NCBI GenBank assembly: GCA_965224345.1
Contig: CBDCYU010000003.1
Location: 905,748-969,747 of the forward strand
Origin: Dehalococcoidia bacterium
GTDB taxonomy: Bacteria; Chloroflexota; Dehalococcoidia; Lucifugimonadales; CBDCYU01
Length of the DNA stretch: 64,000 bases
Reading direction: 5' to 3'
Part shown: in pieces, positions 1 to 64,000 of the stretch
Numbering within the stretch: position 1 is the stretch's first letter
Layout: the number at the start of each line of letters is the position of its first letter
The notes under the pieces: generated by a model
What the model saw: the letters and a program-made list of their open reading frames with translations, nothing else
What the model was told of the DNA's origin: nothing
Database searches by the model: none
Made by a program: the position numbers and the translations under genes

Positions 1-293
1 AGGCGCAGCTGGAGCGGTCCGTCTCCTTCGTAGTGCCCCTGGCGATCATCGTCTTTGCCATAACCGGGATTTCCACCGCGACCCTTTCGCGGAGCTCGTT
101 TACAAACCGGTGGTGGCTGACAGCCCTGGCTCTTCTCGTTGCCGTTGGTGTGGGCATCGGACTGATGGGGCAGGGGGACCAGAAGAGCGGGAGGCTGACC
201 CTCCCTCCCCGCACCGAGCTCTCGGCGGAGAGTGGGACTTGGGCCCGCGGGACTAGAGAGTCTACAATGGTAGTCGAAAGAGAGGTTGGTTAG
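1..293 (+). CDS. 3' end of a hypothetical membrane protein (partial, runs off window start)
   Basis: Frame open from nt 3 to TAG 291-293. Two hydrophobic helices (PLAIIVFAITGISTA, WWLTALALLVAVGVGIGLM). No family recognised. Confidence 0.3.
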   Translation, partial: AQLERSVSFVVPLAIIVFAITGISTATLSRSSFTNRWWLTALALLVAVGVGIGLMGQGDQKSGRLTLPPRTELSAESGTWARGTRESTMVVEREVG

Positions 294-1132
294 TGGGAGC
301 TGTTCTCGCACCATTTAAGGCAGCAGCATGGTCCGTCGGTATAGCGGCGCTTCTGGCTCTCACCCTGGCGGGCTGCGGAGACTCCAACGACTCCACGGGA
401 GGTCCAGGAGCCACAGGCGACACCGCTCCCACTGGGGCCGTGGCGCCGTCGCCCGAAGCTACCCCGGCCCCCGCCACGGCCACGGCTCCGCCGGCTCCTG
501 ACCCTACCTCTGTTGCACCCAGCCCGACCCCAGCAACAGCCACTCCCGCGCCCGATCCGACGCCGGACCCTGGCAGCCGGCGCACGGCTGGGAGCTACGA
601 TGGGATCACCTTCGTCGTGGGCGAGGGCGAGGGCTCCGAGGCTACATTCACCGTGGAGGAGCAGCTGGCGCGTCTCCCCGCGCCCATCGACGCGGTTATG
701 CGCACGACGGCCCTCTCCGTCGAGGTGCACCTCGACGGCCGCCCTTCGACCATCAAGATCGACCTCCAGGGCCTCAGCAGCGATCAGCAGTACAGAGACA
801 GGTACGTCCGCACGCAGATGTTCGGAAGCCACAGGTTCGCCACCTTCACCGCCGGCGACGTGGGCGACCTGCCCGAGGAGTTCACCAGGGGAGAGGTCGC
901 CACAGGCTCCGGTACGGGACAGCTGGAGATCCGAGGTATCACCGTGCCCCTTGCCCTGGAGATCGAGGCGAGGGACGACGGCGACGTCATCAACATCATC
1001 GGACGGACCACCTTCACCTGGGACGAGTTCCAGATCCCCGTGCCCAGGGCGAGGTCGGTCGTGTCGGTCGAGGACGAGGTCAGGGTGGAGGTGCTGCTGG
1101 TGGTGCGCCCTCAGGGGAGCTCCCCTCCCTAG
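293..1132 (+). CDS. YceI-like domain lipoprotein with Pro/Thr/Ala-rich linker
   Basis: Signal peptide plus lipobox (LTLAGC). About 60 aa of PT-rich linker. C-terminal about 170 aa fits the YceI pattern (RDRYVRTQMFGSHRFATF, GQLEIRGITVPL, FTWDEFQIP). Confidence 0.75.
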   Translation: MGAVLAPFKAAAWSVGIAALLALTLAGCGDSNDSTGGPGATGDTAPTGAVAPSPEATPAPATATAPPAPDPTSVAPSPTPATATPAPDPTPDPGSRRTAGSYDGITFVVGEGEGSEATFTVEEQLARLPAPIDAVMRTTALSVEVHLDGRPSTIKIDLQGLSSDQQYRDRYVRTQMFGSHRFATFTAGDVGDLPEEFTRGEVATGSGTGQLEIRGITVPLALEIEARDDGDVINIIGRTTFTWDEFQIPVPRARSVVSVEDEVRVEVLLVVRPQGSSPP

Positions 1133-1161
1133 CGGCTGCGGCGATCAGGAGCCAGTAGGGC

Positions 1162-2445
1162 TCAGGCCGCGCCCAGGGTCTCGGCCTTGGTGCGGAACTC
1201 CTCCATGTCGATGACGGCGCCCTTGTTGAGGCGCGACTCCTCCGCGGCGAAGGCCATCAGGTGGCCCTCCAGGGCGTGGCGGGCCGAGTTGATCAGCGCG
1301 GGGCCCTCTCCTCGTACGGCCCGCACGAAGGCGTTCAACATGGCTTCGTCGCCGCCGCCGTGGGAGCCCCGCGCCTGGGGAACGATGCGCTCGGATGGCT
1401 CGCCGGGGGCGTGGTCGTAGACGACGACCTCGGGGTCATGGTGGGTGATCCTGGCGGTCATGGTGGCGAGGGTGCCGTCGTATCGCATGGTGCGGCTGGA
1501 GTGGTAGGAGTGGCCGTGCATGATGAAGTTGACGGTTGTCCCGCCCTCGAACTCCATGCTGACGGTCTGGTGGTCGACGACGTCGTTGTCCAGGCGGTAG
1601 ACGCAGCGGCCGTACGGTCCGGTCCGAAGGGCCTCCAGGACGGCCTCGGGGGACAGGTCGATGCTGACGTTGCGGACGAAGGGTTCCATGTACTCTTCCT
1701 GGTAGAGCCTGGGGGCGTAGTGGGGGCATTCGTCCTCGACGGGGCAGCCGTCGGTACACCGGTCGGGCACGTCGGGATGCGGCGCGCGCTCCGGTCGGAG
1801 GTTGAAGAGGGAGCCGAAGGAGGACAGGCGGACGACGCGCCGTCCGAGGATATAGTGGAGAACGTCCATGTCGTGGCAGCACTTGGTCAGGATCATGGGC
1901 GCGGAGGTCTTGCTGTTGCCCCAGTTGCCGCGGGAGAAGCCGTGGGCCATGCGGAACCAGGAGACGTTCTCCGAGTGCTCGACGACGACCACGTCTCCGA
2001 GCCGTCCGGATTGGACGACGTTGCGGACGGTGTTGTAGGAGTCGGCGAACCGCATCGTGTGGCAGACCCACACGCCTCGGCCCAGCCGCTCGGCGGTCTG
2101 GACCAAGCGGACCGTGTCGGCCAGCGTGGTCGCCATGGGCTTCTCCAGCAGCACGTCGTAGCCCCTCTCCAGGGCGGCCATGGTGGAAGGGTAGTGGACG
2201 TGGTCGCTGGAGGTGTTGACCATGAACGGCGCAAGCTGCGGGCGGTCCATCAGGCCCTCCCACGAGTCGAAGCAGAGCTCGTCGGGGATGTCGTGGGCGC
2301 GGGCGAATCGCTCGCGGGCGTCCGGGCGCGGCTCGGCGACGGCGACGTAGCGCATGTTGTCCGGGTGGCGCTGGGCGTAGTCGCCGAAGTGGAAGTAGGC
2401 GCGCCGGCCCGCTCCGACCAGTACCGCGTCTATGGGCGTCGTCAT
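1162..2445 (-). CDS. Gfo/Idh/MocA family oxidoreductase
   Basis: N-terminal Rossmann (AVLVGAGRRAYFH), EKP motif (LLEKPMA), typical length. Contains a CX3CX5C insertion. Confidence 0.85.
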   Translation of the reverse strand: MTTPIDAVLVGAGRRAYFHFGDYAQRHPDNMRYVAVAEPRPDARERFARAHDIPDELCFDSWEGLMDRPQLAPFMVNTSSDHVHYPSTMAALERGYDVLLEKPMATTLADTVRLVQTAERLGRGVWVCHTMRFADSYNTVRNVVQSGRLGDVVVVEHSENVSWFRMAHGFSRGNWGNSKTSAPMILTKCCHDMDVLHYILGRRVVRLSSFGSLFNLRPERAPHPDVPDRCTDGCPVEDECPHYAPRLYQEEYMEPFVRNVSIDLSPEAVLEALRTGPYGRCVYRLDNDVVDHQTVSMEFEGGTTVNFIMHGHSYHSSRTMRYDGTLATMTARITHHDPEVVVYDHAPGEPSERIVPQARGSHGGGDEAMLNAFVRAVRGEGPALINSARHALEGHLMAFAAEESRLNKGAVIDMEEFRTKAETLGAA

Positions 2446-2549
2446 CTCCTCTTGGCCTCCTTGGCGTTCGATGCTTCTCGCCTGAAGCCCCCATCTGGCC
2501 GCAATCGGCCTCTGGTCTACAGTCAGGAGGGTGATCTTCTGACTTCAGA

Positions 2550-2921
2550 TCAAGCCGGCGGCGCCTCGGAAGAGACCAGGCCAATTACGTTGCCGTCTGG
2601 GTCCTTGAACTGCGCGAAGGTTACCATGCCCGGAATGACGGTCACCGGCGCCACCGTCTCGCCGCCAAGCTCGCCAGCCCTTTGCAGCGATGCCTCGATG
2701 TCCTCGACCTGCACGTAGAAGGTCGCTTGGGGTCCGCCGCCGTCCATAGCGGCTCCAATGCCGCCGCCGATACCCTCGCCCTGCTCCTCTACGCTGACGA
2801 TGCCATAGGGGAAGTCGGGCGACGGCTGTACTATCTTCCAATCGAACAGGTCGCGATAGTACTGCTGCAACGACTCGTGGTCCGTACCAACAATCTCGAA
2901 ATGTACAACCGGATTTGGCAT
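2550..2921 (-). CDS. VOC/glyoxalase family protein
   Basis: MPNPVVHFEI start with GGAGAAGG RBS upstream of ATG at 2921. VOC-like pattern (FYRDLFDW, FAQFKDPDGNVIGL). The ORF-track N-extension to 2999 was dropped. Confidence 0.85.
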   Translation of the reverse strand: MPNPVVHFEIVGTDHESLQQYYRDLFDWKIVQPSPDFPYGIVSVEEQGEGIGGGIGAAMDGGGPQATFYVQVEDIEASLQRAGELGGETVAPVTVIPGMVTFAQFKDPDGNVIGLVSSEAPPA

Positions 2922-2934
2922 GCCCTTCTCCTTC

Positions 2935-2984
2935 GGACAGTAGTATACGGACAGTAGTATACTACTGGACAGTAGTATACTACG
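2935..2984. promoter_or_regulatory. Three tandem GGACAGTAGTATAC repeats containing a perfect 16-bp palindrome (candidate operator)
   Basis: Copies at 2935-2948, 2949-2962 and 2967-2980. CAGTAGTATACTACTG at 2952-2967 is its own reverse complement. GTAGTATACTAC recurs at 2972-2983. Lies between the divergent VOC and aapJ starts. Confidence 0.55.
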
Positions 2985-3058
2985 TTCGAGTTGTGCCAAA
3001 CGGGGCCCAGCTCGTCGGAATCCGATAGTGGAAAGTTGAAGAAGTAGGAGGGACCAGA

Positions 3059-4126
3059 TTGAAAGCTGTCAAGACTGTTATTGGGGCCGGTCTGCTGGTC
3101 GTGTTGGCTTTGGCCGTAGCCGCTTGCCAAACCGGCGGTGACGAGGCCGAGGAGTCGAGGCTCGACACGGTGAAAGAGCGCGGCAAGGTCATATGCGCCA
3201 GCCGCAACGACGTGCCCGGCTACGGGTTTCTGGATGGCCAGGGCAACAACGTCGGCTTTGACATCGACCTCTGCCGAGCCCTCGCCGCCGCTGTGCTGGG
3301 TGACTCCAGCGCCATTGAGATTCGCCTGATCACCGCCGCCGAACGCGGCCCGACAGTCCAGTCCGGCGAGGTCGACATGTTGGTCCGGACGGTTACCTGG
3401 ACGACTTCGCGCGACGCCCAGTGGGGAAACTACGCCCAGACGATGTTCTATGACGGACAGGGATTCATGGTCAACAAGAGCCTGGGAATCTCCAGCGCCC
3501 TGGAGCTGGAGGGCGCCAGCGTGTGCGTGACCCAGGGCACCACGACCGAGCTGAACCTGCAGGACTTTTCCAACCAGAACGGCCTGAGCATCAATCCGCT
3601 GACCTTCGAGGACACCGACGCGGTGGTCGCAGCCTACGAAGGAGGGCAGTGCGACGCCTTCACCAACGACCGATCTCAGCTTGCCGCTATCAGCACGGCA
3701 TTTGCCGATAGGAGCGCGCACGTCATCCTGCCTGAGACCATCTCGGAAGAGCCCCTTGGACCGGTGGTCCCCCACGGCGACGATCAGTGGTTCGACATCG
3801 TGAAGACGGTCATGGGCATACTCATATACTCGGAAGCCTACGGAGTGACCTCGAGCAGTGTGCCCACTGCCAAGACCGGCAACACCAAGGTCGACCGCCT
3901 GTTCGGCACGGAGGGCTCGTTCGGGCAGGACAGCTTGGGACTCAGCCCGACCGTGGCCCAAGACGTTATCAAGGCCGTGGGCAACTACGGCGAGATCTAC
4001 GACCGCAACCTTGGCCCCAACGGAGTTAACCTCCCACGGGAGAATGGCCGCAACGCACTGTGGGCCTCAGCTCCCTGCTCAGACTGCCCGAAGGGTGGTC
4101 AGATCTACGCGGCGCCTCTGAGGTGA
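3059..4126 (+). CDS. aapJ: General L-amino acid ABC transporter substrate-binding lipoprotein
   Basis: TTG start 7 nt after AGGAGG. Lipobox LAVAAC. AapJ-type blocks YDGQGFMV, TTELNL, ISEEPLGP, GDDQWFDIV, GNYGEIYDRN, GGQIYAAPLR. Confidence 0.9.
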   Translation: MKAVKTVIGAGLLVVLALAVAACQTGGDEAEESRLDTVKERGKVICASRNDVPGYGFLDGQGNNVGFDIDLCRALAAAVLGDSSAIEIRLITAAERGPTVQSGEVDMLVRTVTWTTSRDAQWGNYAQTMFYDGQGFMVNKSLGISSALELEGASVCVTQGTTTELNLQDFSNQNGLSINPLTFEDTDAVVAAYEGGQCDAFTNDRSQLAAISTAFADRSAHVILPETISEEPLGPVVPHGDDQWFDIVKTVMGILIYSEAYGVTSSSVPTAKTGNTKVDRLFGTEGSFGQDSLGLSPTVAQDVIKAVGNYGEIYDRNLGPNGVNLPRENGRNALWASAPCSDCPKGGQIYAAPLR

Positions 4127-4320
4127 ACGGGCTGAAAGCATGATTCACTCGAGGCCCGTAGTGGCGTAGAGTGGCATAGGGAGCGGCTGGCAGCGCACCA
4201 GCCGCTCCTTTCTCGTTGAATGACCCCCGGCGATCCGGCGATCGGCGGGCGCCCGCGCTTCAAGATGACCGGCGATGTGCTACCATCGGGCACAACACAG
4301 GGCGCACCGAGCAGAGTGCT

Positions 4321-5526
4321 ATGGCCACGATCCGGCAAAATCTAACCTACCAGGGCATTCCAGTCTGGCGGCACGTCCGGGTTCTCCAGTGGACCTCGCA
4401 GATAGTGTCCGGCGTCGTGGCGGTGGCTCTCGTCGCCTGGTTCTTCATCAACATCGGAAACGCCATACAGGAGCGGAGCATCCCCTACGGCTTCGGTTTC
4501 CTGTCCCGCGCCTACCAGACCCCTATCGGCCAGCACTTCCTGCCCTTCGAATCTTCTGACACCTTCCTCTACGCCCTGGGCGTCGCGGCCACGAATACCC
4601 TTATCGTCTCCGTAATCGGCATCGTGCTGGCGATCATACTGGGCATCGTCGTCGGGGTCGCCAGGCTGTCCGGTAACTGGATCGTGTCCAAGATCGCGAC
4701 GGTCTATGTCGAGTTCTTCCGCAACGTGCCGTTGCTGGTGCAGCTGTTCTTCTGGTTCTACATCCTGCTGGCCCTCCCGCAGGTGCGCGAGGGGTATGTC
4801 ATCGCTCAGAGCATATACGTCAACAACGCCGGAATATCGGTGCCGTGGCCCTCCGCCACCAGCGCCGGGGCGGCAGGGCTCTGGATGGCGCTGGCCGCCC
4901 TCGGGGTCGCCTCCGGCGTCGCCGTCCACCGCTGGCAGACTCGCCGTGAATCCCTGACAGGCAAAGCGTCCTATCCTGTGCTCTATGGCTGCGCCGCGGC
5001 GATGCTTGTTGGCGTTGCGGGTTGGACCGCTACCTGGGCGATTCTCGGCGAGCCGCCCTTTGTCATATCCCAGCCCGCTCAGGAGGGGACGTTCGGACGT
5101 ATCAGCGGCGGCTTCACGGCCACGGCCGGTCTGCTGGCCCTTCTGGTTGGCGTCGTCATCTACACCTCTTCCTTCATCGCCGAGATAGTACGCGCCGGGA
5201 TCCAGTCTGTCGGCCGAGGGCAGACGGAAGCGGCCTCTGCGCTGGGGCTGCCGCCGATGAAAGTGCTGCGCCACGTAACCTTCCCCCAGGCTCTTCGCGT
5301 CATAATCCCGCCCCTGATCAGCCAGTGTCTCAACCTGACAAAGAACAGCAGCCTAGCCGGGGCCATTGGCTACACCGACCTGACCAACGTGGCCAAGACC
5401 ATGACACAGACGGCGCCGGCGGTGTCTATCTTCATCCTCATCATGCTGGCCTACCTGGCGATGAGCCTCACCTGGTCGCTGATCGGCAACCTGTACAACC
5501 GCCGCATTCGGTTCACCGAGGGCTAG
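4321..5526 (+). CDS. aapQ: Amino acid ABC transporter permease (AapQ-like)
   Basis: Multi-TM protein. EAA-loop region (QTEAASALGLPPMKVLRHVTFPQALRVIIPPL). ATG at 4321 preferred over the Arg-rich extension from 4216. Confidence 0.9.
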   Translation: MATIRQNLTYQGIPVWRHVRVLQWTSQIVSGVVAVALVAWFFINIGNAIQERSIPYGFGFLSRAYQTPIGQHFLPFESSDTFLYALGVAATNTLIVSVIGIVLAIILGIVVGVARLSGNWIVSKIATVYVEFFRNVPLLVQLFFWFYILLALPQVREGYVIAQSIYVNNAGISVPWPSATSAGAAGLWMALAALGVASGVAVHRWQTRRESLTGKASYPVLYGCAAAMLVGVAGWTATWAILGEPPFVISQPAQEGTFGRISGGFTATAGLLALLVGVVIYTSSFIAEIVRAGIQSVGRGQTEAASALGLPPMKVLRHVTFPQALRVIIPPLISQCLNLTKNSSLAGAIGYTDLTNVAKTMTQTAPAVSIFILIMLAYLAMSLTWSLIGNLYNRRIRFTEG

Positions 5527-5529
5527 ACC

Positions 5530-6777
5530 ATGGCAGCCGAGCCTCGCACAATGCCCGCGCCCGTTCCGCCGCCGCGCTCCGAAGTGGGCGTCGTCGGCTG
5601 GGCGTACGCCAACCTGTTCAACTCGTGGTACAACAGCGCGCTCACCTTCGTGGCCGGAGCCGCGGTCACGCTGGGGTTGTGGTTTGGGTTGAGATGGATG
5701 CTCCTGAGCGCCGACTGGAACGTCATCTCCCAGATCGGGGGGCTGTTCGTCATTGGCCAATACAACACCGACCAGGCGTGTCCAGGGAACAACTGCTTCT
5801 GGAGGCCGCAGGCGGCGCTGCTGTTGGTGACCATGCTGCTGGGGATGGTATGGGTTGCCGCGGGGGGTGGGGTTGCCAGGCGAATCGCCATGATGGTCGC
5901 GGTGGTTGCCGCGGCATTCGCCTTTCTCCCTTACAGCCTCGAGCGGATGGGGCTGGACGTGCGCCTGCTGCTGCTCGCGAACCTGCCGGCCCTGGCGTTG
6001 GGGTGGGCGCTGGCGCGCTACACCTACCTGGGCACGACCCGCTGGATTGCCATACTGGGCGCCCTCACCTTCCTGGTGACCCTTCTGCTGCTGAAGGGTC
6101 TGGAAGGGGTTCCCGGCCTGCAGCCTGTGGCCCTCAACAACTGGGGCGGCCTGATGCTCAACCTGCTGCTGGCGGTGGCGGGCATCGTGCTGAGTATGCC
6201 CATCGGCACCGCTCTTGCCCTGGGCCGGCGCAGCGATCTGCCCATCGTCAAGCTGCTGTGCGTGGTGTTCATCGAGGTGTTCCGAGGCGTGCCGCTGATA
6301 ACCCTGCTGTTCATGTCGCAGGTACTGGTGCCCCTCGCCTTCCCCAAAGACTTTCCCCTGGGCTCCCTGCCCCGCGCCGCCATAGTGATTACGCTGTTCA
6401 GCTCGGCCTACATGGCGGAAAACATACGCGGCGGGCTGCAGGCGCTGCACCCGGGTCAGGCGGAGGCGGCGAAGGCGCTGGGACTGCACGGCTGGCAGAT
6501 TATGCTGCTCATCTCCCTGCCCCAGGCGATACGCAGCGTCATCCCCGCCATTGTGGGCCAATTCATCTCGCTATTCAAAGACACCAGCCTGGTGTACATC
6601 ATCGGCATGCTGGACATAGTCGAGTTCAGCAGAGCATTCATCCAGGGCAATCCCGCGTACCTGGCCAGCGCCAGGGAGCTGTTCATCTTCCTCGCGTTGG
6701 TCTTCTGGATATTCACCTACGGGATGTCGTATGTGAGCGGACGGGTCGAGAGGCACCTGGGCGTCGGTCAGCGCTAA
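5530..6777 (+). CDS. aapM: Amino acid ABC transporter permease (AapM-like)
   Basis: Multi-TM protein. EAA loop (QAEAAKALGLHGWQIMLLISLPQAIRSVIP). Starts 4 nt after aapQ. Confidence 0.9.
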   Translation: MAAEPRTMPAPVPPPRSEVGVVGWAYANLFNSWYNSALTFVAGAAVTLGLWFGLRWMLLSADWNVISQIGGLFVIGQYNTDQACPGNNCFWRPQAALLLVTMLLGMVWVAAGGGVARRIAMMVAVVAAAFAFLPYSLERMGLDVRLLLLANLPALALGWALARYTYLGTTRWIAILGALTFLVTLLLLKGLEGVPGLQPVALNNWGGLMLNLLLAVAGIVLSMPIGTALALGRRSDLPIVKLLCVVFIEVFRGVPLITLLFMSQVLVPLAFPKDFPLGSLPRAAIVITLFSSAYMAENIRGGLQALHPGQAEAAKALGLHGWQIMLLISLPQAIRSVIPAIVGQFISLFKDTSLVYIIGMLDIVEFSRAFIQGNPAYLASARELFIFLALVFWIFTYGMSYVSGRVERHLGVGQR

Positions 6778-6796
6778 CCTATCTTCGGAGGATCCC

Positions 6797-7558
6797 ATGA
6801 CTGTCTACGAGGAAGCGGCAACGGTCGACGACATCATCGTGTGCAGGGACGTCCACAAGTGGTTTGGCGAGTTTCACGTACTCAGGGGCATCACCACGTC
6901 CGTACGCCGGGGTGAGAAGGTGGTGATCCTGGGGCCGTCCGGCTCCGGCAAGTCGACCTTCATCCGAGCCATCAACCGGCTGGAGGAGCATCAGAGGGGG
7001 GACATAGTAGTCGATGGCGTGGAGCTGACCAACGACGTACGGAACATCGAAGCCATCCGAAGGGAGGTCGGCATGGTGTTCCAGTCCTTCAATCTTTTCC
7101 CGCACCTCACGGTGATGAACAACATCATGCTGGCGCCCATAAAGGTCAGGAAGTGGTCGCAGATTGAAGCGGAAGAGGTGGCCAATGCCCTGCTGGAGAG
7201 GGTAGGCATTCCGGAGCAGGCGGACAAGTACCCCTCTCAGCTCTCGGGAGGACAGCAGCAGCGGGTCGCCATCGCCCGGGCCCTTGCCATGCAGCCCAAG
7301 ATAATGCTCTTCGACGAGCCCACGTCGGCGCTGGACCCGGAGATGATAAAGGAGGTACTGGACGTCATGCGAGAGCTGGCCACCTCCGGCATGACGATGC
7401 TGATAGTCACCCACGAGGTCGGCTTCGCCAGGGAGGTGGCGGACCGGGTGTTCATGTTCGACGAGGGAACGATCATCGAACAGGCTCCGCCGAACGACTT
7501 CTTCAACAATCCTCAACAAGAGCGGGCAAAGACGTTCCTCTCGCAGATACTCGAATGA
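6797..7558 (+). CDS. aapP: Amino acid ABC transporter ATP-binding protein
   Basis: Walker A GPSGSGKST, signature LSGGQQQRVAIARAL, Walker B MLFDEPTSALD, H-loop VTHE. Confidence 0.95.
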   Translation: MTVYEEAATVDDIIVCRDVHKWFGEFHVLRGITTSVRRGEKVVILGPSGSGKSTFIRAINRLEEHQRGDIVVDGVELTNDVRNIEAIRREVGMVFQSFNLFPHLTVMNNIMLAPIKVRKWSQIEAEEVANALLERVGIPEQADKYPSQLSGGQQQRVAIARALAMQPKIMLFDEPTSALDPEMIKEVLDVMRELATSGMTMLIVTHEVGFAREVADRVFMFDEGTIIEQAPPNDFFNNPQQERAKTFLSQILE

Positions 7559-7724
7559 GCCCAGGGAGACCTCGATCTGCTTCTTTCCCGGATGCAAGAC
7601 CTCGTCCACCAGCAGTTCGGCATCAATCATGCGACCATACAGCTGGAGCAGTCGGTGACGGCCTGCTCGGAAGACCACCACGTCGACCACATGCTGGCCG
7701 CAGCGCGTCCGGCTAGATGAGGGA

Positions 7725-7756
7725 CCCCTCTCAATCTCACCATGCGAGGGGAGAGG
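7725..7756. repeat. CCCCTCTC...GAGGGGAGAGG hairpin element, copy 1
   Basis: cccctctcaatctcaccatgcgaggggagagg. Shares CCCTCTCAATCT, TGCGAGGG and GAGAGGT with the copy at 10928. Lies downstream of the aap operon. Confidence 0.45.
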
Positions 7757-7816
7757 TAGTTTGGAGGGCGCCTGCCAAGGGGGGGACTCGTTTCCCCGAG
7801 GTTAGGATGGGGGCTG

Positions 7817-7845
7817 TTGACGCTCCCGGGACTCCATGATAGACT
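7817..7845 (+). promoter_or_regulatory. Sigma70-like promoter upstream of the metal importer
   Basis: TTGACG (7817-7822), 17-nt spacer, TAGACT (7840-7845). Confidence 0.4.
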
Positions 7846-7861
7846 GTCGGGAGTTTTGTAT

Positions 7862-7877
7862 CTGATACTGAGTATCG
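7862..7877. promoter_or_regulatory. Inverted-repeat box 1 (GATACT-G-AGTATC), candidate metalloregulator operator
   Basis: ctGATACTgAGTATCg is a perfect 6-1-6 palindrome just downstream of the predicted -10. Confidence 0.35.
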
Positions 7878-8004
7878 TAGTGGTACCCTTCGTCGTACAT
7901 CCGAAGGGCTGCTGCCGCTCACGAAGACTGCGGCTACCGATCTAGGGCCACGAGGCGCGGATAGAGAGCCCCTTGAACCACTGATCCGGGGTTACCGGCC
8001 ACAA

Positions 8005-8020
8005 CTGATACTCAATATCA
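8005..8020. promoter_or_regulatory. Inverted-repeat box 2 (GATACT-C-AATATC)
   Basis: ctGATACTcAATATCa has the same left half and one mismatch. Overlaps a second promoter-like pair: TTACCG, 18-nt spacer, TATCAT. Confidence 0.35.
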
Positions 8021-8097
8021 TACCTGGAGTTGCGGCGTCACGGCTCCAGGTCAGCCCACCCGGCCGGAGCTGCAAGACAAAGGGATATTACTCTGTA

Positions 8098-9345
8098 ATG
8101 AGACTGAGTGCCAATAAGTGCTTGTCCAATCCAGTGAAGGACAGCCTGCTTACGCTGGCGCTGCTCTTCGCTCTCGTCTCCTGCTCCAACGGCGGAGAAG
8201 AGGGCGAAGATGCCGCGTCCACACCAGCCATGGCGGGGACAGCAACCCCCACTGTGCGCGTAGTCGTTACCACCAACATCATGGCGGACTGGATAGAGAA
8301 GGTTGGCGGAGGGAATGTGGAGGTCTTCAGCATCGTGCCGTCGGGGGCCGACCCTCACTCTTTCCAACCAGGCGCCCAGGACGTCGCCAAGATCGCCGAC
8401 GCCGACCTGGTGCTCAGTGTAGGACTGGGCTTGGAGAAGTCTTGGCTCCACGAGCTCCTGGAGAATGCGGCGGGAGATGAGTCGGCCATCGTGGAGATCG
8501 GCGGGATAGTGGACCCCATCGAATTCGCCCAAGCCCACGCCGGCGAGGTCGATATGCTGGAAGAGCTCGGCCACGTCGTGCATGAAGTGGAGGAGGCTCA
8601 GGTCACTCCGGAGGCCGGCTTGGGGGAGATCAAGGAGCTGCTGGAAGCCGCAATGGGCGAGGGGGGTGAGGACCACGGTGAGGAAGAGGAGCTGGCGGAG
8701 ATGGTGCTGGAGATAGTCGAGAAGGTCGAAGCCGGGCAGATGGCTGCCGGGGACGCGATAGAGGAGATCGAGCACATCACCTCCGAAGGTGAAGAGGAGC
8801 ACGCCGGCCACGGCCACGGCATTCACGATCCCCACTTCTGGTTCGACCCGGTGCGCGTGAAGACCGTCGTGAACGACATAGCCGCCCGCCTGGCGGTGCT
8901 CGACCCGGACCGGGGCGACACCTACAGGGCCAACGCCGCCTCTTACAACGTAAAGCTCGACGAGCTGCACTCCTGGACGGAGGAGCAGGTCGAGGCGGTG
9001 CCGGAGGAGCGCAGGCTGCTGGTGACCTCCCACGACAGCCTCGGATACTTCGCGAACCTGTACGGCTTCGAGGTCGTGGGGGTCGTCTTTGGGGTCTCCA
9101 CGGAGACGGAGCCGTCGGCGGAGGACCTGGTGGACCTGGTTCACCAGGTAGAGAAGTACGGCGCTCCGGCAGTGTTCGGCGAGACGATGGTGAGCGAGCG
9201 CCTGGCTGGCGCCGTGGCGACGGAGTCCGGCGCGGAGCTCATCCGGCTCTACTCGGGCTCACTGGGCCTGGAGGGAAGCGGGGCGGAGACGTACCTGGAG
9301 ATGGTGCGTACCAACGTCCAACGCATAGTGGAAGCGCTGAAGTGA
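8098..9345 (+). CDS. znuA: ZnuA/TroA-family metal ABC transporter substrate-binding lipoprotein with long acidic/His loop
   Basis: Lipobox ALVSC. Family blocks PSGADPHSFQP and DPHFWFDP. About 100-aa Glu/Asp/His-rich insertion. Zn versus Mn specificity is not provable from sequence. Confidence 0.85.
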   Translation: MRLSANKCLSNPVKDSLLTLALLFALVSCSNGGEEGEDAASTPAMAGTATPTVRVVVTTNIMADWIEKVGGGNVEVFSIVPSGADPHSFQPGAQDVAKIADADLVLSVGLGLEKSWLHELLENAAGDESAIVEIGGIVDPIEFAQAHAGEVDMLEELGHVVHEVEEAQVTPEAGLGEIKELLEAAMGEGGEDHGEEEELAEMVLEIVEKVEAGQMAAGDAIEEIEHITSEGEEEHAGHGHGIHDPHFWFDPVRVKTVVNDIAARLAVLDPDRGDTYRANAASYNVKLDELHSWTEEQVEAVPEERRLLVTSHDSLGYFANLYGFEVVGVVFGVSTETEPSAEDLVDLVHQVEKYGAPAVFGETMVSERLAGAVATESGAELIRLYSGSLGLEGSGAETYLEMVRTNVQRIVEALK

Positions 9346-10106
9346 CGATGACCTCCGAACTCTGCATAACCGTCGAGGACGTAACCGTCGAGCGGGGCGG
9401 CCACACGGCCCTGGCCGACGTCACCTTTGAGGTAGGCACCGGCACCCTGATGGGCGTCCTGGGCCCCAATGGGGCGGGCAAGAGCACGCTGTTCGACGCC
9501 ATTGCGGGAGTCCTGCCCATCACGCGGGGCGCGGTGAAGCTGCACGGCGCGGCGGCTGAAACCGGCGCCTTGGCTTACGTGCCCCAGCGCGACAGCATCA
9601 ACTGGAGCTTCCCCGCCACCGTGCACGACGTGGTGACGATGGGGCGCTCCGGGAACATCGGGTGGTTTCGTCAGCCCGGCAAGAGGGACAGGGAGATGGT
9701 CCGCGTCTGCCTGGAGCGGGTGGACCTGTGGGAGCGGCGCTCGACCCTGGTGACGGAGCTGTCCGGCGGACAGCGCCAGAGGGTCTTTATAGCCCGGGCG
9801 CTGGCGCAGGAGGCCAGCGTCATTCTGCTGGACGAGGCGTTTAGCGGCGTAGACGTGGGCGCTCAGGAGGGCATCGTGGAGGTCCTCCAGTCCCTGCGGG
9901 ACGAGGGCAGGACCGTGCTCCTAGCGACCCACGACCTCACGAACCTGGCCCAGCGCTTCGACCATGTGCTGTGCATCAACCACCACGTCTGCGCCCACGG
10001 TCCACCTGACGAGGTCTTCACCCCCGAGGTGCTGGAGGAGCTGTACGGCTCCCATGGAATCGAGTTCGCTCCCGACCACTACAGGCCCTCGAGGGACATG
10101 TCATGA
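9342..10106 (+). CDS. znuC: Metal ABC transporter ATP-binding protein
   Basis: Walker A GPNGAGKST, signature LSGGQRQRVFIARAL, Walker B ILLDEAFSGVD. Overlaps the znuA stop. Confidence 0.9.
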   Translation: MTMTSELCITVEDVTVERGGHTALADVTFEVGTGTLMGVLGPNGAGKSTLFDAIAGVLPITRGAVKLHGAAAETGALAYVPQRDSINWSFPATVHDVVTMGRSGNIGWFRQPGKRDREMVRVCLERVDLWERRSTLVTELSGGQRQRVFIARALAQEASVILLDEAFSGVDVGAQEGIVEVLQSLRDEGRTVLLATHDLTNLAQRFDHVLCINHHVCAHGPPDEVFTPEVLEELYGSHGIEFAPDHYRPSRDMS

Positions 10107-10921
10107 TCGACTACGCCCTAGAGCCGTTCCAATACGGCTTTATGGTCCGGGCGCTGATCGTGTCCGTGCTGGTCGGGGTCATGTGCCCGGTCCTGGGCGC
10201 CTACGTCATCACACGGGGACGCGCATTCATGGGCGATGCTTTGGCCCACTCGGTGCTGCCGGGTATGGTGGTCGCTTTCCTGCTGGGGGTCACCCCATTC
10301 TTCGCTGCCGTGCCGGCGGGCATCGCCGTCGCCCTCTTGATGGGCTCCGTCAGCCGGCGCACAGGAATCAGCGAAGACACGTCCATCGGCATCATCTTCG
10401 CGGGCATGTTCGCCCTGGGCCTAGTGATGCTTTCGAGGGCCACCAGCGTCAACGTCAACATCGAAGACCTGCTGCTGGGGCAGGTCTTGGGGGTCTCATG
10501 GACGGACGTCTACGTCTCTCTGGGGCTCACGACCCTGGTGCTGGTTGGCCTGTACGCGTTTCACAGGCAGCTCGTCTACACCACCTTCGACCCCGTAGGC
10601 GCGGTGGTCGTGGGCATGAGGACGGGCTTGGTAGAGTACGTCCTCCTGGCCCTCCTAGCCCTCGTCATCGTCATAGGCATTCAGGCCGCCGGAATCGTCC
10701 TCGTTATGGCGATGCTCATCACGCCTGCGGCGTCCGGCTACCTGCTTGCCCGGCGATTCGTTGGTGTCATGCTCATTGGTGCGCTGATCGGCGTGGCCTC
10801 TGCGGTAGCCGGCCTGTTCCTCTCCTTCCAGGCCGACCTGCCATCAGGCCCCGCCATGGCCCTGGTCGCAACCGGGATATTCGGCTTGGTCGCCGTGGTG
10901 AGAAGAAAGCCTGGGGGATAG
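10103..10921 (+). CDS. znuB: Metal ABC transporter permease
   Basis: ABC-3 family pattern (FMVRALIVSVLVG, GDALAHSVLPG), 8-9 TM helices. 4-nt overlap with the ATPase gene. Confidence 0.9.
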   Translation: MIDYALEPFQYGFMVRALIVSVLVGVMCPVLGAYVITRGRAFMGDALAHSVLPGMVVAFLLGVTPFFAAVPAGIAVALLMGSVSRRTGISEDTSIGIIFAGMFALGLVMLSRATSVNVNIEDLLLGQVLGVSWTDVYVSLGLTTLVLVGLYAFHRQLVYTTFDPVGAVVVGMRTGLVEYVLLALLALVIVIGIQAAGIVLVMAMLITPAASGYLLARRFVGVMLIGALIGVASAVAGLFLSFQADLPSGPAMALVATGIFGLVAVVRRKPGG

Positions 10922-10927
10922 GCGAAA

Positions 10928-10972
10928 CCCCCTCTCAATCTTCCCCTGCGAGGGCCCTGCGAGGGGGAGAGG
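10928..10972. repeat. CCCCTCTC...GAGGGGGAGAGG hairpin element, copy 2 (internal CCTGCGAGGG duplicated)
   Basis: ccccctctcaatcttcccctgcgagggccctgcgagggggagagg, immediately after the znuB stop and between convergent genes. Confidence 0.45.
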
Positions 10973-11006
10973 TTGGCTTGCTTCCCGCTGCGAGGGCTGA
11001 AGCGTC

Positions 11007-12935
11007 TCAGACGCCGAAGGCCTCCCGGTACCTATCGTAGTCCTCTTTCCGGTCGTGGAAGGTTGGAGGCCTGTCGGCGATGAGGTGCCGACGGCCGATG
11101 AAGGGGCTATGGAGCAGGACGCCGTCGAAGCGGTGGCGTGTTACGAGCTCTTGGAGACGCTCCCTGGCCGTCTCGCTCTCGTCGGGCTCTTGGAGCAGGT
11201 GGTAGTAGTTGATCTCCGTGTCGGCGACGGCGTAGTCGAGGTTCCATCCCAGGCGCTGGACGAGAAAGGCGCCGGCGCTCCCGGCCTCAACCCTCCGGGC
11301 GGCCCGCTCCAGCGACGCCTTGGCCTCCAGGTAGCCCTCACGCACCTTGCTTACGTTCTCCAGGTTCTCGTAGTTGCCTTGGACACGGTCGTAGAGCGCC
11401 CTTCCGGCATCCTCCACCAGATCGAGATAGGCCGCCATCTCTTCGGTTGCGGGGCCGTACCTTTCGGACAGGTAGCTCTTGACGAAAGCGGCGCCGTCCA
11501 GGTCGGCGTTCCACGAGAGGGCGGCTACCAGCCTCTGGGTCAGCTCGTGGGTTATCCAGTCGGCGGCCTCGGCGTAGATCCCTATGCCATCGGCGCCCAG
11601 TACCTTGCAGTAGTAGGGCACCTCTGCGGAGATGAGCCTGGGCAGCACGACGGGGAGAGAGTGCCAGCTGTACTTGGTGTAGTACTCGTAGATGCAGGTG
11701 TCGCCCTGGAAACCGCTGTCACGCCATCGCTTCAACACCTCGTTGTAGTAGGCGTTGATGGGGTAGCTCTCTCCGAAGAGCGGCTCCGAGTAGCTGCGGT
11801 CGTAGATCGCAAAGTCGATCAGCGTGGACTCGTCGTACATGTACTGGGGGTCCGGCGGGTCCACGGCGGGGACGTAGGACAGGCCCTCCATCTTGGCCTC
11901 GAGCCCTGCCTCCTGCACTGCCTCGGTCAGCCTACCGTGAACGTACGCCTCCGCGTTGGAGATGCCCCCGAATTGATCGACGTCGGCCTTGACCCACAGG
12001 GCTCCGTCCGTCGGCCAAGCGTCGAAGATGTCGATCTCAGGATGGTCTCTCAGGTAGGCTATCACGTTGTCTACGTAGGTCCGCAGCGCATCGTCGTTGG
12101 TGATTCGGAAGATGGTCGCCCGCCGGTTCGGCCGCCTGCCCACCACCGGCACTCCGTCCTCGGGGAACCATTCGGGGTGCTCCTCCCCGTAGGTGCTCTC
12201 GGGCAGGAAGCTCTCGTATCCGTGGCCGCCCACCTCCAGCAGGATGCCCCGCTTCTGCGCCTCGGGTATGAGGCTCTCGCGGAAGTCGTCCCAGTTGGCG
12301 AGGCCCAGGCCAAAGACGTTGGTCGGGTAGGCCAGGGTATTGAGCCTGTTCTTGGCCATCCAGTCCAGAAGCAGCGCGAGGGTGGCCGCAGTGTGGCTGT
12401 ATCCCGCTCCGAAGTCCCGCCTGCGGTACTTCATGCTGGGCTCTTCGATGATCTCCAATGCGGGGAGCGGCAGAGAGGACCTGGATGGCAGATACTCGGC
12501 GTGATCTCCGTAGAAGGGGTAACGCGGCGCGAAGAAGCGGACTCCGAGCTGCTCCAGCAGAGCGTAGGCCGCGTACAGTGTGCCTCGGGGATTCGCGCCG
12601 GCGAGGACGATCCTGCTCTCCCTCGACTCCAGGGCGAATCCGTCTTCCTTCAAGGACGACACACGGGAGGCGATGGACGACAGCCACTGGGAGGGCAGCT
12701 GCCCTCGATCCGGGGCGTCGCCAGTGGTCACGACGATGGCGCTGGTAAGGGAGTCGAGCGGGGGCTCGTCGGCGATGCTCCCTCGGAGCACGGGTAGGGT
12801 GGCGCCTGAGATCCTCCGGACGTAGCTCTGCAGCTCCGCAGCGGCAAAGGAGGTCACCACGTCGGTCGCGCCGTCACTGCGGGCCCACCATACGATAGTC
12901 GAATCGGGAGTCCCGTCGGTTACAAGATTGGACAT
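11007..12935 (-). CDS. DUF4838-like putative glycoside hydrolase, no signal peptide
   Basis: 642-aa ORF. N-terminal block IVLAGANPRGTLYAAYALLEQLGVRFFAP followed by EEPSMKYRRRD resembles DUF4838/GH20-like proteins. The family call is from memory. Confidence 0.7.
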   Translation of the reverse strand: MSNLVTDGTPDSTIVWWARSDGATDVVTSFAAAELQSYVRRISGATLPVLRGSIADEPPLDSLTSAIVVTTGDAPDRGQLPSQWLSSIASRVSSLKEDGFALESRESRIVLAGANPRGTLYAAYALLEQLGVRFFAPRYPFYGDHAEYLPSRSSLPLPALEIIEEPSMKYRRRDFGAGYSHTAATLALLLDWMAKNRLNTLAYPTNVFGLGLANWDDFRESLIPEAQKRGILLEVGGHGYESFLPESTYGEEHPEWFPEDGVPVVGRRPNRRATIFRITNDDALRTYVDNVIAYLRDHPEIDIFDAWPTDGALWVKADVDQFGGISNAEAYVHGRLTEAVQEAGLEAKMEGLSYVPAVDPPDPQYMYDESTLIDFAIYDRSYSEPLFGESYPINAYYNEVLKRWRDSGFQGDTCIYEYYTKYSWHSLPVVLPRLISAEVPYYCKVLGADGIGIYAEAADWITHELTQRLVAALSWNADLDGAAFVKSYLSERYGPATEEMAAYLDLVEDAGRALYDRVQGNYENLENVSKVREGYLEAKASLERAARRVEAGSAGAFLVQRLGWNLDYAVADTEINYYHLLQEPDESETARERLQELVTRHRFDGVLLHSPFIGRRHLIADRPPTFHDRKEDYDRYREAFGV

Positions 12936-13040
12936 TGTGCGCTCCTATTCTCATTGAGGCGCCGCAAGGCGCGTTACCGACGCCCTATGGGCTCCTCGTT
13001 GCTCCTCAAAGTCTGAACAGCTACCCCGTCGATTCGTTCA

Positions 13041-13069
13041 TTGACCCTTTCGCAAGCAGGTGGTAGCAT
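13041..13069 (+). promoter_or_regulatory. Sigma70-like promoter for the ATPase gene pair
   Basis: TTGACC (13041-13046), 17-nt spacer, TAGCAT (13064-13069). Confidence 0.45.
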
Positions 13070-13145
13070 ACCGCAAAACGCACAGGAATGGCGGCTGCAG
13101 GCTCCGCGGTTATCCGCGATCATAGACCCTCAGGCTCTCGACGCG

Positions 13146-14195
13146 ATGGAATCCAGCTCGACACTACTAAGAGTCCGGAACCTCAAGACACACTTCATGT
13201 TGGACGAGGGCGTTGTCCGCGCGGTGGATGACGTCAGCTTCGACGTCCCCCGCGGCCAGATCCTGGGGCTGGTCGGGGAGAGCGGCTGTGGCAAGAGTGT
13301 CACCGCTCGCTCCATTTTGGGGCTCGTACGTCCTCCCGGAAGGGTGATCGAAGGCGAGGTGCTGTACGAGCGCATGGGCGGTGACGCCAACGGAGGAGGC
13401 TCGGGAGGCGTGGTGGACCTGACCTCCCTGGACCCGGAGGGAGCAGAGATACGAGATATACGCGGCGGCGAGATCTCCATGATCTTCCAGGAGCCCATGG
13501 CGACCCTGAGCCCGGTCCACAGCGTGGGCAATCAGATCATGGAGGCTATCCTGCTGCACCAAGACGTGAGCAGACAGGAGGCGCGCAACCGGACGATTGA
13601 GCTGCTGCGGCGGGTGGGCATACCCAGGGTCGAGGAGCGGATAGACGAGTACTCCTTCCGCCTCAGCGGTGGGATGCGCCAGCGGGCAATGATAGCCATC
13701 GCCCTATCGTGCAGTCCGGCTCTCCTGATAGCCGACGAGCCCACGACAGCCCTGGACGTGACCACCCAGGCCCAGATCCTGGAGCTCATCCTGGAGCTCC
13801 AGGATGAGGTTGGGATGGCGGTGCTGCTCATCACCCATAACCTGGGCGTCGTCGCCCAGATGGCCCAGCGGGTGGTGGTGATGTATCTGGGCAAGGTGGT
13901 GGAGGAAGGGGAGGTGGTGGACCTGTTCGAGAATCCCAAGCATCCCTACACTCGGGCTCTCCTGAAGTCTATCCCAAAGGCAACCTACTACAAGCAGACC
14001 ACGGACCTCGCCACCATCGAGGGCAGCATCCCATCGCCCTACGTCCGCCCCCAGGGCTGCTCCTTTCACCCGCGCTGTCCCGATTTCATGAGCGGCGTCT
14101 GCGACGACGTGGAACCCGAGCTGATCGAGCTGGGGCGGGACCATCAGGCCAGCTGCTTGCTCTACGCCCCTGAGCGCACCGGGAGGAAGAGTTGA
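13146..14195 (+). CDS. Peptide/nickel-type ABC transporter ATP-binding protein (DppD/OppD-like)
   Basis: Walker A GESGCGKSV, signature LSGGMRQRAMIAIAL, Walker B LIADEPTTALD. C-terminal oligopeptide-ATPase Cys motif (CSFHPRCP...C). ATG at 13146 preferred. Confidence 0.9.
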   Translation: MESSSTLLRVRNLKTHFMLDEGVVRAVDDVSFDVPRGQILGLVGESGCGKSVTARSILGLVRPPGRVIEGEVLYERMGGDANGGGSGGVVDLTSLDPEGAEIRDIRGGEISMIFQEPMATLSPVHSVGNQIMEAILLHQDVSRQEARNRTIELLRRVGIPRVEERIDEYSFRLSGGMRQRAMIAIALSCSPALLIADEPTTALDVTTQAQILELILELQDEVGMAVLLITHNLGVVAQMAQRVVVMYLGKVVEEGEVVDLFENPKHPYTRALLKSIPKATYYKQTTDLATIEGSIPSPYVRPQGCSFHPRCPDFMSGVCDDVEPELIELGRDHQASCLLYAPERTGRKS

Positions 14196-15223
14196 CGGAG
14201 ATCGCGGCGCTTAACCCCGATGCCCTGCTGGACGCCAGGGGGCTGAGGGTCCACTTCCCCATCAAGCGGGGCCTCTGGCGCCGCACCGTCGGCTACGTCA
14301 AGGCCGTCGACAACGTCAGCCTGCACATCCTCGAGGGCGAGACGCTGGCGCTGGTGGGGGAGAGTGGATGCGGCAAGACAACCATAGGCAGGGCCATCCT
14401 CCAGGCCCAGAGGCCCAACGAGGGCGAGGTGTGGCTCCGGTCGAGGGACGGCGAGTGGCAGGACCTGACCAAGCTGGACAGAAACGCCATGCGTCCGCTG
14501 CGCCAGGAGATGCAGCTCATCTTCCAGGACCCCTTCGGATCACTGAATCCCCGAATGACGGTGAAGAACGTCATCGGCGAGCCGCTGGTTGTCAACGGCG
14601 TCTGCAACGGCAGCGAGGTCGAGGATAGGGTGAGCCACCTCTTGCGCGTGGTGGGGCTTCGCTCCGAGTTCATGAGCCGCTACCCGCACGCCTTCAGCGG
14701 CGGCCAGCGCCAGCGGATCAGCATCGCCCGCGCCTTGGCCCTGAACCCGAGGCTGGTCATAGCCGACGAGCCCGTCTCGGCGCTGGACGTCTCAGTACAG
14801 GCCCAGACCCTGAACCTGCTGCGGGAGCTCCAACGGGAGATGGGGCTTACCTACCTGTTCATCTCTCACGACCTGAGCGTCGTCGAGTACATAAGCGACC
14901 GCGTCGCCGTAATGTACGTCGGCCAGATCGTGGAGATGTCCGAGACGGAGGAGTTATTCCAGAAACCGAGGCACCCTTACACCGAGGCGCTGCTGCTCTC
15001 GGTGCCCAATCCGGACCCGAGGGTGCGCTTCGGAGGCAGGGCTCTGGAGGGTGAGGTCGCCGATCCGGCGGACCCGCCCAGCGGCTGCTACTTCCACCCC
15101 AGGTGCCCCTACGCCCAGGAGATATGCATCTCGGACGCGCCTGAGTGGAGGGAAGCTAGCCCGGGCCACTGGTCCCGCTGCCACTTCGCGGAGGAGCTGG
15201 AGCTCACCGGCGTACCGGCCTGA
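14192..15223 (+). CDS. Peptide/nickel-type ABC transporter ATP-binding protein (DppF/OppF-like)
   Basis: [45 protein letters not shown]. 4-nt overlap with the upstream gene. Confidence 0.9.
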   Translation: MTEIAALNPDALLDARGLRVHFPIKRGLWRRTVGYVKAVDNVSLHILEGETLALVGESGCGKTTIGRAILQAQRPNEGEVWLRSRDGEWQDLTKLDRNAMRPLRQEMQLIFQDPFGSLNPRMTVKNVIGEPLVVNGVCNGSEVEDRVSHLLRVVGLRSEFMSRYPHAFSGGQRQRISIARALALNPRLVIADEPVSALDVSVQAQTLNLLRELQREMGLTYLFISHDLSVVEYISDRVAVMYVGQIVEMSETEELFQKPRHPYTEALLLSVPNPDPRVRFGGRALEGEVADPADPPSGCYFHPRCPYAQEICISDAPEWREASPGHWSRCHFAEELELTGVPA

Positions 15224-15235
15224 CCGGCGCCTCCG

Positions 15236-16366
15236 TCAAGCCTGGTACGGGTCTGCCGCGTCTCGCAGGCCGTCTCCCAGGAAGTTGAAGGCCAAGACGG
15301 CCACCACGACGAACATGCCGGGCAGAAGCAGCCACGGCGCCTCCGCCACCGCCTGGATGTTCTGCGCTCCCTGAAGCAAGACGCCCCAGCTTATCGCCGG
15401 TGGCCTCATTCCCACGCCCAGGAAGCTCAGGGAGGTCTCGGCCAGGATTATCACGGGTATCGACAGGCTTGTCGCGGCGACTATGTGGCTTGCGAAGGCC
15501 GGGACCATGTGCCTGAATATGATGCGCAGCTGAGTGCAGCCGTACAGCTGCGCGGCCGTGACGAAGTCCTCCTCCCTAAGGGACAGGAAGCGCCCGCGGA
15601 CCACGCGGGCCAGGACGGTCCATCCGACGAGAGAGAGGATTACGGTGATGGCGAAGTAGATCCTTACGATGGACCAGTCCCTGGGCAGGGCCGCCGCCAG
15701 CGCCATCCACAGCGGAATGGTCGGTATCGAGCGTATGAACTCGATGAAGCGCTGGATGAGGATGTCTATCCATCCCCCGTACAGCCCCGAGACTCCACCG
15801 AGCAGGATGCCCAGAAAGACGCTGATGGTAACGCCGACCAGGCCTATGGAGAGCGAAATGCGGGTCCCGTAGATCAGGCGGGAGTACAGGTCCCTTCCCA
15901 GGGGGTCCGTACCCAGCAGATAGAGCGGAACGTTTTCGTCCAGGTCCTCGGTGCGGGGTCCGATCAGGTGCCAATCGGTCTCTATGAGTCCGAGCAGCTT
16001 GTAGCTGTGCCCCCGCACGAAGGGGCGTATCGGGTATTTGACCTCTCGGTTGTGCTGGTACTCCATCTCCAGGGTGACGGGGTTGCGCTTTCCCTCCAGG
16101 CCGTATACGAAGGGGTTGGGTCCACCGTCCCACAAGTGTACCCTCTGGGGTGAGACTAGGGGATGGTAGGCCTCGGTGAGCCGCGGGTCCTTGGTTGCAA
16201 GGAACTCCGGGAATAGGACGATCAGGTAGAAGATCATCAGGACCCCGCCGCTGGCCATTGCCAGCTTGTGGCGTCGGAAGCGCCACCAGACCAGCTTCCA
16301 CTGGGGCGCACCGTAGATCTCCCTCTCCGCCTGGGTCAGCTCTTCAACGGGGATGACGGCGGCCAT
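15236..16366 (-). CDS. Peptide-type ABC transporter permease (DppC/OppC-like)
   Basis: Multi-TM protein. Blocks QWKLVWWRFRRHK and LGTDPLGRDLYSRLIYGTRISL. BPD transporter core. Confidence 0.9.
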   Translation of the reverse strand: MAAVIPVEELTQAEREIYGAPQWKLVWWRFRRHKLAMASGGVLMIFYLIVLFPEFLATKDPRLTEAYHPLVSPQRVHLWDGGPNPFVYGLEGKRNPVTLEMEYQHNREVKYPIRPFVRGHSYKLLGLIETDWHLIGPRTEDLDENVPLYLLGTDPLGRDLYSRLIYGTRISLSIGLVGVTISVFLGILLGGVSGLYGGWIDILIQRFIEFIRSIPTIPLWMALAAALPRDWSIVRIYFAITVILSLVGWTVLARVVRGRFLSLREEDFVTAAQLYGCTQLRIIFRHMVPAFASHIVAATSLSIPVIILAETSLSFLGVGMRPPAISWGVLLQGAQNIQAVAEAPWLLLPGMFVVVAVLAFNFLGDGLRDAADPYQA

Positions 16367-16369
16367 GGA

Positions 16370-17362
16370 TCAGCGCTCCTCCATCCGTATACGTGGGTCC
16401 TGCCATGCCAGCAAGACGTCCGAGAGGAGCGTGCCGATGATGGTCAATACGCTCAGCATCAGTATGAAGGCGCCGGCCAGGAACATGTCCTGCGCCAGGA
16501 GAGCGCCCAGGAGCAGCGGCCCCGCCGTGGGCAGGCTCAGGACGATGGCAACGATGAGCCCGCCGGAGAGCAGCTGCGGCAAGGACCAGCCGACGGTGCT
16601 TATGAAGGGGTTGAAGGCCAGGCGCACCGGGTACTTGAGGATCAGCCGCCACTCGGAGGCTCCCCTGGCGCGGGCCGCCTCCACGTAGGGCTTGTTGAGC
16701 TCGTCCAGCAGATTGTTGCGCATCACCCTGATGAGGTAGGCGGTCTCGCTGGTCCCGACTATCAGCCCCGGGAGCCACAGGTGCTTGAGCAGGTCGATGA
16801 TCTTGGCAAGGCTCCACGGGGCCCCCACGAACTCCGGAGAGAATAGGCCGGACAGCACGTCCCCCGTGAAAACGAAGATGGTCCACAGAACGACGAGGGC
16901 TACCAGGAAGTTGGGTGTGGCGAGGCCGAGGAATCCGACTCCTGTGAACAGGTAGTCGAATATGGAGTACTGCTTGACGGCTGAGAATATTCCGACGGGG
17001 ATAGCTATGATCCATGCGAATACGAGAGCGGTGGAGGCTACGGACAGCGTGAGGGCCATACGCTCCCAGATGATGTCCGACACGGGGCGCTCCCACACCA
17101 GGGAGACGCCGAAGTTGCCGCGCAGAACGATGTTCCTCATCCACTTGAAGTACTGTATGTGCAGGGGCTGGTCGAGGCCGTAGTGGAGCTTCAGCGCTTC
17201 AATCTCTTCCTCGTCGACCTCCTCGCCGCTTTGCTGGAGGGCCGCGATGTAGCTTGTGAGGAAGTCTCCCGGAGGCGCCTGAATGATCATGAAGGAGACG
17301 ATGGTGAGGATGAACAGCATGGGCACCGCAAGGCCGATCCTGCGTATTATGTATTGGCCCAT
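16370..17362 (-). CDS. Peptide-type ABC transporter permease (DppB/OppB-like)
   Basis: MGQYIIRRIGLAVPMLF start, YVEAARARGASEWRLILKY, C-terminal DPRIR. Confidence 0.9.
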   Translation of the reverse strand: MGQYIIRRIGLAVPMLFILTIVSFMIIQAPPGDFLTSYIAALQQSGEEVDEEEIEALKLHYGLDQPLHIQYFKWMRNIVLRGNFGVSLVWERPVSDIIWERMALTLSVASTALVFAWIIAIPVGIFSAVKQYSIFDYLFTGVGFLGLATPNFLVALVVLWTIFVFTGDVLSGLFSPEFVGAPWSLAKIIDLLKHLWLPGLIVGTSETAYLIRVMRNNLLDELNKPYVEAARARGASEWRLILKYPVRLAFNPFISTVGWSLPQLLSGGLIVAIVLSLPTAGPLLLGALLAQDMFLAGAFILMLSVLTIIGTLLSDVLLAWQDPRIRMEER

Positions 17363-17383
17363 CTACGGCGCACCTCAAGCCAT

Positions 17384-17407
17384 GGGTTGTGCCCCGGGGC
17401 ACAACCC
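17384..17407 (-). other. Perfect 24-nt palindromic stem-loop in the SBP-permease intercistronic region
   Basis: GGGTTGTGCCCCGGGGCACAACCC. Confidence 0.5.
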
Positions 17408-17449
17408 GTTTCGTCCACGACGTCCAGCTCGGTGTTCGTCTCTAGCCTC

Positions 17450-17478
17450 AGAGGGGCGACCCTTCGAGTCGCCCCTCT
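17450..17478 (-). other. Stem-loop 34 nt downstream of the SBP stop
   Basis: AGAGGGGCGAC-ccttcga-GTCGCCCCTCT, an 11-bp perfect stem with no T tract. Confidence 0.5.
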
Positions 17479-17511
17479 ATCCCTGTCAACTTAGGGGCTC
17501 GCCGCCCCGCG

Positions 17512-19545
17512 CTACTGCTTGAAGAACCTCTGCTCCGGCCTGAAGGTGTACCACCACTGGTGGGACATATCGCTCGGAACGTTGCGGAAGTTGTTCTTGG
17601 TCACGACCAGGCCGAATATGGTCGGCGTGTTGCCCACGGTGCCGATAGTCCAGAGGTTGTCGACGTTGATGCGGAAGATCTCCTGGCCCAGCGCGACCTT
17701 CTCGTCGAATGTGGCCGAGTCTCCCTTGTCGTGGAGCTCGATCACCTTCGCCAGGTCTCCCCAGGGCTCGATGCCCTTCTCGCCCCCGGTGGCGTACCAG
17801 GTGCCCGTGAGGGGCCCTATCAACGTGCCGCTGTTGAAGGGCATAGTCCGATAGCGGCCCGTGAAGAGGTGCTCTGCGCCGCCGGCGTCCCAGATCATCA
17901 CCTGCAGCTCGTTTGCCCCCCTGCGGGCGACGTAGGCCGAGCGCTCGTTCTGGGTGAACTTCGTCTTGACTCCGACGTCCTCCCACATCTCCTTCACCAG
18001 CTCGCCGGTCTGGGGCCAGAAGGTGCCGAAGAGCTCGACCGCCGTGATCTCGATCTCCGCCACATCGCCACTGTCCAGCAGGCGGAAGCCGTCGGCGTTC
18101 TTGTCCGGCAGGATCCCGTCCAGTATCTCGTTGGCCTTTGCGGTGTCGTACTCTGTGTACTTGAAGGCATACTCGTCGCCAGGGTAGTAGGGATTGTTGG
18201 ACGGCACCACCATCTGGCGGCTCTCTCCAGCACCGAGGAAGACCAGCTGGAGGATCTTGTCGCGGTCCACCGCGTGGGAGAGGGCGATGCGGAAGTCGTT
18301 GTTCCGCATCAACTCGCCGATAGCCGGATCACCGGCTTCGTCCTGGCCATAGTTCTGGTTGAAGTGCAGCCCGGCGTCGGAGCCGGAAGCGCCCGGCCAG
18401 TACAGCACCCGGTAGTCCCCAGATTCGGTGTTCTTCTGCAGCGTCGGCACCGAGTCCATCCGGAGCTGCCTCGGCTGGTGGTCGAACTCTCCCGCTATGG
18501 TCCTCAGCGTCAGGACGTCTATGTCCTCCACCAGCTCGGCCACGATCTTGTCGATGTAGGGGAGCTGGTTGCCCTCCGGGTCCACCCCGTAGTAGTAGGG
18601 GTTACGCTCCAGGATCATCTGCTGCTCCCCACCCCTCGTCTTGGGCTGCCACGGGAAGAGGGACGGCGGGCCGGGCGCACCGCTCATGGTGGTTCTGCGG
18701 TCGTGCTTGTCCTCGAACAGCTGCGTCCACTTGTCGAAGCCCGCATCGGCCGTCAGCTTGTCGACCGCCGCTTGGCCGGCGTAGTCCGGGTGGAACTGCT
18801 CCATGTAGTGCCGGGGCAGATACGTCAGCGCCCCGTAGGACCACATGGCTATGTACTCTTCGAAGAGCCGGAAGTTGCCGGCGAAGGTAAAGGTGAAGGT
18901 GGTGTCGTCCACCACTTCGAACTTGCCAAGCTCGTCCAGGGTCCTGAACTGGGACGGCTTGACCGGCCAGAGCTCGTCGTTGAGGATCGTGTCCTCCCAC
19001 CAGAACTTGACGTCATCCGAGGTGAACGGCTCGCCGTCGTACCACTTGTGCCCCTTGCGGAGCTTGAAAGTGAAGACCTTGCCGTCGGGGGAGATCTCGT
19101 AGGACTCCGCCACCTGGGGTATGATCGTCACCTGGTCCGGGTCTATCGATAGCAGGCCCGCCGAGGTCCTGGAGGCCTGCACGGCCCTGTCGGTCCGGGC
19201 GGCGTAGGCGAACCTCCAGGTCCCGCCGTACTCTCCGATCTCCTCGAACACCGGCACCACCAGCGGGTTCTCCGGCAGCCGCTCCTCCACGGGGGGCAGG
19301 GTTCCGGCGCTCACCATGGCGGCCAGGTCGGGAGACTCGCTGTACCCCATCATCTCCGTCTCGTTGGCCATCGTCTCCGCGGCGGGCGTCTCAGCGGCCA
19401 TCATCTCCGCGGTTGGCGTCTCTTGGGCCATCATCTCCGCGGCGGGCGTCTCAGCGGCCATCATCTCCTCTTCTTCGCCGCCGCCACAAGCCGCCAGCAC
19501 CAGTAAGGCCGCCAGCGAAACCACTATCCAAGTCAACTTTCTCAT
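17512..19545 (-). CDS. Family-5 (Dpp/Opp-type) ABC substrate-binding lipoprotein with AETPAAEMM decapeptide-repeat linker
   Basis: Lipobox VLAAC. LERNPYYYGVDPEGNQLPYIDKIV block. About 70% identical by eye to the next gene. Confidence 0.9.
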   Translation of the reverse strand: MRKLTWIVVSLAALLVLAACGGGEEEEMMAAETPAAEMMAQETPTAEMMAAETPAAETMANETEMMGYSESPDLAAMVSAGTLPPVEERLPENPLVVPVFEEIGEYGGTWRFAYAARTDRAVQASRTSAGLLSIDPDQVTIIPQVAESYEISPDGKVFTFKLRKGHKWYDGEPFTSDDVKFWWEDTILNDELWPVKPSQFRTLDELGKFEVVDDTTFTFTFAGNFRLFEEYIAMWSYGALTYLPRHYMEQFHPDYAGQAAVDKLTADAGFDKWTQLFEDKHDRRTTMSGAPGPPSLFPWQPKTRGGEQQMILERNPYYYGVDPEGNQLPYIDKIVAELVEDIDVLTLRTIAGEFDHQPRQLRMDSVPTLQKNTESGDYRVLYWPGASGSDAGLHFNQNYGQDEAGDPAIGELMRNNDFRIALSHAVDRDKILQLVFLGAGESRQMVVPSNNPYYPGDEYAFKYTEYDTAKANEILDGILPDKNADGFRLLDSGDVAEIEITAVELFGTFWPQTGELVKEMWEDVGVKTKFTQNERSAYVARRGANELQVMIWDAGGAEHLFTGRYRTMPFNSGTLIGPLTGTWYATGGEKGIEPWGDLAKVIELHDKGDSATFDEKVALGQEIFRINVDNLWTIGTVGNTPTIFGLVVTKNNFRNVPSDMSHQWWYTFRPEQRFFKQ
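19366..19468. repeat. 30-bp tandem repeat (about 3.5 copies) encoding the AAETPAAEMM linker
   Basis: Copies at 19366-19395, 19396-19425, 19426-19455 and a partial copy from 19456. Unit is ggccatcatctccgcggcgggcgtctcagc. Confidence 0.8.
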
Positions 19546-19631
19546 CCGGTCCTCCTAAATAGGCTATCGGGGCTCTCCCAGAGCTGCCCGAGAATATGCG
19601 CAGGTAAATCCTGCGACCATCCAGTGGGCAG

Positions 19632-19660
19632 ATATTAGACTCCCACGGATGCGCTGTCAA
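19632..19660 (-). promoter_or_regulatory. Near-consensus promoter between the tandem SBP genes
   Basis: On the minus strand: TTGACA (19660-19655), 17-nt spacer, TAATAT (19637-19632). Confidence 0.5.
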
Positions 19661-19693
19661 TCCCAAGCCGTTGGTACGAAATGGACGTCGACT

Positions 19694-21709
19694 CTAGCGG
19701 AAGAAGAACTGCTCCGGCCTGAAGATGTACCACCACTGGTGCGGCTGGTTGCCCGGCACATTGCGGAAGTCGTTGCTGACGACCGCGATACCCAGCACGG
19801 CGGGCGTGTTACCCACGGTACCGATGGTCCAGAGGTTGTCCGCCTGCATTCGGAAGACCTCCTGGGCAAGCTCGATCTTCTCGTCGGGCGTTGCGCTGTC
19901 CGCCTTGTCGTGCAGCTCGATCACCCGCGCCAGCTCTCCAGTGGGCTCGACGCCCTCCTTTCCGCCGCTGGCGTACCATACCCCCGACAGGGGTGCGATC
20001 CTGGAGACGCTGCCGAAGGGCATGGTCCACCAACGGTAGGTGAAGAGGTGCTCGATGCCGCCGGTGTTCCAGATTGCTACCTGCTGCTCGTTGGACCTGA
20101 TCCTGGTGTAGTGGGCGCTGCGCTCCTCCTCCCTGTAGTCGACCTTGAGCGCCACCTCTTCCCACATCTCGGATACAAGCTCGCCGACCTGGGGCCAGAA
20201 GGTGCCGAAGAGCTCGACCGCCGTCAGCTCCAGGACGGCCTGGTTGCCGTCGGGCAGCAGCCTGAAACCGTCCGTGCCCTTGTTGGGCAGGATACCTTCG
20301 AGGATCTCGTTCGCCTTGGCCTGGTCGAACTCTGTGTACTTGAAGGCGTACTCGTCGCCGGGATAGAAGGGGTGACCCTTGGGGACCACGTTCTGTCGGC
20401 CCTCGCCCACCCCGAGGAAGACCAGCTGATTGATCTTATCGCGGTCTATCGCGTGGGACAGGGCGATGCGAAAGTCGAGGTTGCGGATCAGGTCGCCCAT
20501 TGCGGGCTTGGCGTCGTAGTTCTGGTTGAACATCAGCCCGGCGTCCTGGCCCTCTGCGCCGGCCCAGAAGATCACGCGGTAGCCCTGCTCGTCCGCACTC
20601 TTCCGCAGGGTAGGGACCGTGTCCATCGCAAGCTGCCGGTACTGCATGTCGAAGTCCCCGGCGATGGTCCGCAGCGACAGCACGTCGATGTCCTCTATCA
20701 GGTCCGCCACCACCCTATCGATGTAAGGGAGCTGGTTGCCATCGGGGTCCACGCCGTAGTAGTAGGGATTGCGCTCGAGGATCAGCTGCTGGTCTCCTCC
20801 CCTGCTCCTGGGCGACCACGGGTAGAGGGAGACCAGCTCGGCATTGCTGATGGTGTTTCGCCGGTCATGCTTGTCCTCGAAGAGCTGAGCCCACTTCTCG
20901 AATCCGGCGTCCGCTACCAGCTTGTCCACGTCTGCCTGAGGCGTGTAATCCGGGTGGAACTGCCGCATGTAGTGCTTCGGCTGGTACGCCAGCTCCCCGT
21001 AGGCGCGCATGCCTACATACTCTTCGAAGAGCCGGAAGTTGTCGGAGAAGCTGAAACTGAAGGTCGTGTCATCCACGATATCCAGCTTCCCCAGCTCTCC
21101 GCCCGTCCTGTACTGAGATGGCTTCACGGGCCAGAGCTCGTCGTTCAGGATTATGTCCTCCCACCAGAACCTTACGTCCTCGGTGGTGAAGGGCATCCCG
21201 TCGGACCACCTGTGGCCCTCGCGAAGGTTGAAGGTGAAGACCTTGCCGTCGGGGGATATGTCGTAAGACTCCGCCACCTGCGGAATGATCGTGACCTGGT
21301 CCGTATCGATCGACAGCAGCCCGGCGGATGTCCTGAGGGAGCCGTGGAACCGGTCGGTCCGTGCTCCGTATGCTAGGTTCCAGGTGCCGCCGTACTGCCC
21401 GATCTCCTCGAAGACCGGCACCACCAGCGGGCTCTCCGGCAGCCGCTCCTCCACCGGAGGGAGGGTCCCGGCGCTCACCATGCTCGCCAGATCAGGGGAT
21501 TCCCCGTAGGTCATCATTGCGGCGGGGGCCTCGGTCGGCATGGCGGTCGGTGCGGGAGCCTCGGTGGGCATCGCCGTAGGAGCCGCCATCACCTGCGTCG
21601 GCTCCGGGACTGCGGGGACTGCGGTGGCCTCCTCCTCGGCGTCGCCGCAGGCCGCCAAGGCCAACAGCAAGACGAACAGTGTAAGCGTCGTTAGTGCGAT
21701 TGCTTTCAT
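19694..21709 (-). CDS. Family-5 ABC substrate-binding lipoprotein (tandem paralog)
   Basis: ATG at 21709 preceded by GGAGG. Lipobox ALAAC. PTAMPTEAPA repeated linker. Collinear with 17512-19545. Confidence 0.9.
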   Translation of the reverse strand: MKAIALTTLTLFVLLLALAACGDAEEEATAVPAVPEPTQVMAAPTAMPTEAPAPTAMPTEAPAAMMTYGESPDLASMVSAGTLPPVEERLPESPLVVPVFEEIGQYGGTWNLAYGARTDRFHGSLRTSAGLLSIDTDQVTIIPQVAESYDISPDGKVFTFNLREGHRWSDGMPFTTEDVRFWWEDIILNDELWPVKPSQYRTGGELGKLDIVDDTTFSFSFSDNFRLFEEYVGMRAYGELAYQPKHYMRQFHPDYTPQADVDKLVADAGFEKWAQLFEDKHDRRNTISNAELVSLYPWSPRSRGGDQQLILERNPYYYGVDPDGNQLPYIDRVVADLIEDIDVLSLRTIAGDFDMQYRQLAMDTVPTLRKSADEQGYRVIFWAGAEGQDAGLMFNQNYDAKPAMGDLIRNLDFRIALSHAIDRDKINQLVFLGVGEGRQNVVPKGHPFYPGDEYAFKYTEFDQAKANEILEGILPNKGTDGFRLLPDGNQAVLELTAVELFGTFWPQVGELVSEMWEEVALKVDYREEERSAHYTRIRSNEQQVAIWNTGGIEHLFTYRWWTMPFGSVSRIAPLSGVWYASGGKEGVEPTGELARVIELHDKADSATPDEKIELAQEVFRMQADNLWTIGTVGNTPAVLGIAVVSNDFRNVPGNQPHQWWYIFRPEQFFFR

Positions 21710-21765
21710 CTGGTGCCTCCTAGTTGTCTGATTGGTTGCTCTCTGAATGTGTAGGGGTATACAAA

Positions 21766-22767
21766 TCACGCGCACTGGAGTTCTCTGGACTTTGGCTCGT
21801 CCATTATCTCACCGGGCTCCAGCGGATACGCCTCCTTCTGGTATACCTGGACTCGACTCGACAGGTGATCGACAATGTACATCCGCCCCTCGTCGTCCAG
21901 TCTGACCGAGATAGGCTCCCTCAGCCGCTTCTGTGGCTCCTGAGTGATCATCTCTCGAAGCCGAAGGGTCTTGGGATTGGAGCGCACGTACTCTATGGCC
22001 GCCTTGCCCAGGGTCGCATCCCCGATGAACTTGTCGACGTACCGGCCCGTGGCCGAGAACTGCTGGACCCTGTCGTTGCCCCAGTCGGCCACGTAGATGT
22101 CGCCGTCTCCGTCCACCTCCACGCCTGCGGGCCTGATGAGCTGTCCGTCCCCGCTCCCGGTGGAGCCGAGCTCGAAGATGAACTCTCCGTCTGCGGTGAA
22201 CTTCTGGACTCTGTCGTTCCTCCAGTCGGCTACGTAGACGTCCCCAAGCTCATCTATAGTGATCCCCCAAGGCATATCGAACTGCCCCTCGCCGTCTCCG
22301 CGGCAGCCCCACTTGAGCTGGAAGGCGCCGTCTCTGGTGAACTTCTGGACCCGGTGGTTCCTCGTGTCCGCGACGTAGATGTTCTCGTCCTTGTCCAGAC
22401 CGATTCCCGAGGGTCGGTTGAGCTGCCCGTCGCCGTCGCCGGGCTCGCCCCAGCTTCCCAGGAATTCACCCTCGCTGCTTAGGGTCGAGATCCGGTGCAA
22501 CGCCTCGTCGGACACGATCAGGTTCTCGTCCCTATCTCGGACGATGGCCGCTGGCCATGTGAACTGGCCGTCGCCGGAACCCACTCCGCCGATCATACCC
22601 AGGTCCTCGTCGTCCCAGTTGGTCCTCCTGATTCCGTCGGTCAACAAGACGTACAGTCGCCCCTCCTCACCGATGGCGATGTCCTTCGGCGACCTCAGCA
22701 TGAGGAGGTGTCCCAGGGTCGTAACGTAAGGAAACCCCGCTCTCAGCAGCGCGTGCGGCCTGCTCAT
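21766..22767 (-). CDS. NHL-repeat beta-propeller protein, no signal peptide
   Basis: Repeated blocks GxGDGQ(F/L)xxPxG(I/V)xxDxxGxxYVAD..N.RVQKF, about 5-6 times. Confidence 0.85.
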   Translation of the reverse strand: MSRPHALLRAGFPYVTTLGHLLMLRSPKDIAIGEEGRLYVLLTDGIRRTNWDDEDLGMIGGVGSGDGQFTWPAAIVRDRDENLIVSDEALHRISTLSSEGEFLGSWGEPGDGDGQLNRPSGIGLDKDENIYVADTRNHRVQKFTRDGAFQLKWGCRGDGEGQFDMPWGITIDELGDVYVADWRNDRVQKFTADGEFIFELGSTGSGDGQLIRPAGVEVDGDGDIYVADWGNDRVQQFSATGRYVDKFIGDATLGKAAIEYVRSNPKTLRLREMITQEPQKRLREPISVRLDDEGRMYIVDHLSSRVQVYQKEAYPLEPGEIMDEPKSRELQCA

Positions 22768-22830
22768 CGTCTAACTCTTCCCAGGTGTGCCTTGCCGCGT
22801 CGGAGTGGCAAATGCGTCATAGGACCCTGC

Positions 22831-23964
22831 CTATCCTGCGAACACCGATACGCCTTCGAAGCTGCCTCTGATCACCGCGGCGGGGTCCACTCCCAGCCAC
22901 TGCTCCAGTAGCGTGCCGTAGACGCCGCGAAAGTCGATCGTGTGTCGAAGATCACCCTCGACCCACTGATCGGGAGACAACGGTGGGTACTCGGAGTACA
23001 ACCCTCCCTTGACCCGGTCGCCGACGATGAAGGCGCCGCCTCCGGCGCCGTGGTCGGTGCCGCTCCCGTTGTCTACGAAGCGGCGTCCGAACTCTGAGAA
23101 CACCATGAGGACGACCTCATCGGATGCGTCGTGGTCCCTCATGTCCCGAATGAAATCGCTGATTGCGGCTGAGAGGTCCCTCAGCAAGACAGGGTGGCGG
23201 GCCACCTGGCTGGCATGCGTATCGTAGCCGCCGTGCTGCGTGTAGAAGACCCGCGCCCCAAGTCCTGCCAGATGCACTCTGGCCACGTCTCTGAGGCTCT
23301 GGGCTATAGGACTGTTGGCGTACTCCACGTCGGAGGAGTAACGGTCGGGAGCGGCCTTTAGCATGTCGGCGCCTACCAGCACGTCGTGAGCGGTATCCAT
23401 CAGGTACTCGTGGACCCGCCGCGTCCCTATCGCCTGGGCGTACATGCTCTTGAAGACCTCCAGCGCCTCTTCTCGCTGCCTCTCTTCGGCCATGCCGCCC
23501 ATTATGCCGTAGCTGTCCAGGTTTCCCACGGAGGTAACCGGTACGCCGGGAGCTGCCATCGCTCGCGGCAGCCCTCTACCGATGTTTATTCCGGTCAGGA
23601 CGTTCTCCTTATGCGGGTCCAGCTCGCGGACGGCCTTCCCCAGCCAACCCTCGTTTACAATCTCCTCCGGTTCGCAGGTGTGCCATATGTCCATCGCGCG
23701 AAAGTGAGACCGACTCGAGTCTGGATACCCGATCCCCTGGACGATAGCTACGCTGCCCTCATCGTACAGCTCCTTCAGGAGACCGGCGCTGGGATTGAAC
23801 CCAACCTCGTCGTCGATGGGCAACACCTGGTCTTGGCCCACTGCCACCGTGGGCCTGTTGTCGTAGTACACGTCGCTGGTGTAGGGAACGAGGGTGTCCA
23901 TGAAGTCGTTGCCCCCCGTAAGCTGAACGATCACCAGTACGGGTTGCTTGGAGCCATGTACCAT
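22831..23964 (-). CDS. DUF1501 domain protein (alkaline-phosphatase/sulfatase superfamily), no Tat signal
   Basis: LVIVQLTGGNDFMDT, SRSHFRAMDIWHT, GGYDTHA, FSEFGRRFVDNGSGTDHGAGG. Confidence 0.9.
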   Translation of the reverse strand: MVHGSKQPVLVIVQLTGGNDFMDTLVPYTSDVYYDNRPTVAVGQDQVLPIDDEVGFNPSAGLLKELYDEGSVAIVQGIGYPDSSRSHFRAMDIWHTCEPEEIVNEGWLGKAVRELDPHKENVLTGINIGRGLPRAMAAPGVPVTSVGNLDSYGIMGGMAEERQREEALEVFKSMYAQAIGTRRVHEYLMDTAHDVLVGADMLKAAPDRYSSDVEYANSPIAQSLRDVARVHLAGLGARVFYTQHGGYDTHASQVARHPVLLRDLSAAISDFIRDMRDHDASDEVVLMVFSEFGRRFVDNGSGTDHGAGGGAFIVGDRVKGGLYSEYPPLSPDQWVEGDLRHTIDFRGVYGTLLEQWLGVDPAAVIRGSFEGVSVFAG

Positions 23965-23994
23965 GAGACCTACCTCTCTCGAACGGTGCTCATT

Positions 23995-25386
23995 CTATGC
24001 GAACTGATATTCGGCAGAGGAGACTATGAGCTGGAGCATCTCCACAACGCGAGCGGCGCTCTCCTCCTTCGAGCCTGGTTCGAACCGTAGCGGATCCTGC
24101 GCTTCGGCACGCGCTATGAGAGCATCCCGCGTCGCGTTGGCGACGTCGATGGGGCCAATCAGATCCAGGCACTTGTCGACGAGCTCCTCGGGTGAGAGGG
24201 GACGTCCAGCGGAGCGCAATCGGGCGATGATGTCCTGGACCCCTGGCTTGGTAACGTCGGATACCTCATCGACCGCGAAGTTGACTCGTTCGTTCAAGGC
24301 GCCGCTATCGATCCACTCCATACCTGTATGCCAGCCTTCCACGGTAGGTGGATTGAACAGCTGCTGTCCCATGTTCATCGAGCCATTGAGCTTGCCGAAG
24401 TCCGGATCGGGGAACCGGTGGGTTCCCACCAGCTTGATGATCCCCGACATCAGCTCCACCGGGCTCTTGATCTTCCTGAACCGGGCCTCTTTGAAGGAAT
24501 CGAGGTTGAATAGCGTCCTGAGCACCGGGCGCATCTGACCGCCAGAGCTGCTGTACGCCTCGACCACTGCATCGACGGTGTCGGGGTCCTGTGGGGGTAT
24601 CCGGTTCCAGGTTGGCACGGGGGGCTCGTCGGCGACGAAGAAGTTGTACAGATGCCTGGCGACGAACCTGGGTGTGGCTGGCTGCCTCACGATGATGTCT
24701 ATGATGTCCTCGCCGTTGAATCGGCCCGTCTCTCCAAGGAAGGTCTTCTCGCCGTCGTCGTGGTCTTCCTCGAGATACTCGAACTCGCTGGGGTACACGT
24801 TGTAGGGGTGATGGGAGATGGGCTGTGTGAAGGTCCATCCGGTAAAGGCGTGGGCGGCCATCTTCACGTCCTCTTCCGTATAGTTCCCCTCGCCCATCGA
24901 GAACAGCTCCAGAAGCTCGCGGCCATAGTTCTCGTTGGGATCGCCCTCGCGATTCTCATTGTTGTCCAGCCAGTAGATCATCGACGGGTCCCTGGACAGG
25001 TCGATCAGGATCGTCCGTAGGTCCGACAGTCCGTTTCTGCGGAACGTGTCTATCTGAGCATACGAGGAGGGAGGATGGGCGGCCTTGGGCCACGACGTGG
25101 CGAACACCTGGTGCCAGAAGAGCGCCATCTTCTCCTCCAGCGGGCGTTTGCTGTTGATCATCCGGTACACCCAGTAGGCGTTCGATCCTGCCAGCCCCGG
25201 CGGAGCGACTGCCGTGTATCGGCGGACGACGTCGTCTTCGATGTCCGGGAACCGCTCCGGGGCGAGCAGGTCATCAACTATCTCAGCGTACCCCTTCGAA
25301 GCTAAGTCCTCCAGATCGCTCCTGGTGGCGCCAAAGCCGGCGCGGCGCATCAGATGGGAAATGAGGGCAAGGTCGCTACTGGACAC
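23995..25386 (-). CDS. DUF1800 domain protein
   Basis: LMRRAGFGAT, ALFWHQVFATS, MIYWLDNNEN, NENYGRELLELFSMG, HDDGEKTFLG. The GTG at 25386 has a GAGGA RBS 6 nt upstream and makes the N-terminus collinear with the paralog. The longest ORF would start at TTG 25461. Confidence 0.85.
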   Translation of the reverse strand: MSSSDLALISHLMRRAGFGATRSDLEDLASKGYAEIVDDLLAPERFPDIEDDVVRRYTAVAPPGLAGSNAYWVYRMINSKRPLEEKMALFWHQVFATSWPKAAHPPSSYAQIDTFRRNGLSDLRTILIDLSRDPSMIYWLDNNENREGDPNENYGRELLELFSMGEGNYTEEDVKMAAHAFTGWTFTQPISHHPYNVYPSEFEYLEEDHDDGEKTFLGETGRFNGEDIIDIIVRQPATPRFVARHLYNFFVADEPPVPTWNRIPPQDPDTVDAVVEAYSSSGGQMRPVLRTLFNLDSFKEARFRKIKSPVELMSGIIKLVGTHRFPDPDFGKLNGSMNMGQQLFNPPTVEGWHTGMEWIDSGALNERVNFAVDEVSDVTKPGVQDIIARLRSAGRPLSPEELVDKCLDLIGPIDVANATRDALIARAEAQDPLRFEPGSKEESAARVVEMLQLIVSSAEYQFA

Positions 25387-25496
25387 GGTCAGTCCTCTAC
25401 ACTCACTAGCATGGCGTCCGAACCGAACCGGCGTTAAGGCGAGGGCGCTACCCCGTTCCAACGCCGGATGGTGTCGGCGGGAGTAGGATTTCGGCT

Positions 25497-25525
25497 ATTA
25501 TAGCCATTTTATGCTATGCGTACAA
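25497..25525 (-). promoter_or_regulatory. Promoter for the leftward DUF1800 triad
   Basis: On the minus strand: TTGTAC (25525-25520), 17-nt spacer, TATAAT (25502-25497). The -10 lies inside the palindrome GGCTATTATAGCC (25493-25505). Confidence 0.45.
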
Positions 25526-25526
25526 A

Positions 25527-25555
25527 TTGACAACAACTGGTGGCGAGATTATAGT
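25527..25555 (+). promoter_or_regulatory. Promoter for the rightward DUF1800 triad
   Basis: TTGACA (25527-25532), 17-nt spacer, TATAGT (25550-25555), in an AT-rich intergenic region. Confidence 0.5.
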
Positions 25556-25614
25556 ACGGCATAGGTATATAGGGGTTGACCGATGCCCTAATCCGCTAGC
25601 TGGGAGGCACGCAG

Positions 25615-27018
25615 ATGGCTGACAGTGACATAGCGTTGATGGCGCACCTGATGAGCCGCGCTGGATTCAGGGCCGGCCGCGACGAGCTGGAGGCCCGGGC
25701 GGCAAATGGCTACGAGGCCACTGTGGAGGAGCTGCTCAGACCGGAGGAGCAGGAGCCTGTCGACAGGTACGAGCTCCTGAGGTACCAGACGTGGACGTGG
25801 AAGCCTGGGACTGTCCAGGGCATGGGCCACTCTACTTGGCTCCACCACATGATAAACACGCAGGCGCCCCTCCAGGAGAAGATGACGCTCTTCTGGCACG
25901 GTGTGTTCGCCACCGGGGTTTCGAAGGTCGACCACTGGGACGAGATCACCGACATGGTCGATATGCTCCGGGAGAAGGGCATGGGGAGCTTCCGAGACAT
26001 CCTGCTGGAGGTGGCCAGAAACCCGGCCATGATCTTCTGGCTGGACAACAACGAGAACCACGCCCGCGCGGTCAACGAGAACTGGGGAAGGGAGCTCCTG
26101 GAGCTCTTCAGCATGGGAGTGGGCAACTACACCGAAGACGACGTGAGAGTGTGCTCCCGGGCCTTCACGGGTTGGACGATCACCCCCAAGCTGCCCAGGT
26201 TCCCGATGGGCCGGTTCGACTGGTACTTCGAGTATAGGCCCGAGGACCACGACGACGGCGAGAAGAGCTTCCTAGGCCACACTGGCCGGCTCGATGGGGA
26301 AGACATCATCGACATAGTCTGCCGGCAGCCGGCCACGGCCAACTTCATCTGCCGTCACCTGTACAACTACTTCGTCGCCGACGAGGCGCAGGTGCCCGCA
26401 TGGTCGGTCACGCCGCCCAGGGACCCCGAAGCCATCGACACCCTGGTGGAGACCTTTACGGAGTCGGGCTACGACATCCGCTCGACCCTCCGGGTTCTTC
26501 TCAACTCGGACTTTTTCAAGGAGGCGCGCTCCGCACGGATGAAGAGCCCCGCCGAGGTCGTTGTGAGCACCCTGAGGCTGGCCGGAGGCTTCGAGTTCCC
26601 GGCGCCGGGGATCGGCAACATGGCCAGGCAGACGGGCTACATGGGCCAGGACCTGCTGAACCCCCCCAGCGTGGAGGGCTGGCACACGGGCTCCGAGTGG
26701 ATAAACAGCGGCTCGCTAATGCGGCGCACCAACTTCTTTGCGGACCTGGTCAGCGACGTGGACAGGCCAGGCATCCAGTCGATCATCGAGGATCTGAGGT
26801 CGCAGGGGGAGCTGTCTCACGAGGAGCTCGTGGACAGGTGCCTGGACTTGATGGGTCCCCTGGACGTCGACGGCGACACCCGGATGGAGCTGGTGAGCCA
26901 CGCCGCCGCCGAGGGGCCGCTCCGCTGGGGCCAGAACGGTGACGCCCCGGCCGCGGCGCAGAGGGTGTCGGAGATGCTGCAGCTGATAGTGTCGCTGAGG
27001 GACTACCAGTTCGCTTGA
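25615..27018 (+). CDS. DUF1800 domain protein (paralog)
   Basis: Same blocks as 23995-25386 (LMSRAGFRAG, TLFWHGVFATG, MIFWLDNNEN, NENWGRELLELFSMG, HDDGEKSFLG). GGGAGG RBS. Confidence 0.9.
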   Translation: MADSDIALMAHLMSRAGFRAGRDELEARAANGYEATVEELLRPEEQEPVDRYELLRYQTWTWKPGTVQGMGHSTWLHHMINTQAPLQEKMTLFWHGVFATGVSKVDHWDEITDMVDMLREKGMGSFRDILLEVARNPAMIFWLDNNENHARAVNENWGRELLELFSMGVGNYTEDDVRVCSRAFTGWTITPKLPRFPMGRFDWYFEYRPEDHDDGEKSFLGHTGRLDGEDIIDIVCRQPATANFICRHLYNYFVADEAQVPAWSVTPPRDPEAIDTLVETFTESGYDIRSTLRVLLNSDFFKEARSARMKSPAEVVVSTLRLAGGFEFPAPGIGNMARQTGYMGQDLLNPPSVEGWHTGSEWINSGSLMRRTNFFADLVSDVDRPGIQSIIEDLRSQGELSHEELVDRCLDLMGPLDVDGDTRMELVSHAAAEGPLRWGQNGDAPAAAQRVSEMLQLIVSLRDYQFA

Positions 27019-27131
27019 TCTTCCTAGCGCCCAGGACCCTTCCATTCGCCTCTCCCGAGCGTGGATGAGGGGTTGTGTGGGCAGCACTGCCGGGGTCTGT
27101 CGTAGGAGCCCAAGCTTAGAAGGAGACGTAG

Positions 27132-28268
27132 ATGGCCACAGCAACGAAAGCCCCGGTCGTCGTCGTATTGCAGCTCTCGGGCGGCAACGACTATATGAAC
27201 ACCGTGATCCCGTACACCGACTCGATGTACTGGGACTACCGTCCTACCGTCAGGATTCCCGAGGAGGAGATCTTGACCCTGGACAATGCAATCGGCCTGC
27301 ATCCCCAGATGGCCCCCATCAAGGAGCTGTACGATAGGGGAGACGTGGCCATAGTTCACGGAGTCGGCTACGAGGACTCGCCCCGCTCCCACTTCAGGTC
27401 CATGGACATCTGGCACACCTGTGAGCCCGACGACCTTGGCACAGAGGGCTGGCTGGGTCGGGTGATCCGCGACGTCGACCCGCACAAGGAGAACGTCGTC
27501 ACCGGCGTCAGCTTCGGGCCCAGTATGTTCAGGGCGATGGCGCTGCCGGGTGTGCCCGTGGCAACGGTCGACGATCTGGACAACTACGGTCTGCTGACGG
27601 GGATCTCCGATCAGCGGCAGCGCGACAGAATACTGGACAGGTATAAGCGCCTCTACGGCCCGGCCATCGGCAGCGGCCGCGTCATGGAGTTCCTGGGCCA
27701 GACCGGACTGGACGCTCTCAAGGGCGCCGACATCCTCAGCGCAGCGCCGGAGAGGTATTCGTCGACCGTCGAGTATGCCGATACGACTATCGCGCGCAAG
27801 CTCAAGGGAATCGCCCAGATCCATATGGCCGACCTGGGCACCCGCGTCTTCTACTGCGATCACGGGAGCTTCGACAGCCACTCCAACCAGATGGACATGC
27901 ACGCGACGCTGTGGAAGGACGTGTCGGAGGCCGTGGCGGACTTCTTCGACGATCTCAGGCAGCACAACGCGGCGGACAACGTGATAATGCTCCTCTTCTC
28001 CGAGTTCGGCAGGCGCACTCACGACAACGGCTCCGGGACGGACCACGGCGCCGCCGGCGCCGCCTTCGTCATCGGCGACCCGATCAGGGGAGGCCAGTAC
28101 GGCGAGTACCCCTCAACGAGGCGGGAAGACCTCCAGCAGGGCGACCTGGTGCCCAACACCGACTTCCGGGGCCTCTACTCGACGATACTGGAGGAGTGGA
28201 TGGGCCTCGACGCAAAGCCCATCGTCGAGGGCGCCTTCGAAAAGCCGGCTTTCATAGGCAAAGCCTAA
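27132..28268 (+). CDS. DUF1501 domain protein (paralog), no Tat signal
   Basis: VVVLQLSGGNDYMNT, PRSHFRSMDIWHT, GSFDSHS, FSEFGRRTHDNGSGTDHGAAG. Confidence 0.9.
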   Translation: MATATKAPVVVVLQLSGGNDYMNTVIPYTDSMYWDYRPTVRIPEEEILTLDNAIGLHPQMAPIKELYDRGDVAIVHGVGYEDSPRSHFRSMDIWHTCEPDDLGTEGWLGRVIRDVDPHKENVVTGVSFGPSMFRAMALPGVPVATVDDLDNYGLLTGISDQRQRDRILDRYKRLYGPAIGSGRVMEFLGQTGLDALKGADILSAAPERYSSTVEYADTTIARKLKGIAQIHMADLGTRVFYCDHGSFDSHSNQMDMHATLWKDVSEAVADFFDDLRQHNAADNVIMLLFSEFGRRTHDNGSGTDHGAAGAAFVIGDPIRGGQYGEYPSTRREDLQQGDLVPNTDFRGLYSTILEEWMGLDAKPIVEGAFEKPAFIGKA

Positions 28269-28363
28269 GCGCCGATAGGGACCGGCCCCTAAGCCAAGAC
28301 TATTCTGATACCCCCAAAAAGTCACTCAACCAGACGGTGGTAGATGCCCCTATACGAAAGAAA

Positions 28364-29398
28364 ATGCTTACACAGACAGTAGCCGGCAGGACCTACGACT
28401 TCAGCCACGTTGTGGGAGGGCGGTACATAGGCCGTCCCGTGTCGCTGGCCGTGGCCAGCGAGGATACGGTCTATTCGCTGGACCGCCCCAGCGAGAACAT
28501 CGCCGACGTCCCCTGGAACAAGACCGCGTCGGGAGCCAAGGTCAGCGTCTGCAAGATCGGCTCCGCGTCCGGTGAAGAGGAGTTCAAGCTCCAATTCAGC
28601 CAGTACGGCGACGGCGACGGCGAAGTCATATGGCCCACCGGCATCGCCCTGGACAGCCAGGAGAACGTCTACGTCACCGACGAGTGGCTCAACCGGATAT
28701 CCATCTTCGACGAGGACGGCGTCTTCCAGACCTCTTGGGGCGTGGCCGGCGCGGGCGACGGGCAGCTGAACCGGCCCGCGGGGATCGCTGTGGACTCGGA
28801 CGACAACCTGTTCATCGTCGACAGCCTCAACCATCGGGTCCAGAGGTTCACTAGGGATGGGAGCTACCTCGGCCAGTGGGGCGCCCACGGGGACGGGGAG
28901 GGCGAGCTCGACTCACCCTGGGGCATCGACATCGATCGCGAGGGATTCGTCTACGTCGCCGACCACAAGAACCACAGGGCGCAGAAGTTCACGCCCGATG
29001 GGGGGTACGTGGCCCAGTTCGGAAGCTACGGCTCCGGTCCCGGCCAGCTGACCCGCCCATCCGACGTCGCGGTGGACCCCGACGGAGATGTCTACGTCTG
29101 CGACTGGCCCAACAACAGGGTCCAGATTTTCGGCGCGGAGGACGGCTTCTTTGCCACCCTTATCGGCGACGCCCAGCAGCTGTCCATGTGGCATCAGAAT
29201 ATCGTTGACGCCAATGCGGACGTGATCAAGGCGCGGCGCAGGGTCTACACGCTGGAGCCGGAGTGGCGGTTCGCTTTCCCGACCGCCGTCACCTTCGACG
29301 CGGCCAGGAGCAGGCTACTGGTGGCCGATACTCATCGGTCCCGCATCCAGATATACAACAAGCTCCAGGGCTACATGGAGCCCCAGTTCAACCTCTAG
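28364..29398 (+). CDS. NHL-repeat beta-propeller protein (paralog), no signal peptide
   Basis: ATG at 28364 (MLTQTVAG). NHL blocks GDGDGEVIWPTGIALD, GAGDGQLNRPAGIAVD, GDGEGELDSPWGIDID, GSGPGQLTRPSDVAVD, each followed by N.RVQ.F. Confidence 0.85.
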   Translation: MLTQTVAGRTYDFSHVVGGRYIGRPVSLAVASEDTVYSLDRPSENIADVPWNKTASGAKVSVCKIGSASGEEEFKLQFSQYGDGDGEVIWPTGIALDSQENVYVTDEWLNRISIFDEDGVFQTSWGVAGAGDGQLNRPAGIAVDSDDNLFIVDSLNHRVQRFTRDGSYLGQWGAHGDGEGELDSPWGIDIDREGFVYVADHKNHRAQKFTPDGGYVAQFGSYGSGPGQLTRPSDVAVDPDGDVYVCDWPNNRVQIFGAEDGFFATLIGDAQQLSMWHQNIVDANADVIKARRRVYTLEPEWRFAFPTAVTFDAARSRLLVADTHRSRIQIYNKLQGYMEPQFNL

Positions 29399-30729
29399 AT
29401 CATCCCATCCGCCCGCAGCAGCCTTAGGGCTCTCTCGAAGGAGTCCGCCGTGCGGTCGATGTCCTCCTCTCGATGGGCTGCGGAGACCAGCATTCCCACG
29501 CCGCCCATGGTGTCGACGCCCTCGGCGAGCATGGCCAGCTTGAGGGGCTGCGCGAGCCCGGCGTGATCGTCGTCCCCGCCGGTGGCGCGGGCAAGCTCCG
29601 AGTGGGGTAGGGTGCAGATTCCTCCGCCGCAGCCGCACTCGACGCCGAGGGCCACCTGGACGATCGAGGCGATTCCGTGGACGTGGCCCGGCACCTCGGC
29701 CCGGGCCAACGCCTCTCTCATCCCATCCTTGAGCCGGTCCGCCATGGCGTCGGCGGTCTCGTTCACCGGGTCGCCAGCTATCTGCTCCAGGGCCGCTATC
29801 CCGGCTGAGGCCGACAGCGGATTGCCGTTGTAGGTGCCGGGATGGGCGATGCGAACGGAGTCGTCGTCTGATACGAGCTGCTCCATGATCTCGGCCTTGC
29901 CGCAGACCGCGCCCCCGGGCAGCCCGCCGGCGACGACTTTAGCCATGGTCGTCAGATCGGGGAGCACCTGGAACCTTCCCTGGGCTCCCCCGCGTGACAC
30001 TCGGAACCCGGTGATCACCTCGTCCATAATCATGATGACGCCGTGCTTGGCCGTGAGGTCCCTGATGTCCTGTAGGAAGCCGGGGTTGGACAGGGGGAAC
30101 TGTCCGAAGTGGGCGCCCGTGGGCTCCAGGATCACCGCGGCGACGTCGTCGTTCTGGGAAAGGACCTCCTCTACGCGAGCGACGTCCGGCTCCAGGACGA
30201 TTACGGTCGACAGGGTCTCCTCCGGTATCCCGTTGCTGGTGTTCAGGCCCGAGTCCATAGCCACGTAGTCGTGCCAGCCATGGAAGTGCTCTCGGAACTT
30301 GATGATCTTGCTCTTCCCGGTCTTGGCGCGGGATAGGCGAATGGCGAGGAGCGTGGCCTCTGTCCCGGAGGCGGCGAACCTGACCTGCTCGGCGGAGGGT
30401 ATGAGCTGCCTCACGAGCTCGGCCCAGCGCAGCTCCAGCGGGTTGGCGGTGCCCATGTTGGTGCCGTTGTCCAGCTGGCGGGTGATAGCCTCCACCACCT
30501 TGGGGTTTCCGTGACCCAGGATGAGGGCGCCGTAGCCCATCATGTAATCGACGATCTCGTTGCCGTCGACGTCCCACTTGAGGGCACCCTCGGCGCGCTC
30601 AACGTAGACAGGGAATGGGTTCACGACCCTGGACTGGTGACCGCCTCCTCCGATGATTCGGCGGCCCTTCTCGTACAGCACACCGGACCCGGGGAACCTC
30701 TCACGGTAGCGTTCCAGGACTGTCTCCAT
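29395..30729 (-). CDS. Class III aminotransferase (glutamate-1-semialdehyde aminomutase-like)
   Basis: DVDGNEIVDYMMGYGALILGHGNP, FAASGTEATLLAIRLSRA, MIMDEVITGFR. Function beyond the family is unknown. Confidence 0.85.
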   Translation of the reverse strand: METVLERYRERFPGSGVLYEKGRRIIGGGGHQSRVVNPFPVYVERAEGALKWDVDGNEIVDYMMGYGALILGHGNPKVVEAITRQLDNGTNMGTANPLELRWAELVRQLIPSAEQVRFAASGTEATLLAIRLSRAKTGKSKIIKFREHFHGWHDYVAMDSGLNTSNGIPEETLSTVIVLEPDVARVEEVLSQNDDVAAVILEPTGAHFGQFPLSNPGFLQDIRDLTAKHGVIMIMDEVITGFRVSRGGAQGRFQVLPDLTTMAKVVAGGLPGGAVCGKAEIMEQLVSDDDSVRIAHPGTYNGNPLSASAGIAALEQIAGDPVNETADAMADRLKDGMREALARAEVPGHVHGIASIVQVALGVECGCGGGICTLPHSELARATGGDDDHAGLAQPLKLAMLAEGVDTMGGVGMLVSAAHREEDIDRTADSFERALRLLRADGMI

Positions 30730-30790
30730 CGATCAAGCCCCCTTTCCTGAATGTCAATATTGAGTACGCCCTCTCGAGCGTGAGAGAGGG

Positions 30791-31564
30791 TTAGGGTGAG
30801 AGCTGGGTGCCGCCGGGGCCCTTGCGCCAGAATTCCTCCAGCCGGTCTTGGGCCTCCCAGCCGAGTATGCGCTTGACCTTCTCGTTGTCGAACTTCTGGT
30901 GGGGCAGGTCCGGGAAGACGAGGAATATCTCGCACCTGGAGGGAAGCTCGGCGAGATCGATCTCCAGCGCGCGGGAGAAGGCTGTGGCCGCGTCCCGCCA
31001 GCTCACGGTGTACGGCGTGAAGTCCTTCCCCGACTCCGTTACGGGAGAGTTGGGAAGGTACCTGTAGTTGTCGGCGTCGATGAACATGTAGAAGAGCAGC
31101 GCCATCACGTGAATGTCGTAGCTCTCGGTGAATACGCGGCATATCTCCTGCCCCAGGGACTTGGTATGCGCGTACAGGTAGGTCCCCGGCTGCGGCGGGA
31201 CGTCGGGCCCTATGCGGTGGTCGTACCGCTCGTAGGTCCGTCCCGTGATGGTGTAGTGGGGCCCCGTATTGATGACGCGGCGGATATCGTGTTCGACGGC
31301 CGCCCGCATCATGTTGTAGCAGCCGCGCGCGCTCACGTCGAAGGCCAGCTTCCGGTCCGTCCGCAGTACCGACAGGTTGATGATGGCGTCCATCCCCTCG
31401 GCCGCCGCCACCACCTGGTCCAGGTCCGAGACATCGACCTTTAGGTACTCGTGCTCCGTCTCCAGATCGTTGATGTCGCTCAGCCTCAGCGTGTGCTTCC
31501 CCTGCAGCTCCTGGACCACGTGAGGACCGAGCATCCCGTTGGCGCCCAGTATCAGGACGTTCAT
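30791..31564 (-). CDS. NAD(P)-dependent epimerase/dehydratase-family protein
   Basis: MNVLILGANGMLGPHVV (GxxGxxG). Short-chain Rossmann length. YAHTK candidate YxxxK. Confidence 0.75.
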   Translation of the reverse strand: MNVLILGANGMLGPHVVQELQGKHTLRLSDINDLETEHEYLKVDVSDLDQVVAAAEGMDAIINLSVLRTDRKLAFDVSARGCYNMMRAAVEHDIRRVINTGPHYTITGRTYERYDHRIGPDVPPQPGTYLYAHTKSLGQEICRVFTESYDIHVMALLFYMFIDADNYRYLPNSPVTESGKDFTPYTVSWRDAATAFSRALEIDLAELPSRCEIFLVFPDLPHQKFDNEKVKRILGWEAQDRLEEFWRKGPGGTQLSP

Positions 31565-32271
31565 CGTGCTCCCCGGCCCCTCTGGCGTGGAGTGTATCCG
31601 AGGCTTGTGGAGGGGAACTCATCGGCGCTCCACCAGGGCTGGCCGCTCAGGAATCTCGCGTTGGACACATCCGATTGGATGTGGAAGATGTCCCAGCCGG
31701 TGGCCTCATACGTAAAGGCCTTTTCCACCGCATCGATGGCGTCGTCCAGGTACAGTGCCGAGGTAGACGGCGTCGAGCCCTCGTCGATGGAGACCTCACC
31801 GAGCCTGAGACACACGACCTCGATCTTGAACTCGCGGGCGAACTCTCTGCACACGTACTCTCCCATGTGATAACAGAGGACCGGCGCCTCAGGGCTGGGT
31901 ACGGGCCTCCACCTTTCCGTTACCGCCAGGCCCTCGTCGTACCCTTCCATCAGCCGGAGGGAGCTCAGGTAGACGAGCCGCGGCACACGCTCCTCCCAGG
32001 CGGCCCAGAGGAGGTTGTACGTACAGCGCATGTGGAAGTCCAGCTGCTCCGACTCGCTGGCTGCCGGGTCGGCCTCCCCGGAGTGAACGATGACGTCCAT
32101 GCCTCTCACCAGATCGTTGGTTGCCCCGTCGTGGCTCAGGCTGGACAGGACGAACTCGTTGGCCGTCTGGACCTCTTCGGTGTCTGTCAGACGCACCTGA
32201 TGATTGGTGCCCAAGGCGGACGCGAGCCGCCCGATCAGCGGTCTCGACGCCGAGGTCATCAGAACTCTCAT
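31561..32271 (-). CDS. Epimerase/dehydratase-like protein with degenerate nucleotide-binding motif
   Basis: MRVLMTSASRPLIGRL replaces GxxGxxG. Same fold-like layout (VIVHSGE, LVYLSSL). 4-nt ATGA overlap with the downstream gene. Confidence 0.6.
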   Translation of the reverse strand: MRVLMTSASRPLIGRLASALGTNHQVRLTDTEEVQTANEFVLSSLSHDGATNDLVRGMDVIVHSGEADPAASESEQLDFHMRCTYNLLWAAWEERVPRLVYLSSLRLMEGYDEGLAVTERWRPVPSPEAPVLCYHMGEYVCREFAREFKIEVVCLRLGEVSIDEGSTPSTSALYLDDAIDAVEKAFTYEATGWDIFHIQSDVSNARFLSGQPWWSADEFPSTSLGYTPRQRGRGAR

Positions 32272-32324
32272 GACATCGAACCTCTATCGCTGAGAGCGGA
32301 TCTCCGGCCTAGGGCGTGTTCACA

Positions 32325-32705
32325 CTAACGTAGCGCATCGAAGATGAGGGCAAACAGGATGAACCCGAGGAAGAGCGTGTCGAGCTTCTCAAAGCGAGAG
32401 AAGATGCGGCGAAACCCCTTCAACCGGCGGAACAACCGCTCGATTTCGTTCCGCCTCTTGTACATCTCCCGATCGTACTCCCAAGGGTCAACTCGGGTGC
32501 TCAGGGGCGGAACAACCGGCGTGAACCCCAGCGCCAACGCCAGTTGGCGGGTCTCATTTCCCTCGTATGCCCGGTCCATTATCAGGAACGGCTTCCGGTT
32601 CTGTGACCCGAGGCGTGTCAACAACTTCCGCCCCTCTGGCGCGTCGTGGGCCTGTCCTGGAGAGAGGGAGAACGTTACGGCTGTTCTAGCATCCGCGGCA
32701 ACCAT
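32325..32705 (-). CDS. IS5-family transposase orfB (DDE domain), expressed as an orfAB fusion by -1 frameshift
   Basis: A -1 shift after ALKK reads NGPQAIGKSRGGWTTKIHMVAADARTAV..., then MDRAYEGNETR and NEIERLFRRLKGFRRIFSRFEK, which are classic IS5-family blocks. Confidence 0.85.
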   Translation of the reverse strand: MVAADARTAVTFSLSPGQAHDAPEGRKLLTRLGSQNRKPFLIMDRAYEGNETRQLALALGFTPVVPPLSTRVDPWEYDREMYKRRNEIERLFRRLKGFRRIFSRFEKLDTLFLGFILFALIFDALR

Positions 32706-33081
32706 ATGAATCTTGGTGGTCCAACCGCCACGGGACTTGCCGATGGCCTGGGGTCCGTTTTTTTAACGCACCCGTACCATCGGGATGGACCTTGACGATG
32801 GTGCTGTCCATCGAAACCGCCTCGAGCTTGATTCGCACTATCTGCTCCCGTTGCAGATATTCGAATACCCGGTCTAGCACCCCATTCTTTGACCAACGGT
32901 TCATCCGCATGTATACAGTGTGCCAGTTGCCAAATCGAGGCGGCAACCCCCGCCACTTGCAGCCCTGCTCGGCGACATACAAGATGGCGTTGAGAACTTG
33001 CAGGTTCGGCAACTTGACGTTGCCACGTTGAACGGGAAGGATTGGTGCAATAAGTTGGTACTGAGCTTCTGTGATTTCCAT
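32686..33081 (-). CDS. IS5-family transposase orfA (DUF4096-type N-terminal domain)
   Basis: LNAILYVAEQGCKWRGLPPRFGNWHTVYMRMNRWSKNGV. A7 run at 32758-32764 on the minus strand (TTAAAAAAACGG). Confidence 0.85.
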   Translation of the reverse strand: MEITEAQYQLIAPILPVQRGNVKLPNLQVLNAILYVAEQGCKWRGLPPRFGNWHTVYMRMNRWSKNGVLDRVFEYLQREQIVRIKLEAVSMDSTIVKVHPDGTGALKKRTPGHRQVPWRLDHQDSYGCRGC

Positions 33082-33124
33082 TCCCGGATTGTAACATGAT
33101 CTGGTTAATTAGTGTGAACAGGCC

Positions 33125-34084
33125 CTAGCCCATAGCATCGACGGCGTCCATGAGGGCCCTCATATATCCCAGGGAGTAGGCGCGGCTCCGGTACCCGTAC
33201 CCCGGGTCCTGGACCACCATGGGGGAGTGGTCGTCGATCATTGGGCCGTCGAAGCCGATCTCCTTGTAGAGCTTCATCGCCTCCAGCATATCGACGTGCC
33301 CCTCGTCGATGAAGGTCTCGTCAAAGGTGGGAACGGGTCCCGACACGTTGCGGAAGTGAACGTAGAAGATCTTGTCCCTGCTGCCGAAGTAGCGGATGGC
33401 GTCGAGGACGTCCTCGGGCATCTCCGAGACTGTGCCCTGGCAGAACTCTAGGCCGTTGTAGTCGCTGGGCACGATCTCCGTCAGACGCTTCAACGACTCG
33501 TGGCTGCGGAAGATTCTGGCCACCCCCGCTATGGGAGAGATGGGAGGGTCGTCGGGGTGGAGGCACATCTTGACCCCAGCCTGCTCGGCTACCGGCATGA
33601 CGGCCTTGAGGAAGTAGGTGTAGTTGTCCCACATCTGGTCGTCGCTGATCTCTCCCAGCTCCGTCAGCGGCGCGTCCTTGACCAGATCGTAGTCGAAGCT
33701 GGTTACCCTGGCCTGCCCCCTCCCGGGAGTGGTGTTGGAGGTCCTCCAGACGCTGAGGACCATGAAGTGGTAGCCGAGGACCGGGATGCCTGCCCTGCCC
33801 ATGTTGGTCAGCGATCTGCACCAGTTCTCGATCTGCTCGTCTCTGCCGGGCAGACCGGCCAGGATCTTGTCGCAGTACTCCGGAGGGATGTTCTCTATGG
33901 CGAAGAGCTTGAGCCCCGCATCCTCTATCCGCGTCCGCATGTGCAGCAGGTCGAGGTAGTCGTAGTAGCCCTTCTCCGAGGGCACCGCCTGCTCGGCGAC
34001 CACAACGTCCGTGGCCCCAACCTGCGCTCCGAAGGCTAGGATCTCGTCGGTCACTTCCGAAACGGAGCCCAGTCCCAATCTCAT
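33125..34084 (-). CDS. uxuA: Mannonate dehydratase (UxuA)-family protein, short form
   Basis: MCLHPDDPP signature, GIPVLGYHFM, YVHFRNV. TIM-barrel length 319 aa. Substrate not provable. Confidence 0.7.
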   Translation of the reverse strand: MRLGLGSVSEVTDEILAFGAQVGATDVVVAEQAVPSEKGYYDYLDLLHMRTRIEDAGLKLFAIENIPPEYCDKILAGLPGRDEQIENWCRSLTNMGRAGIPVLGYHFMVLSVWRTSNTTPGRGQARVTSFDYDLVKDAPLTELGEISDDQMWDNYTYFLKAVMPVAEQAGVKMCLHPDDPPISPIAGVARIFRSHESLKRLTEIVPSDYNGLEFCQGTVSEMPEDVLDAIRYFGSRDKIFYVHFRNVSGPVPTFDETFIDEGHVDMLEAMKLYKEIGFDGPMIDDHSPMVVQDPGYGYRSRAYSLGYMRALMDAVDAMG

Positions 34085-34220
34085 GGCAGACCTCGCGTGT
34101 TAAGGGTGATCGCCGGTAGTGTAAGGAGGCCCCTAGCCGTGTGTCAACACACGTCCCGGCCTCAACCCATCCCCATCGCAAAAACGCGGTTGTATGGCCT
34201 AGGTCATCGACTATATGGAT

Positions 34221-35360
34221 TCAGCGGGTCGAGTAGGGGTCCGCCGCATCTCGCAGACCGTCGCCCATGAAGTTGAAGCCCAGGATAGCGATGATAACGA
34301 CGAGGGCAGGCAGGAGCAGCCAGGGGGCCGACGCCACCGACTGGAGGTTCTGGGCCTCCTTCAGCAGCACTCCCCAGCTCATGACCGGAGGCCGGAGGCC
34401 CAGTCCCAGGAAGCTGAGGGACGTCTCCGCGATGATGATCGCGGGTATCGCCAGCGTCGTGGTCGCGATGATGTGGCTCATGAAGGAGGGAAGCATGTGG
34501 CGGAAGATGATCCGCAGCCTAGATGTTCCGTAGAGGCGCGCCGCGGTCACGAAGTCCTCCTCTCGCATGGCGAGGAACCGACCGCGCACCTGCCGCGCCA
34601 GCCCGGTCCAACCGATGAAGGAGATGATGATGGTAATGGCGAAGTAGACCCTGATCACAGACCAGTCCTGAGGGACCGCCGCCCCCAGCGCCAGCCACAG
34701 CGGAATCGTCGGCATGGAACGGACGAACTCGATGAGACGCTGGATCAAGACGTCTATCCAGCCTCCCGCATAACCTGATATTCCTCCCAGTAGAACGCCC
34801 AGAACCAAGCTTATCAGGACACCCAACAAGCCGATGGACATGGATATCCTCGTGCCATACATGATCCTCGACCACATATCCCTCCCCATGCGGTCGGTGC
34901 CCAGGGGATAGAAGGTAGCGTGTCTCCCCTCGTAGTCGACCCCCATCAGGTGGCGGTCGGTCTTCCATAGAAGACCAAAGAGCTTGTACTCGTGCCCCCG
35001 GGTGAACCACTTGATGTAATGCTTCTGGCTCGTGTCCTCCTCGAACTCCATGATGGCGGTCTCGGGGTTCCGTTCCGCGTTGATCATGTAGACGTAGGGA
35101 CGGGGCGCCCAGCCGTCGAAGAAGTGCACCCTCTGCGGCTTGACGAAGGTGCGCTTGGAGTCCGTCTCGACCGGATCGTGAATGGCGAGGAACTCTGAGA
35201 AGAGTGCGATGAAGTAGAAAAAGCCTATGAGCGCGGTCGCCGCCACCGCCAGCTTGTGTCTTCGAAAGCGCCACCACATCAGCTTCCATTGGGAAGCGAT
35301 GAACATGCGCTCTTCTTCGGAGACGGTGTTGAGGGGTACAGCTTCCGGTCTGGTTGCCAT
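34221..35360 (-). CDS. Peptide-type ABC transporter permease (DppC/OppC-like)
   Basis: QWKLMWWRFRRHK, LGTDRMGRDMWSRIMYGTRISM. ATG at 35360 is 2 nt after the upstream stop. The extension to 35399 is a frame shadow of the conserved WIDPRIR end of the upstream gene. Confidence 0.9.
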   Translation of the reverse strand: MATRPEAVPLNTVSEEERMFIASQWKLMWWRFRRHKLAVAATALIGFFYFIALFSEFLAIHDPVETDSKRTFVKPQRVHFFDGWAPRPYVYMINAERNPETAIMEFEEDTSQKHYIKWFTRGHEYKLFGLLWKTDRHLMGVDYEGRHATFYPLGTDRMGRDMWSRIMYGTRISMSIGLLGVLISLVLGVLLGGISGYAGGWIDVLIQRLIEFVRSMPTIPLWLALGAAVPQDWSVIRVYFAITIIISFIGWTGLARQVRGRFLAMREEDFVTAARLYGTSRLRIIFRHMLPSFMSHIIATTTLAIPAIIIAETSLSFLGLGLRPPVMSWGVLLKEAQNLQSVASAPWLLLPALVVIIAILGFNFMGDGLRDAADPYSTR

Positions 35361-35362
35361 AT

Positions 35363-36355
35363 CTAGGCTATTCCTACTCGGATCCTGGGGTCGATCCACG
35401 TCAATAGCACGTCAGAGAGGAAGGTCCCGATCAGTGTGAGCACTGTGAGGATCAAGAGGATGGATCCTGCCATGAACATGTCCTGTGCCAGCAGCGCCCT
35501 CAGCAGCAGGGGCCCAATCGTCGGCAGGTTCATGACCGTTGCGACGATCAGACTGCCGGAGAAGAGCTGCGGCAGGGTCCAGCCTGCCACGCTGACGAAG
35601 GGGTTGATCGCCAAGCGTACCGGGTACTTGAGGATGACCCTCCACTCGGCCAGCCCCTTGGCCCTGGCCGTCTCTACGTAAGGCTTGCTCAGCTCGTCCA
35701 GCAGGTTCGCCCGCACGACCCGGGTAAGCCCGGCCATGCCGTCGGTTCCCAGTATTACCATAGGCAGCCACAGGTGCTTCAGCATGTCTATGATACGCCC
35801 TACGCTCCAAGGGGCATCGAAATACTCCTGGGAGAAGAGGCCCGTCACGTTGAGGTCAAACCAGTCGAACGCCAGGTACATTAACAGCAGGGCGAGGACG
35901 AAGTTTGGAGTCCCTACCCCGACGTAGGACGTGAAGGTGAAGAAGTAGTCAAGGACTGAGTATTGACGAACGGCGGATAGGATGCCGATGGGAATAGCCA
36001 ACGTCCAAGTGAACATCACCGTGAAAGTGGTAAGCAAGATGGTCATCGCCAAGCGCTCGTTCAGCAGCTCGGACACGGGTCTCTTGTACTCCAGCGACCT
36101 ACCGAAATCCCATCGCACCACGCCCGCCATCCACTTGGCGTACTGGATGTAAATCGGCTCATCCAGGCCGTACCGCTCCCTCAGGTACTCCAGCATCTCC
36201 TCTTCGAGCTCCATGCCGGTCTCTTCCGCCAGCTGCGCCGCGAACTCCGAGAGGTAGTCCCCCGGGGGCGCCAGGATAATCAGGAACGCCACCACGGAGA
36301 AGAGGAACACCATGGGTATCATCAGCAGAGCGCGCCGTATGACGAAGCCAAGCAC
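35363..36355 (-). CDS. Peptide-type ABC transporter permease (DppB/OppB-like)
   Basis: MLGFVIRRALLMIPMVF, YVETARAKGLAEWRVILKY, WIDPRIR. Confidence 0.9.
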   Translation of the reverse strand: MLGFVIRRALLMIPMVFLFSVVAFLIILAPPGDYLSEFAAQLAEETGMELEEEMLEYLRERYGLDEPIYIQYAKWMAGVVRWDFGRSLEYKRPVSELLNERLAMTILLTTFTVMFTWTLAIPIGILSAVRQYSVLDYFFTFTSYVGVGTPNFVLALLLMYLAFDWFDLNVTGLFSQEYFDAPWSVGRIIDMLKHLWLPMVILGTDGMAGLTRVVRANLLDELSKPYVETARAKGLAEWRVILKYPVRLAINPFVSVAGWTLPQLFSGSLIVATVMNLPTIGPLLLRALLAQDMFMAGSILLILTVLTLIGTFLSDVLLTWIDPRIRVGIA

Positions 36356-36464
36356 GGTTATCTATACCCCAAGAGCCTGCTTGTAGCTGCCATTGACAAC
36401 ATCGCCTGTTCAGCCGCAGCAGATGACTGCTGCAATTGCTTTCACTCGCCACCGCCTGATGCAT

Positions 36465-36498
36465 GTTCGGGGCCATCCTGAGAAGGATGGCCCCGAAC
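36465..36498 (-). other. Perfect 14-bp stem-loop downstream of the SBP gene
   Basis: GTTCGGGGCCATCC-tgagaa-GGATGGCCCCGAAC, 33 nt past the SBP stop, no T tract. Confidence 0.5.
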
Positions 36499-36530
36499 AG
36501 TTTACCTCGGCGGTACGGAGCAGTAGCCGC

Positions 36531-38756
36531 TTAGTTGCGGAAGAACCACTGCTCGGGATACATGTTGCTGGGAGACCGTATTGGCCAGCCGCTGGCCGCG
36601 TCGCGCGGCACGTTCGCCATGTTGTTCATTACCAGGCGCGCGCCGGGGTTCATGCCGAACATGGAGATGATCCACTGGTTCTCGGCGTGAGACGTGAACA
36701 GCTCTCTGGCTGCTTCGTCACCCACGGCGAGCGGAGACGTCTTGCCAATCTCGATAATCTCCTGCAGCCTCTTCATCTCCGCCGAAGGCTCTATTCCTTG
36801 CTGGCCTCCCGTCTGGTACCAGCGAGCATAAGCGGGCCCGTTGTTCTCGCAGCCGCTGGCGGCCACTGGGGCCGACTTTTGAGGCGCGGTGAAGAGGAAG
36901 CCCGTCGTATCATGTCCCCAAGCGCAAGACATGGCCTCGTTGGAGTTCGCGGTCTCGAACATCAGAGACCTCGCCTGAATGTCTACGTTGGCCTTGATCC
37001 CGACATCCGCCCAATAGCGCACGACCTCGTTCATGATGTCATTGGCCGTGGGCCTCGTGATGGAGGATACGATAACCAGCTCGAGAGGGTCGCCGTCGGC
37101 CGCCAGCCTGAACCCTTCCCCGTCTTTGTTGGGAAGTATCTGGTCCAGCATCGCGTTCGCCGCTTCGGGGTCGTACTGCGTGTGCAACGTCTCATACTGG
37201 CTGCCAGGATGGTGGGGATGCCCCGGTGCGGGCAGGCTGTTCCGTATCGTTGCCAGGCCGTTGTAGAAGATATCGTTGAGCTCTTCGCGGTCGATGGCCA
37301 AGGCTAGGGCGATGCGGAAGTCCTTGTTGTTGATGTACTCCTTCTCAGGGCCCTCCCAGCTCATGTTCCACCAGATCGCCTCATTGGACCCGCCGAGGGG
37401 CTTCCACGCATAGATGTCGTAGCCGACCTTCTCTTTGTTCTGGACGAACGTCCCGAAGTCGGATGCGCGAATGTTGTGCTGGCTGAACTCGCCTTGGAGC
37501 GCCTTCAGGGACTGGATCTCCGGCTCAGGAATCAAGTCCATCACGATCCGGTCCATGTAGGGAAGCTGGTTCCCGGCGGAGTCGACGCCAAAGTAGAAGG
37601 GATTGCGCAGGCCTCTGTACTGCTTGGTCCGAATTGAGGTCTCAGCAACCCAGGGCCTCGTGACCGGCCGCTCCGTGTTTACGATGGTGCTGAACCTCTC
37701 TATGAACAGGTCGATCCAGCTCGACAGCCCCGCCTCCGCGGCCTTCTTGTCGAGGGCTGCTTCGCCGCCCTCTGCATACTCCGGGAGCCACTGCTTCAAG
37801 TAGTGGGCGGGCGAGTACGGGATACCCGACTGCCAGCCGGGCAGGATGAACCCCGGAGTATCGAGCTGCGTCAACAGCGGAGGGAAGAGGTAGTTGGGGA
37901 AATCGAAGGACATCGTGACCTTGTAGTCGTCCACCTTGTCTATCTTGCCAAGGAGGGCTCCACCCCTCTTCTCGTTTTCGATCGTAATGTCCGAGTTCCC
38001 GATGATGTCCTGGTATTGGAACTCGAAGTCGTTCGCCGTAAAGGGCGCTCCGTCGGACCACCTCATCCCCTCGCGCAGCCAGAAGGTGTAGACCTTGCCG
38101 TCGTCGGAAACCTCCCACCTCTTCGCCACGTTGGGAAGGACCAGGTTTCCGTCGATGGAGAACCTGAGCATACCGGTCTTGTTGGTCAGCTGCATGCTCC
38201 AGCCATTGTCCGGGCTGGTGAAGAATGTGCGGAAGTCGCCGCCATAGCGCCCAATCTCCTGGGTAGCTATCACCAGGGGCTCCTTGGGCAGGCGCTGCTC
38301 CACCGGCGGGAGACTGCCGGCCAGCGCGAGCTGCTGAAGCATCGGCGCCTCGCCGAACTTGACGAAGGTCGCTACAGGCACCTCTTTGATCACCTCTATG
38401 GTGGCCCCAGGCACCTGGACGATCTTCTCCATAACGACTTCGATCTCTTTCACGACCTCCTGGGTCACCACCACCTCAACCGGTACCTCTCTCACAACCT
38501 CCTGGGTCACCACCACCGTCTCTCCGGGTACCATGACCTCCTTGACCACCTCTTTCTCCACGACGATGGTCTCGCCAGGTACCGTGACTTCCTTGACCAC
38601 TTCTTGGGTGACTATCTTCTCGACCGGTACCTCCCTCACCACCTCTTTCTCCACGATCACCTCCACAGGTACCTCCCTCACCACCTCCTCGGTGCAGGCG
38701 GCGGCGACCAGAGAGGCAGCCACCAAGGCGAATAGCGCCAAAATCAGTCTCGTCAT
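36531..38756 (-). CDS. Family-5 ABC substrate-binding lipoprotein with Val/Glu/Lys-rich repeat tether
   Basis: ATG at 38756 after a GAGGAGAA RBS. Lipobox VAAAC. About 115 aa of EVVKEV.VPGETVVV-type repeats. RNPFYFGVDSAGNQLPYMDRIV block. The ORF-track extension to 39227 was dropped. Confidence 0.9.
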   Translation of the reverse strand: MTRLILALFALVAASLVAAACTEEVVREVPVEVIVEKEVVREVPVEKIVTQEVVKEVTVPGETIVVEKEVVKEVMVPGETVVVTQEVVREVPVEVVVTQEVVKEIEVVMEKIVQVPGATIEVIKEVPVATFVKFGEAPMLQQLALAGSLPPVEQRLPKEPLVIATQEIGRYGGDFRTFFTSPDNGWSMQLTNKTGMLRFSIDGNLVLPNVAKRWEVSDDGKVYTFWLREGMRWSDGAPFTANDFEFQYQDIIGNSDITIENEKRGGALLGKIDKVDDYKVTMSFDFPNYLFPPLLTQLDTPGFILPGWQSGIPYSPAHYLKQWLPEYAEGGEAALDKKAAEAGLSSWIDLFIERFSTIVNTERPVTRPWVAETSIRTKQYRGLRNPFYFGVDSAGNQLPYMDRIVMDLIPEPEIQSLKALQGEFSQHNIRASDFGTFVQNKEKVGYDIYAWKPLGGSNEAIWWNMSWEGPEKEYINNKDFRIALALAIDREELNDIFYNGLATIRNSLPAPGHPHHPGSQYETLHTQYDPEAANAMLDQILPNKDGEGFRLAADGDPLELVIVSSITRPTANDIMNEVVRYWADVGIKANVDIQARSLMFETANSNEAMSCAWGHDTTGFLFTAPQKSAPVAASGCENNGPAYARWYQTGGQQGIEPSAEMKRLQEIIEIGKTSPLAVGDEAARELFTSHAENQWIISMFGMNPGARLVMNNMANVPRDAASGWPIRSPSNMYPEQWFFRN

Positions 38757-38841
38757 CACATTCTCCTCGTACTTCTGATGCCTCTTCTCAACTCTGTCTG
38801 CCAAATCTCCCACGCGAATACACGGGAAAGGCACGGGCGAA

Positions 38842-38870
38842 ATGTTAGAGTAATGATTCCGACATGTCAA
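38842..38870 (-). promoter_or_regulatory. Promoter for the SBP-permease-uxuA operon
   Basis: On the minus strand: TTGACA (38870-38865), 17-nt spacer, TAACAT (38847-38842). Confidence 0.45.
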
Positions 38871-38996
38871 CCCTTGACCATCCACACCCTTCGAGGTGAT
38901 AAAATCGTAGTAGGTGCGGGAGAGCTGGTACCAGCTGGACTCCAAGCGCTTGGAAGCGGAGTAGAGCGGCCACTGCCATTTGAGGAGACGTAGGGA

Positions 38997-39989
38997 ATGT
39001 ATCGAATAGGCATCCTGGGCTGCGGCAGATTCGCGGAAGCGCACTTCAAGGCCTACCCGCGCCTGGAGCCCCGCGCCAAGTGGGTGGCCGCCTGCCACAC
39101 GGAGCGCAGCCGCCAGAGACTGGAAGACGTCTGCGACGAGCATGGGATCGAGCTGCGCTTCACCGACGTCACCGATCTCGCCGCATGCGACGAGATCGAC
39201 GTGGTCGACGTCGTCACGCCCCCCCATGTCCGGCTGGAGGTCATCCGCCCTCTGCTAGAGGCGGGAAAGCACGTGTTGTGCGCCAAGCCCTTCGCGGACA
39301 GCCTCGATGAGGCGAGGGAGATCGTGGAGCTGGCTGAGCGCTACGGATGCCAGCTGGCCGTAGACCAGAACGCCCGCTGGTCCAGCGCCGTCGAGCACAT
39401 GCGCCGCCTTATAGAGGAAGGCCGTATCGGTGTCCCGACCTACGCCATAATCAACCACTGCTACTGGCGAGACTCCACCGGATGGAGGCAGGAGACCGAC
39501 CGGCTGGCGATGGCGGTCATGGGCGTCCACCATCTCGACCGCTTCCGCTGGCTTCTGCTGGACGAGCCGGCGGCGGTAAGCTGCGTCGCCGCGGCTAGGC
39601 CCACTCTCTCCAGCCGCGGGGACAACGAGACCACTGCTATCATCGAGTTCCGCAACGGCGCCATGGCCACCGTTACGCACTCCTGGAGCTCCCGCGCCGC
39701 TGCCTCGACCGATTTCCAGCAGTACGACGGACCGCTGGGCAGCCTCATCCTGCGCGGCGACGGCGAAGTGACCCTGCATACGGAGGACGGGGAGGAGAGC
39801 TGGCGGTTCGAGCCGGACCCGCCTGGAGCCGTAATCAGTCGCTCGATATCGCGGCTGCTGGACTCCATCGAGAGCGGGCAGGCACCGCCCCATAGCGGAA
39901 GGGACAACCTGATGACCATGGCGTTGCTGGACGCCTGCTACCAGTCGGCTGCCGAAAGGCGGCGCGTAGAGATATCGGTCGAAACTTGA
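38997..39989 (+). CDS. Gfo/Idh/MocA family oxidoreductase
   Basis: MYRIGILGCGRFAEAH Rossmann start. HVLCAKPFA (EKP-like). Confidence 0.85.
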   Translation: MYRIGILGCGRFAEAHFKAYPRLEPRAKWVAACHTERSRQRLEDVCDEHGIELRFTDVTDLAACDEIDVVDVVTPPHVRLEVIRPLLEAGKHVLCAKPFADSLDEAREIVELAERYGCQLAVDQNARWSSAVEHMRRLIEEGRIGVPTYAIINHCYWRDSTGWRQETDRLAMAVMGVHHLDRFRWLLLDEPAAVSCVAAARPTLSSRGDNETTAIIEFRNGAMATVTHSWSSRAAASTDFQQYDGPLGSLILRGDGEVTLHTEDGEESWRFEPDPPGAVISRSISRLLDSIESGQAPPHSGRDNLMTMALLDACYQSAAERRRVEISVET

Positions 39990-40101
39990 CATCAGACACG
40001 GTTATGCATAACATCCGGGCCACATTAGTGCCCAAGTGGGTTCACTCAAGAGATACACCGGTTTGGAAGGCGGACATATTAACTTATCAAGGAGGAGTGT
40101 C

Positions 40102-42384
40102 GTGAAGAGACTGTTGTTTGGATCTATCCTCGCGGCGTTGCTGGCTGTCGTCCTGACGGCCTGCGGCGGTACGGAAACTGAGACCATCGTCGTCAAGGAG
40201 GAGGTCATCAAAGAGGTGCCTGTTGAGGTGGTGGTGGAGAAGGAGGTCATCAAGGAGGTGATGGTGCCTGGCGAGACGGTGGTGGTGAAGGAGGAGGTTG
40301 TCAAAGAGGTGATGGTGCCCGGCGAGACGGTGGTGGTGACCAAAGAGGTGCCGGTGGAGGTTGTGAAGGAGGTGGTCAAGCAGGTCGAGGTCGTCAGAGA
40401 GGTCCAGATCCCGGCCGAGACCTTCGTGATGACAAAGAAGAGGCACCCCCTGATCGGGGACCTTGAGGGGCCGACGGTGCTGCCCGGCTTCGTGCCGGCC
40501 AAGTACAGCGAGGCCCCCATGCTGGCTGAGATGGTCGCCGCGGGCAAGCTGCCGCCTGTCGAGGAGCGCGTGGGGCCTGAGCCGCTGGTCATGCGTCCGA
40601 CTCACGAGGTCGGCAAGTACGGCGGCACCTGGCACCGGGGGTTCATCGGACCCAACGACGGCGCCAACGCCGTCCGCGCGATCTGGCACGACAGGCTGCT
40701 GTACTGGAACACCGAAGGGACCGAGATCGTTCCCAACATGGCTCACTCCTGCACAGCCTCCGACGACGGCAAGACAAACGTCTTCGCGCTGCGCCAAGGG
40801 CACAGGTGGTCCGACGGGGCTCCGTTCACCGCGGACGACTTCATGTTCTGGTTCGAGCACCTGTACAGCAACAAGGCCGTGATTCCGGCCCCGCGCCAGC
40901 AGATGCTGGTCGAGGGCACGCCGGTCACCATGCAGAAGATCGACGATACCCACATAGCCTGGGTATCCGAGAAGCCCTACTGGCTCCTGTGCGAGTCCCA
41001 GAGCTTGGAGCAGGCCATCGGAGGACACGCTCGAATGGGACGGTCTGGCATGGGCGGCTTTGCGCCGACACACTATCTCCAGCAGTTCCATCCCGACTTC
41101 GTGGGCCAGGCCAAGGCGGACGAGCTTGCCAAGGCGGCGGGATTCGACGACTGGGGCGTGCACATCAAGGCCAAGAACAGCGCCTATCACAACGACGAGC
41201 TGCCCCAGATAGCGGCTTGGACGATGACCGTGCCTATCACCCAGCCAACCTGGGAGTTCCAGCGCAACGCCTACAGCATCTGGATGGACGAGGCCGGCAA
41301 CCAGCTGCCCTACATCGACTACATCGTGATGACCGTGGGCGAGAGCCTGGAGGTGCTCAACCTTCGGGCCATCGCCGGCGAGTACGACTCGATGGCCCGT
41401 CACATGGACCTGCAGAAGCTGCCGGTCTTCCTGGAGAACCAGGAGAAGGGCGAGTACAAGCCGAGGCTGGACATCATGCGCCACGGCGGCGACGCGTACG
41501 TCTGCCCCAACCTCAACTACGACGCTGACCCCGAGATCCAGAAGTGGATTACCAACGTGGACTTCCGCAGGGCCCTCTCCATGGGGATCGACCGCGACAA
41601 GGTCAACGAGGTGTTCTTCCTCAGCCTGGGCACGCCCGGCTCTATGGCGCCGGTGGAGGGGAGCCTCTACAGCCCCGGGCCCGACGAGGTATTCCGCAGC
41701 ATGTGGTCGACCCACGACCTCGAGACGGCCAACACCATCCTGGACAGCATCGGGCTGGACAAGAGGGACTCACAGGGCTTCCGGCTGCGCACCGACGGCT
41801 CCGGCGACCGGCTGACCATCGCCATGGACACCTACCTCTCCTTCATGAGCTACGTGCAGCTCGGGGAGATGATCAAGGAGCACTGGAAGGACATTGGCAT
41901 AGACCTGGAGGTCAAGGAGTTCGAGCGAGGCCTGACCGCGACGCGCCGAAGGGCCAACGAGCACCAGCTCTACGTCGACACCAACTGGGCCGCGGAGAAC
42001 GCGATGGCCGCCACCCACGCCATCGTGCCCAACGGCAACAGCCACTGCGGCGGCCCACTCTATGGCCAGTGGTTCGCCAGCAACGGGGAGAGCGGCGTGG
42101 AGCCCTTCGACAGCATGAAGCGGGCTATGGACCTGATAAAGAGGGGCAAAACCCTCAAGGGCAACGCCCGGCGCGAGGCTGGTAAAGAGGCTTGGCGGCT
42201 GCTGATCGACGAGCAGTGGAAGATAGGCGTCGTCGGCATGACTCCCGCCATCCAGGGCCTGCGGGTGGTCAAGAACCACCTGGGGAACATAGCTGCCAGC
42301 ACGATCAACAGCGCCCACCACGACAACCCCGGCCTCTCCAGGCCCGAGCAGTGGTACTTCAAGGTGGACCCGCACACGCATTAA
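40102..42384 (+). CDS. Family-5 ABC substrate-binding lipoprotein with Val/Glu/Lys-rich repeat tether
   Basis: GTG at 40102 after AAGGAGGAG. Lipobox VLTAC. KEVMVPGETVVV repeated twice. Family-5 body (DEAGNQLPYIDYIV). Confidence 0.9.
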   Translation: MKRLLFGSILAALLAVVLTACGGTETETIVVKEEVIKEVPVEVVVEKEVIKEVMVPGETVVVKEEVVKEVMVPGETVVVTKEVPVEVVKEVVKQVEVVREVQIPAETFVMTKKRHPLIGDLEGPTVLPGFVPAKYSEAPMLAEMVAAGKLPPVEERVGPEPLVMRPTHEVGKYGGTWHRGFIGPNDGANAVRAIWHDRLLYWNTEGTEIVPNMAHSCTASDDGKTNVFALRQGHRWSDGAPFTADDFMFWFEHLYSNKAVIPAPRQQMLVEGTPVTMQKIDDTHIAWVSEKPYWLLCESQSLEQAIGGHARMGRSGMGGFAPTHYLQQFHPDFVGQAKADELAKAAGFDDWGVHIKAKNSAYHNDELPQIAAWTMTVPITQPTWEFQRNAYSIWMDEAGNQLPYIDYIVMTVGESLEVLNLRAIAGEYDSMARHMDLQKLPVFLENQEKGEYKPRLDIMRHGGDAYVCPNLNYDADPEIQKWITNVDFRRALSMGIDRDKVNEVFFLSLGTPGSMAPVEGSLYSPGPDEVFRSMWSTHDLETANTILDSIGLDKRDSQGFRLRTDGSGDRLTIAMDTYLSFMSYVQLGEMIKEHWKDIGIDLEVKEFERGLTATRRRANEHQLYVDTNWAAENAMAATHAIVPNGNSHCGGPLYGQWFASNGESGVEPFDSMKRAMDLIKRGKTLKGNARREAGKEAWRLLIDEQWKIGVVGMTPAIQGLRVVKNHLGNIAASTINSAHHDNPGLSRPEQWYFKVDPHTH

Positions 42385-42407
42385 CTTCAACTTCAGGACG
42401 GCCAACG

Positions 42408-42453
42408 GAGGTGGGCGCCCCGGCTTGGGCTGGGGCGCCCACCTCTGTTTATT
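42408..42453 (+). terminator. Rho-independent terminator/attenuator after the SBP gene
   Basis: GAGGTGGGCGCCCC-ggcttgggct-GGGGCGCCCACCTC followed by TGTTTATT. Confidence 0.55.
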
Positions 42454-42479
42454 GACCACTGAGACCCGGTTATGGAGCT

Positions 42480-44216
42480 TTGACTTTGCCTCCGGACACG
42501 ACCCGCGGACACCCATCCGACGAACACGCGAGGCTGCATGCCCTGATGGACGAGGCGTGGGACTTCGAGATGGAGCAGTCGCCGCTGGCCGCCACTCTAG
42601 CCGGTGACCACCGCTTCAACGATCGTCTCCCCTCGGTGGGCGAGGAGTACGAGGCCGAACGCTCGAGAGCCCGGGAACGTACACTGGCGCGGCTGATCGA
42701 GATCGATCGGTCCGTCCTAGACGCGCAGGACCAGACCAGCTACCACATGCTCTTTCAGCAGCTGGGGGACTCCCTCGCCTCTCACCGGTATCGGGAGTAT
42801 CTGCTGCCCCTGACTAACCGTGACGGATTCCACATACAGTTCGCCGAGCTGCCAAGGAAAGCGCCGTTAGCCTCGCTCCGGGACTATGAGGACTACCTGG
42901 CGCGCCTGGTGGCTTTCCCTCAGTACGTAGACCAGCATGTCGCGTTGCTGCGTCAGGCCATAGAGAGGGGGATGACCTTGCCTCGAGTGGTCCTCGAAGG
43001 ATACGAGCTCTCCGTCGAGGTCCATCTAGTCGACGACGTTCGCCAGAGCGTCTTCTACGGGCCATTCGAGCCCTTTCCCGTGGGAGTACCGGAGAGTGAG
43101 CGGCCGCACCTAGAGGAGGAGGGGAGAGCGGTCATCATGGAGATGGTCGTTCCCGCGTATAGGACCCTTCTCCATTTCCTGGTACACGAGTACCTGCCCA
43201 ACTGTCGGTCGACGGTCAGCGCCTCGGAGCTGCCCGTCGGCAAGAGTTACTACGAGCATCTCGTTCGTCACTACACGACCCTGGATGTGTCGCCGGACGA
43301 GGTCCACAGTACCGGACTGGACGAGGTAAAGCGCCTCCGAGGTGAGATGGAGCAGGTAGTCGCTGAGACGGGCTTCGCTGGCAGCTTCGGCGCGTTCCTC
43401 CATTTCCTGCGAACCGATCCGCGCTTCTACGCCTCGGAGCCGGATGAGCTGCTGAAGGAGGCAGCGTACATCCTCAAGCGGACGGACGGCCTGCTGCCCC
43501 GCCTGTTCGGCCGGCTTCCAAGGCTGCCATACGGGTTGAAGGCGGTCCCGGACCACGTCGCCCCAAAGATGACCGGAGCCTACTACGAGCGAGGCTCCGG
43601 CGACGGATCGAGGGCCGGCTACTACAATCTCAACACCTACGCCCTCGATAGCAGGCCGCTGTACGTGCTGGAGGCGCTCTCGCTGCACGAGGCGGTACCC
43701 GGCCACCATCTGCAGATAGCGCTCCAGCAGGAGCTCGAGGATCTGCCCAGCTTCCGCCGCTTCAACACCGTCACCGCGTTTGTCGAGGGCTGGGGCCTCT
43801 ACTCGGAAGGCTTGGGCCTCCAGCTGGGTTTCTACGCCGATCCCTACAGCAACTTCGGCCGGCTCACCTACGAGGCATGGCGCGCCTGCCGCCTGGTAGT
43901 GGACACCGGGATCCACGCCTTCGGCTGGCCGCGCCAGGAGGCCATCGACTACATGGTCTCCAACACCGCCCTCTCCGTGCACGAGTGTATGACTGAGGTC
44001 GACCGCTACATCGCCTGTCCCGGTCAGGCGTTAGCCTACAAGATGGGAGAGATGACGATCACCAGGCTTCGCCGGGAGGCCGAAGCCGCACTGGGCGAGC
44101 GGTTCGACGTGTGCGCCTTCCACGACGCGGTGTTGCGCAGCGGTTCAGTCCCAATGACCATCCTGGAGTCCCAGGTGCGTGAATACATCGGAAGCACGGC
44201 GACTCTGGCTCCTTGA
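42480..44216 (+). CDS. DUF885 family protein (putative metallopeptidase-like), no signal peptide
   Basis: HEAVPGHHLQ motif, VDTGIHAFGW, EVDRYIACPGQALAYKMG. Start uncertain (TTG 42480 or 42486). Confidence 0.85.
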   Translation: MTLPPDTTRGHPSDEHARLHALMDEAWDFEMEQSPLAATLAGDHRFNDRLPSVGEEYEAERSRARERTLARLIEIDRSVLDAQDQTSYHMLFQQLGDSLASHRYREYLLPLTNRDGFHIQFAELPRKAPLASLRDYEDYLARLVAFPQYVDQHVALLRQAIERGMTLPRVVLEGYELSVEVHLVDDVRQSVFYGPFEPFPVGVPESERPHLEEEGRAVIMEMVVPAYRTLLHFLVHEYLPNCRSTVSASELPVGKSYYEHLVRHYTTLDVSPDEVHSTGLDEVKRLRGEMEQVVAETGFAGSFGAFLHFLRTDPRFYASEPDELLKEAAYILKRTDGLLPRLFGRLPRLPYGLKAVPDHVAPKMTGAYYERGSGDGSRAGYYNLNTYALDSRPLYVLEALSLHEAVPGHHLQIALQQELEDLPSFRRFNTVTAFVEGWGLYSEGLGLQLGFYADPYSNFGRLTYEAWRACRLVVDTGIHAFGWPRQEAIDYMVSNTALSVHECMTEVDRYIACPGQALAYKMGEMTITRLRREAEAALGERFDVCAFHDAVLRSGSVPMTILESQVREYIGSTATLAP

Positions 44217-44299
44217 CTGGAAGGGGACGCAAACCTATAATTCGACTTTGAGAGGCCCGCTAGAGACGGGGGGCACGCCTACGCAAGGGAGCCTCGGGG

Positions 44300-45289
44300 T
44301 TGCTGACCTACTTCTTACGCCGCGTCTTCATCGGATTGGGGACCCTATGGGTCGTCTCCGTAATCTCCTTCGCGATAATCCAGCTCCCCGCGGGCGACTT
44401 CATCACCTCGTATGTCGCGGGGCTGGAGATGTCGGGAGACCTCGTGACCATGGAGGAGGCCGAGGCGCTGCGCGAGGAGTACGGCCTCAACAGACCGATG
44501 TACGTCCAGTACTATAAGTGGATTAAGCAGATCGTAACCGGCAACTTCGGACTCTCGATGGAGTACGGGCTTCCCGTAGGCGAGGTCATCGGCGAACGGC
44601 TGATCATGACGATCATAGTAGCACTGGCGGCCGTCATATTCGTATGGGTGATGGCCCTGCCCATTGGAATCTACTCGGCGGTGAAGCAGTACTCGGTCGG
44701 CGACTACACCTTCACATTCTTGGGATTCCTGGGACTGGCGATCCCCAACTTCCTGCTGGCGCTGGTGCTGCTGTACTTCTCCTTCAAGTACCTCGATGCC
44801 AACGTCGCCGGGCTCTTCTCGCCCGAATACTTCAGGGCACCCTGGAGCTTAGCGCGAGTGTGGGACTTGCTGAAACACCTGTGGATACCGGCCCTGGTTC
44901 TCGGGACGGCGGGCACTGCCGCCCTGATTCGCATTATGCGCGCCAACCTACTGGACGAGCTCCGCAAGCCCTACGTCGTGGCTGCCCGGGCCCGGGGGCT
45001 GTCCGAGTGGAAGCTGGTCCTCAAGTACCCGGTCAGGGTAGCCCTTAACCCATTCGCCAGCACCATCGGCTACATCCTGCCCTACATCGTCTCGGGGAGC
45101 ATCATCGTGTCTGTGGTGCTGAGCCTGCCCACAGTGGGGCCGCTCCTGTTGAGATCGCTGCTTGCCCAGGACATGTTCCTTGCGGGCACCATCATCCTCC
45201 TGATAGGCGCCATGACCGTCGTGGGGACGCTGTTCTCGGACATGCTCCTGGTTTGGATCGACCCCCGAATCCGGTTCGGCGGAAGGTAG
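44300..45289 (+). CDS. Peptide-type ABC transporter permease (DppB/OppB-like)
   Basis: MLTYFLRRVFIGLGTLW, YVVAARARGLSEWKLVLKY, WIDPRIR. Confidence 0.9.
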   Translation: MLTYFLRRVFIGLGTLWVVSVISFAIIQLPAGDFITSYVAGLEMSGDLVTMEEAEALREEYGLNRPMYVQYYKWIKQIVTGNFGLSMEYGLPVGEVIGERLIMTIIVALAAVIFVWVMALPIGIYSAVKQYSVGDYTFTFLGFLGLAIPNFLLALVLLYFSFKYLDANVAGLFSPEYFRAPWSLARVWDLLKHLWIPALVLGTAGTAALIRIMRANLLDELRKPYVVAARARGLSEWKLVLKYPVRVALNPFASTIGYILPYIVSGSIIVSVVLSLPTVGPLLLRSLLAQDMFLAGTIILLIGAMTVVGTLFSDMLLVWIDPRIRFGGR

Positions 45290-45294
45290 GCTCC

Positions 45295-46422
45295 TTGGCG
45301 ACAGAGAGCATAGAGCTGATAGAGGACGCCGCCGAGGAGCGAGTCTACGTCGCTTCGCAGTGGCAGCTCATGTGGTGGCGGTTCCGAAGGCACCGCCCTG
45401 CCATGGTTGCCGGTGTAGTCATGCTGGGCTTCTACGCCGTTGCGCTTCTGGCCCCGTTCCTCGCCACCTCCCCACCGACGTCTGGGGAAGCCGACCGGTC
45501 GCTCATGCCTCCCCAGAGGATCCACTGGTTCGACGGCTGGAAACCCAGCCCCCACGTCTTCGCAGTCTCGGGCGAGCGGGACTTCGTTACCTTCAAGCGG
45601 ACGTACACCGTGGACGAGGAGACGAAGATACCAGTCCGGCTCTTCGGGCGAGGGTTCGACTACAAGGTCTTCTGGCTCATCCCTACGGACCGGCATCTCT
45701 TCGGTACGAAGGGCGCCAAGACCGAGGAGTCGATCTTCATCTTGGGGACCGACCTGCAGGGCAGGGACGTCTACTCGCGTCTGCTCTTCGCGACCCGCAT
45801 ATCGATGTCGATAGGGCTGGTGGGTGTTAGCCTCAGCCTCGTTCTGGGCATAATGCTGGGCGGAATCTCCGGCTTCTACGGAGGAGCCGTAGATACCGTC
45901 ATCCAGCGAGGGATCGAGATACTACGCTCCATTCCGACCATCCCGCTATGGATGGGCTTGGCGGCTGCGCTGCCCGGCGACTGGTCGGTGCTGAGGGTGT
46001 ACTTTGCCATCACGATAATCATCTCCGTCTTGGGCTGGACCGAGCTGGCCCGCGTGGTCCGCGGGAGGTTCCTGGCGCTGCGGGAGGAGGACTTCGTGAC
46101 CGCCGCCATGCTGTCGGGCGCCAGCCACACGCGGACGATATTCAGGCACATGGTGCCCTCCTTCTACAGCCATATCATCGCAGCCAGCACCCTGGCGATC
46201 CCGGAGATGATCATCAGTGAGACCGCCCTCAGCTTCCTGGGGCTGGGCCTCCAGCCCCCGGCCGTCAGCTACGGCGTGATGCTTCAGGCTGCCCAGAACA
46301 TCCAGTCCATCGCCCTTACCCCATGGCTGATGTTCCCCGCGATGCCGGTGATCTTCGTCGTCCTCGCCTTCAATTTCCTTGGCGACGGGCTGCGGGATGC
46401 AGCCGACCCATACGCCCAGTAG
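45295..46422 (+). CDS. Peptide-type ABC transporter permease (DppC/OppC-like)
   Basis: QWQLMWWRFRRHR, LGTDLQGRDVYSRLLFATRISM. TTG at 45295 after GGAAGG. The ORF-track start at 45253 is a frame shadow of the upstream gene end. Confidence 0.85.
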   Translation: MATESIELIEDAAEERVYVASQWQLMWWRFRRHRPAMVAGVVMLGFYAVALLAPFLATSPPTSGEADRSLMPPQRIHWFDGWKPSPHVFAVSGERDFVTFKRTYTVDEETKIPVRLFGRGFDYKVFWLIPTDRHLFGTKGAKTEESIFILGTDLQGRDVYSRLLFATRISMSIGLVGVSLSLVLGIMLGGISGFYGGAVDTVIQRGIEILRSIPTIPLWMGLAAALPGDWSVLRVYFAITIIISVLGWTELARVVRGRFLALREEDFVTAAMLSGASHTRTIFRHMVPSFYSHIIAASTLAIPEMIISETALSFLGLGLQPPAVSYGVMLQAAQNIQSIALTPWLMFPAMPVIFVVLAFNFLGDGLRDAADPYAQ

Positions 46423-47458
46423 CAGGCGCCAGTTGACCACAGACACCCAAACACTGCTATCGGTGCGAGGCCTGCGCACCCACTTCCCACTGGACGAGGG
46501 CACTGTCATCGCCGTCGACGGCGCCAGCTTCGACATTCAGGAGGGCAAGACCCTGGGCGTCGTGGGGGAGAGCGGCTGCGGCAAGAGCGTGACGGCCCGC
46601 TCAATCCTGGGGATCCTCGACCGGCCCGGACGCATAGTCGACGGCGAGATCCTCTTCCGGCGGCGCACCGGAGAGAACGGCTCGGAGGTGGTCGACCTGG
46701 CGGCCCTCGACCCGAATGGCGCGGAGATGCGCGGCATCCGGGGCAGTGAGATCGCCCTGGTCTTCCAGGAACCGATGTCCTCCTTCAGCCCCGTCCACAC
46801 CATCGGCACTCAGCTGGTAGAGGCCATCAAGCTCCACCGCAGAGTGAGCAGCAACGAGGCCCGGGACATCGGCATCGAAGCCCTGCGCTCGGTGGGCATC
46901 CCCTTCCCGGAGCAGCGCATCGACGCCTACTCCTTCGAGCTCAGTGGCGGCATCCGACAGCGTGCCATGATAGCTATAGCGCTGTCGTGCAACCCGAGCC
47001 TGCTCATCGCGGACGAGCCCACCACGGCCCTGGACGTGACGACGCAGGCCCAGATACTGGACCTGCTGCGCGGTCTTCAGCAGCAGTTCGGCATGGCCAT
47101 CATGCTGATAACCCACAACCTGGGCGTGGTCGCCGAGATGGCCGACGATGTGGTCGTCATGTATCTGGGTGAGGTCGTGGAGAGCGCGCCGGTGGACGAC
47201 ATCTTCTACAACCCAAAGCATCCGTATACCCGCGCGCTCCTCGAGTCGATCCCCAGCATAACGGCCGAGACGGGCCAGAAGCTCGCCTCCATCACCGGTA
47301 CGGTGCCGCACCCCTACCACAGACCCAGGGGCTGCCCCTTCAACCCTCGCTGCCCCTCCTTCATCTCCGGCAAATGCGACCAGGAGCCGCCCCGGCTGCT
47401 GCCCATAGCTCCCAACCACAGTGTCAGCTGCTTTCTCTACGAGAACGAGGCGGGGTAA
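46397..47458 (+). CDS. Peptide-type ABC transporter ATP-binding protein (DppD/OppD-like)
   Basis: GESGCGKSV, LSGGIRQRAMIAIAL, LIADEPTTALD, CPFNPRCP. Start is ATG 46397, or alternatively TTG 46433. Confidence 0.9.
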   Translation: MQPTHTPSSRRQLTTDTQTLLSVRGLRTHFPLDEGTVIAVDGASFDIQEGKTLGVVGESGCGKSVTARSILGILDRPGRIVDGEILFRRRTGENGSEVVDLAALDPNGAEMRGIRGSEIALVFQEPMSSFSPVHTIGTQLVEAIKLHRRVSSNEARDIGIEALRSVGIPFPEQRIDAYSFELSGGIRQRAMIAIALSCNPSLLIADEPTTALDVTTQAQILDLLRGLQQQFGMAIMLITHNLGVVAEMADDVVVMYLGEVVESAPVDDIFYNPKHPYTRALLESIPSITAETGQKLASITGTVPHPYHRPRGCPFNPRCPSFISGKCDQEPPRLLPIAPNHSVSCFLYENEAG

Positions 47459-47461
47459 GCG

Positions 47462-48514
47462 ATGGCTGAGGCGACACAGACCAACGGCAACAGGCTTCTG
47501 GAGGTCAACAACCTCCAGAAGCTGTTCCCCATCACCCAGGGCTTCCTGAGGCGGGTCGTCGGCCACGTTCGGGCCGTCGACGACGTCAGCTTCTACATCA
47601 ACGAGGGAGAGACGCTGGGGCTGGTGGGAGAGAGCGGCTGCGGCAAGACGACCACGTCCCGCTGCATCCTGCGCGCCCTAGACCCGACCTCCGGCCAGAT
47701 CCTCTACAGGACCGGCGGCGGCGAGGAGGTCGACATCGCGACGCTGCCCGTGAGCCCTATGAGGGAGCTGCGCCGCGAGATCCAGATGATCTTCCAAGAC
47801 CCCTTTTCGTCCCTCAACCCCCGCATGACGCTCTTGGACGTTGTGGGTGAGCCGCTCCTCAACTTCGGGATGAGGTCGAGGTCCGAGAGAGAGGACCGCG
47901 TCTCCGAGCTCCTGCGGCTGGTAGGGCTGCGCCCGGAGTTCCTAAGACGCTTTCCCCACGCCTTCAGCGGAGGACAGAGGCAGCGCATCGGCATCGCCAG
48001 GGCACTGGCCCTCAACCCGCGCCTGATCGTGGCCGACGAGCCCGTCTCGGCACTGGATGTCTCAGTGCAGGCCCAGGTGTTGAACCTGATGGCAGACCTG
48101 CAGAGCCAGTTTGGCCTGGCCTACCTCTTCGTGGCCCACGACCTGAGTGTGGTCAAGCAGTTCAGCGACCGCGTGGCGGTGATGTACGTCGGCAAGATCG
48201 CCGAGATGGCCTCGACGGAGGAGCTGTTCGCCAATCCCAAGCACCCGTACACGGAGGCGCTGCTGTCCTCGGTCCCCAGGCCGGACCCGCGAAGTCGCAC
48301 CACGCGGATACCGCTGGAGGGGGAGGTGGCGAACCCCGCAGACCCTCCCACCGGATGCTACTTCCACCCCCGATGCGCCTATGCGACTGAGGTTTGCCGG
48401 ACCCAGACCCCCGCCCTGCAAGAGGTCGCCCCCGGCCACTTCGCAAGCTGCCACCACGCCGAGAGCCTGGAGCTCGCCGGCGTCCGCGCCAGGACCGGCC
48501 CCTCGGCCAGCTAG
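47462..48514 (+). CDS. Peptide-type ABC transporter ATP-binding protein (DppF/OppF-like)
   Basis: [45 protein letters not shown]. Confidence 0.9.
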
Positions 48515-48566
48515 GGTCTTTTCCCCCATGGGAGAGGGGACTGATTGTGATGGGGGAGGGGCCTTC

Positions 48567-49967
48567 TCACCCCCGATCCCTCAGGTCGTACATTGCGATG
48601 ATGTAGGGGTGATCAGGGTCGTAATGGGTCAGCGTGTCGGGGTTGTCGACCCTGCCGACAGGCCGGACGTCCTCCCCGGCAGCCCCGGTGGCGCTGTCAC
48701 CCAGGTCCCTCCTGCACGAGTCCAGCTTGGCCATGAGCGCCTTCACGATATCCGGATGGTCAGCATGGACGTCATTGGTCTCGGCGATGTCCGATCGGAG
48801 GTCGTAGAGCTGGCAGGTCTCGCCGGCACCCTCGACATGGTCGGGCAGCCGCACGTGCAGCTTCCATCTGCCGCTGCGCACGGCCCTGAGCTCGTCGGCC
48901 CGGTAGTAGAAGAAGGCGTCGTGGGGCGACTCCGCTCCTTCTTCCGCGAGCATAAGCGGGGCGATGTCCCGGCCGTCGACGATCCGGTCACCGGGGACTG
49001 ACGCGCCGCCCAGCGCCGCCAGGGTAGGGTACAGGTCCATGGCTGTGGCGACCTCGCCGCAGACGGAGCCGGCGGGTATCCTGCCAGGCCAGCGCATGAT
49101 GCACGGCAGCCTCATGCCGCCCTCCCACGTAGTCCCCTTCGTGCCGCGGAGGGGAGCGTTGCTCCCCCCATCGCTGGCCGCCCGCGATCCGTTGTCGCTG
49201 GTGAAGATCACCAGCGTCTTCTCGTCCAGCCCCAGCCTCTGCAGCTCGTGGAGCAGGGCCTCGGCTGCCCAGTCTACGCATGCCACCGCACCGCCGTAGG
49301 CGCCGTTCTTCGACTCCCGCAGGAACCGTTCCTGCACGTAGATGGGCAGATGGACGTACATGTGCGCGAAGTACAGGAAGAAGGGCCGGGACCGGTTGTC
49401 TCGAATGAAACGGACCCCCTCCTCGACGTACCGCTCGGTGAGAGCGGTCTGGTCCGGCTGCTGCTGGACCACGTCCTCGTCTCGCAGCAGCGGCAGCGGC
49501 GGATAGGTGTCCCCCGGGCGCTGCCTTCCCATGTCGTTGCTGTAGGGGATGCCGTAGTAGCTGTCGAATCCGTGGCGCGTCGGAAGGAACTCCGACTGGT
49601 CGCCGCAATGCCACTTGCCGATGATCTTGGTTGTGTACCCAGCCCCATTCAACAGACTGGCGACCGTCACCTCCTCCGGGTTCAGACCGTAGGGCTGCCC
49701 AGGGAACAGCACCACGCGCCCGTTAAAGGAGCCGAACCCTATCCGGCGCGGATAGCACCCCGTCATCATCGCGCCGCGGGAGGGCGAGCAGACCGGAGCG
49801 GCCATATAGAAGTCGGTGAACCTGACGCCCTCCTGGGCCATCTTATCCAGGGCCGGCGTCCTGTTGACCTCGGAGCCGTAGCAGCCAAGATCGCCGTAAC
49901 CCAGGTCGTCGCAGTTAATCAGGACTATGTTCGGCCTGTCACTCATGACACTCCTCTCTAGAGACAC
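48567..49967 (-). CDS. Cys-type sulfatase (arylsulfatase A family), no signal peptide
   Basis: NIVLINCDDLGYGDLG, formylglycine motif CSPSRGAMMTG, GKWHCGD. Confidence 0.9.
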   Translation of the reverse strand: MSLERSVMSDRPNIVLINCDDLGYGDLGCYGSEVNRTPALDKMAQEGVRFTDFYMAAPVCSPSRGAMMTGCYPRRIGFGSFNGRVVLFPGQPYGLNPEEVTVASLLNGAGYTTKIIGKWHCGDQSEFLPTRHGFDSYYGIPYSNDMGRQRPGDTYPPLPLLRDEDVVQQQPDQTALTERYVEEGVRFIRDNRSRPFFLYFAHMYVHLPIYVQERFLRESKNGAYGGAVACVDWAAEALLHELQRLGLDEKTLVIFTSDNGSRAASDGGSNAPLRGTKGTTWEGGMRLPCIMRWPGRIPAGSVCGEVATAMDLYPTLAALGGASVPGDRIVDGRDIAPLMLAEEGAESPHDAFFYYRADELRAVRSGRWKLHVRLPDHVEGAGETCQLYDLRSDIAETNDVHADHPDIVKALMAKLDSCRRDLGDSATGAAGEDVRPVGRVDNPDTLTHYDPDHPYIIAMYDLRDRG

Positions 49968-50111
49968 AAAGCTATCGTTGGCTGACCGTACCGGGCTACC
50001 TCACTGTCGGCGGGAGAGGGCGACCCACTGTAGGAGCGAAGCTACGTGACGCCCTTCGCGTACGCGATATCCGGAAGCGCCTTGGGGTGGCTGTGAGGAT
50101 CACGCGCCAGG

Positions 50112-51482
50112 CTACCAGACCCGTTTCGTCATGCCCGAGGCGGCGCCGTCCTCCACCAGGCCGTCTCTGCCAAGCTTCACGTACCGGGCGAACCAGTCGT
50201 CCATCATGGCCTTCATCTCGCCCGTCCGCCCCTGCTGGACCGGCTCCCCCACGAGATTGTTGAGCTCGCCTGGGTCCTTGACCAGGTGGTAGAGCTCGTC
50301 GGGGCCGTGAGCGTGCCGGTAGACGTACTTCCAATCCGCGGTGCGTACCATGCGGACAGGCCCGTACTCGTCGTAGATCACGACGTGGTCTCGTCCCGCG
50401 CCCGGTCTTCCCTCCAAGGTGGGGAGGAAGCTGGAGCCCGGCAGATTCCGGAGCCGGGGGACCGGGAGCTCTAGGTATTCAAGCAGGGTGGGCATGAAGT
50501 CGTAAGCGCTGACCATCGCGCTCTCGACGCGCCCTTGGGGTATGCGGCCGGGGTGGCTGAAGATGGCCGGCACCTTGATGGAGTTCTCGTACATGTTCCT
50601 GGGCGCCGTCCCGTTGCCCTTTCCCCAAAAGCCGTGATGTCCGCACGAGAAGCCGTTGTCGCTCAGGAAGACGACCAGCGTCCTGTCGCGAAGCCCAAGC
50701 TGCTCCAGCCTGTCCAACAGCCGACCGACACTCTGGTCCATGGCGGTGACCGAGGCAAAGTAGCCTTTCAGCGCCTCTCTGTTGCCCATGTTCTGGCGGG
50801 TCAGAGCGCCCGCCCACGGGTGTCGAGGCTCCTGTGGGCAGGAGTCGAAGGCGCAGTCGTCGTACGAGTTGACGATCTCCTGGGGATGCTCGCCGATCCA
50901 CGGGCTGTGGGGAGCCGTGTAGTGGACGCCCAGGTAGAAGGGGTGGCCAGCCCCGGCGTACCGCTCCATCAGCCTGAGAGCCTCGTCCGTTATGACGTCC
51001 GTCAGGTAGCCTGGCTCGTTGCCCAGCTGGCCGTTGCGCACCATCGGCGCGTTGTTGTAGGGACCGCCGCCCCGCCGGTGTACGAACCAGTCGGTGAAGC
51101 CGTGCTGCACTATCTGGCTGTCGCCCAGGTGCCATTTCCCCGAGATGCCGCAGGTCCAGCCATGGCGGGCCATGACGTCGGTGTAGGCGACCTCACCCTC
51201 CAGGTACGGTACCGCCCCGGGACCGGCGTTGCCGCCCCTGATCCAGTCGTGCACGCCGTGCTGGGAGGGAATCCTTCCCGTCAGCAGCGTCGCCCTGCTG
51301 GGCGAGCACACGGGGGTGGCGACGAAGAAACTCTCGAAGCGCGTCCCGGTCCCAGCCAACCTATCGAGGTTGGGGGTGCGGATCTCATCGTTGCCGTAGC
51401 AGCCGGCCGCCCATACCGCCTGGTCGTCGGTCAGGATGAACAGCACGTTGGTCGGACGCTTGTTCGGTCCGTCGTCGGCCAT
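50112..51482 (-). CDS. Cys-type sulfatase, no signal peptide
   Basis: NVLFILTDDQ, CSPSRATLLTG, GKWHLGD. Confidence 0.9.
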   Translation of the reverse strand: MADDGPNKRPTNVLFILTDDQAVWAAGCYGNDEIRTPNLDRLAGTGTRFESFFVATPVCSPSRATLLTGRIPSQHGVHDWIRGGNAGPGAVPYLEGEVAYTDVMARHGWTCGISGKWHLGDSQIVQHGFTDWFVHRRGGGPYNNAPMVRNGQLGNEPGYLTDVITDEALRLMERYAGAGHPFYLGVHYTAPHSPWIGEHPQEIVNSYDDCAFDSCPQEPRHPWAGALTRQNMGNREALKGYFASVTAMDQSVGRLLDRLEQLGLRDRTLVVFLSDNGFSCGHHGFWGKGNGTAPRNMYENSIKVPAIFSHPGRIPQGRVESAMVSAYDFMPTLLEYLELPVPRLRNLPGSSFLPTLEGRPGAGRDHVVIYDEYGPVRMVRTADWKYVYRHAHGPDELYHLVKDPGELNNLVGEPVQQGRTGEMKAMMDDWFARYVKLGRDGLVEDGAASGMTKRVW

Positions 51483-52634
51483 GTCTCTTCACCGGTGTAC
51501 GGTCTGAATTGGCGGGAGCTAGAGGCAGTCGAAGTAATGGCTTATATAGCTATGACTCGCTGGGCGGGGCTCCAGCCCGTGTACCTTTCAGGCGTCTAGT
51601 CTGTCCAGCGACACCGCCCGAGTTCCCCTTGTGGCGCTGGGCCAAGCTAAGGGCCACGTTGCCGAAAGTGGCTCCGGCAAGGTGCCCCACCGTTGCCATG
51701 TTAGGCAACGTTCCCCTTAGGGTCAAGCCCCGTGGAACGCCGCGAAGCTCTCGGGCCGGAGGTCCACGGCGCCGTTTTCTGGGCCAAGACGACAAATATG
51801 GACACAGGCCCCCCCACGAAAAACGCCGCCCTGTCCGCCCTGGGCGGCGCGGATGGGAATCTCCGACGGATGAGGCCGCAATCATGGGCCAAACTCAAAG
51901 AAGTGCAGGGTCGCGGCCTCATCCCATCCCTCTCGCTCCACCAAGATTCTGCCTACAGCCTCATCTGACAACGAAGGGTCGGAAAACTCTGCGAAGTAGT
52001 TTACGAAGCAAGCCTTGCCTATGGACCGCAGTGTTCGTTCCAACTGATTGTCGTTCATCGGCCCTGGACGCTCTCCCCGTCCTACACTCCCACCGCCGGG
52101 ATTCCAGGTAGACGGGCTCTAGCTCATGGCGGTCGGCTATCGTAGGTGTATTGAAGCGCTTGCCCTCCAATATCTCGCTGGCCGTCAGCATCTGCATTCG
52201 GGGATACCCGACGCCTAGTATCTTCAACCATATGGTGGGGCCGGCCTTGTGGCTGGCCCAGGGGGGAGAACCCCCCGACCCCCGCCAATGGGATCGTACT
52301 TGGGGCTAGGGTTGTGTGTGAGAGAGAGGAAAAACCGCTGATATTATATAAAAAGGACTTCCAGGTTGGGATGGTCAACGCGCCCTATCGGGTCGTGCCC
52401 CGTTCGCAGTCGCGGCAGGCCCGCCCCGGCCGCATCAACACGTACGTCCCACCTGTCCGACTGGGTCGTGGGGATGAGTCGCCGCCGTCCCAGCAGCCGC
52501 CCGCACCGATCCCTCCCGAACGCTGACCCCAGGGCCTCGGCGAGTATGTGGGATTTCAGCGCCCTGTCATTTCTCTACAGCCCTCCGAAGTGGCGGCCCC
52601 TGACTCTCTCCTGAATCAGGACGATCTCGGGGAG

Positions 52635-52982
52635 CTACTGGCCGCGGGCAATAGCCTGGGCTTGCCGTCTCTTGGCCCGCTTCTCCTTACGCCGCCGGGC
52701 TTTGGCCCGTCGCTCCTGGACTATCTCTAGGACGCGGCGGTAGTTGGGGGCAGGTCGTTGGCCCGCTTCTAGGGCGGCGGCGCGATGGGACTGTGTGGCC
52801 TTTGCCATCGCAGCGTAGGGGTCCCGCAATTTCGCGCCCTGGTCATTGGTGAAGATTCCCGCCAGGCTCCTATCGGGTAGGGACGGGGGCGCTTCCCGCT
52901 TCCGGTCCCGTCGGTCTATCTTGGCCCGCACCTGGGTCTCGCGGGTGTCAAGGTCATGCCCATACCGCACGTCAGCCCCCAC
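52635..52982 (-). CDS. Hypothetical basic protein
   Basis: 115-aa ORF with G/C-rich third codon positions. Lys/Arg-rich C-terminus. No family recognised. Confidence 0.3.
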   Translation of the reverse strand: MGADVRYGHDLDTRETQVRAKIDRRDRKREAPPSLPDRSLAGIFTNDQGAKLRDPYAAMAKATQSHRAAALEAGQRPAPNYRRVLEIVQERRAKARRRKEKRAKRRQAQAIARGQ

Positions 52983-53145
52983 GGTCGAGGGCTGGCTCCC
53001 GCTAGGTACTGATCGAAACTCAGGGTCGCGGGTATGTCGCCGGAGCGGCGGGTGTCTCGGTAGCGTTGGCGCTTCCCAGCGCCGCCCCTAGCAGCCCCGG
53101 TAGTCCTGATAGGCCCGGAGGTCTTGGTCGTACTGGCGGTGTTCC

Positions 53146-53595
53146 TTGGGGGCCCTGCTCGATAAGACGGAGGGCCAGGTCAAGGGGATGAAGGGGGATC
53201 GTCGAACCGGCCTCAAGGGATTGAAGATGTCGCTGGACGGAGTGCGGAGGTACTATGCTCGAGAGCGTCGACTGGTGGAGCAGCGGCTCTTGGCTTTAGA
53301 AGCGGGCCGTGAGGGCACAGAGACCGGAGCACCCGGAGGTGATGGGAGTGGAGGCCCTGGGCCGAGAAGCGTCGCAGCCGGGACGGGGTTCCCGTGGAAG
53401 CTAACCGATCCAACCCTGACCGAGCTGGCGGATGCCGGGGAGCGGACGAGCGGGGTGGTCGACCGGGACACATCGGCGGCCGCCAGTGGTGACGAGAAAG
53501 CTGGTGCGCCCTCCGAGCCTGTGATTCCCGGGTCAGCTCAGGTGCCGCGGAGGAACGTCGCTCGCTCAGAATCAGTTGAGCACGATGTGGCCTAA
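53146..53595 (+). CDS. Hypothetical protein
   Basis: 149-aa ORF followed about 105 nt later by a strong hairpin terminator. No family recognised. Start uncertain. Confidence 0.3.
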   Translation: MGALLDKTEGQVKGMKGDRRTGLKGLKMSLDGVRRYYARERRLVEQRLLALEAGREGTETGAPGGDGSGGPGPRSVAAGTGFPWKLTDPTLTELADAGERTSGVVDRDTSAAASGDEKAGAPSEPVIPGSAQVPRRNVARSESVEHDVA

Positions 53596-53700
53596 GCAGG
53601 ATGAAATGACGCTGCTAACGGGTCCACGGTTAGACAACGGTTCGAGTGAGTATTGACACTGGAGAATGAGTCGTGGACTGGGAGACACTAGCTCGCAAAG

Positions 53701-53744
53701 AAAGAGGGGAAGGACACCGGGACCTGGGGTCCTTCCCCTCTTTA
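53701..53744. terminator. Bidirectional-looking rho-independent terminator
   Basis: AAA-AGAGGGGAAGGAC (53703-53715), 13-nt loop, GTCCTTCCCCTCT (53729-53741)-TTT. Confidence 0.6.
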
Positions 53745-53818
53745 CGTCCGTGTGTAGGCTTTCTCGTCGCGCAGGATATGAACCTAGCCTTCATTGTGCT
53801 TGGTGGGGTCGATGAAGA

Positions 53819-53847
53819 TTGACGACCAAAACCCGCACTTCTATACT
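53819..53847 (+). promoter_or_regulatory. Promoter of the candidate defence operon
   Basis: TTGACG (53819-53824), 17-nt spacer, TATACT (53842-53847), about 45 nt upstream of the HTH gene. Confidence 0.5.
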
Positions 53848-53891
53848 TTGGTTGTAAGTGATAGGTTTTCTTAGTGAGGAGTTAGTGGGAT

Positions 53892-54122
53892 ATGGCGTCT
53901 GAAGAAGGTTGGGTCGGTATCGCTGACGTGGCTGCCCACCTGAGCGTAGCCAAAGACTCCATCTACTGTTGGGTCGACACCAAAGCCTTCCCAGCGCACA
54001 GGGTTGGAAGGCTCCTGCGCTTCCGGCTTTCAGAAGTGGACGAATGGGTAAGAACAGGAGGCGGGAGGGAATCCGGAAACCGAAAAGCTGGTAGGACTTC
54101 AACAGCGGATGGGCAAGACTAA
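53892..54122 (+). CDS. Excisionase/MerR-type helix-turn-helix DNA-binding protein
   Basis: IADVAAHLSVAKDSIYCWVDTKAFPAHRVGRLLRFRLSEVDEWV fits the HTH_17 pattern. GAGGAG RBS. Confidence 0.8.
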   Translation: MASEEGWVGIADVAAHLSVAKDSIYCWVDTKAFPAHRVGRLLRFRLSEVDEWVRTGGGRESGNRKAGRTSTADGQD

Positions 54123-54136
54123 CGAGTAGAGCATTC

Positions 54137-57100
54137 ATGCCGCGTATCTTCGACAACCTGGCGCCTGGCGCCAGTCTCCTGCCCGCGTTGCAGGAGACCT
54201 TGGAACTATCGTCGCGAGCAGACTTCTGCGTCGGCTACTTCAACCTGCGCGGCTGGAGTGGTCTTGCGCCGCTCGTGGACAGCTGGCAGCCGGAGGACGG
54301 ACCGTGCCGCGTCCTTATCGGGATGCAGCGACTTCCGCACGACGACCTCCGGGAGACCCTCAGCCTCGTTGATAGGCCCTCGGGCATGGACAACCAGACG
54401 GCGCATCGCCTCAGAGTCCAGTTGGCCGAACAGCTGCGCCAGCAGCTCACCATCGGTGCTCCTTCCAACGCCGACGAGCGGACCTTACGGCAGTTGGCTG
54501 CACAGCTTCGAGCCAAGAAGGTCATCGTCAAGCTCTTCCTCCGTCACCCCTTGCACGCGAAGCTCTATCTGCTGTTTCGCAACGATCCCATCAACCCCAT
54601 CGTCGGCTACCTGGGTAGCAGCAACCTAACCTTTGCGGGCCTTGCGGGACAGGGCGAGTTGAACGTGGACGTGCTCGACCACGACTCCGCTCTCAAGCTC
54701 AAGGGTTGGTTTGAAGACAGATGGAACGACCGCTTCTGCGTCGACATCACCGACGAGCTGCTTCAGATCATCGAAGATAGCTGGGCGCGGGAAGCGCTGA
54801 TACCGCCGTACCACGTCTACCTGAAGATGGCCTATCACCTTTCCCATGAAGCCCGGGCCGGTCTCGCCGAGTTCAGGATTCCCAAGGTCTTTGGCGACCG
54901 GTTGTTCGACTTCCAGGCCGCCGCGGTCAAGATCGCGGCCCATCACCTGAACAAGCGCAATGGCGTGCTCATCGGCGACGTAGTAGGACTGGGCAAGACC
55001 CTGATGGCGACCGCCGTCGCTCGTATCTTTGAGGACGACTACGGGCTGGAGACGCTGATCATCTGTCCCAAGAACCTCGTTTCCATGTGGGAGGACTACG
55101 CTCACGAATACGGGTTGCGGGCCAGGGTGATTTCCATTAGTCAGGTAATAGGCCAGTTGCCAACCCTTCGGCGGCATCGCTTAGTCGTCATTGACGAGAG
55201 TCACAACCTCCGCAACCGCGAGGGCCGCCGCTACCGTGCCATCCAGGAGTACGTCCGCGAGAACGAGAGCAAGTGCATCCTCCTATCGGCAACGCCCTAC
55301 AACAAGACGTATCTGGACCTGTCCAACCAGCTGCGCATCTTCGTCGAGGATGACCAGGACCTTGGCATCCGCCCCGAACGACTCCTCCGACAGTTGGGCG
55401 AGATCGAGTTCAGCAGGCGCCACCAGGCTTCGCCGCGCACCCTGGCGGCCTTTGACTTCAGCGAGTACGCCGACGACTGGCGCGACCTGATGCGCCTCTA
55501 CCTAGTGCGCCGCACCCGCAGCTTCATCCAGGACAACTACGCGGAGACGGAACAGGAGACAGGCAGGAAGTTCCTCACCTACGAGGACGGGACCCTCTCC
55601 TTCTTCCCTACCCGCGTGCCAAAGACGGTCAAGTTCACCATCGACGACTCCAACCCCAACGACCAGTACGCCAAGCTGTACTCGCCCAAGGTGGTCGACA
55701 TAGTAAAGGACCTGTACCTGCCCAGGTACGGCCTCGGCAATTACCTACTGGATAAACCAGCGACTCCACCCACCAAGGAAGAGGAGCGACAAATCGACGA
55801 CCTGTCTAGGGCTGGCAAGCGGCTCATCGGATTCTGCCGCACGAACCTGTTCAAACGCCTGGAGAGCAGCGGCGCGGCGTTTCTGCAGTCCGTCGAGCGG
55901 CACGTACTCCGCAACTATGTCTTCCTCCATGCCATCAGGCACGACCTGCCTCTACCCCTTGGCACGCAGGACGCCGAGATGCTGGACTCCCGCTTCACCG
56001 ACGAGGATGCAGACCAGGCGAAGGGTGCTCTCTTCGACCCTGACGACGACGAGCAGGAGGAGGGCCTTGAAGAGACTGGCCGCGCTTGGACTGCCGCCGA
56101 CTTCGAGGCGCGGGCAGCCCAGATATACGCCGAGTACGAGGGCCGCTACAGGCGCCGCTTCAAGTGGCTCCGCGCTGACCTATTCGAGAGCTCCCTTGAG
56201 AGCGAGCTTCAGTCAGACGCCGATGCCCTCCAAGCCATCCTGACGGATTACGGGGCGTGGGACCCCGCCAAAGACGCCAAGCTCGACGCACTCCACTCAC
56301 TGCTGACGGAGACCTTCTCGGATCGGAAGGCGCTGGTGTTCTCCCAGTTCGCCGACACGGTTCACTACCTGGAATCGCAACTCAAGAAGAGAGGGGTTGC
56401 GGACATGGCCGGCGTCACCGGCAGCTCCGCCGACCCCACGCAGTTGGCATGGCGATTCAGCCCGGACAGCAACCAGCGGCCGGGCCAGGGTAAACCGGAG
56501 CGGGAGCTTCGAGTCCTGGTCTCCACCGATGTACTCAGCGAGGGCCAGAACCTCCAGGACTCTCACGTCGTCGTGAACTACGACCTGCCCTGGGCCATCA
56601 TCCGCCTCATCCAGCGTGCGGGCCGCGTCGACCGCATCGGACAGAAGGCGGAGGAGATCCTCTGTCACTCTTTCCTGCCCGCCGAGGGTGTTGAGCGCAT
56701 CATTGACCTGCGCGGGCGGGTCCGGGACCGGCTCAGGGAAAACGCTGAGGTGGTCGGCGCGGACGAGGCGTTCTTCGAAGACGAGGACGACAGTCAAACT
56801 ATCGTCGACCTGTACCACGAACGCGCCGGCATCTTGGACGGCGACCCGGAAGGCGACGTAGACCTTGCGTCCCACGCCTACCAGATTTGGAAGAACGCCA
56901 TCGGTGCGGACCCGTCGCTGGCGAAGGCCGTGGCCGACTTGCCGGACGTCGTCTTCTCCTCGCGGCAGCACATGCCCATCGCCCAACGGCCCGAAGGCGT
57001 CCTCGTGTTCATGCGCACCGCCGATGGCAACGACGCCCTGGCCTACGTGGACCGGGAAGGCCGGAGCATCACTGAGTCGCAGCATGAAATCCTTTCAGCC

Positions 57101-57544
57101 GCCGAGTGCAGGCCCGACACCCCTGCGCAGCCTCACCACGAGAGCCACCACCAGCTCGTCGTAGAGGGCGTCAGGCACGTCGTCAGGGAGGAGAAGCGGG
57201 TCGGCGGCCAGCTGGGGCGGCCCTCCGGCGCCCGCTTCCGCACCTACACGCGCCTCAAGGCCTACGCTGATGCCATCAGGGGCCAGCTGTTCGACGTGGA
57301 GGCGCTGCACAAAGCCATCGACGACATCTACCGCTATCCCCTGCGCCAGTCGGCGGTCGATACGCTGAACCGGCAGCTGCGCAGCGGCGTCTCCGACGAC
57401 CAGTTGGCCGAAATCGTCATGTCCCTGCGCGAGGAGGACAGGCTCTGCCTGACCGGTGACGATGCCGCCGAGTCTCAGGAGCCGCAGATCATCTGCTCCC
57501 TGGGCCTGTTCGAGGCCGACGCGCAGCATGATGACGCTAATTGA
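54137..57544 (+). CDS. PLD-like (single HKD) nuclease domain fused to an SNF2-family helicase
   Basis: N-terminal LHAKLYLL...GSSNLT (nt 54554-54625). Helicase motifs GDVVGLGKT, VVIDESHNLRN, LLSATPYNK, QRAGRVDRIGQ. Confidence 0.9.
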   Translation: MPRIFDNLAPGASLLPALQETLELSSRADFCVGYFNLRGWSGLAPLVDSWQPEDGPCRVLIGMQRLPHDDLRETLSLVDRPSGMDNQTAHRLRVQLAEQLRQQLTIGAPSNADERTLRQLAAQLRAKKVIVKLFLRHPLHAKLYLLFRNDPINPIVGYLGSSNLTFAGLAGQGELNVDVLDHDSALKLKGWFEDRWNDRFCVDITDELLQIIEDSWAREALIPPYHVYLKMAYHLSHEARAGLAEFRIPKVFGDRLFDFQAAAVKIAAHHLNKRNGVLIGDVVGLGKTLMATAVARIFEDDYGLETLIICPKNLVSMWEDYAHEYGLRARVISISQVIGQLPTLRRHRLVVIDESHNLRNREGRRYRAIQEYVRENESKCILLSATPYNKTYLDLSNQLRIFVEDDQDLGIRPERLLRQLGEIEFSRRHQASPRTLAAFDFSEYADDWRDLMRLYLVRRTRSFIQDNYAETEQETGRKFLTYEDGTLSFFPTRVPKTVKFTIDDSNPNDQYAKLYSPKVVDIVKDLYLPRYGLGNYLLDKPATPPTKEEERQIDDLSRAGKRLIGFCRTNLFKRLESSGAAFLQSVERHVLRNYVFLHAIRHDLPLPLGTQDAEMLDSRFTDEDADQAKGALFDPDDDEQEEGLEETGRAWTAADFEARAAQIYAEYEGRYRRRFKWLRADLFESSLESELQSDADALQAILTDYGAWDPAKDAKLDALHSLLTETFSDRKALVFSQFADTVHYLESQLKKRGVADMAGVTGSSADPTQLAWRFSPDSNQRPGQGKPERELRVLVSTDVLSEGQNLQDSHVVVNYDLPWAIIRLIQRAGRVDRIGQKAEEILCHSFLPAEGVERIIDLRGRVRDRLRENAEVVGADEAFFEDEDDSQTIVDLYHERAGILDGDPEGDVDLASHAYQIWKNAIGADPSLAKAVADLPDVVFSSRQHMPIAQRPEGVLVFMRTADGNDALAYVDREGRSITESQHEILSAAECRPDTPAQPHHESHHQLVVEGVRHVVREEKRVGGQLGRPSGARFRTYTRLKAYADAIRGQLFDVEALHKAIDDIYRYPLRQSAVDTLNRQLRSGVSDDQLAEIVMSLREEDRLCLTGDDAAESQEPQIICSLGLFEADAQHDDAN

Positions 57545-57587
57545 CTCGTTCGCCTTACCCGATTATCATAAACGTAAGGAGGAAGCT

Positions 57588-57839
57588 ATGATTGTCAAGA
57601 TTACCTCGAAGCGTCAGGTCACCTTCCCCAAACACGTTCTCGACGAGCTGGGCGTGGGGCCCGGCGACCGACTGGAGCTGCTGGAAGGACCCGACGGCTT
57701 CACCCTGCGCCCCAAGCGGATCGACTACTCCAAGCTGGGCACACTTCGCGACAAGATACGGCCCGGAACCCCACCCTTCGACATCCGCAAGTTCAGGGAC
57801 GAACGGGAGCAGGGGCATGGCCCAGCGCTACGGCGTTGA
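57588..57839 (+). CDS. vapB: AbrB/MazE/SpoVT-family antitoxin
   Basis: MIVKITSKRQVTFPKHVLDELGVGPGDRLEL. AAGGAGG RBS. Overlaps the PIN gene by 23 nt. Confidence 0.8.
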   Translation: MIVKITSKRQVTFPKHVLDELGVGPGDRLELLEGPDGFTLRPKRIDYSKLGTLRDKIRPGTPPFDIRKFRDEREQGHGPALRR

Positions 57840-58215
57840 CACCTCGGTCCTCGTCAGGCTGGTCGCACGCGAGCCGCAAGCAGACTTCGAGCGCTGTGTG
57901 CGCCGTCTTGGCGCCTTGGTGGAGGAGCAGAGATGCGAGATATTGGCGTCCAACCAGGCGATAGGCGAGGCCTACGCCGCATTGATTCACCACTACGACA
58001 TGGCTAGCGCCGACGCCCGCGCAGGTCTCCTGGATGCACTGACCAGCGGCCTCGTAGCGCCCCTGAACGGCCAGGCCGTCATAGAGGCCCTCTCTGCCTC
58101 CGGCGGCCCCGGACTCTTCGACCGCCTCATCGCCGACGACTACGCCCGCGCCGAGCTGGAGACGCTGACCCTGGACCAGCAGATGGCCTCCCTGGCCGAC
58201 GCGCGGCTTCTTTAG
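57817..58215 (+). CDS. vapC: PIN-domain toxin
   Basis: YGVDTSVLVRL (first Asp), AIGEAY (Glu), FDRLIADDYARAELETLTLDQQ (D.LIA..A....L.T.D pattern). Confidence 0.8.
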   Translation: MAQRYGVDTSVLVRLVAREPQADFERCVRRLGALVEEQRCEILASNQAIGEAYAALIHHYDMASADARAGLLDALTSGLVAPLNGQAVIEALSASGGPGLFDRLIADDYARAELETLTLDQQMASLADARLL

Positions 58216-58224
58216 GAGACGGAT

Positions 58225-61200
58225 ATGCCGGTTTCCATTGAAGAGCTACGGCCCCACCTACAGGCCTTTGACTTTCCGCGTCTCTTCATCGAGGGGCTGG
58301 GCTGGGACCACTTCCAAGTCGAGCCGCTAGTCCTGCCGGTTGACGGCCACGAGTACGCGCTCAAGCCCGTGGCGGAAAAGGCACAGTTCGCAGTCTTTGA
58401 GTGTGCCCCTGGACCCGACGGTGCTATACCGGGGTACCCGGTGCGGCGCAAGATCGAGACGCAGGTCACAAAGCGGACCTTCGAGCACCTCATCATCTTT
58501 GTCGATTCCGAGCGCAAGCAGCAGGTTTGGCAATGGGTTAAGCGACAGGCTGGCAAACCCACCGCCTGCCGGGAGCACCGGTTCGACTCGGGCCAGACAG
58601 GGCAGCCCCTGTTGCAGCGCCTCGATAGCTTCATCTTCACCCTGGAGGACGAGGCCAAGGGCATCGGCATTGGCGACGTCACAACCGGTGTAGGCAAGGC
58701 TTTCGACGTTGAGAGGGTCACCAAGCGCTTCTACGACCGGTTCCGCACCGAGCTCACCGCCTTCGGGAAGTTCATCGAGGGCATAACCGCCCAGGGCGAC
58801 CGAGACTGGTACGCCTCCCTGATGCTCAATCGCATGATGTTCGTTTACTTCGTCCAGAAGCAGGGTTTCCTGGATGGCAACACCGACTACCTTCGCACCA
58901 AGCTGCGCCAGGTCCAGACCGGGTATGGCGACGGTCGCTTCCAACAGTTTTATCGCGAGTTTCTTCTGAAGCTGTTCCACGATGGTCTGGGGCGGCCGGT
59001 GGACCAGCGCAACGAGGAACTAAAGGACCTCCTGGGCGAGGTTCCCTTCCTCAACGGCGGCCTCTTCGACGTTCACGACCTGGAGCGGGACAACCCCGAC
59101 ATCCAGATCCCCGACGACGCCTTCCGGCGCGTCTTCGACTTCTTCGACGACTACCGCTGGCACCTGGACGAGCGCCCTCACGGGGAGGACAACGAGATCA
59201 ACCCCGATGTCCTCGGCTACATCTTCGAGAAGTACGTCAACCAGAAGCAGATGGGCGCCTACTACACCAAGGAGGACATCACCGGCTACATCTCCCGCAA
59301 CACGGTCATCCCCTTCCTGTTCGACGCCGCAAGGAAGGAGTGCCGGGTGGCCTTCGAGCCGAACGGCGGCGTCTGGCGGCTGCTGCGGGACGACCCCGAC
59401 CGCTACATCTACCCGGCCGTCGGCCACGGCGTAACCTGGAACGCCCGCGACGCCCATAACCCAACTCCCCTCGACTCGCCCTTCGATTTGCCCGACGACA
59501 TAGCCGCCGGTATCGACGACGTGTCCCAGCGCGGCGGCTGGAACAGCCCCGCGCCCGACGACTGCGCCCTGCCAACCGAGACCTGGCGAGAGGTGGTCGC
59601 TCGTCGCTCACGCTACGCCGAGGTCCGGGGCCAGCTCGAGGCGGGCGAGGTCCGGGAAATCAACGACCTCGTCACGCTGAACCTGGACGTCGAGCGGTTC
59701 GCCCAGGACGTCATCGCCCAGAGCGAAGGGCCGGAGCTCCTGCGCGCCTTCTGGCACGCCATGCGCGACGTATCCGTCCTCGACCCCACCTGCGGCTCCG
59801 GCGCCTTCCTGTTCGCCGCCCTCAACATCCTCGAACCCCTCTACACCGCCTGCCTGGAGGGGATGCGCGGCTTCCTGGACGACGCCGCAAGGTCCGAGCG
59901 CAAGCGCGGCCCCGGCTATCTCAACGACTTCAAGCGTGTCCTGGCCCAGGTCGAAGAGCATCACAGCGAGCGCTACTTCATCCTCAAGTCTATCGTCCTC
60001 AACAACCTCTACGGCGTCGACATCATGGAAGAGGCCGTAGAGATCTGCAAGCTGCGCCTCTTCCTGAAGCTCGTCGCCCAGCTCGAGACCTACGACCAGA
60101 TCGAGCCGCTGCCGGACATCGACTTCAACATCCGCGCCGGCAACACGCTGGTGGGCTTCACCTCCCTGGACGCCGTGCGCCAGGCCATGACCATCACGCC
60201 CGACGGCCAATACCGTGCCGTAGACGCCGAACAGCAGGCGGCGCTCGCCCGCATAGAGGAGAAGGCAGAAGAGGCAGACCGGCAGGCAGGCCGATTCAGA
60301 GACCAACAGACCACGCACGGCGGCGAGATAACCCCTCAGCACAAGGCCGAACTGCGCGGGCGGCTGCGCGCCCTGGCGGACGAGCTGGACCGCTACCTGG
60401 CCAAGGAGTCCGGCAAGCACAACGTCAAGCCCAAGGACCCCAAGAACCCCACGCCCCAAGAAGCCAAGACGAAGTGCGACAGGGACTCCTCCACCCACGA
60501 TGCCTATCCGTGCTGGCGCGACAGCCACCGGCCCTTCCACTGGTTCGCCGAGTTCTACGGCATCATGAGCAAGGGCGGCTTTGACGTGGTGATCGGTAAC
60601 CCGCCGTACGTATCCAGGCGAAAGGTAGCCGAGTCGTATACGCCGAAGGGATTTCGGACTGCGGGGTGTCCAGACATATACGCCACCGTCGTAGAGCGAA
60701 GCGTCAACGTTTGCCGGTCCGGCGGACGGACAAGCATGATCGTGCCCCTGAGCCTTGCGTTTAGTTCAAGATTCACCAGCCTGCGCACCTACCTACATGG
60801 GGAGTGCAATTCGCTTTGGTTCTCATCCTTTGGGCGTATACCATCCGCACTCTTCAGTTTCGATACTAGGGTACGCAACACGATCTATCTGCCTCGTAAG
60901 TCTTCAAGGTCGCCGAAGCGCAGCTTCACGACACGGCTTCACAGATGGTTCGACTCTCAGCGTCCGACCCTGTTCGACGGCTTGTCGTACTCACCGTTCT
61001 CCCCGTCAGCGTTTGGTGGGCTGATTCCCAAGCTGGGTAGTGCCCATCTCCTACAGGGATTCGAGTCACTGCTGGAGGGTAGCGGCTACCGACTCGAGAA
61101 CGAGCTCGCCCCGTCGCGGCAGGGGCACCACCTTCACTTCAAGCAGACGGCCTACAACTGGCTGACGTTCTGTGTCGACCAACCGCCAGTGTATGGACCT

Positions 61201-61629
61201 GCCAATAGTCCCATCAGCCAGACTCAGTACGCGACCATACGTTTCCGACAGGAAGAGGACAGAGATCTGTCCTTGCTGATAGCGAACGGTCTGCTGATGT
61301 TCACCTGGTGGGTCGCCATCGGAGACGACTTTCACCTAACGCAGAGCAACTTTGCGACTGCTCCCTTTGGGATGGGCCAACTGAACGAAGACCAGCGCCG
61401 ACACCTCTCAGCCCTTCTGCCTGAATTGGAACAGGCAATGAATAAGAACCTGGTGTTCAAGCTGAACGCGGGCAAGAACATCGGCAACTACAACCTCGCC
61501 AGATGCCGTCGCGTCACGGACAAGGTAGACAAAGCGTGGCTGGAAGCCGTCGGCCTAAGCGACCTGTGGGAAGACATTGAGTTGGAGCACGCGTTGGTCG
61601 TGCGGACATCGTTCGAGGACGGGGAGTAG
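58225..61629 (+). CDS. Large Eco57I/PglX-like N6-adenine DNA methyltransferase with uncharacterised N-terminal domain and C-terminal TRD-like region
   Basis: Motif I VLDPTCGSGAFLFAAL (about nt 59779-59815). PFHWFAEF...GGFDVVIGNPPYV (NPPY at 60598-60609). 1134 aa. AGGAGA RBS. Confidence 0.9.
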   Translation: MPVSIEELRPHLQAFDFPRLFIEGLGWDHFQVEPLVLPVDGHEYALKPVAEKAQFAVFECAPGPDGAIPGYPVRRKIETQVTKRTFEHLIIFVDSERKQQVWQWVKRQAGKPTACREHRFDSGQTGQPLLQRLDSFIFTLEDEAKGIGIGDVTTGVGKAFDVERVTKRFYDRFRTELTAFGKFIEGITAQGDRDWYASLMLNRMMFVYFVQKQGFLDGNTDYLRTKLRQVQTGYGDGRFQQFYREFLLKLFHDGLGRPVDQRNEELKDLLGEVPFLNGGLFDVHDLERDNPDIQIPDDAFRRVFDFFDDYRWHLDERPHGEDNEINPDVLGYIFEKYVNQKQMGAYYTKEDITGYISRNTVIPFLFDAARKECRVAFEPNGGVWRLLRDDPDRYIYPAVGHGVTWNARDAHNPTPLDSPFDLPDDIAAGIDDVSQRGGWNSPAPDDCALPTETWREVVARRSRYAEVRGQLEAGEVREINDLVTLNLDVERFAQDVIAQSEGPELLRAFWHAMRDVSVLDPTCGSGAFLFAALNILEPLYTACLEGMRGFLDDAARSERKRGPGYLNDFKRVLAQVEEHHSERYFILKSIVLNNLYGVDIMEEAVEICKLRLFLKLVAQLETYDQIEPLPDIDFNIRAGNTLVGFTSLDAVRQAMTITPDGQYRAVDAEQQAALARIEEKAEEADRQAGRFRDQQTTHGGEITPQHKAELRGRLRALADELDRYLAKESGKHNVKPKDPKNPTPQEAKTKCDRDSSTHDAYPCWRDSHRPFHWFAEFYGIMSKGGFDVVIGNPPYVSRRKVAESYTPKGFRTAGCPDIYATVVERSVNVCRSGGRTSMIVPLSLAFSSRFTSLRTYLHGECNSLWFSSFGRIPSALFSFDTRVRNTIYLPRKSSRSPKRSFTTRLHRWFDSQRPTLFDGLSYSPFSPSAFGGLIPKLGSAHLLQGFESLLEGSGYRLENELAPSRQGHHLHFKQTAYNWLTFCVDQPPVYGPANSPISQTQYATIRFRQEEDRDLSLLIANGLLMFTWWVAIGDDFHLTQSNFATAPFGMGQLNEDQRRHLSALLPELEQAMNKNLVFKLNAGKNIGNYNLARCRRVTDKVDKAWLEAVGLSDLWEDIELEHALVVRTSFEDGE

Positions 61630-61642
61630 CGACACTTCTCAA

Positions 61643-62176
61643 ATGCTGAACCTGTTCGCCAAAACCCTGCTAGCATCAACCTCCTTAACTCCCGTACTCG
61701 GTGCTATGGCTGTAACTGATATTGAGCATTGCGAGCCATGGACTCGTTGGATTTGGTGGATTCTCGGAGCTATGCTCCTAGTGGCTATCTGCTGGGCACT
61801 ACTAGAATACCAAGCTCGAAATGGCCAGAAGGAATTGATTACCATCAAGGAGTTTGAACGAAGAGACCAAGAGGTGCTTGTGTTCCTCTTCATCTACCTG
61901 CTGCCGTTCCTTAGGTCGACCGACCCTATGTTCTCCCCACAATTGCTGACGGGTGGCTACATATTGGCCATCATTGTTCTTGCTATCGCGGATGCCGGTG
62001 CCTTCCACTTCAACCCGGTCATGCGTTTGCTCAGGTTTCGCTTTTATTCCATTAAAACGCAAGATGGTCTGTCCAGCCTACTTATCAGCAAGAGGGAACT
62101 GCGTCGCCTATGCGAGATTGAAACTGTAAGTCTTAGTCGGAACATCTACTTGTACACAGGAGCCTCTTATGCTTGA
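61643..62176 (+). CDS. Four-TM membrane protein of unknown function
   Basis: ATG 13 nt after the MTase stop. Helices WIWWILGAMLLVAICWALL, VLVFLFIYLLPFL and GGYILAIIVLAIADAGAF, plus a weaker N-terminal one. About 50-aa soluble tail. About 50% GC. Confidence 0.7.
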   Translation: MLNLFAKTLLASTSLTPVLGAMAVTDIEHCEPWTRWIWWILGAMLLVAICWALLEYQARNGQKELITIKEFERRDQEVLVFLFIYLLPFLRSTDPMFSPQLLTGGYILAIIVLAIADAGAFHFNPVMRLLRFRFYSIKTQDGLSSLLISKRELRRLCEIETVSLSRNIYLYTGASYA

Positions 62177-62510
62177 GAACTTCCATCTAGCGGCTATCCT
62201 CAGACAAGGAACACACACGTACTTGCGGCAGATACGGCTCCACCAAAATCTGCAAGGTACTCTTGCCGAGAGTTGGGAAGGACAATTTCTGCAATTCACT
62301 ACTGGCATTGAAGAGGTCGATTTTGATCCGGGCTACCGGCCTGAGCGACACGAGCGTTTCCGATTGAGTGACTACATGCCTCCCGAATGGCTAGCAAAGG
62401 AAACTAGCCAGACCATTCAACATCTCGGTCTACTAGACAGTGAGACACGACTGCTCGATTCCATCACTGGCATCGTGGGAATGGCGAGAGATGGCAAGGG
62501 GAGGAATTGA
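62169..62510 (+). CDS. Hypothetical protein (possible N-terminal part of a split gene)
   Basis: ATG overlaps the upstream stop by 8 nt. 113 aa. Its stop overlaps the next start (TGATG). Confidence 0.55.
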   Translation: MLENFHLAAILRQGTHTYLRQIRLHQNLQGTLAESWEGQFLQFTTGIEEVDFDPGYRPERHERFRLSDYMPPEWLAKETSQTIQHLGLLDSETRLLDSITGIVGMARDGKGRN

Positions 62511-62974
62511 TGTTATTTCAGAATTTCACGCATTCTCGAGTGATCCGGCCGGGCCGGTTCCTGCTCCTTGGCGGCGGCGATACCTACGTTAGTCCCGAAC
62601 GACCAGGATTGACTCTTGATGCAAAATTGAGTGCTGTTTATCAGCCCGCCCTTAGCAAATTGCTGTTCGTCAACCTTCGAACCGTCAACACTTTCCTGCC
62701 GTTACTTGACCTTTACAAGGAAGCAACGGAGGAGGATATCCGAGAAGTATTAAGTCACGACAGACTAGCAGCTGAGGACCTAGATGCTTCGGCCACCGAC
62801 ACCAATCAATGGTTCGCCAAACGAATAACTATGCTCAGAGATTCGAGAGTCCTAGACCAATTTTCTGCCGATCAAATCAAAGCGCGTTCCGTCGGGCATA
62901 GCGTATCCATTGCAATCCTAGAGGACAAGATTGATTCCCTCGTAACAAGTCATGGGCGAGGGTATTGGAAGTGA
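62507..62974 (+). CDS. Hypothetical protein (possible C-terminal part of a split gene)
   Basis: ATG at 62510 overlaps the upstream TGA. 154-155 aa. About 43-48% GC. Confidence 0.55.
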   Translation: MMLFQNFTHSRVIRPGRFLLLGGGDTYVSPERPGLTLDAKLSAVYQPALSKLLFVNLRTVNTFLPLLDLYKEATEEDIREVLSHDRLAAEDLDASATDTNQWFAKRITMLRDSRVLDQFSADQIKARSVGHSVSIAILEDKIDSLVTSHGRGYWK

Positions 62975-63028
62975 GGGATAATAGGAGCGGGGAAAGTGGA
63001 GGAGTGAACGCTCAGGAGTAGGTGGTCG

Positions 63029-64000
63029 ATGTTTCAAGCACGGGAACCGCAGGAGAGCCTGTGGCAGTCGGAGTTTCTGATCACGCCGAGGAAGGCGAAG
63101 CTGATGCGGAGGAGCTGGGCGGAGGTGTTCCGGAACGAGGCTCTGGTTCTGATAGAGGAGGAGCGGTTCGCTCCGCTGTACAGCCCGGACATGGGCAGGC
63201 CCAATCGCGCCGTGCAGACGGTGCTGGGAGTGCTGGTGCTCAAGGAGATGTTCGATCTGACGGACATGGAGGCGTTGGAAGAGTTGGAGTTCAATCTGCT
63301 GTGGCACCACGCGCTGCGGCTGGAGATGGAGGAGGCGCATCTTGCCCAGAAGACGCTGCACAACTTCCGTGTGCGGTTGATGGAGCACGACGGGGGGCGA
63401 TTGGCCTTCTGCGAGACAACGGACCGGATGATAGAGGCCCTGGGACTGCGAACAGGCAAGCAGCGCCTGGACTCGACGCACGTCATGAGCAATATCGCGG
63501 TGTTGACGCGGTTGGGTCTGTTCTGCGAGACGGTCCGAGTGTTCCTGTTAGCGGTGAGCCGTGAGCACCCTGGTCTGGGTGAAGGGATTGGGGATGGTCT
63601 GGCCCAGCGGTACCTCAAGGAGACCGGCGAAGCATCGGGGTACGAGGACGCACGTTCAGGTGAGGGGCGTCGCCGGCTGTCAGTGTGTGCGCGAGACGTG
63701 TACCGGCTGGTGGATAGGTTCCGTGGGACGGCGGTGGCAAAGATGGAGGAGTACGGGCTGTTGGAGAGGCTATTGGGGGAGCAGTGCCACGTGGGCCGTC
63801 ACAGGGACGGTCGTCCCGGAGCCGATGACGACGATGCGGCAGAGGGTAAGGTGCCGATCGCGCTGAAGGAGGCGAAGGAGGTGCGGTCGTACTCTATGCA
63901 GACGCCCCACGACCCGGAGGTGACCTACAGCGGACACAAGGGGAAGGGGTACGAGGTGCAGGTGTCTGAGACGTGCGAAGAGGGGAACGCCGTGCAGATG
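63029..64000 (+). CDS. DDE transposase, IS5/IS1182-superfamily with DUF772-type N-terminal domain (partial, runs off window end)
   Basis: Hand translation from ATG 63029 stays open to nt 64000. YSPDMGRPNRAVQTVLGVLVLKEMFDLTDMEALEELEFNLLWHHAL, KQRLDSTHVMSNIA, DPEVTYSGHKGKGYEVQV. Confidence 0.8.
   Translation, partial: MFQAREPQESLWQSEFLITPRKAKLMRRSWAEVFRNEALVLIEEERFAPLYSPDMGRPNRAVQTVLGVLVLKEMFDLTDMEALEELEFNLLWHHALRLEMEEAHLAQKTLHNFRVRLMEHDGGRLAFCETTDRMIEALGLRTGKQRLDSTHVMSNIAVLTRLGLFCETVRVFLLAVSREHPGLGEGIGDGLAQRYLKETGEASGYEDARSGEGRRRLSVCARDVYRLVDRFRGTAVAKMEEYGLLERLLGEQCHVGRHRDGRPGADDDDAAEGKVPIALKEAKEVRSYSMQTPHDPEVTYSGHKGKGYEVQVSETCEEGNAVQM

Follow-up and report, generated by a model that had tools for sequence, protein, structure and literature searches.

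Two divergent DUF1800–DUF1501–NHL triads

Within the window, i.e. the whole 64-kb stretch of Dehalococcoidia DNA that was analysed, two gene triads of the same order (DUF1800–DUF1501–NHL) diverge from a short intergenic region, one at 21766–25386 on the minus strand and one at 25615–29398 on the plus strand:

21766–22767, minus strand: NHL-repeat six-bladed beta-propeller, left copy (333 aa, pI 4.7)
22831–23964, minus strand: DUF1501, left copy (377 aa, signal-less)
23995–25386, minus strand: DUF1800, left copy (463 aa, GTG start at 25386; all-alpha)
25387–25614, no strand: divergent intergenic region (228 bp) with back-to-back promoter-like sites sharing the -35 area
25615–27018, plus strand: DUF1800, right copy (467 aa)
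27132–28268, plus strand: DUF1501, right copy (378 aa, signal-less)
28364–29398, plus strand: NHL-repeat beta-propeller, right copy (344 aa, pI 4.6)

The preliminary description of this DNA as a mirror-image duplication of the triad holds for all six open reading frames, both in their coordinates and in their domains, which are matched by Pfam. Each of the six is a soluble, acidic protein, and the gaps between the triad genes measure 30–113 nt. A Shine-Dalgarno-like motif precedes five of the six starts, that of the right NHL gene being weak; it reads GAGGA upstream of the left DUF1800 start, where the frame stays open to a TTG at 25461 and the additional stretch is signal-free. The 228-bp intergenic region has a GC content of 0.54 (0.45 in its core) versus 0.63 for the 64-kb window. 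Its two promoter-like sites, TTGACA-17-TATAGT on the plus strand (25527–25555, 11/12 sigma-70-like match) and TTGTCA-16-TAAAAT on the minus strand (25533–25506, 10/12), are the top two sigma-70-like matches in a 16-kb scan.

Comparison of the left and right copies using BLASTP resulted in 52% identity for DUF1800 (E 3e-171), 52% for DUF1501 (E 2e-158) and 48% for NHL (E 6e-82), in agreement with an earlier estimate by eye of about 50–55%. At the DNA level, inverted repeats of 72–76% identity are still detectable between the triads. The inverted duplication is indeed old, as had been supposed, because the left copy shows higher identity to orthologs of other phyla (up to 68%) than to its right-hand counterpart (51%), and the mirror layout is also present on contig L082 of a different Chloroflexota MAG. 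In the window, a self-contained DUF1800–DUF1501–NHL cassette is present as two paralogs that diverged long ago.

Loss of the Tat signal and a fixed third partner

For the conservation of the cassette, we surveyed 80 related loci (from about 70 Chloroflexota, as well as from Poribacteria, Entotheonella/Tectimicrobiota, Latescibacterota and one contig of Gammaproteobacteria) and, as a control set, 84 canonical DUF1800–DUF1501 loci. DUF1501 proteins usually bear a Tat signal, as stated previously: it was found in 77/77 canonical controls and in the nearest outgroup representatives (38–43% identity), which show S/TRRxFL signals. In the triad clade, the same uniform test detected a Tat signal in 0/77 DUF1501 proteins, which upholds the reported signal loss against the objection of misannotated starts. 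In the window, the upstream in-frame stop lies only 24 (left) and 14 (right) codons from the GGND motif of DUF1501. None of the six triad proteins has a signal peptide (maximum Kyte-Doolittle value of at most 1.2 in a 19-residue window), whereas the adjacent SBP genes, serving as positive control, show clear lipoprotein signals. The sole match of a PDB search with a DUF1501 profile including canonical members was the Tat leader of AioB. The probability that the triad proteins are nevertheless secreted, and that the absent signals are start-codon artefacts, is negligible: the long open frames found upstream at a few clade loci are Arg-rich read-through from the preceding gene without a hydrophobic core, and secretion is at odds with 0/77 Tat signals, a median of 27 codons between in-frame stop and GGND across the clade and homolog lengths clustering at 377–380 aa.

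For DUF1800, the absence of a signal is no special trait, since 51/54 DUF1800 partners of Tat-bearing DUF1501 proteins are also signal-less and lack a hydrophobic N-terminus. Because of this distribution, we infer that canonical DUF1800 is exported by Tat hitch-hiking.

The survey also confirmed NHL as the fixed third partner. An NHL gene follows DUF1501 in 70/73 loci of the signal-less clade versus 0/49 canonical loci (Fisher p 6e-31), and this adjacency tracks the loss of the Tat signal (0/77 versus 77/77). DUF1800 directly precedes DUF1501 in the same orientation at 76/80 loci of the triad type and at 54/56 of the canonical type. In rearranged loci, the gene order is altered and all three genes are kept; at L012 and L056, DUF1800–NHL pairs without their own DUF1501 adjoin one DUF1501. 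Matrices of pairwise identity, compared between the three families over 72 triads, correlate at r = 0.87–0.89, although such co-evolution is expected among operon genes even without physical contact. Beyond the triad, no other neighbour is conserved at more than 20/81 loci, and the adjacent genes vary. Carriers include many sponge MAGs as well as free-living SAR202 (ALOHA, ETNP, 4000 m and Caspian samples), and the cassette is frequently multi-copy within one genome. Altogether, the cassette marks off a compact branch without signals within the very large DUF1501 family, whose other members are exported via Tat and have DUF1800 as their only partner. The cassette genes are inherited, rearranged and transferred jointly across at least four to five phyla, chiefly in sponge symbionts and SAR202-type Chloroflexota. 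Our literature search gave no mention of DUF1501 together with NHL, in line with the earlier statement that this third partner is not known to be described.

Importer genes next to the left triad

The left triad is adjoined by importer genes identified by Pfam, which are genome-specific neighbours:

19694–21709 and 17512–19545, minus strand: two SBP_bac_5 lipoproteins
16370–17362 and 15236–16366, minus strand: OppB/OppC-like permeases

The first SBP gene starts at 21709, 56 nt past the left NHL stop, with a lipoprotein signal and a Shine-Dalgarno motif. However, the co-transcription of triad and Dpp/Opp-type importer proposed earlier was not supported: the ATPase genes are convergent and the second SBP gene has its own promoter-like site. 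The link itself is local to this genome, with SBP5 genes within 10 kb at 5/81 loci and other Opp genes at 11–15/81. Since no consistent linkage to a transporter or regulator was found in the surveyed loci, the step towards an imported substrate is weak.

Predicted folds and conserved residues

Both DUF1501 copies match PF07394 (left 85.9 bits, E 4e-24; right 89.3 bits, E 4e-25; cutoff 27), and at the sequence level DUF1501 has no match in the PDB. Foldseek comparison of the structural model (pLDDT 75, falling under 50 near the putative loop of the nucleophile, 81–103) yielded S1 sulfatases, LtaS, YejM, AP, NPP and PhnA. All 36 PDB matches at E ≤ 1e-3 belong to the alkaline-phosphatase superfamily; they are remote (TM ~0.3–0.45, best E only 6e-6) and include the non-catalytic YejM/PbgA. 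D20, S86, H87, D248, H250, R294, R295, N299, T303, D304 and H305 are invariant in both copies and four Tat-bearing members, and these positions are at least 97% conserved across 72 triads. The catalytic-type residues are kept in the left and right copies alike. Two-metal members of the superfamily usually show a D-x3-H spacing, unlike the D-x-H of D248/H250. The model suggests for DUF1501 a divergent fold of the alkaline-phosphatase superfamily with putative Ser/Asp/His catalytic residues, their roles being assigned by analogy. A type I (S1) sulfatase was considered and rejected, as there is no PF00884 match and SSRSHF or SPRSHF replaces C/S-x-P-x-R. Two true sulfatases with CSPSR, both signal-less, are encoded at 48567–51482 of the window.

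The DUF1800 proteins match PF08811 over profile positions 1–418 of 419 (left E 7e-100, 335.5 bits; right E 1e-99, 334.7 bits). Homologs have 463–467 aa, including one (P0121, 463 aa) that is 100% identical to the left copy. The AlphaFold2 model (pLDDT 82, pTM 0.86) gave no match among PDB folds.

The NHL proteins match PF01436 (left E 6e-37, 124 bits; right E 1.5e-39, 132 bits), with 3–5 repeats individually scored. Their homologs are single-domain proteins of about 330–340 aa, and the right copy is called as the same 344-aa gene in L001. Among PDB sequences, they match the NHL domains of TRIM71, Thin, TRIM2/3, PknD and PAL (E 9e-86 to 1e-24).

Comparison with known systems

Tat-exported DUF1800–DUF1501 pairs are widespread in Proteobacteria, Bacteroidota, Actinomycetota and Acidobacteriota and uncharacterised (PMC5122149). 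The triads share with them both families, the order DUF1800 then DUF1501, the D/S-H/D-x-H/T-D-H residues and the signal-less DUF1800, but differ in the missing Tat signal (0/77 versus 77/77), the presence of NHL (70/73 versus 0/49) and the predicted cytoplasmic location; to canonical members they are only 25–43% identical. In Planctomycetes and Verrucomicrobia, DUF1501 occurs with PSCyt1/PSCyt2/PSD1 modules in many copies per genome, also uncharacterised (PMC3542564). Similarly, the triads combine DUF1501 with a large partner. However, this partner lacks a cytochrome-like CxxCH domain, carbohydrate-binding modules and a signal, and the third gene encodes an NHL propeller. Membership in this group was rejected, as PSD1 is matched weakly by the right DUF1800 only (E 0.0026, 17.7 bits, below the threshold of 28.5) and PSCyt is not matched.

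With the alkaline-phosphatase superfamily (S1 sulfatases, LtaS/EptA, NPP, PhnA), DUF1501 may share the predicted core fold, an Asp after strand 1, a Ser/Thr-type nucleophile position and a C-terminal Asp-His pair. In contrast to these enzymes, to which it is 8–13% identical, it has no formylglycine motif (C/S-x-P-x-R) and depends on co-conserved partner genes. The six-bladed NHL repeat architecture is common to TRIM71/LIN-41, Brat, the PknD sensor domain and PAL. Unlike these, the triad propeller stands alone (about 335 aa) as an acidic bacterial protein of predicted cytoplasmic location; it lacks RING/B-box, kinase and monooxygenase parts and shares an operon with two enzyme-like genes.

In the Tat hitch-hiker complexes HybO/HybC and DmsA/DmsB, a signal-less partner is exported together with the twin-arginine-bearing subunit. 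The signal distribution of canonical DUF1800/DUF1501 resembles this arrangement, as read from sequence alone. However, HybO/HybC and DmsA/DmsB are cofactor redox enzymes, and in the clade of the window export appears to have been abandoned.

A possible cytoplasmic three-subunit enzyme

On the most probable reading, the cassette would specify a soluble metallo-hydrolase of several subunits that acts on organic esters taken up by the cell. In its secreted ancestor, the Tat signal of DUF1501 would carry the signal-less DUF1800 out as part of a pre-folded heterodimer. In the triad branch, this signal would have been lost, the complex would therefore stay in the cytoplasm, and the NHL beta-propeller would have been recruited as third subunit. 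DUF1501 would be the catalytic subunit, a divergent metallo-enzyme of the alkaline-phosphatase superfamily with Ser86 as likely nucleophile, a first metal site formed by Asp20, Asp304 and His305, and a second to which Asp248 and His250 might contribute. DUF1800, densely conserved at polar positions and with about 25 invariant charged or His residues, might supply part of the substrate site, and the acidic NHL propeller could serve substrate recognition or a follow-up step. The enzyme would probably cleave or transfer a group of the phospho- or sulfo-ester type, its substrates being small organic compounds that would enter via whichever importer is near (here an Opp-type ABC system), and the left and right copies might handle different substrates.

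As a whole, this explanation, combining Tat loss, NHL recruitment and a cytoplasmic complex with catalytic DUF1501, has in our view a roughly even chance of being correct. The six soluble acidic proteins and the two signal-less CSPSR sulfatases of the same window may be counted for a cytoplasmic setting. Likewise, the "three-protein hydrolase" of the preliminary description would fit the conserved catalytic-type residues and the co-evolution. A wider proposal is possible but somewhat doubtful: an unrecognised cytoplasmic three-subunit family, composed of a signal-less former Tat heterodimer and a beta-propeller, might have spread by horizontal transfer and paralog expansion and degrade marine organic phospho-, sulfo- or phosphono-esters. 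If true, this family would extend through sponge symbionts and deep-ocean SAR202, a sizeable share of the "eukaryote-like NHL proteins" of sponge symbionts would serve as metabolic subunits instead of interacting with the host, and DUF1800 would represent a new protein fold, catalytic or substrate-binding.

DUF1501 is an uncharacterised, enzyme-like family of very large size: clustering at 50% gives 13,057 representatives, one for every cluster of related proteins. The family has no solved structure or known substrate, and the triad is a previously undescribed branch of a known, uncharacterised secreted enzyme pair. As the triad proteins are soluble and predicted to be cytoplasmic, they should express more easily than the Tat-dependent forms, and the strictly co-conserved third partner could point to the substrate class. 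The contrast between triad and canonical loci provides the first sequence-based argument for a co-exported DUF1800–DUF1501 complex. Furthermore, the cassette is a multi-copy marker common to SAR202 and several sponge-symbiont phyla and thus bears on the processing of dissolved organic matter and host-derived compounds.

Alternative explanations

The three proteins could also be independent, sequential enzymes of one catabolic pathway, with NHL as a propeller of the lactonase, lyase or phosphotriesterase type and DUF1800 as a new-fold enzyme. The NHL proteins do exceed the gathering threshold of SGL (SMP-30/gluconolactonase; 43 and 40 bits versus 26.3) and show weaker matches to Vgb lyase, arylesterase and PAL. 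Many His, Asp and Glu residues of DUF1800 are invariant, and the 30–113 nt gaps require no translational coupling. However, the NHL proteins match the non-enzymatic propellers of TRIM-NHL proteins and PknD far better than anything else, and the conserved NHL residues mainly form the structural blade motif D-x2-N-x-R-x-Q. In addition, signal-less DUF1800 next to Tat-bearing DUF1501 (51/54) is hard to explain without association before export. We regard a sequential pathway as unlikely.

It is still less probable that the cassette is non-catalytic, with DUF1501 as a pseudo-enzyme or binding module like YejM/PbgA in a sensor, scaffold or metal/cofactor-handling complex. The YejM/PbgA periplasmic domains rank among the best fold matches, substrate-specific neighbours are not conserved, and DUF1800 proteins, which may or may not be of the triad type, have been reported among the abundant proteins in mineralising vesicle fractions of Entotheonella (PMC12981691). 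However, the full nucleophile and metal-ligand-like set is invariant down to 25% identity, as would be expected if the enzyme were active.

In sponge symbionts, NHL repeats are routinely listed as one of the enriched kinds of eukaryotic-like domain (PMC5524777), many carriers are sponge MAGs, and the left NHL protein aligns over four to five blades with the NHL domain of animal TRIM71 (E 9e-86). An effector aimed at the sponge host and only incidentally located beside DUF1800/DUF1501 is nevertheless very improbable, given the missing signal peptide, hydrophobic N-terminus and fusion partner, the adjacency in 70/73 loci with co-evolution at r ~0.87, and the presence of the triad in free-living SAR202. 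The pI of 4.6–4.9 also speaks against TRIM-like RNA binding. Not every NHL protein of a symbiont genome should be taken as a host-mimicking effector.

Equally remote is a mobile anti-phage defence cassette. The triad is self-contained, occurs in variable contexts in several phyla and is adjoined by MNT/HEPN-like pairs at about 8 loci, mostly directly downstream of NHL. However, PADLOC gave no match for DUF1800 or DUF1501 and only repeat-level matches for NHL (E 1e-4 to 1e-5), the relatives are periplasmic enzyme pairs, and the presence of several paralogs in one genome fits a metabolic diversification like that of SAR202.

The two triads and their shared intergenic region

The preliminary description placed two oppositely oriented DUF1800-DUF1501-NHL triads in the window, and both the ORF listing and the translations agree with the positions of the six genes.

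Triad genes of the window, each based on ORF, translation and Pfam match
23995–25386, minus strand: DUF1800, left copy
22831–23964, minus strand: DUF1501, left copy
21766–22767, minus strand: NHL, left copy
25615–27018, plus strand: DUF1800, right copy
27132–28268, plus strand: DUF1501, right copy
28364–29398, plus strand: NHL, right copy

Pfam E values were 1e-99 to 1e-100 for both DUF1800 copies, 4e-24 and 4e-25 for the DUF1501 copies, and 6e-37 and 1.5e-39 for the NHL copies. Left and right proteins share 52% identity in DUF1800 (E 3e-171) and DUF1501 (2e-158) and 48% in NHL (6e-82), and inverted repeats of 72–76% identity are still present at the DNA level. Orthologs in other genomes reach 68% identity with the left copy, compared to 51% for its own right-hand paralog, which makes this an old duplication, as had been proposed, with both lineages maintained.

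The presumed promoter region between the triads is a spacer of 228 bp with a GC content of 0.54 (0.45 in its core) compared to 0.63 overall, and holds, back to back, the two top sigma-70-like matches of a 16-kb scan. A Shine-Dalgarno-like motif precedes five of the six starts and is weak before the right NHL gene. No conserved operator-like repeat was found in the divergent intergenic region, and the window yielded no match in tRNA and Rfam scans. One related locus, L001, is 99% identical to the window. Another Chloroflexota MAG also shows a mirror layout (L082, 158–6680), with right-type DUF1501 and DUF1800 genes on the minus strand and a left-type DUF1800-DUF1501-NHL set on the plus strand; its contig stops before any right-hand NHL gene would appear, and its spacer sequence is not conserved and could not be aligned with that of the window.

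Signal peptides in the triad clade and in canonical pairs

The six proteins had been described as lacking signal peptides. Upstream of the conserved xxGGND motif, the reading frames of the two window DUF1501 genes are closed by a stop after 14 and 24 codons, and no 19-residue window exceeds a Kyte-Doolittle (KD) value of 1.2 in any of the six triad proteins. Secreted proteins are readily identified in this genome: the solute-binding proteins adjoining the left triad carry lipoprotein signals. With upstream stops this close, it is unlikely that the missing signals are due to mis-annotation.

As a control set, we used 84 canonical DUF1800-DUF1501 pairs, comprising four annotated plasmid loci (Miltoncostaea, Chondrinema, Azospirillum and Vibrio) and 80 related metagenome loci, and judged both sets by the same Tat criterion (an RR/KR motif and, after it, a hydrophobic stretch with KD of at least 1.2). 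Among intact N-termini, DUF1501 bears a Tat-type signal in 77/77 canonical pairs compared to 0/77 in the triad clade, in line with the initial claim that the signal is normally present. An exhaustive representative search places the boundary between signal-less and Tat-bearing forms at the same point as the locus sets: only two full-length representatives lack a signal (53% and 45% identity), and those at 43% identity or less are 400–450 aa long, their 35–60 additional N-terminal residues being classical S/TRRxFL leaders.

A signal-less DUF1800, however, is no peculiarity of this clade. Of 54 DUF1800 partners in canonical pairs (among the control loci L086–L169), 51 are likewise signal-less, and the remaining three show a hydrophobic or lipoprotein-like N-terminus. 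Export of a signal-less partner as a Tat hitch-hiker is an established principle, with HybOC and DmsAB as examples. These N-termini suggest, as the simplest reading, that canonical DUF1800 already associates with DUF1501 in the cytoplasm, the two then being co-exported by Tat hitch-hiking; we know of no earlier mention of this for the family. A signal-less DUF1800 beside a Tat-bearing DUF1501 is the best available argument that both form a complex, and if they are indeed co-exported, the loss of a single signal peptide would move the whole enzyme to the cytoplasm.

Conservation of the NHL gene in the triad clade

Homologs of the left DUF1501 number in the thousands (377–380 aa). One genome per GTDB species was scanned, which yielded more than 587 matching stretches; the best 80 loci were kept, and gene order was read from their six-frame ORFs searched with the window proteins. 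About 70 of these best 80 loci belong to Dehalococcoidia, SAR202 or other Chloroflexota MAGs, besides four Poribacteria, three Entotheonella/Tectimicrobiota, two Latescibacterota and one short Gammaproteobacteria contig; sponge metagenomes are the source of many, open-ocean and deep-water samples of some. Nearly all of the loci keep DUF1800, DUF1501 and NHL in this order on a single strand. The order reads 1501-1800-NHL in L029 and L044 and 1800-NHL-1501 in L069; L051 is truncated at the contig end and L074 holds DUF1501 only. Several assemblies carry two or three separate triads.

The neighbourhood survey had been set beforehand as a test. An NHL gene follows within 2.5 kb, in the same orientation, in 70/73 loci of the triad clade versus 0/49 canonical loci (Fisher p = 6e-31), and this adjacency goes with the loss of the Tat signal. 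NHL adjacency is kept and Tat signals are absent, so both tests named in advance favour the finding. Across 72 triads, pairwise identities within one family track those within the other two (r = 0.87–0.89). As the preliminary description had supposed, no paper in the searchable literature joins DUF1501 and NHL.

In two loci (L012, 2457–13519; L056, 5722–13955), arrays of extra DUF1800-NHL pairs without a DUF1501 of their own were observed beside a single DUF1501. This hints that DUF1800 and NHL may constitute a variable, specificity-determining pair with which DUF1501 can be shared. In L002–L005 (~13.2–14.7 kb, one genome group), a second, more distant NHL-repeat gene is located near the triad on the opposite strand, beside phosphotriesterase-family, Meth_synt_2 and class-III aminotransferase genes.

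Predicted structures and conserved residues

The AlphaFold2 model of DUF1501 (pLDDT 75, pTM 0.83) matched structures of the alkaline-phosphatase superfamily only, namely S1 sulfatases, LtaS, YejM/PbgA, alkaline phosphatase, NPP, phosphonoacetate hydrolase and MCR-1, and these matches are remote (E 6e-6 to 1e-3, TM ~0.4). D20, S86, H87, D248, H250, R294, R295, N299, T303, D304 and H305, among them the putative metal and catalytic residues whose conservation had been proposed as a check, do not vary between the window copies and Tat-bearing homologs at 25% identity; judging from the superfamily, D20, S86, D304 and H305 would form the nucleophile-side metal site. All catalytic-type residues are intact in both window copies; a pseudo-enzyme is unlikely. 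The C/S-x-P-x-R motif is absent, and DUF1501 is therefore not a formylglycine sulfatase.

PDB sequence and profile searches with DUF1501 and DUF1800 returned nothing real, the sole match being the Tat leader of AioB, and NCBIfam has no model for either. The DUF1800 model (pLDDT 82, pTM 0.86) is all-alpha with two small hairpins and found no fold match in the PDB (best E 0.43, TM 0.11); about 25 charged or His residues are at least 97% conserved, and H92, D141, N142, E152, E157, H209, D210 and H353 count as invariant. An HD-domain/PDE-like identity, considered on account of the invariant H209-D210, was rejected: PDE fold matches are at chance level and the motif lies in a predicted beta-hairpin.

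The NHL proteins are typical six-bladed propellers, stand-alone and ~335 aa long, with the NHL domains of TRIM71, Thin, TRIM2/3 and PknD as nearest solved structures; in NCBIfam they matched only ScyF, well under the cutoff. Their acidic pI of 4.6–4.9 argues against TRIM-like RNA binding. Both window copies are strikingly similar to the NHL domain of animal TRIM71/LIN-41 (summed E 9e-86; single three-blade stretches ~1e-20 to 1e-24), which may reflect consensus-like repeats or inter-domain transfer.

Proposed role of the triad

Earlier work noted DUF1800-DUF1501 as a conserved, Tat-linked pair whose function is unknown (PMC5122149), and in Planctomycetes and Verrucomicrobia DUF1501 with PSCyt/PSD1 partners makes up an expanded module (PMC3542564). 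Two DUF1800 proteins (W4LJC4, W4LDN1) are listed among the abundant ones in an Entotheonella vesicle fraction (PMC12981691). The searchable literature gives no function for DUF1501 or DUF1800. While the uncharacterised, enzyme-like pair is thus already known, its NHL-bearing, predicted cytoplasmic form is new and is of relevance for domains of unknown function, the Tat pathway, SAR202 and sponge symbiosis.

We propose that the triad may act as a multi-subunit metallo-hydrolase or transferase, soluble and cytoplasmic, a mechanism to which we give an even chance. DUF1501 would be the catalytic subunit and DUF1800 an obligate partner contributing to the substrate site, and NHL would serve as a clade-specific third subunit in substrate recognition or a coupled step. 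Substrates could be small phospho-, sulfo- or phosphono-ester-type compounds entering via whichever importer is available. The evolutionary and architectural part of this reading is near certain; its biochemical part is tentative, with the chances rather against it. The initial observation is confirmed and its interpretation partly supported. According to the main rival, the three proteins are separate enzymes of one pathway, which we consider doubtful. NHL repeats in sponge symbionts are usually counted as eukaryote-like domains with a possible role in host manipulation (PMC5524777); that the triad NHL protein is a host effector appears unlikely. A defence cassette is also unlikely, as none of the three proteins matches a PADLOC defence-system model.

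Genomic neighbourhood and the Opp importer

Clustering of 1335 ORFs around 81 loci, in search of a conserved fourth gene or transporter, revealed none: every further family occurs in at most 20/81 loci. Immediate neighbours vary between loci, and the recurring ones represent SAR202-type background (SDR, MFS, Opp-type ABC, luciferase-like monooxygenase, enolase-superfamily, aldo-keto reductase and CoA-transferase genes). The class-III aminotransferase adjoining the right triad was found again in only 5/81 loci.

Co-transcription of the left triad with the adjoining Opp importer, as initially suggested, needs qualification. The second solute-binding protein gene is preceded by its own promoter-like site, and the OppD/OppF ATPase genes (13041–15223, plus strand) converge with OppB/OppC (15236–17362, minus strand) at a distance of 12 nt and do not form one operon; L001 has the same convergent layout. 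In 5/81 loci a homolog of the window SBP5 lies at most 10 kb away, and Opp permease/ATPase homologs are near the cassette in 11–15/81. Coupling is therefore not a property of the cassette, but is possible in this window.

Three Opp/Dpp-type ABC systems are encoded within the 64 kb (13041–21709, 34221–39227 and 40036–48514), one of whose operons includes a DUF885 gene (42480–44216). Their SBP_bac_5 lipoproteins are unusually long (~670–780 aa), with N-terminal stalks of low-complexity repeats: VVKEVxVPGETVVV units at 40036–42384 and 36531–39227, and Glu/Met/Ala-rich repeats at 17512–19545.

In about eight loci (L028, L036, L041, L046, L055, L059, L065, L066 and L067), the cassette adjoins a pair consisting of a small 112-aa ORF, which by its look we take to be MNT-like, and a 136–153-aa HEPN gene. 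The pair is directly 3' of NHL in most cases and usually on the same strand (mostly at ~12.2–13.2 kb, in L028 at 9.0–9.3 kb).

Further features of the window

An 812-bp IS5-family element (32313–33124) directly follows the UxuA stop codon. It consists of a DUF4096 ORF and a DDE_Tnp_1 ORF with an A7 slippery run between them, has terminal inverted repeats GGCCTGTTCACAC... and shows a target duplication of CTAG. The element is a recent insertion, since L001, otherwise 99% identical, lacks it. A defence island on the plus strand comprises an HKD(PLD)+Snf2 helicase (54137–57544; PADLOC C3a139, E 3e-48) and a type IIG restriction-methyltransferase (58225–61629; E 1.6e-269), separated by a 207-aa ORF without family match.

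Two type I sulfatases with the formylglycine motif CSPSR are encoded on the minus strand (48567–49967 and 50112–51482). Only 11 and 2 in-frame codons precede their starts, so they lack signal peptides and apparently stay in the cytoplasm, which indicates that this organism runs alkaline-phosphatase-superfamily chemistry there.

Follow-up and report, generated by a model that had tools for sequence, protein, structure and literature searches.

Do a fusion of a single-HKD (PLD) nuclease domain with an SNF2 motor and a giant N6-adenine methylase, encoded on one strand of a Dehalococcoidia genome, work together in defence, and if so, do they belong to a known system? An initial annotation of the window (the whole 64,000-nucleotide stretch of DNA analysed here) had proposed that self DNA carries the mark of the methylase and that the PLD nuclease is delivered by the SNF2 motor as it moves along unmarked DNA. 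We keep this as the best reading, with the catalytic motifs of all three invariant among homologues, and consider it probable that the locus encodes a conserved two-subunit, ATP-dependent restriction-modification system with a logic like that of Type III and Type ISP enzymes.

Layout of the locus and its embedded cargo

The open reading frames described initially, 53892–54122 (76 aa), 54137–57544 (1135 aa) and 58225–61629 (1134 aa), are real and all on the + strand, and every motif reported for them (LHAKLYLL, GSSNLT, GLGKT, DESH, SAT, QRAGRVDRIGQ, DPTCGSGAF, FDVVIGNPPY and IIFVDSERK) was found in the translations. The genes share one strand as claimed but are not tightly spaced throughout, as a 680 bp space (57545–58224) separates the two large genes. 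This space holds an AbrB/PIN toxin-antitoxin pair absent from the initial annotation, and the operon in the window comprises five genes, the embedded pair among them. The features are as follows.

53819..53847, +: promoter-like site TTGACG-17 nt-TATACT ahead of the operon (consensus scan, 10/12 matches; consensus match only)
53892..54122, +: HTH_17 (excisionase/MerR-type) small protein, 76 aa (Pfam HTH_17, 5.6e-12)
54137..57544, +: HKD(PLD)-SNF2 fusion, 1135 aa, predicted restriction subunit (nuclease and dsDNA translocase; Pfam PLDc_2/RE_NgoFVII at aa 112-196, SNF2-rel_dom, Helicase_C)
54554..54625, +: single HKD catalytic motif, H140-x-K142...G160-S-S-N163 (42-sequence conservation)
54866..56776, +: SNF2 motor, ~aa 244-880, with Walker A GLGK287T, DESH353-356 and motif VI QRAGRVDR (invariant residues)
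57541..57569, +: second promoter-like site TTGACT-17 nt-TATCAT, ahead of the toxin-antitoxin cassette (consensus scan, 10/12)
57588..57839, +: AbrB/MazE-type antitoxin, 83 aa (Pfam MazE_antitoxin, 9.3e-11; NCBIfam AbrB, 2.1e-9)
57817..58215, +: PIN-like toxin, 132 aa (Pfam PIN, 9.7e-4; 20.2 bits, under the cut-off of 23.6)
58225..61629, +: 1134-aa protein with N-domain, helical region, gamma-class N6-adenine methylase and C-terminal TRD-like region, predicted modification-and-specificity subunit (Pfam Eco57I, 1.5e-25; MmeI_Mtase)
58225..58704, +: family-specific N-terminal domain, aa 1-160, proposed docking domain for HKD-SNF2 (AF2 model, pLDDT 91)
59722..60834, +: methylase catalytic core, ~aa 500-870, with motif I DPTCGSG and motif IV NPPY (conservation in 38 homologues)
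60835..61626, +: C-terminal TRD-like region, ~aa 871-1134, the most variable part (mean top-residue frequency)

The site at 53819–53847 does match a promoter consensus, but the claim of a single promoter is not established because of the second promoter-like site at 57541–57569, from which the methylase could also be expressed independently of the nuclease gene. The antitoxin ATG is preceded by a Shine-Dalgarno sequence (AAGGAGG) and the two small genes overlap by 23 nt, a layout and overlap typical of type II toxin-antitoxin pairs. In one close relative (L001) there is no antitoxin and the two large genes lie 12 nt apart, whilst PIN or VapC cargo occupies the same slot in two others (L004, L017) and on plasmid pSYSX of Synechocystis; the cassette is embedded cargo, not core. 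The excisionase-type identity given to the HTH protein holds (its match to NCBIfam MAD1, at 56.9 bits, is under the cut-off of 80), but its place in a conserved system does not, as a homologue precedes the SNF2 gene in just 6 of 71 loci, and it is probably a lineage-specific regulator outside the conserved core. The locus sits in a defence island: Kiwa genes adjoin it (PADLOC), and Hachiman, Abi and DUF262 genes neighbour the loci of its relatives.

The two large genes form a conserved pair

Searching one-genome-per-species contigs with an HKD-SNF2 profile yielded 81 loci, 75 of them informative (400 nt or more of flanking sequence). All 75, spanning more than 15 phyla, had the methylase with its N-domain beside the HKD-SNF2 gene, immediately downstream on the same strand in 74 and upstream in one. 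A methylase-seeded set of 80 metagenome loci, found with the N-domain motif, gave the same picture from the other side, with HKD-SNF2 directly upstream in 67 of the 68 informative loci. The homologues therefore stay together, and because co-localisation is ~100% in both directions we conclude that the two large genes are a real functional pair and reject chance juxtaposition. This pair, HKD-SNF2 and N6-adenine methylase, is the core of the system, to which, in the window, the HTH regulator and the AbrB/PIN cassette with its own promoter-like site are accessories. A methylase/PLD-SNF pairing has been mentioned in passing before (PMC9881135). Full-length HKD-SNF2 homologues occur in more than 15 phyla, and plasmids from Synechocystis, Pelobacter and Rhodococcus carry the pair too, with identities as low as ~41%. 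Relatives with ~90% identical SNF2 proteins have methylases only 60–80% identical, the C-terminus being most variable, a pattern of conserved R and variable specificity likewise seen in Type I systems. The only other conserved partner is a DprA-like gene (22 loci, ~42%), which has no role in the two-subunit model.

Plasmid pSYSX of Synechocystis sp. PCC 6803 carries a homologue of the whole cassette, with an SNF2 protein 52% identical to that of the window, the methylase Slr6050 (M.Ssp6803IV) 42% identical from end to end, N-domain included, and a PIN toxin-antitoxin pair likewise between the two genes. The published study dealt with the methylase, the upstream nuclease-helicase gene being outside its scope; it tentatively assigned Slr6050 the one-strand motif GA(m6A)GGC, by elimination, and could not segregate a slr6050 knockout, an 'essential' phenotype (PMC6105098). 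Such a failure is expected if the partner nuclease is active, because loss of methylation would expose the genome to it, and other causes are possible.

Assignment of the nuclease and rival explanations

The PLD/SNF2 call for the 1135-aa protein is upheld by its Pfam domains, the RE_NgoFVII score of the HKD domain falling exactly at the gathering cut-off and ResIII covering the DEAD-box segment only. In a set of 42 homologues that extends down to 34% identity, H140, K142, G160, S161, S162 and N163 never vary. The Phe noted at the canonical Asp of the HKD motif is confirmed and turns out to be a family trait, as position 147 is His in 57%, Phe or Tyr in the others and never Asp. The motor is equally intact (invariant G284, G286, K287, D353, E354, H356, Q826, R827, G829, R830, D832 and R833). 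PADLOC matches the protein to 'HKD+Snf2' (2.8e-48) and more weakly to DrmD, BrxHII, HmaA and DpdE, the DrmD, HmaA and BrxH matches spanning the helicase C-lobe only, and among PDB sequences the motor is closest to RapA.

The Eco57I/PglX-type call for the methylase agrees with its Pfam matches, and D520, P521, C523, G524, S525, G526, N792, P793, P794 and Y795 are invariant in 38 homologues. In Foldseek searches the full-length model, of moderate quality (pLDDT 72.7), was closest to BREX PglX/BrxX (8c45, E=3e-8), followed by CamA, M.TaqI, DrdV and LlaGI. The TRD-like region, itself confidently modelled (pLDDT ~85–93), has a mean top-residue frequency of 0.59 against 0.84–0.92 in the helical and catalytic parts.

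Where the nuclease resides depends on the methylase N-domain, which is found in every examined HKD-SNF2 partner methylase. Its description as uncharacterised stands, with no profile match in Pfam or PDB, although it extends over ~160 aa rather than ~130 aa and close relatives do not keep the "ERK" of IIFVDSERK, their consensus there being D-A-x-R-T. PADLOC labels the methylase a Type IIG enzyme (REase_MTase_IIG PDLC03628, 1.6e-269, aa 11-1064), which, taken formally, would assign it to an already characterised system. Were it a self-sufficient Type IIG protein (MmeI/Eco57I-like), its N-domain would be a divergent PD-(D/E)XK nuclease and HKD-SNF2 an effector in an auxiliary or backup role, or else a nuclease-helicase in its own right, independent of modification and merely travelling along. 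The near full-length PADLOC match agrees with this, as do an alpha-beta-beta-beta-alpha-beta element in the AF2 model, compatible with a restriction-endonuclease-like fold, weak top Foldseek matches to the SPARDA nuclease domain and a 'putative restriction endonuclease domain' protein, and weak HSDR_N similarity reported in Slr6050 by Hagemann et al. (PMC6105098). However, L20, W27 and W102 are the only residues shared by all of 34 diverse N-domains, the candidate residues K52, E78, H88 and D94 are replaced in many, and neither conserved catalytic or polar residues nor a D...(D/E)XK constellation was found; no PDB structural match was better than E=0.079, and thus none reached E<0.05, though the library included MmeI-family enzymes, DrdV and LlaGI. 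Nor would an optional accessory give co-occurrence in 75/75 and 67/68 loci with translationally coupled spacing. We therefore consider a self-sufficient Type IIG enzyme unlikely, and argue from the sequence and the model that the label holds by architecture only, because the N-domain has no nuclease signature; a small chance of a divergent nuclease is left by the label itself and by the HSDR_N similarity. As the N-domain lacks conserved catalytic residues and a nuclease structural match, HKD-SNF2 is the likely restriction subunit.

A BREX/DISARM-like exclusion mechanism would also use a PglX-like methylase to mark self, with the SNF2 protein blocking replication or remodelling invader DNA without classical double-strand cleavage and the HKD domain only binding or nicking. 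BREX PglX/BrxX are the closest solved relatives of the methylase, the RapA-like SNF2 protein scores with the DrmD, BrxHII, HmaA and DpdE models, and modules of SNF2 and PglX-like methylase recur in BREX-3, DISARM-1, ARMADA and Hma. Yet the PglZ/BrxC and DrmA/DrmB cores are absent from the window and not conserved in the 81 related loci, the strict invariance of the HKD residues H, K and N argues for catalysis, and the analogous HKD-SNF2 of Type-2 BR/Hma has been read as a nuclease effector (PMC12839542), which makes exclusion without cleavage improbable. Least probable, to a degree that makes it very doubtful, is that the methylase acts mainly as an epigenetic regulator (a phase-variable methylase or 'phasevarion') and SNF2 in RapA-like DNA repair or transcription, outside defence. 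Cj0031-like methylase genes beside a PLD-SNF gene do undergo programmed inversions (PMC9881135), on two plasmids the pair has small serine recombinase genes at its flanks, and by sequence the motor has its closest PDB relative in RapA; however, restriction specificity genes typically phase-vary too, and a toxic restriction partner better fits the invariant nuclease motif in the fusion, the siting on plasmids and in defence islands and the slr6050 deletion failure.

Proposed mechanism and comparison with known systems

In the two-subunit restriction-modification reading, the TRD-like region of the 1134-aa protein would read a short asymmetric sequence, in which the gamma-class domain would methylate one adenine (m6A) on one strand. 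In the 1135-aa protein, a double-strand DNA translocase of the SNF2 type would be joined to one HKD nuclease half-site at the N-terminus. The conserved, non-catalytic methylase N-domain may dock this protein, so that restriction would be permitted only at unmethylated sites occupied by the methylase. In one relative (L002) the SNF2 protein is 90% identical and the N-domain only 58%, which is not obviously what a tight docking interface would lead one to expect. Translocation would then be powered by ATP hydrolysis, and cleavage would need two HKD-SNF2 molecules to meet, by collision or dimerisation, because one HKD motif is half an active site; convergence of two complexes from oppositely oriented sites would bring them together. 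Newly replicated host DNA, being hemimethylated, would be spared by this requirement, a protection shared with Type III and Type ISP systems, and the predicted outcome is defence.

Profile searches found no DrmA/DrmB, PglZ/BrxC/BrxL or DUF499 anywhere in the window, bearing out the absences listed initially (DrmA/DrmB, PglZ/BrxC/BrxL), and these cores are not conserved in the 81 related loci; identity with DISARM, BREX, Type I or Type ISP is rejected, as before. The system is apparently an ATP-driven, as yet unnamed relative of classical restriction-modification, labelled in databases as "Type IIG" plus a generic helicase.

Type ISP enzymes methylate asymmetric sites on one strand and cleave when two translocating enzymes converge. 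Like LlaGI and LlaBIII, the pair combines a nuclease, an SF2-type dsDNA translocase, a gamma-class N6-adenine methylase and a TRD, and LlaGI is among the structural matches of the methylase model, but the parts of that single polypeptide are split over two here, a single HKD/PLD half-site takes the place of the Mrr-type PD-(D/E)XK nuclease, the motor is a RapA-like SNF2 and the methylase has an extra N-domain. Type III systems hemimethylate asymmetric sites and so require two inversely oriented sites for cleavage. They too consist of two genes, a methylase and specificity subunit (Mod) and an SF2 ATPase and nuclease subunit (Res), whereas here the order is R then M, the methylase is gamma-class and Eco57I/PglX-like with a C-terminal TRD (Mod is beta-class with an internal TRD) and the nuclease is an N-terminal HKD (Res has a C-terminal PD-(D/E)XK). 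Type III logic fits the one-strand GA(m6A)GGC tentatively given to Slr6050 (PMC6105098). With Type IIG/IIL enzymes (Eco57I, MmeI, DrdV) the methylase shares its Pfam domains, the layout of N-domain, helical region, methylase and TRD, the PADLOC Type IIG match and a structural match to DrdV; it differs in an N-terminus without recognisable nuclease domain or catalytic motif and in an obligatory ATPase-nuclease partner, which Type IIG enzymes do not need.

A RapA-like SNF2 protein together with an N6-adenine methylase is also common to Type-2 BR/Hma, class 1 DISARM (DrmD and DrmMI), BREX type 3 (BrxHII and PglXI) and ARMADA (ArmA and ArmB). Type-2 BR/Hma (HmaA-like HKD-SNF2 with DUF499 and DUF3780) has a helicase with the same N-terminal HKD fusion, the predicted effector, and a different methylase family (PMC12839542), COG1743-type against Eco57I-type here. 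ArmB and the PglX of BREX are structural kin of the methylase, but the DUF499 ATPase, DUF3780, DrmA/B/C, PglZ/BrxC and the YprA helicase of these systems are neither present nor conserved here. In CglI and NgoAVII, a PLD-family nuclease depends on an ATP-hydrolysing helicase. The pair shares this combination (there a PLD nuclease R protein and an SF2 helicase H/N protein) and the RE_NgoFVII Pfam match, but its nuclease and motor are fused and lack the B3-like DNA-binding domain, its specificity would come from the methylase-TRD protein, and its predicted modification is m6A, not m5C.

The operon and its conserved gene pair

The three open-reading frames described in the initial annotation were all confirmed, with every motif it had quoted found in their translations: a small HTH protein, a fusion of a PLD-like nuclease domain to a SNF2 motor (HKD-SNF2) and an N6-adenine methylase (hereafter the methylase). 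The two large genes are separated by 680 bp whose content had been overlooked; this interval proved to be coding and to hold antitoxin and PIN-like genes, and this operon therefore comprises five co-directional genes:

53819–53847: sigma-70-like site, consensus match only
53892–54122, + strand: HTH protein, 76 aa, HTH_17, excisionase-type by domain search
54137–57544, + strand: HKD-SNF2, 1135 aa, PLD-like domain at aa 112–196, then the SNF2 motor
57541–57569: sigma-70-like site directly 5' of the toxin-antitoxin cassette, consensus match only
57588–57839, + strand: AbrB/MazE-type antitoxin, start preceded by AAGGAGG
57817–58215, + strand: PIN-like toxin protein, overlapping the antitoxin, stop codon 9 nt 5' of the methylase ATG
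58225–61629, + strand: methylase, 1134 aa, Eco57I/MmeI-type N6-adenine methylase domain

The site at 53819–53847 had been put forward as a single promoter; it stands as a consensus match, its uniqueness does not, given the second site at 57541–57569. The PLD-like domain scored under the PLDc_2 gathering score and exactly equal to that of RE_NgoFVII (Pfam).

Relatives of HKD-SNF2 number in the thousands. A profile built from 42 full-length representatives (34–61% identical) recovered 80 loci from a one-genome-per-species collection, spread over Chloroflexota, Acidobacteriota, Desulfobacterota, Proteobacteria, Gemmatimonadota, Poribacteria, Cyanobacteria, Bacteroidota, Verrucomicrobiota, Deinococcota and others, the nearest being Dehalococcoidia MAGs at 88–90% identity. 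Co-occurrence of the two large genes, which the initial annotation had singled out for checking, was borne out from both sides. With HKD-SNF2 as the seed, a methylase homologue including its N-domain (residues ~1–160) was present in 75 of 75 informative loci, 74 times downstream on the same strand and once upstream; these loci include one extra locus and have at least 400 nt past the SNF2 gene, the other six stopping at a contig edge. The reverse test was seeded solely with methylase N-domain motifs, taken from a narrower alignment as the first was too diverse for pattern scanning, and gave 80 metagenome loci; HKD-SNF2 lay directly upstream in 67 of the 68 that had at least 600 nt of upstream sequence. 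The same pair was found on 47 plasmids: in those of Synechocystis, Pelobacter and Rhodococcus the two genes abut or overlap, and the Rhodococcus methylase keeps the N-domain (hhalign probability 99.6%). Phage records held no full-length homologue.

Clustering of the flanking ORFs in 81 related loci revealed no further universal partner. The HTH gene, formerly counted as part of the system, was rejected as a core component, being carried by only 6 of 71 loci, among which jackhmmer and clustering found no other recurrent small upstream family. A DprA/Smf-like gene (Pfam DNA_processg_A, 150–250 aa) may be an optional third component, as it occurs in 22 loci (19/45 informative, ~42%), always 3' of the methylase gene and on its strand, at distances of −3 nt to 6.3 kb (for example L001 18226–18861, L007 16714–17349 and L044 16934–17491, also L033, L037, L040 and 16 others); it was not found in the window, whose end falls 2.4 kb past the methylase.

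The toxin-antitoxin pair is one case of a recurrent slot insertion and lies outside the core. Inserts of 390–1850 nt sit exactly between the two genes in 18/75 genome loci and 17/67 metagenome loci, plus the window (~25%), the filled genome loci including L004, L010, L017, L018, L025, L027, L032 and L034, as well as L036, L039, L040, L047, L049, L059, L075 and L076. Their cargo is unrelated from locus to locus: PIN, VapB and AbrB toxin-antitoxin genes, PDDEXK_3, KilA-N, Schlafen/AlbA_2 with HATPase_c_4, an OLD-like AAA_15/21 ATPase, DUF3800, Uma2 and a 23S-rRNA-IVP four-helix protein, in a manner resembling the PrrC-type insertions of Type I operons. In the close relative L001 the slot is empty, with 12 nt between the two genes. 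In another locus, L024, the insert (~4319–5785) encodes a 488-aa protein in which a paralogue of the methylase N-domain is fused to sigma-70 regions 2 and 4, the only case seen of this domain outside the methylase, which hints at a module for protein or DNA binding, capable of being linked to transcription. The ATP-dependent defence system originally proposed was largely right in its logic and wrong on the HTH gene, and its gene list was incomplete in missing the embedded pair at 57588–58215.

The likely nuclease and the relation to known systems

PADLOC ranks a Type IIG REase-MTase model first for the methylase (E = 1.6e-269, 895 bits, aa 11–1064), a label which, taken literally, would give this protein its own nuclease. 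In agreement with it, methylase and TRD (the predicted C-terminal recognition region) are combined in one large Eco57I/MmeI polypeptide (Pfam Eco57I and MmeI_Mtase; PADLOC), and NPPY and DPxCGSG are invariant in its homologues. Structure, profile and conservation searches found no N-terminal PD-(D/E)XK domain with conserved catalytic residues, and a Type IIG enzyme acts without an ATPase partner, whereas gene context places HKD-SNF2 beside the methylase in 75/75 and 67/68 loci. The candidate nuclease was the N-domain, through a D...ExK pattern in IIFVDSERK. Its 165 N-terminal residues have a confident predicted fold (pLDDT 91), for which Foldseek returned nothing better than E = 0.079 from a PDB library that includes MmeI-family, DrdV, LlaGI and PglX structures, and neither Pfam scans of 34 members nor a PDB profile search matched it. 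Several charged residues seem conserved among close relatives; across 34 diverse members the only invariant residues are L20, W27 and W102, none of them polar, and K52, E78, H88 and D94 are often substituted. E96 and K98 vary even in close relatives, so the ERK noted in the initial annotation is not kept, and the PD-(D/E)XK reading was rejected on this, on the lack of an invariant polar residue and on the lack of a significant Foldseek, Pfam or PDB profile match. Judged by these results, the profile is that of a putative binding or scaffold domain rather than an enzyme. In HKD-SNF2, invariance down to 34% identity extends to H140, K142 and G160-S-S-N163 in the HKD motif and to the Walker A, DExH and motif VI elements of the motor; the absent Asp of the HKD motif is a family trait. 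The full-length methylase model is of moderate quality (pLDDT 72.7), its best structural relatives being BREX PglX/BrxX (E = 3e-8), then CamA, M.TaqI, M.BseCI, DrdV and LlaGI, all of them gamma-class adenine methylases with C-terminal recognition domains. A PDB sequence search with the methylase gave no match.

Membership of DISARM, BREX, Hma or MADS was rejected as the defining partners are absent, and the earlier exclusion of DISARM and BREX is upheld. For class 1 DISARM, no DUF1998 or DrmA-type protein was found in the operon or the large ORFs of the window, the sole DrmA model match being the helicase C-lobe inside the SNF2 protein (PADLOC), and no DrmA/DrmB-type gene recurs in the 81 related loci. 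DrmD models cover only aa 557–874 of the SNF2 protein, with 114.8 bits in PADLOC and 135 bits in NCBIfam, where the cut-off is 610. The methylase is matched by DrmMI with 1.7e-26 and by the Type IIG model with 1.6e-269. DrmC of class 1 DISARM is a stand-alone PLD protein; the PLD domain here is fused to SNF2. Such matches mark related domains and not equivalogs. The BREX PglZ phosphatase and BrxC/PglY ATPase were neither found in the window nor recurrent in related loci, and PglX NCBIfam models score 30–76 bits against cut-offs of 400–900. Hma/Type-2 BR systems place a DUF499 AAA+ ATPase, DUF3780 and a COG1743-type methylase beside an HKD-SNF2 helicase (PMC12839542, PMC7641849); the window has no match to DUF499 or DUF3780, its methylase is Eco57I-type rather than COG1743-type, and HmaA matches the SNF2 protein partially (2.2e-22, PADLOC). 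MADS equivalogs score 56.9 bits for MAD1 (cut-off 80) and 16 bits for MAD2 (cut-off 720), with no other mad genes present.

By analogy, the pair may come closest in function to Type ISP or Type III enzymes, yet its components put it outside both. Type ISP enzymes are one polypeptide with an Mrr-type nuclease, SF2 motor, methylase and TRD, in contrast to two polypeptides with an HKD/PLD nuclease here. Type III Mod is beta-class with an internal TRD, whereas the methylase has its TRD at the C-terminus and the gamma-class order, in which NPPY follows motif I, and Type III Res joins a Type III helicase to a C-terminal PD-(D/E)XK domain, whereas the motor here is SNF2/RapA-like with an N-terminal HKD. 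Parts of the arrangement have been described: the HKD-SNF2 fusion as an effector in Type-2 BR systems (PMC12839542) and a SNF2 and PglX-like methylase module in ARMADA (PMC12458937). MANTIS is presented as a 'BREX-related' dual-ATPase methylation/cleavage system (10.64898/2026.09.23.753747), a phrase whose 'dual ATPase' suggests the DUF499-containing Hma/BR type. PADLOC's 'C3a139 HKD+Snf2' model traces back to a survey of the gene neighbourhoods of type III CRISPR loci (PMC6546367) rather than to a defined defence system. A literature search found no published test of the pair, and PGAP names its proteins 'helicase-related protein' and 'DNA methyltransferase'.

A proposed mechanism and the Synechocystis homologue

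We infer that the pair is a two-subunit ATP-dependent restriction-modification enzyme, which may serve in phage defence. The methylase-TRD protein would recognise and hemimethylate an asymmetric site, its N-domain would dock and recruit HKD-SNF2, and the SNF2 motor would translocate along double-stranded DNA. Cutting would need two HKD half-sites together; in Nuc and BfiI, a single HKD motif makes an active site only as a dimer. As two half-sites would be required, cleavage would be favoured where two complexes converge and collide, and the same requirement may also shield hemimethylated daughter duplexes, following the principle of Type III and Type ISP enzymes. What the analysis establishes is the gene pairing, the conserved motifs and the absence of a nuclease signature from the methylase; docking, translocation, cleavage on collision and phage defence are inferences from these. 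A bolder reading, at a little short of an even chance, is that of a distinct and so far unnamed ATP-dependent restriction-modification type, in which a PglX-like methylase-TRD protein that lost its own nuclease, or never had one, recruits HKD-SNF2 through a novel N-terminal adaptor, making the pair a minimal free-standing form of the SNF2-methylase module of BREX-3, DISARM-1, ARMADA and Hma, with the gene junction as a place where toxin-antitoxin and abortive-infection cargo repeatedly lands.

The same cassette is carried by plasmid pSYSX of Synechocystis PCC 6803 (L162, 43486–51513), with 52% identity to the window in the SNF2 protein (gene at 43696–47151) and 42%, over the full length, in the methylase Slr6050. 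Its slot holds a VapC PIN toxin and an upstream DUF2281-like antitoxin candidate, acquired in the same slot independently of the pair in the window. Hagemann et al. tentatively assigned GA(m6A)GGC to Slr6050 (M.Ssp6803IV), a motif that can be marked on one strand only, as its complement lacks adenine; the slr6050 knockout would not segregate and the gene was termed essential, in an account of its 'essentiality' that leaves out the upstream nuclease-helicase gene (PMC6105098). Post-segregational killing by an active restriction partner could explain both observations on Slr6050, and the tentative motif and the unsegregatable knockout would lend indirect support to site-specific methylation guarding against a cognate ATP-dependent nuclease.

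The pair is widespread, mis-annotated and uncharacterised, a useful minimal model without a new principle, which extends the Type I/III/ISP family of ideas and is not categorically new biology. If the model holds, many entries that PADLOC and NCBI (PGAP) call 'Type IIG restriction enzyme', 'DNA methyltransferase' or 'helicase-related protein' would each be one half of an ATP-dependent restriction system with two subunits, the reading of methylome motifs and defence repertoires would change, and the relabelling would reach Synechocystis PCC 6803 and plasmids of Rhodococcus, Nostoc and Pelobacter. BREX, DISARM, ARMADA and Hma hold the same module and their mechanisms are still debated; two proteins, a SNF2 nuclease-motor and a PglX-like methylase, would offer a simple route to its self/non-self discrimination. 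The slot cargo (toxin-antitoxin, KilA-N, Schlafen/AlbA_2 and OLD-like ATPase genes) likewise informs how defence islands are assembled.

Methylase divergence and genomic surroundings

The SNF2 protein is ~90% identical among relatives whose methylases are only 60–80% identical. In the Dehalococcoidia relatives L001–L003 and L023, the SNF2 protein shares ~90% identity with that of the window, the methylase N-domain 58–88% and the whole methylase 58–73%, and this near-constant SNF2 protein beside a divergent methylase implies exchange of whole methylase genes between near-identical systems. The methylase varies most in its C-terminal 260 residues, and this combination of a conserved motor with variable specificity is the one known from Type I systems. 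Programmed inversions have been found in Cj0031-like methylase genes with an adjoining PLD-SNF gene (PMC9881135), and small serine recombinase genes lie beside the pair in Rhodococcus and Pelobacter plasmids (L163 13060–13608; L164 6142–6699), which together suggest phase-variable specificity in some members.

Downstream of the operon, a Kiwa remnant occupies 61643–62974 and is followed by a transposase gene:

61643–62176: KwaA, intact
62169–62510 and 62507–62974: KwaB, split by a frameshift near 62507 and ending at about residue 250 of 290 (last ~40 gone)
63029–64000, cut off by the window end: ORF of an IS-type transposase with a DUF772 N-terminal domain, IS5/IS1182-like

The transposase probably caused the truncation of KwaB, and GC content falls from ~0.64 to ~0.52 across this stretch. 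The upstream part of the window, ~1–51.5 kb, carries genes for solute-binding proteins, oligopeptide ABC ATPases and sulfatases. PADLOC matched none of these, and with the Kiwa remnant on the other side the cassette therefore forms the margin of a small defence island. Neither Pfam nor PADLOC matched any ORF in the ~2.3 kb that separate the operon from the last sulfatase gene (51500–53800). A GC-rich stem-loop is located at 53703–53741, just 5' of the promoter-like site at 53819–53847.

What the first reader, a model, noticed from the sequence alone, without database searches (positions are those of the whole stretch)
61643..62974. Operon-coupled 4-TM protein plus two overlapping small ORFs: possible Kiwa-like or novel membrane-linked module
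The 177-aa 4-TM protein starts 13 nt after the MTase stop. It is followed by a 113-aa ORF with an 8-nt overlap and then a 154-aa ORF whose ATG overlaps the previous TGA (TGATG). Read together, the two soluble ORFs look like one roughly 270-aa protein split by a frame change near 62505. The relevant segments are ...EVDFDPGYRPERHERFRLSDYMPPEW...ITGIVGMARDGKGRN and LFQNFTHSRVIRPGRFLLL...LDAKLSAVYQPALSKLLFVNLRTVNTFLPLLDLYKEATEEDIREVL. The arrangement is a small multi-TM protein followed by a roughly 300-aa soluble protein, and the sequence has the flavour of DUF4868. This reminds me of Kiwa (KwaA + KwaB), but that is recollection, not a search result. If it is not Kiwa, this is an unassigned membrane-associated partner of the MTase/helicase system. 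The last ORF ends 55 nt before a transposase gene and may be 3'-truncated.
Basis: inference. Interest (0 to 1): 0.65.

Follow-up and report, generated by a model that had tools for sequence, protein, structure and literature searches.

The report
Kiwa defence operon with broken kwaB
The three ORFs are one copy of the known two-gene Kiwa anti-phage system (membrane protein KwaA plus DNA-binding KwaB), but kwaB is split by a one-base deletion and its conserved end is cut off by an insertion sequence, so this is an ordinary and probably dead defence module.

Summary
ORF1 (61643-62176) is an intact KwaA. It matches the PADLOC KwaA model over its full length (E 1.3e-36), and its AlphaFold model matches only the solved KwaA structures (9mrx, 9mrg, 9mrr; probability 1.00). 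ORF2 and ORF3 are two pieces of one kwaB gene. More than 500 homologs are single proteins of about 293 aa, and the window lacks exactly one base at the G-run 62498-62501. Adding one G restores an ungapped alignment. KwaB homology stops at 62932 (residue 254 of 293). This is exactly where the conserved terminus of an IS1182/IS5-like element begins (TGATTCCCTCGTAA), so the last 13 codons of ORF3 are IS sequence. The lost 39 residues carry the motif most conserved across KwaB clades. The helicase-MTase-Kiwa arrangement occurs only in close relatives. None of 30 more distant Kiwa loci has the MTase or helicase nearby, and MTase homologs in Synechocystis and Pelobacter are followed by other genes. 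Kiwa is therefore a neighbouring cassette, not a subunit of the MTase/helicase system. This is a known system in a degraded copy, and interest is low.

The parts
61643..62176 (+). kwaA, intact, 177 aa: four TM helices plus cytoplasmic beta strands
   Evidence: PADLOC KwaA PDLC00221 E 1.3e-36 over profile positions 1-168 of 173. 83-84% identity to 177-aa homologs that start at the same MLNLFAK. The AlphaFold model's top 7 PDB hits are all KwaA (9mrx_A E 1.3e-6, probability 1.00, TM about 0.6) and the next hit has E 0.5.
62169..62510 (+). kwaB 5' fragment: native codons 1-111, then 2 out-of-frame codons and TGA
   Evidence: PADLOC KwaB profile positions 4-108 of 289. Aligns to residues 1-111 of intact homologs of about 293 aa. 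The 8-nt overlap with kwaA (ATGCTTGA) is conserved in 26 of 33 Kiwa loci.
62498..62501 (+). G4 run: site of the 1-nt deletion that shifts the kwaB frame by -1
   Evidence: DNA alignment with 7 homologous kwaB genes shows the window is exactly 1 nt short in this segment. Reading 62169-62501 and then restarting at 62501 (one extra G) gives ...ARDGKGEELMLFQNF..., colinear with ...ARDYQGNELVLFQNF....
62501..62932 (+). kwaB middle part (residues about 112-254) in the shifted frame; the annotated ORF3 begins at ATG 62510
   Evidence: PADLOC KwaB profile positions 112-245 of 292, E 4.3e-24. tblastn of five intact homologs ends at 62932 in every case, at homolog residue 254 of 293. GGAGG at 62500-62504 lies 5 nt before ATG 62510.
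62932..64000 (+). Left end of an IS1182/IS5-like insertion sequence. Terminal TGATTCCCTCGTAACA is at 62932-62947. 62933-62974 supplies the foreign tail DSLVTSHGRGYWK* of ORF3. The transposase ORF runs from 63029 off the end of the window.
   Evidence: Transposase: Pfam DUF772 8.2e-9; NCBIfam IS1182 1.5e-13 and IS5 1.9e-10, both below the curated cut-offs. Six metagenomic relatives (52-62% aa identity) with unrelated upstream flanks share the same terminal sequence about 95 nt before their ATG. GC rises from 0.49 to 0.62 here.
58225..61629 (+). Context, not part of Kiwa: Eco57I/type IIG-like N6-adenine DNA methyltransferase, 1134 aa
   Evidence: PADLOC REase_MTase_IIG PDLC03628 E 1.6e-269 and Pfam Eco57I 1.5e-25. 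Homologs in Synechocystis pSYSX and Pelobacter pPRO1 have no Kiwa downstream.
54137..57544 (+). Context: PLD(HKD)+SNF2 helicase, 1135 aa. It is followed by a MazE/AbrB-like antitoxin gene (57588-57839) and a likely VapC gene (57817-58215).
   Evidence: PADLOC 'HKD+Snf2' 2.8e-48; Pfam Helicase_C, SNF2-rel_dom, PLDc_2. MazE_antitoxin 9.3e-11. The VapC assignment rests only on synteny with pSYSX.

Best explanation
The region is a Kiwa anti-phage operon, kwaA followed by kwaB with an 8-nt overlap. It belongs to a divergent, mostly environmental clade of Kiwa. In an intact system, as shown for E. coli Kiwa (PMC11785009), KwaA tetramers in the membrane hold KwaB dimers. Membrane disturbance by phage attachment or DNA entry activates the complex. 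KwaB then binds the incoming DNA through its DUF4868 part, which stalls replication and late transcription. Both genes are needed for defence.

In this genome kwaA is intact but kwaB carries two lesions. The first is a 1-nt deletion in a G-run at codon about 111. The second is an IS1182/IS5-like element inserted after codon 254, which removes or displaces the last 39 codons. Those codons encode the family's most conserved motif. The copy is therefore most likely a recently inactivated Kiwa.

The cassette sits 13 nt behind a helicase-VapBC-MTase restriction-like operon. It is probably co-transcribed with that operon in this lineage, as a defence-island neighbour and not as a subunit.

Shown here: identity of both genes, both lesions, the IS boundary, and the lineage-restricted linkage. 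Inferred: loss of function, co-transcription, and transfer of the E. coli mechanism to this clade.
For: Identity:
- KwaA matches the PADLOC model at 1.3e-36 over its full length.
- The KwaA model matches only solved KwaA structures, at probability 1.00.
- Both KwaB fragments hit the same PADLOC KwaB models at consecutive profile positions, 4-108 and 112-245.
- The intact homolog P0001 hits PDLC00222 at 1.2e-55 over positions 3-291 of 292.
- Pfam PF16162 (KwaB) hits 25 of 69 clade members.
- A profile-profile comparison with the characterised KwaB clade gives E 3.7e-5, probability 71%, 268 colinear columns. That clade's Emticicia member matches PDB 9mrx_K at 4.6e-30.

Frameshift:
- The listed homologs are 290-311 aa single proteins.
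- The window has a 1-nt deficit against 7 genes.
- The one-G repair gives an ungapped alignment that keeps 31 of 31 invariant and 58 of 61 near-invariant columns.

Truncation:
- Homology ends at 62932 for all five closest homologs.
- The IS terminus, conserved in six unrelated contexts, starts at 62932/62933.
- The lost tail holds 11 of 42 invariant columns.
- The tail aligns with the equally conserved LLNDDYL...YDS.AKD block of the characterised clade.

Essentiality: deleting either gene abolishes defence (PMC11785009, section read).

Linkage:
- HEL-MT-KwaA-KwaB synteny occurs only in L001, L005 and L006, with an MTase remnant in L003/L004.
- None of 30 GTDB loci has the MTase nearby, and only L012 has a weak helicase-domain match about 8 kb away.
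- pSYSX and pPRO1 carry other genes after the MTase.
Against: - The frameshift lies in a short homopolymer and could be an assembly error, and no reads are available. Many related contigs are low-coverage long-read assemblies with obvious frameshifts (L006).
- The part of kwaB beyond the IS cannot be seen because the window ends at 64000. I therefore cannot say whether this is a simple insertion or a deletion.
- The AlphaFold model of an intact clade member gave no Foldseek match to solved KwaB, and the clade profile finds no PDB KwaB by sequence. The link to characterised KwaB is remote.
- NCBIfam's KwaA equivalog model scores 57 bits, below its cut-off of 100.
- No member of this clade was found with tested activity.
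Confidence: 0.87

Rival explanations
1. The frameshift is a sequencing or assembly artefact at a homopolymer, and only the IS insertion is a real lesion. kwaB would then be a single ORF of 254 native codons plus 13 IS-derived codons.
For: The missing base lies in or beside a GGGG run. Related public contigs show many likely error frameshifts (L006 MTase is in 8 pieces), as do several long-read MAG loci (L027, L034).
Against: The neighbouring 3.4-kb helicase and 3.4-kb MTase ORFs are uninterrupted and colinear with homologs. About 15 kb upstream gives full-length domain matches. The local error rate therefore looks low, and a 4-base run is a weak error hotspot. This rival does not change the verdict, because the IS truncation remains.
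Confidence: 0.25
2. The split is functional. The two kwaB pieces are translated separately, with re-initiation at ATG 62510 overlapping the TGA, and they reassemble. This would resemble the naturally split KwaB seen in some lineages.
For: 70 of 9,797 Kiwa loci have KwaB as two genes, and the predicted assemblies resemble the single protein (PMC11785009). GGAGG lies 5 nt upstream of ATG 62510 and the stop and start overlap, which would favour coupling. Almost no residues are lost at the junction.
Against: The paper places the natural splits at the boundary between the Rossmann-like and DUF4868 domains, near residue 185 of 315. This break is at residue about 111 of 293, between two beta strands of the N-terminal domain (model strands 106-114 and 120-125). 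It aligns to about residue 130 of the characterised clade. None of the listed homologs or close loci shares the split. The C-terminal signature motif is missing in any case.
Confidence: 0.04
3. KwaA, with or without KwaB, is a functional membrane-linked component of the helicase/MTase restriction-like system in this lineage. This would explain the 13-nt coupling and why kwaA stays intact.
For: There is a 13-nt gap and no promoter-like or terminator-like site between the MTase and kwaA. The same tight junction occurs in L001, L005 and L006. kwaA is intact while kwaB is broken.
Against: None of 30 Kiwa loci from other phyla has the MTase within 10 kb, and only one has a weak helicase-domain match. 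L002, a close Kiwa relative, lacks the MTase. MTase-helicase cores in Synechocystis and Pelobacter carry unrelated small genes in that slot. The Kiwa cassette has a distinctly lower GC (0.49-0.52 against 0.60-0.68), like an inserted cassette. The syntenic loci are close relatives (helicase 86%, MTase 73% identity), so the synteny reflects shared ancestry.
Confidence: 0.04
4. The module is not Kiwa at all but an unrelated small membrane protein plus an unknown soluble protein.
For: The local Pfam scan gave no significant hit for any of the three ORFs. Foldseek of the KwaB-clade model found nothing.
Against: PADLOC, Foldseek for KwaA, Pfam PF16162 on clade members, the NCBI name 'Kiwa anti-phage protein KwaB-like domain-containing protein' for a 56%-identical homolog, and hhalign all point to Kiwa.
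Confidence: 0.01

Closest known systems
Kiwa defence system (KwaA/KwaB) of E. coli O55:H7 and ECOR49; structures 9mrg, 9mrr, 9mrx; PMC11785009
   Same: Two genes in the order kwaA then kwaB on one strand. KwaA is about 180 aa with four TM helices and cytoplasmic beta strands, and the structural match has probability 1.00. KwaB is about 290-320 aa with a colinear profile-profile match and a shared C-terminal signature block.
   Different: The sequences are very divergent. KwaA is about 15% identical to the solved protein. KwaB is detectable only profile to profile (E 3.7e-5), with no Foldseek match. The KwaB here is about 25 residues shorter. In this genome kwaB is frameshifted and IS-truncated, so the system is incomplete.
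PADLOC Kiwa subfamily KwaA PDLC00221 with KwaB PDLC00222/PDLC00234 (environmental clade: Chloroflexota, Nitrospira, Gammaproteobacteria and other MAGs)
   Same: This is the clade the locus belongs to. It gives full-length HMM matches, 50-84% identity to hundreds of members, and the conserved 8-nt ATGCTTGA gene overlap.
   Different: Most of the members examined have an uninterrupted kwaB of about 293 codons. The window's copy is broken in two places.
Naturally split KwaB loci (70 of 9,797 Kiwa loci, PMC11785009)
   Same: KwaB is encoded as two adjacent ORFs.
   Different: The natural splits separate the Rossmann-like domain from the DUF4868 domain and recur in lineages. Here the break is inside the N-terminal domain, is caused by a single-base deletion, and is shared by no relative.
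Helicase(PLD+SNF2)-VapBC-MTase(Eco57I-like) cores, e.g. Synechocystis pSYSX SGL_RS01585-01600 and Pelobacter pPRO1 PPRO_RS18265-18260
   Same: This is the upstream neighbour of the finding. It has the same two large genes in the same order, and in pSYSX a VapC gene also lies between them.
   Different: Those loci carry DUF2513 or a small hypothetical gene after the MTase, not Kiwa. The Kiwa cassette is an addition in the window's lineage.

Membership tests
Kiwa (KwaA/KwaB) | KwaA: small (about 180-200 aa) protein with four TM helices and a cytoplasmic beta-barrel formed by ICL1 and the C-terminus | tested here: met
   The model has helices 4-28, 33-60, 78-91 and 100-118, and strands 63-73, 133-139, 144-149, 158-165 and 168-171. 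Foldseek's top 7 hits are all KwaA at probability 1.00. Hydropathy shows four segments. Model confidence is moderate (pLDDT 69).
Kiwa (KwaA/KwaB) | KwaA sequence matches a KwaA family model | tested here: met
   PADLOC PDLC00221 E 1.3e-36 over the full length, plus 13 other KwaA models. Precomputed Pfam PF28043 (KwaA) is on all listed homologs.
Kiwa (KwaA/KwaB) | KwaA passes NCBIfam's equivalog cut-off (NF041622, 100 bits) | tested here: not met
   57.2 bits, E 1.9e-15. The clade is too divergent for the strict equivalog model, which affects naming and not homology.
Kiwa (KwaA/KwaB) | KwaB: protein of about 290-320 aa belonging to the DUF4868/PF16162 family | tested here: met
   Window fragments hit PADLOC KwaB at 8.1e-9 and 4.3e-24, at consecutive profile positions. 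P0001 hits at 1.2e-55. PF16162 hits 25 of 69 clade members, best 5.9e-8. hhalign against the characterised clade gives E 3.7e-5 over 268 columns. The window fragments themselves got no local Pfam hit.
Kiwa (KwaA/KwaB) | KwaB fold matches the solved KwaB (9mrx_K) | tested here: inconclusive
   The AlphaFold model of P0001 (pLDDT 80.7, pTM 0.72) gave no PDB match at E <= 0.001, although the library holds 9mrx. The cause was not resolved.
Kiwa (KwaA/KwaB) | kwaA directly upstream of kwaB on the same strand as one operon | tested here: met
   There is an 8-nt overlap at 62169-62176. The same overlap occurs in 26 of 33 related loci.
Kiwa (KwaA/KwaB) | Both genes complete (needed for defence and for a 'complete system' call) | tested here: not met
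   kwaB has a 1-nt deletion at 62498-62501 and loses residues 255-293 to an IS at 62932. Deleting either gene abolishes defence (PMC11785009).
Kiwa (KwaA/KwaB) | Protects against phage or plasmid entry | not testable with these tools
   This needs plaque or conjugation assays. No tested member of this clade was found.
Naturally split KwaB variant | Split at the boundary between the Rossmann-like and DUF4868 domains (about residue 185 of 315) | tested here: not met
   The break is at residue about 111 of 293, between model strands 106-114 and 120-125. It aligns to about residue 130 of the characterised clade. The boundary is as given.
Naturally split KwaB variant | Split inherited within a lineage | tested here: not met
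   All six closest loci and the listed homologs have a single ORF across this point.
Component of the helicase/MTase restriction-like system | Co-occurs with the MTase and helicase beyond close relatives | tested here: not met
   None of 30 GTDB Kiwa loci has the MTase within 10 kb, and only one has a weak helicase-domain match. L002 lacks it. pSYSX and pPRO1 MTase loci have no Kiwa.

The most novel reading that the evidence does not exclude
In this lineage the Kiwa cassette has been wired into the helicase-VapBC-MTase operon. It would be co-transcribed from the operon's promoter across the 13-nt junction. The still-intact KwaA would act as a membrane sensor that serves the restriction-like system, or some other partner, after loss of KwaB. 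A related possibility is that the frameshifted kwaB is expressed as two coupled polypeptides that still work.
Probability: 0.05. Interest if true: 0.5.

Novelty: new member of a known kind. Interest (0 to 1): 0.14.

Why it matters
It matters little beyond correct annotation. The three 'hypothetical' ORFs should be labelled kwaA, kwaB pseudogene (frameshifted and IS-disrupted) and IS left end, and the source's gene calls corrected, including the 134-aa call for KwaA. The locus is one more example of defence systems decaying through IS insertion. A related contig has a different IS inside kwaA, which is consistent with the rapid turnover expected of defence islands. The clade is widespread in environmental and probably symbiont MAGs, and its KwaB is only remotely related to the characterised KwaB. 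An intact member such as P0001 with P0122 would be a better target than this copy for asking whether the E. coli mechanism generalises.

Tried and rejected
- Local Pfam on the three ORFs gave only sub-threshold noise (Bac_rhodopsin, DNA_binding_2). PADLOC was needed to identify them.
- I tried to fetch the source contig through the window's own protein, to see beyond the IS. It is not on record. The genome-contig scan did not contain the source genome either.
- I searched the window for the missing kwaB 3' end and for a second IS copy. Neither is present.
- An exact-match scan for the IS 5' region in metagenomes found nothing. The protein-guided scan then gave relatives that fixed the IS terminus.
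- The IS is unrelated to the IS elements in the related loci L003 and L004.
- The clade KwaB profile against PDB sequences found no KwaB. Foldseek of the KwaB model found nothing. hhalign against a single Emticicia KwaB was too weak (E 0.19). tblastn of Emticicia KwaB against plasmids found only two Emticicia records. A profile built from 47 homologs finally gave E 3.7e-5.
- Programmed -1 frameshifting at G_GGG before the AGG codon was considered and rejected. There is no canonical X_XXY_YYZ heptamer, no relative has the frameshift, and the downstream gene is truncated anyway.
- Treating the 199-aa TTG ORF (61577) as the true KwaA was rejected. Homologs start at the ATG at 61643.

Full report
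**Observation**

- The MTase ORF ends at 61629.
- A 177-aa ORF runs from ATG 61643 to 62176, leaving a 13-nt gap after the MTase.
- A 113-aa ORF runs 62169-62510 and overlaps the first by 8 nt.
- A 154-aa ORF starts at ATG 62510, overlapping the TGA at 62508-62510, and ends at 62974.
- A transposase ORF starts at ATG 63029 and runs off the window.

GC falls to 0.48-0.52 across 61600-63000, against 0.60-0.68 on both sides.

**What ORF1 is**

The local Pfam copy gave nothing significant. PADLOC matched ORF1 to KwaA over its whole length (PDLC00221, E 1.3e-36, profile positions 1-168 of 173) and to 13 further KwaA models.

The large protein database holds 278 homologs, all carrying precomputed Pfam PF28043 (KwaA). 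The closest are 177 aa and 83-84% identical, and they start at the same MLNLFAK. ATG 61643 is therefore the true start. Neither the 199-aa TTG ORF nor the 134-aa call on record for the source (P0129) is correct.

An AlphaFold model built on 70 homologs has moderate confidence (pLDDT 69). It shows four long helices and five strands contributed by the loop after TM2 and by the C-terminus. Its seven best PDB matches are all KwaA chains (9mrx, 9mrg, 9mrr; probability 1.00, TM about 0.6), and the next hit has E 0.5. Simple hydropathy gives the same four hydrophobic segments. NCBIfam's strict KwaA equivalog model scores only 57 bits against a cut-off of 100, so this is a divergent clade.

**What ORF2 and ORF3 are**

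They hit the same PADLOC KwaB models at consecutive profile positions, 4-108 and 112-245 of about 290. A search with the concatenated sequence found 523 homologs. Apart from the window's own 154-aa fragment, the 120 listed are 290-311 aa, and the closest is 74% identical.

In the protein alignment, homology runs straight through the ORF2/ORF3 junction. A DNA alignment with seven homologous genes shows the window is exactly one base short in GAGAGATGG-CAAGGGGAGGAATTG. Reading 62169-62501 and then restarting at 62501, which is equivalent to one extra G in the run 62498-62501, gives ...ARDGKGEELMLFQNF.... This is colinear with ...ARDYQGNELVLFQNF.... The repaired protein keeps 31 of 31 invariant and 58 of 61 near-invariant columns of a 69-sequence alignment. 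The lesion is therefore recent, or it is an assembly artefact.

**The 3' end**

tblastn with five intact homologs stops at 62932 every time, at homolog residue 254 of 293. The missing 39 residues occur nowhere else in the window.

The downstream ORF is an IS1182/IS5-type transposase (Pfam DUF772 8.2e-9; NCBIfam IS1182 1.5e-13, below cut-off). Relatives of this transposase from metagenomes (52-62% identity) have unrelated upstream flanks. All share T-GATTCCCTCGTAAAA about 95 nt before their start codon. The window has TGATTCCCTCGTAACA at 62932-62947.

The IS terminus therefore coincides, within one base, with the end of KwaB homology. The ORF3 tail DSLVTSHGRGYWK* is IS sequence. The lost segment contains 11 of the family's 42 invariant columns.

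**Link to characterised Kiwa**

The KwaB of this clade is far from the solved E. coli protein.
- The clade profile finds no PDB sequence.
- A reasonably confident model of P0001 (pLDDT 80.7) has no Foldseek match. I could not explain this.
- Pfam PF16162 (KwaB) hits 25 of 69 members.
- NCBI names a 56%-identical homolog 'Kiwa anti-phage protein KwaB-like domain-containing protein'.

I built a profile of the characterised clade around an Emticicia KwaB, which itself matches 9mrx_K at 4.6e-30. It aligns with the clade profile over 268 colinear columns at E 3.7e-5 and probability 71%. The C-terminal blocks correspond (AKKLLQFLNEELFRGAITETLYETNSKR against SKKLFLKLLNDDYL.SELT.L.YDS.AKD). That block is the best-conserved part of both clades, and it is the part removed here.

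**Mechanism**

This part is taken from the literature. The E. coli work (PMC11785009) reports the following.
- KwaA tetramers and KwaB dimers form a membrane supercomplex.
- The complex responds to phage-induced membrane disturbance.
- KwaB binds DNA and stalls replication and late transcription.
- Deleting either gene abolishes defence.
- 70 of 9,797 loci have a naturally split KwaB, divided at the boundary between the Rossmann-like and DUF4868 domains (about residue 185 of 315).

The break here is at residue about 111. It lies between two strands of the N-terminal domain (model strands 106-114 and 120-125) and corresponds to about residue 130 of the characterised clade. No relative shares it.

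A GGAGG lies 5 nt before ATG 62510, and the stop and start codons overlap. The second fragment could therefore be translated. Without the C-terminal block, function is still unlikely.

**Relation to the MTase and helicase**

The helicase-(VapBC)-MTase-KwaA-KwaB order recurs in L001, L005 and L006, with an MTase remnant in L003/L004. These are close relatives (helicase 86%, MTase 73% identity). L002, an equally close Kiwa, lacks the MTase.

Among 30 Kiwa loci from GTDB representative genomes of many phyla (KwaB 38-62% identical), none has the MTase within 10 kb. Only L012 has a weak helicase-domain match, about 8 kb from its Kiwa genes.

Conversely, MTase homologs on Synechocystis pSYSX and Pelobacter pPRO1 keep the helicase. 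pSYSX also keeps a VapC gene between the two large genes. They carry DUF2513 or an 88-aa gene where Kiwa sits here.

The Kiwa cassette is lower in GC than its flanks in nearly all loci. No promoter-like or terminator-like site separates the MTase from kwaA, so read-through transcription is plausible. The evidence points to a cassette lodged in a variable slot of a defence island, not a subunit of the restriction-like system.

**Artefact or real**

The frameshift is in a short G-run, and I have no reads. Against an artefact, two adjacent 3.4-kb ORFs are intact and colinear with homologs, and about 15 kb upstream gives full-length domain matches. I put the chance of an artefact at about one in four. 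The IS junction is independent of this question.

**Verdict**

This is a known system, Kiwa, in a divergent environmental clade that existing HMMs already capture. The copy here is degraded. Interest is low.

Noticed in passing
window 54137-61629; L050 1870-9303; L051 2638-9234: The PLD+SNF2 helicase and the Eco57I-like MTase form a conserved pair across phyla (window lineage, Synechocystis pSYSX, Pelobacter pPRO1). In both the window and pSYSX a small ORF plus a VapC-type toxin gene sits between the two large genes. The gene just after the MTase varies between loci. PADLOC labels the pair only as 'HKD+Snf2' candidate and type IIG MTase.
   Followed up: partly
L004 3083-4745 (compare L003 1820-2353): A related metagenome contig carries the same Kiwa locus as L003, but with a different IS5-type element (DUF772 + DDE_Tnp_1) inserted inside kwaA. 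This is a second, independent IS hit on this Kiwa clade.
   Followed up: partly
L025, L027, L028, L030, L034, L036: Several of the 30 GTDB Kiwa loci look disrupted. kwaB is frameshifted in L027 and L034. kwaA is broken or N-terminally missing in L025, L028 and L036. About 1.3 kb is inserted between kwaA and kwaB in L030. Many of these are long-read MAGs, so some may be errors.
   Followed up: no
33 Kiwa loci (L001-L036), window 61643-62932: The Kiwa cassette has lower GC than both flanks in almost every locus (for example 0.48 against 0.61/0.58 in L001). The kwaA/kwaB 8-nt overlap ATGCTTGA is conserved in 26 of 33 loci.
   Followed up: partly
L002 6827-7666; L003 5680-6522; L005 8441-9283; L006 9962-10807: SMODS-domain (CBASS-type cyclase) genes and DUF433/DUF5615 or PIN toxin-antitoxin pairs lie just downstream of Kiwa in the closest relatives. 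In the window that side is occupied by the IS, so the rest of the island is unseen.
   Followed up: no
window 53819-54122: An HTH_17/AlpA-like 76-aa ORF (53892-54122, Pfam 5.6e-12) sits directly before the helicase. A promoter-like site is at 53819-53847, and GC dips to 0.53 at 53600-54000. This may be the regulator and left edge of the island.
   Followed up: no
window 61643-62176 (P0129): The protein on record for the source contig's KwaA is only 134 aa, so its start was called too far downstream. Homologs support the 177-aa protein starting at 61643.
   Followed up: yes
model of P0001 (intact KwaB homolog): A fairly confident AlphaFold model (pLDDT 80.7) of this clade's KwaB has no Foldseek match to solved KwaB chains. 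The partner KwaA model does match 9mrx, and the two KwaB profiles align at E 3.7e-5. This is unexplained.
   Followed up: partly
window 36531-51482: The region upstream of the island is ordinary metabolism: two family-5 solute-binding proteins, DUF885, an Opp/Dpp-type ABC transporter and two sulfatases. All give full-length domain matches.
   Followed up: no
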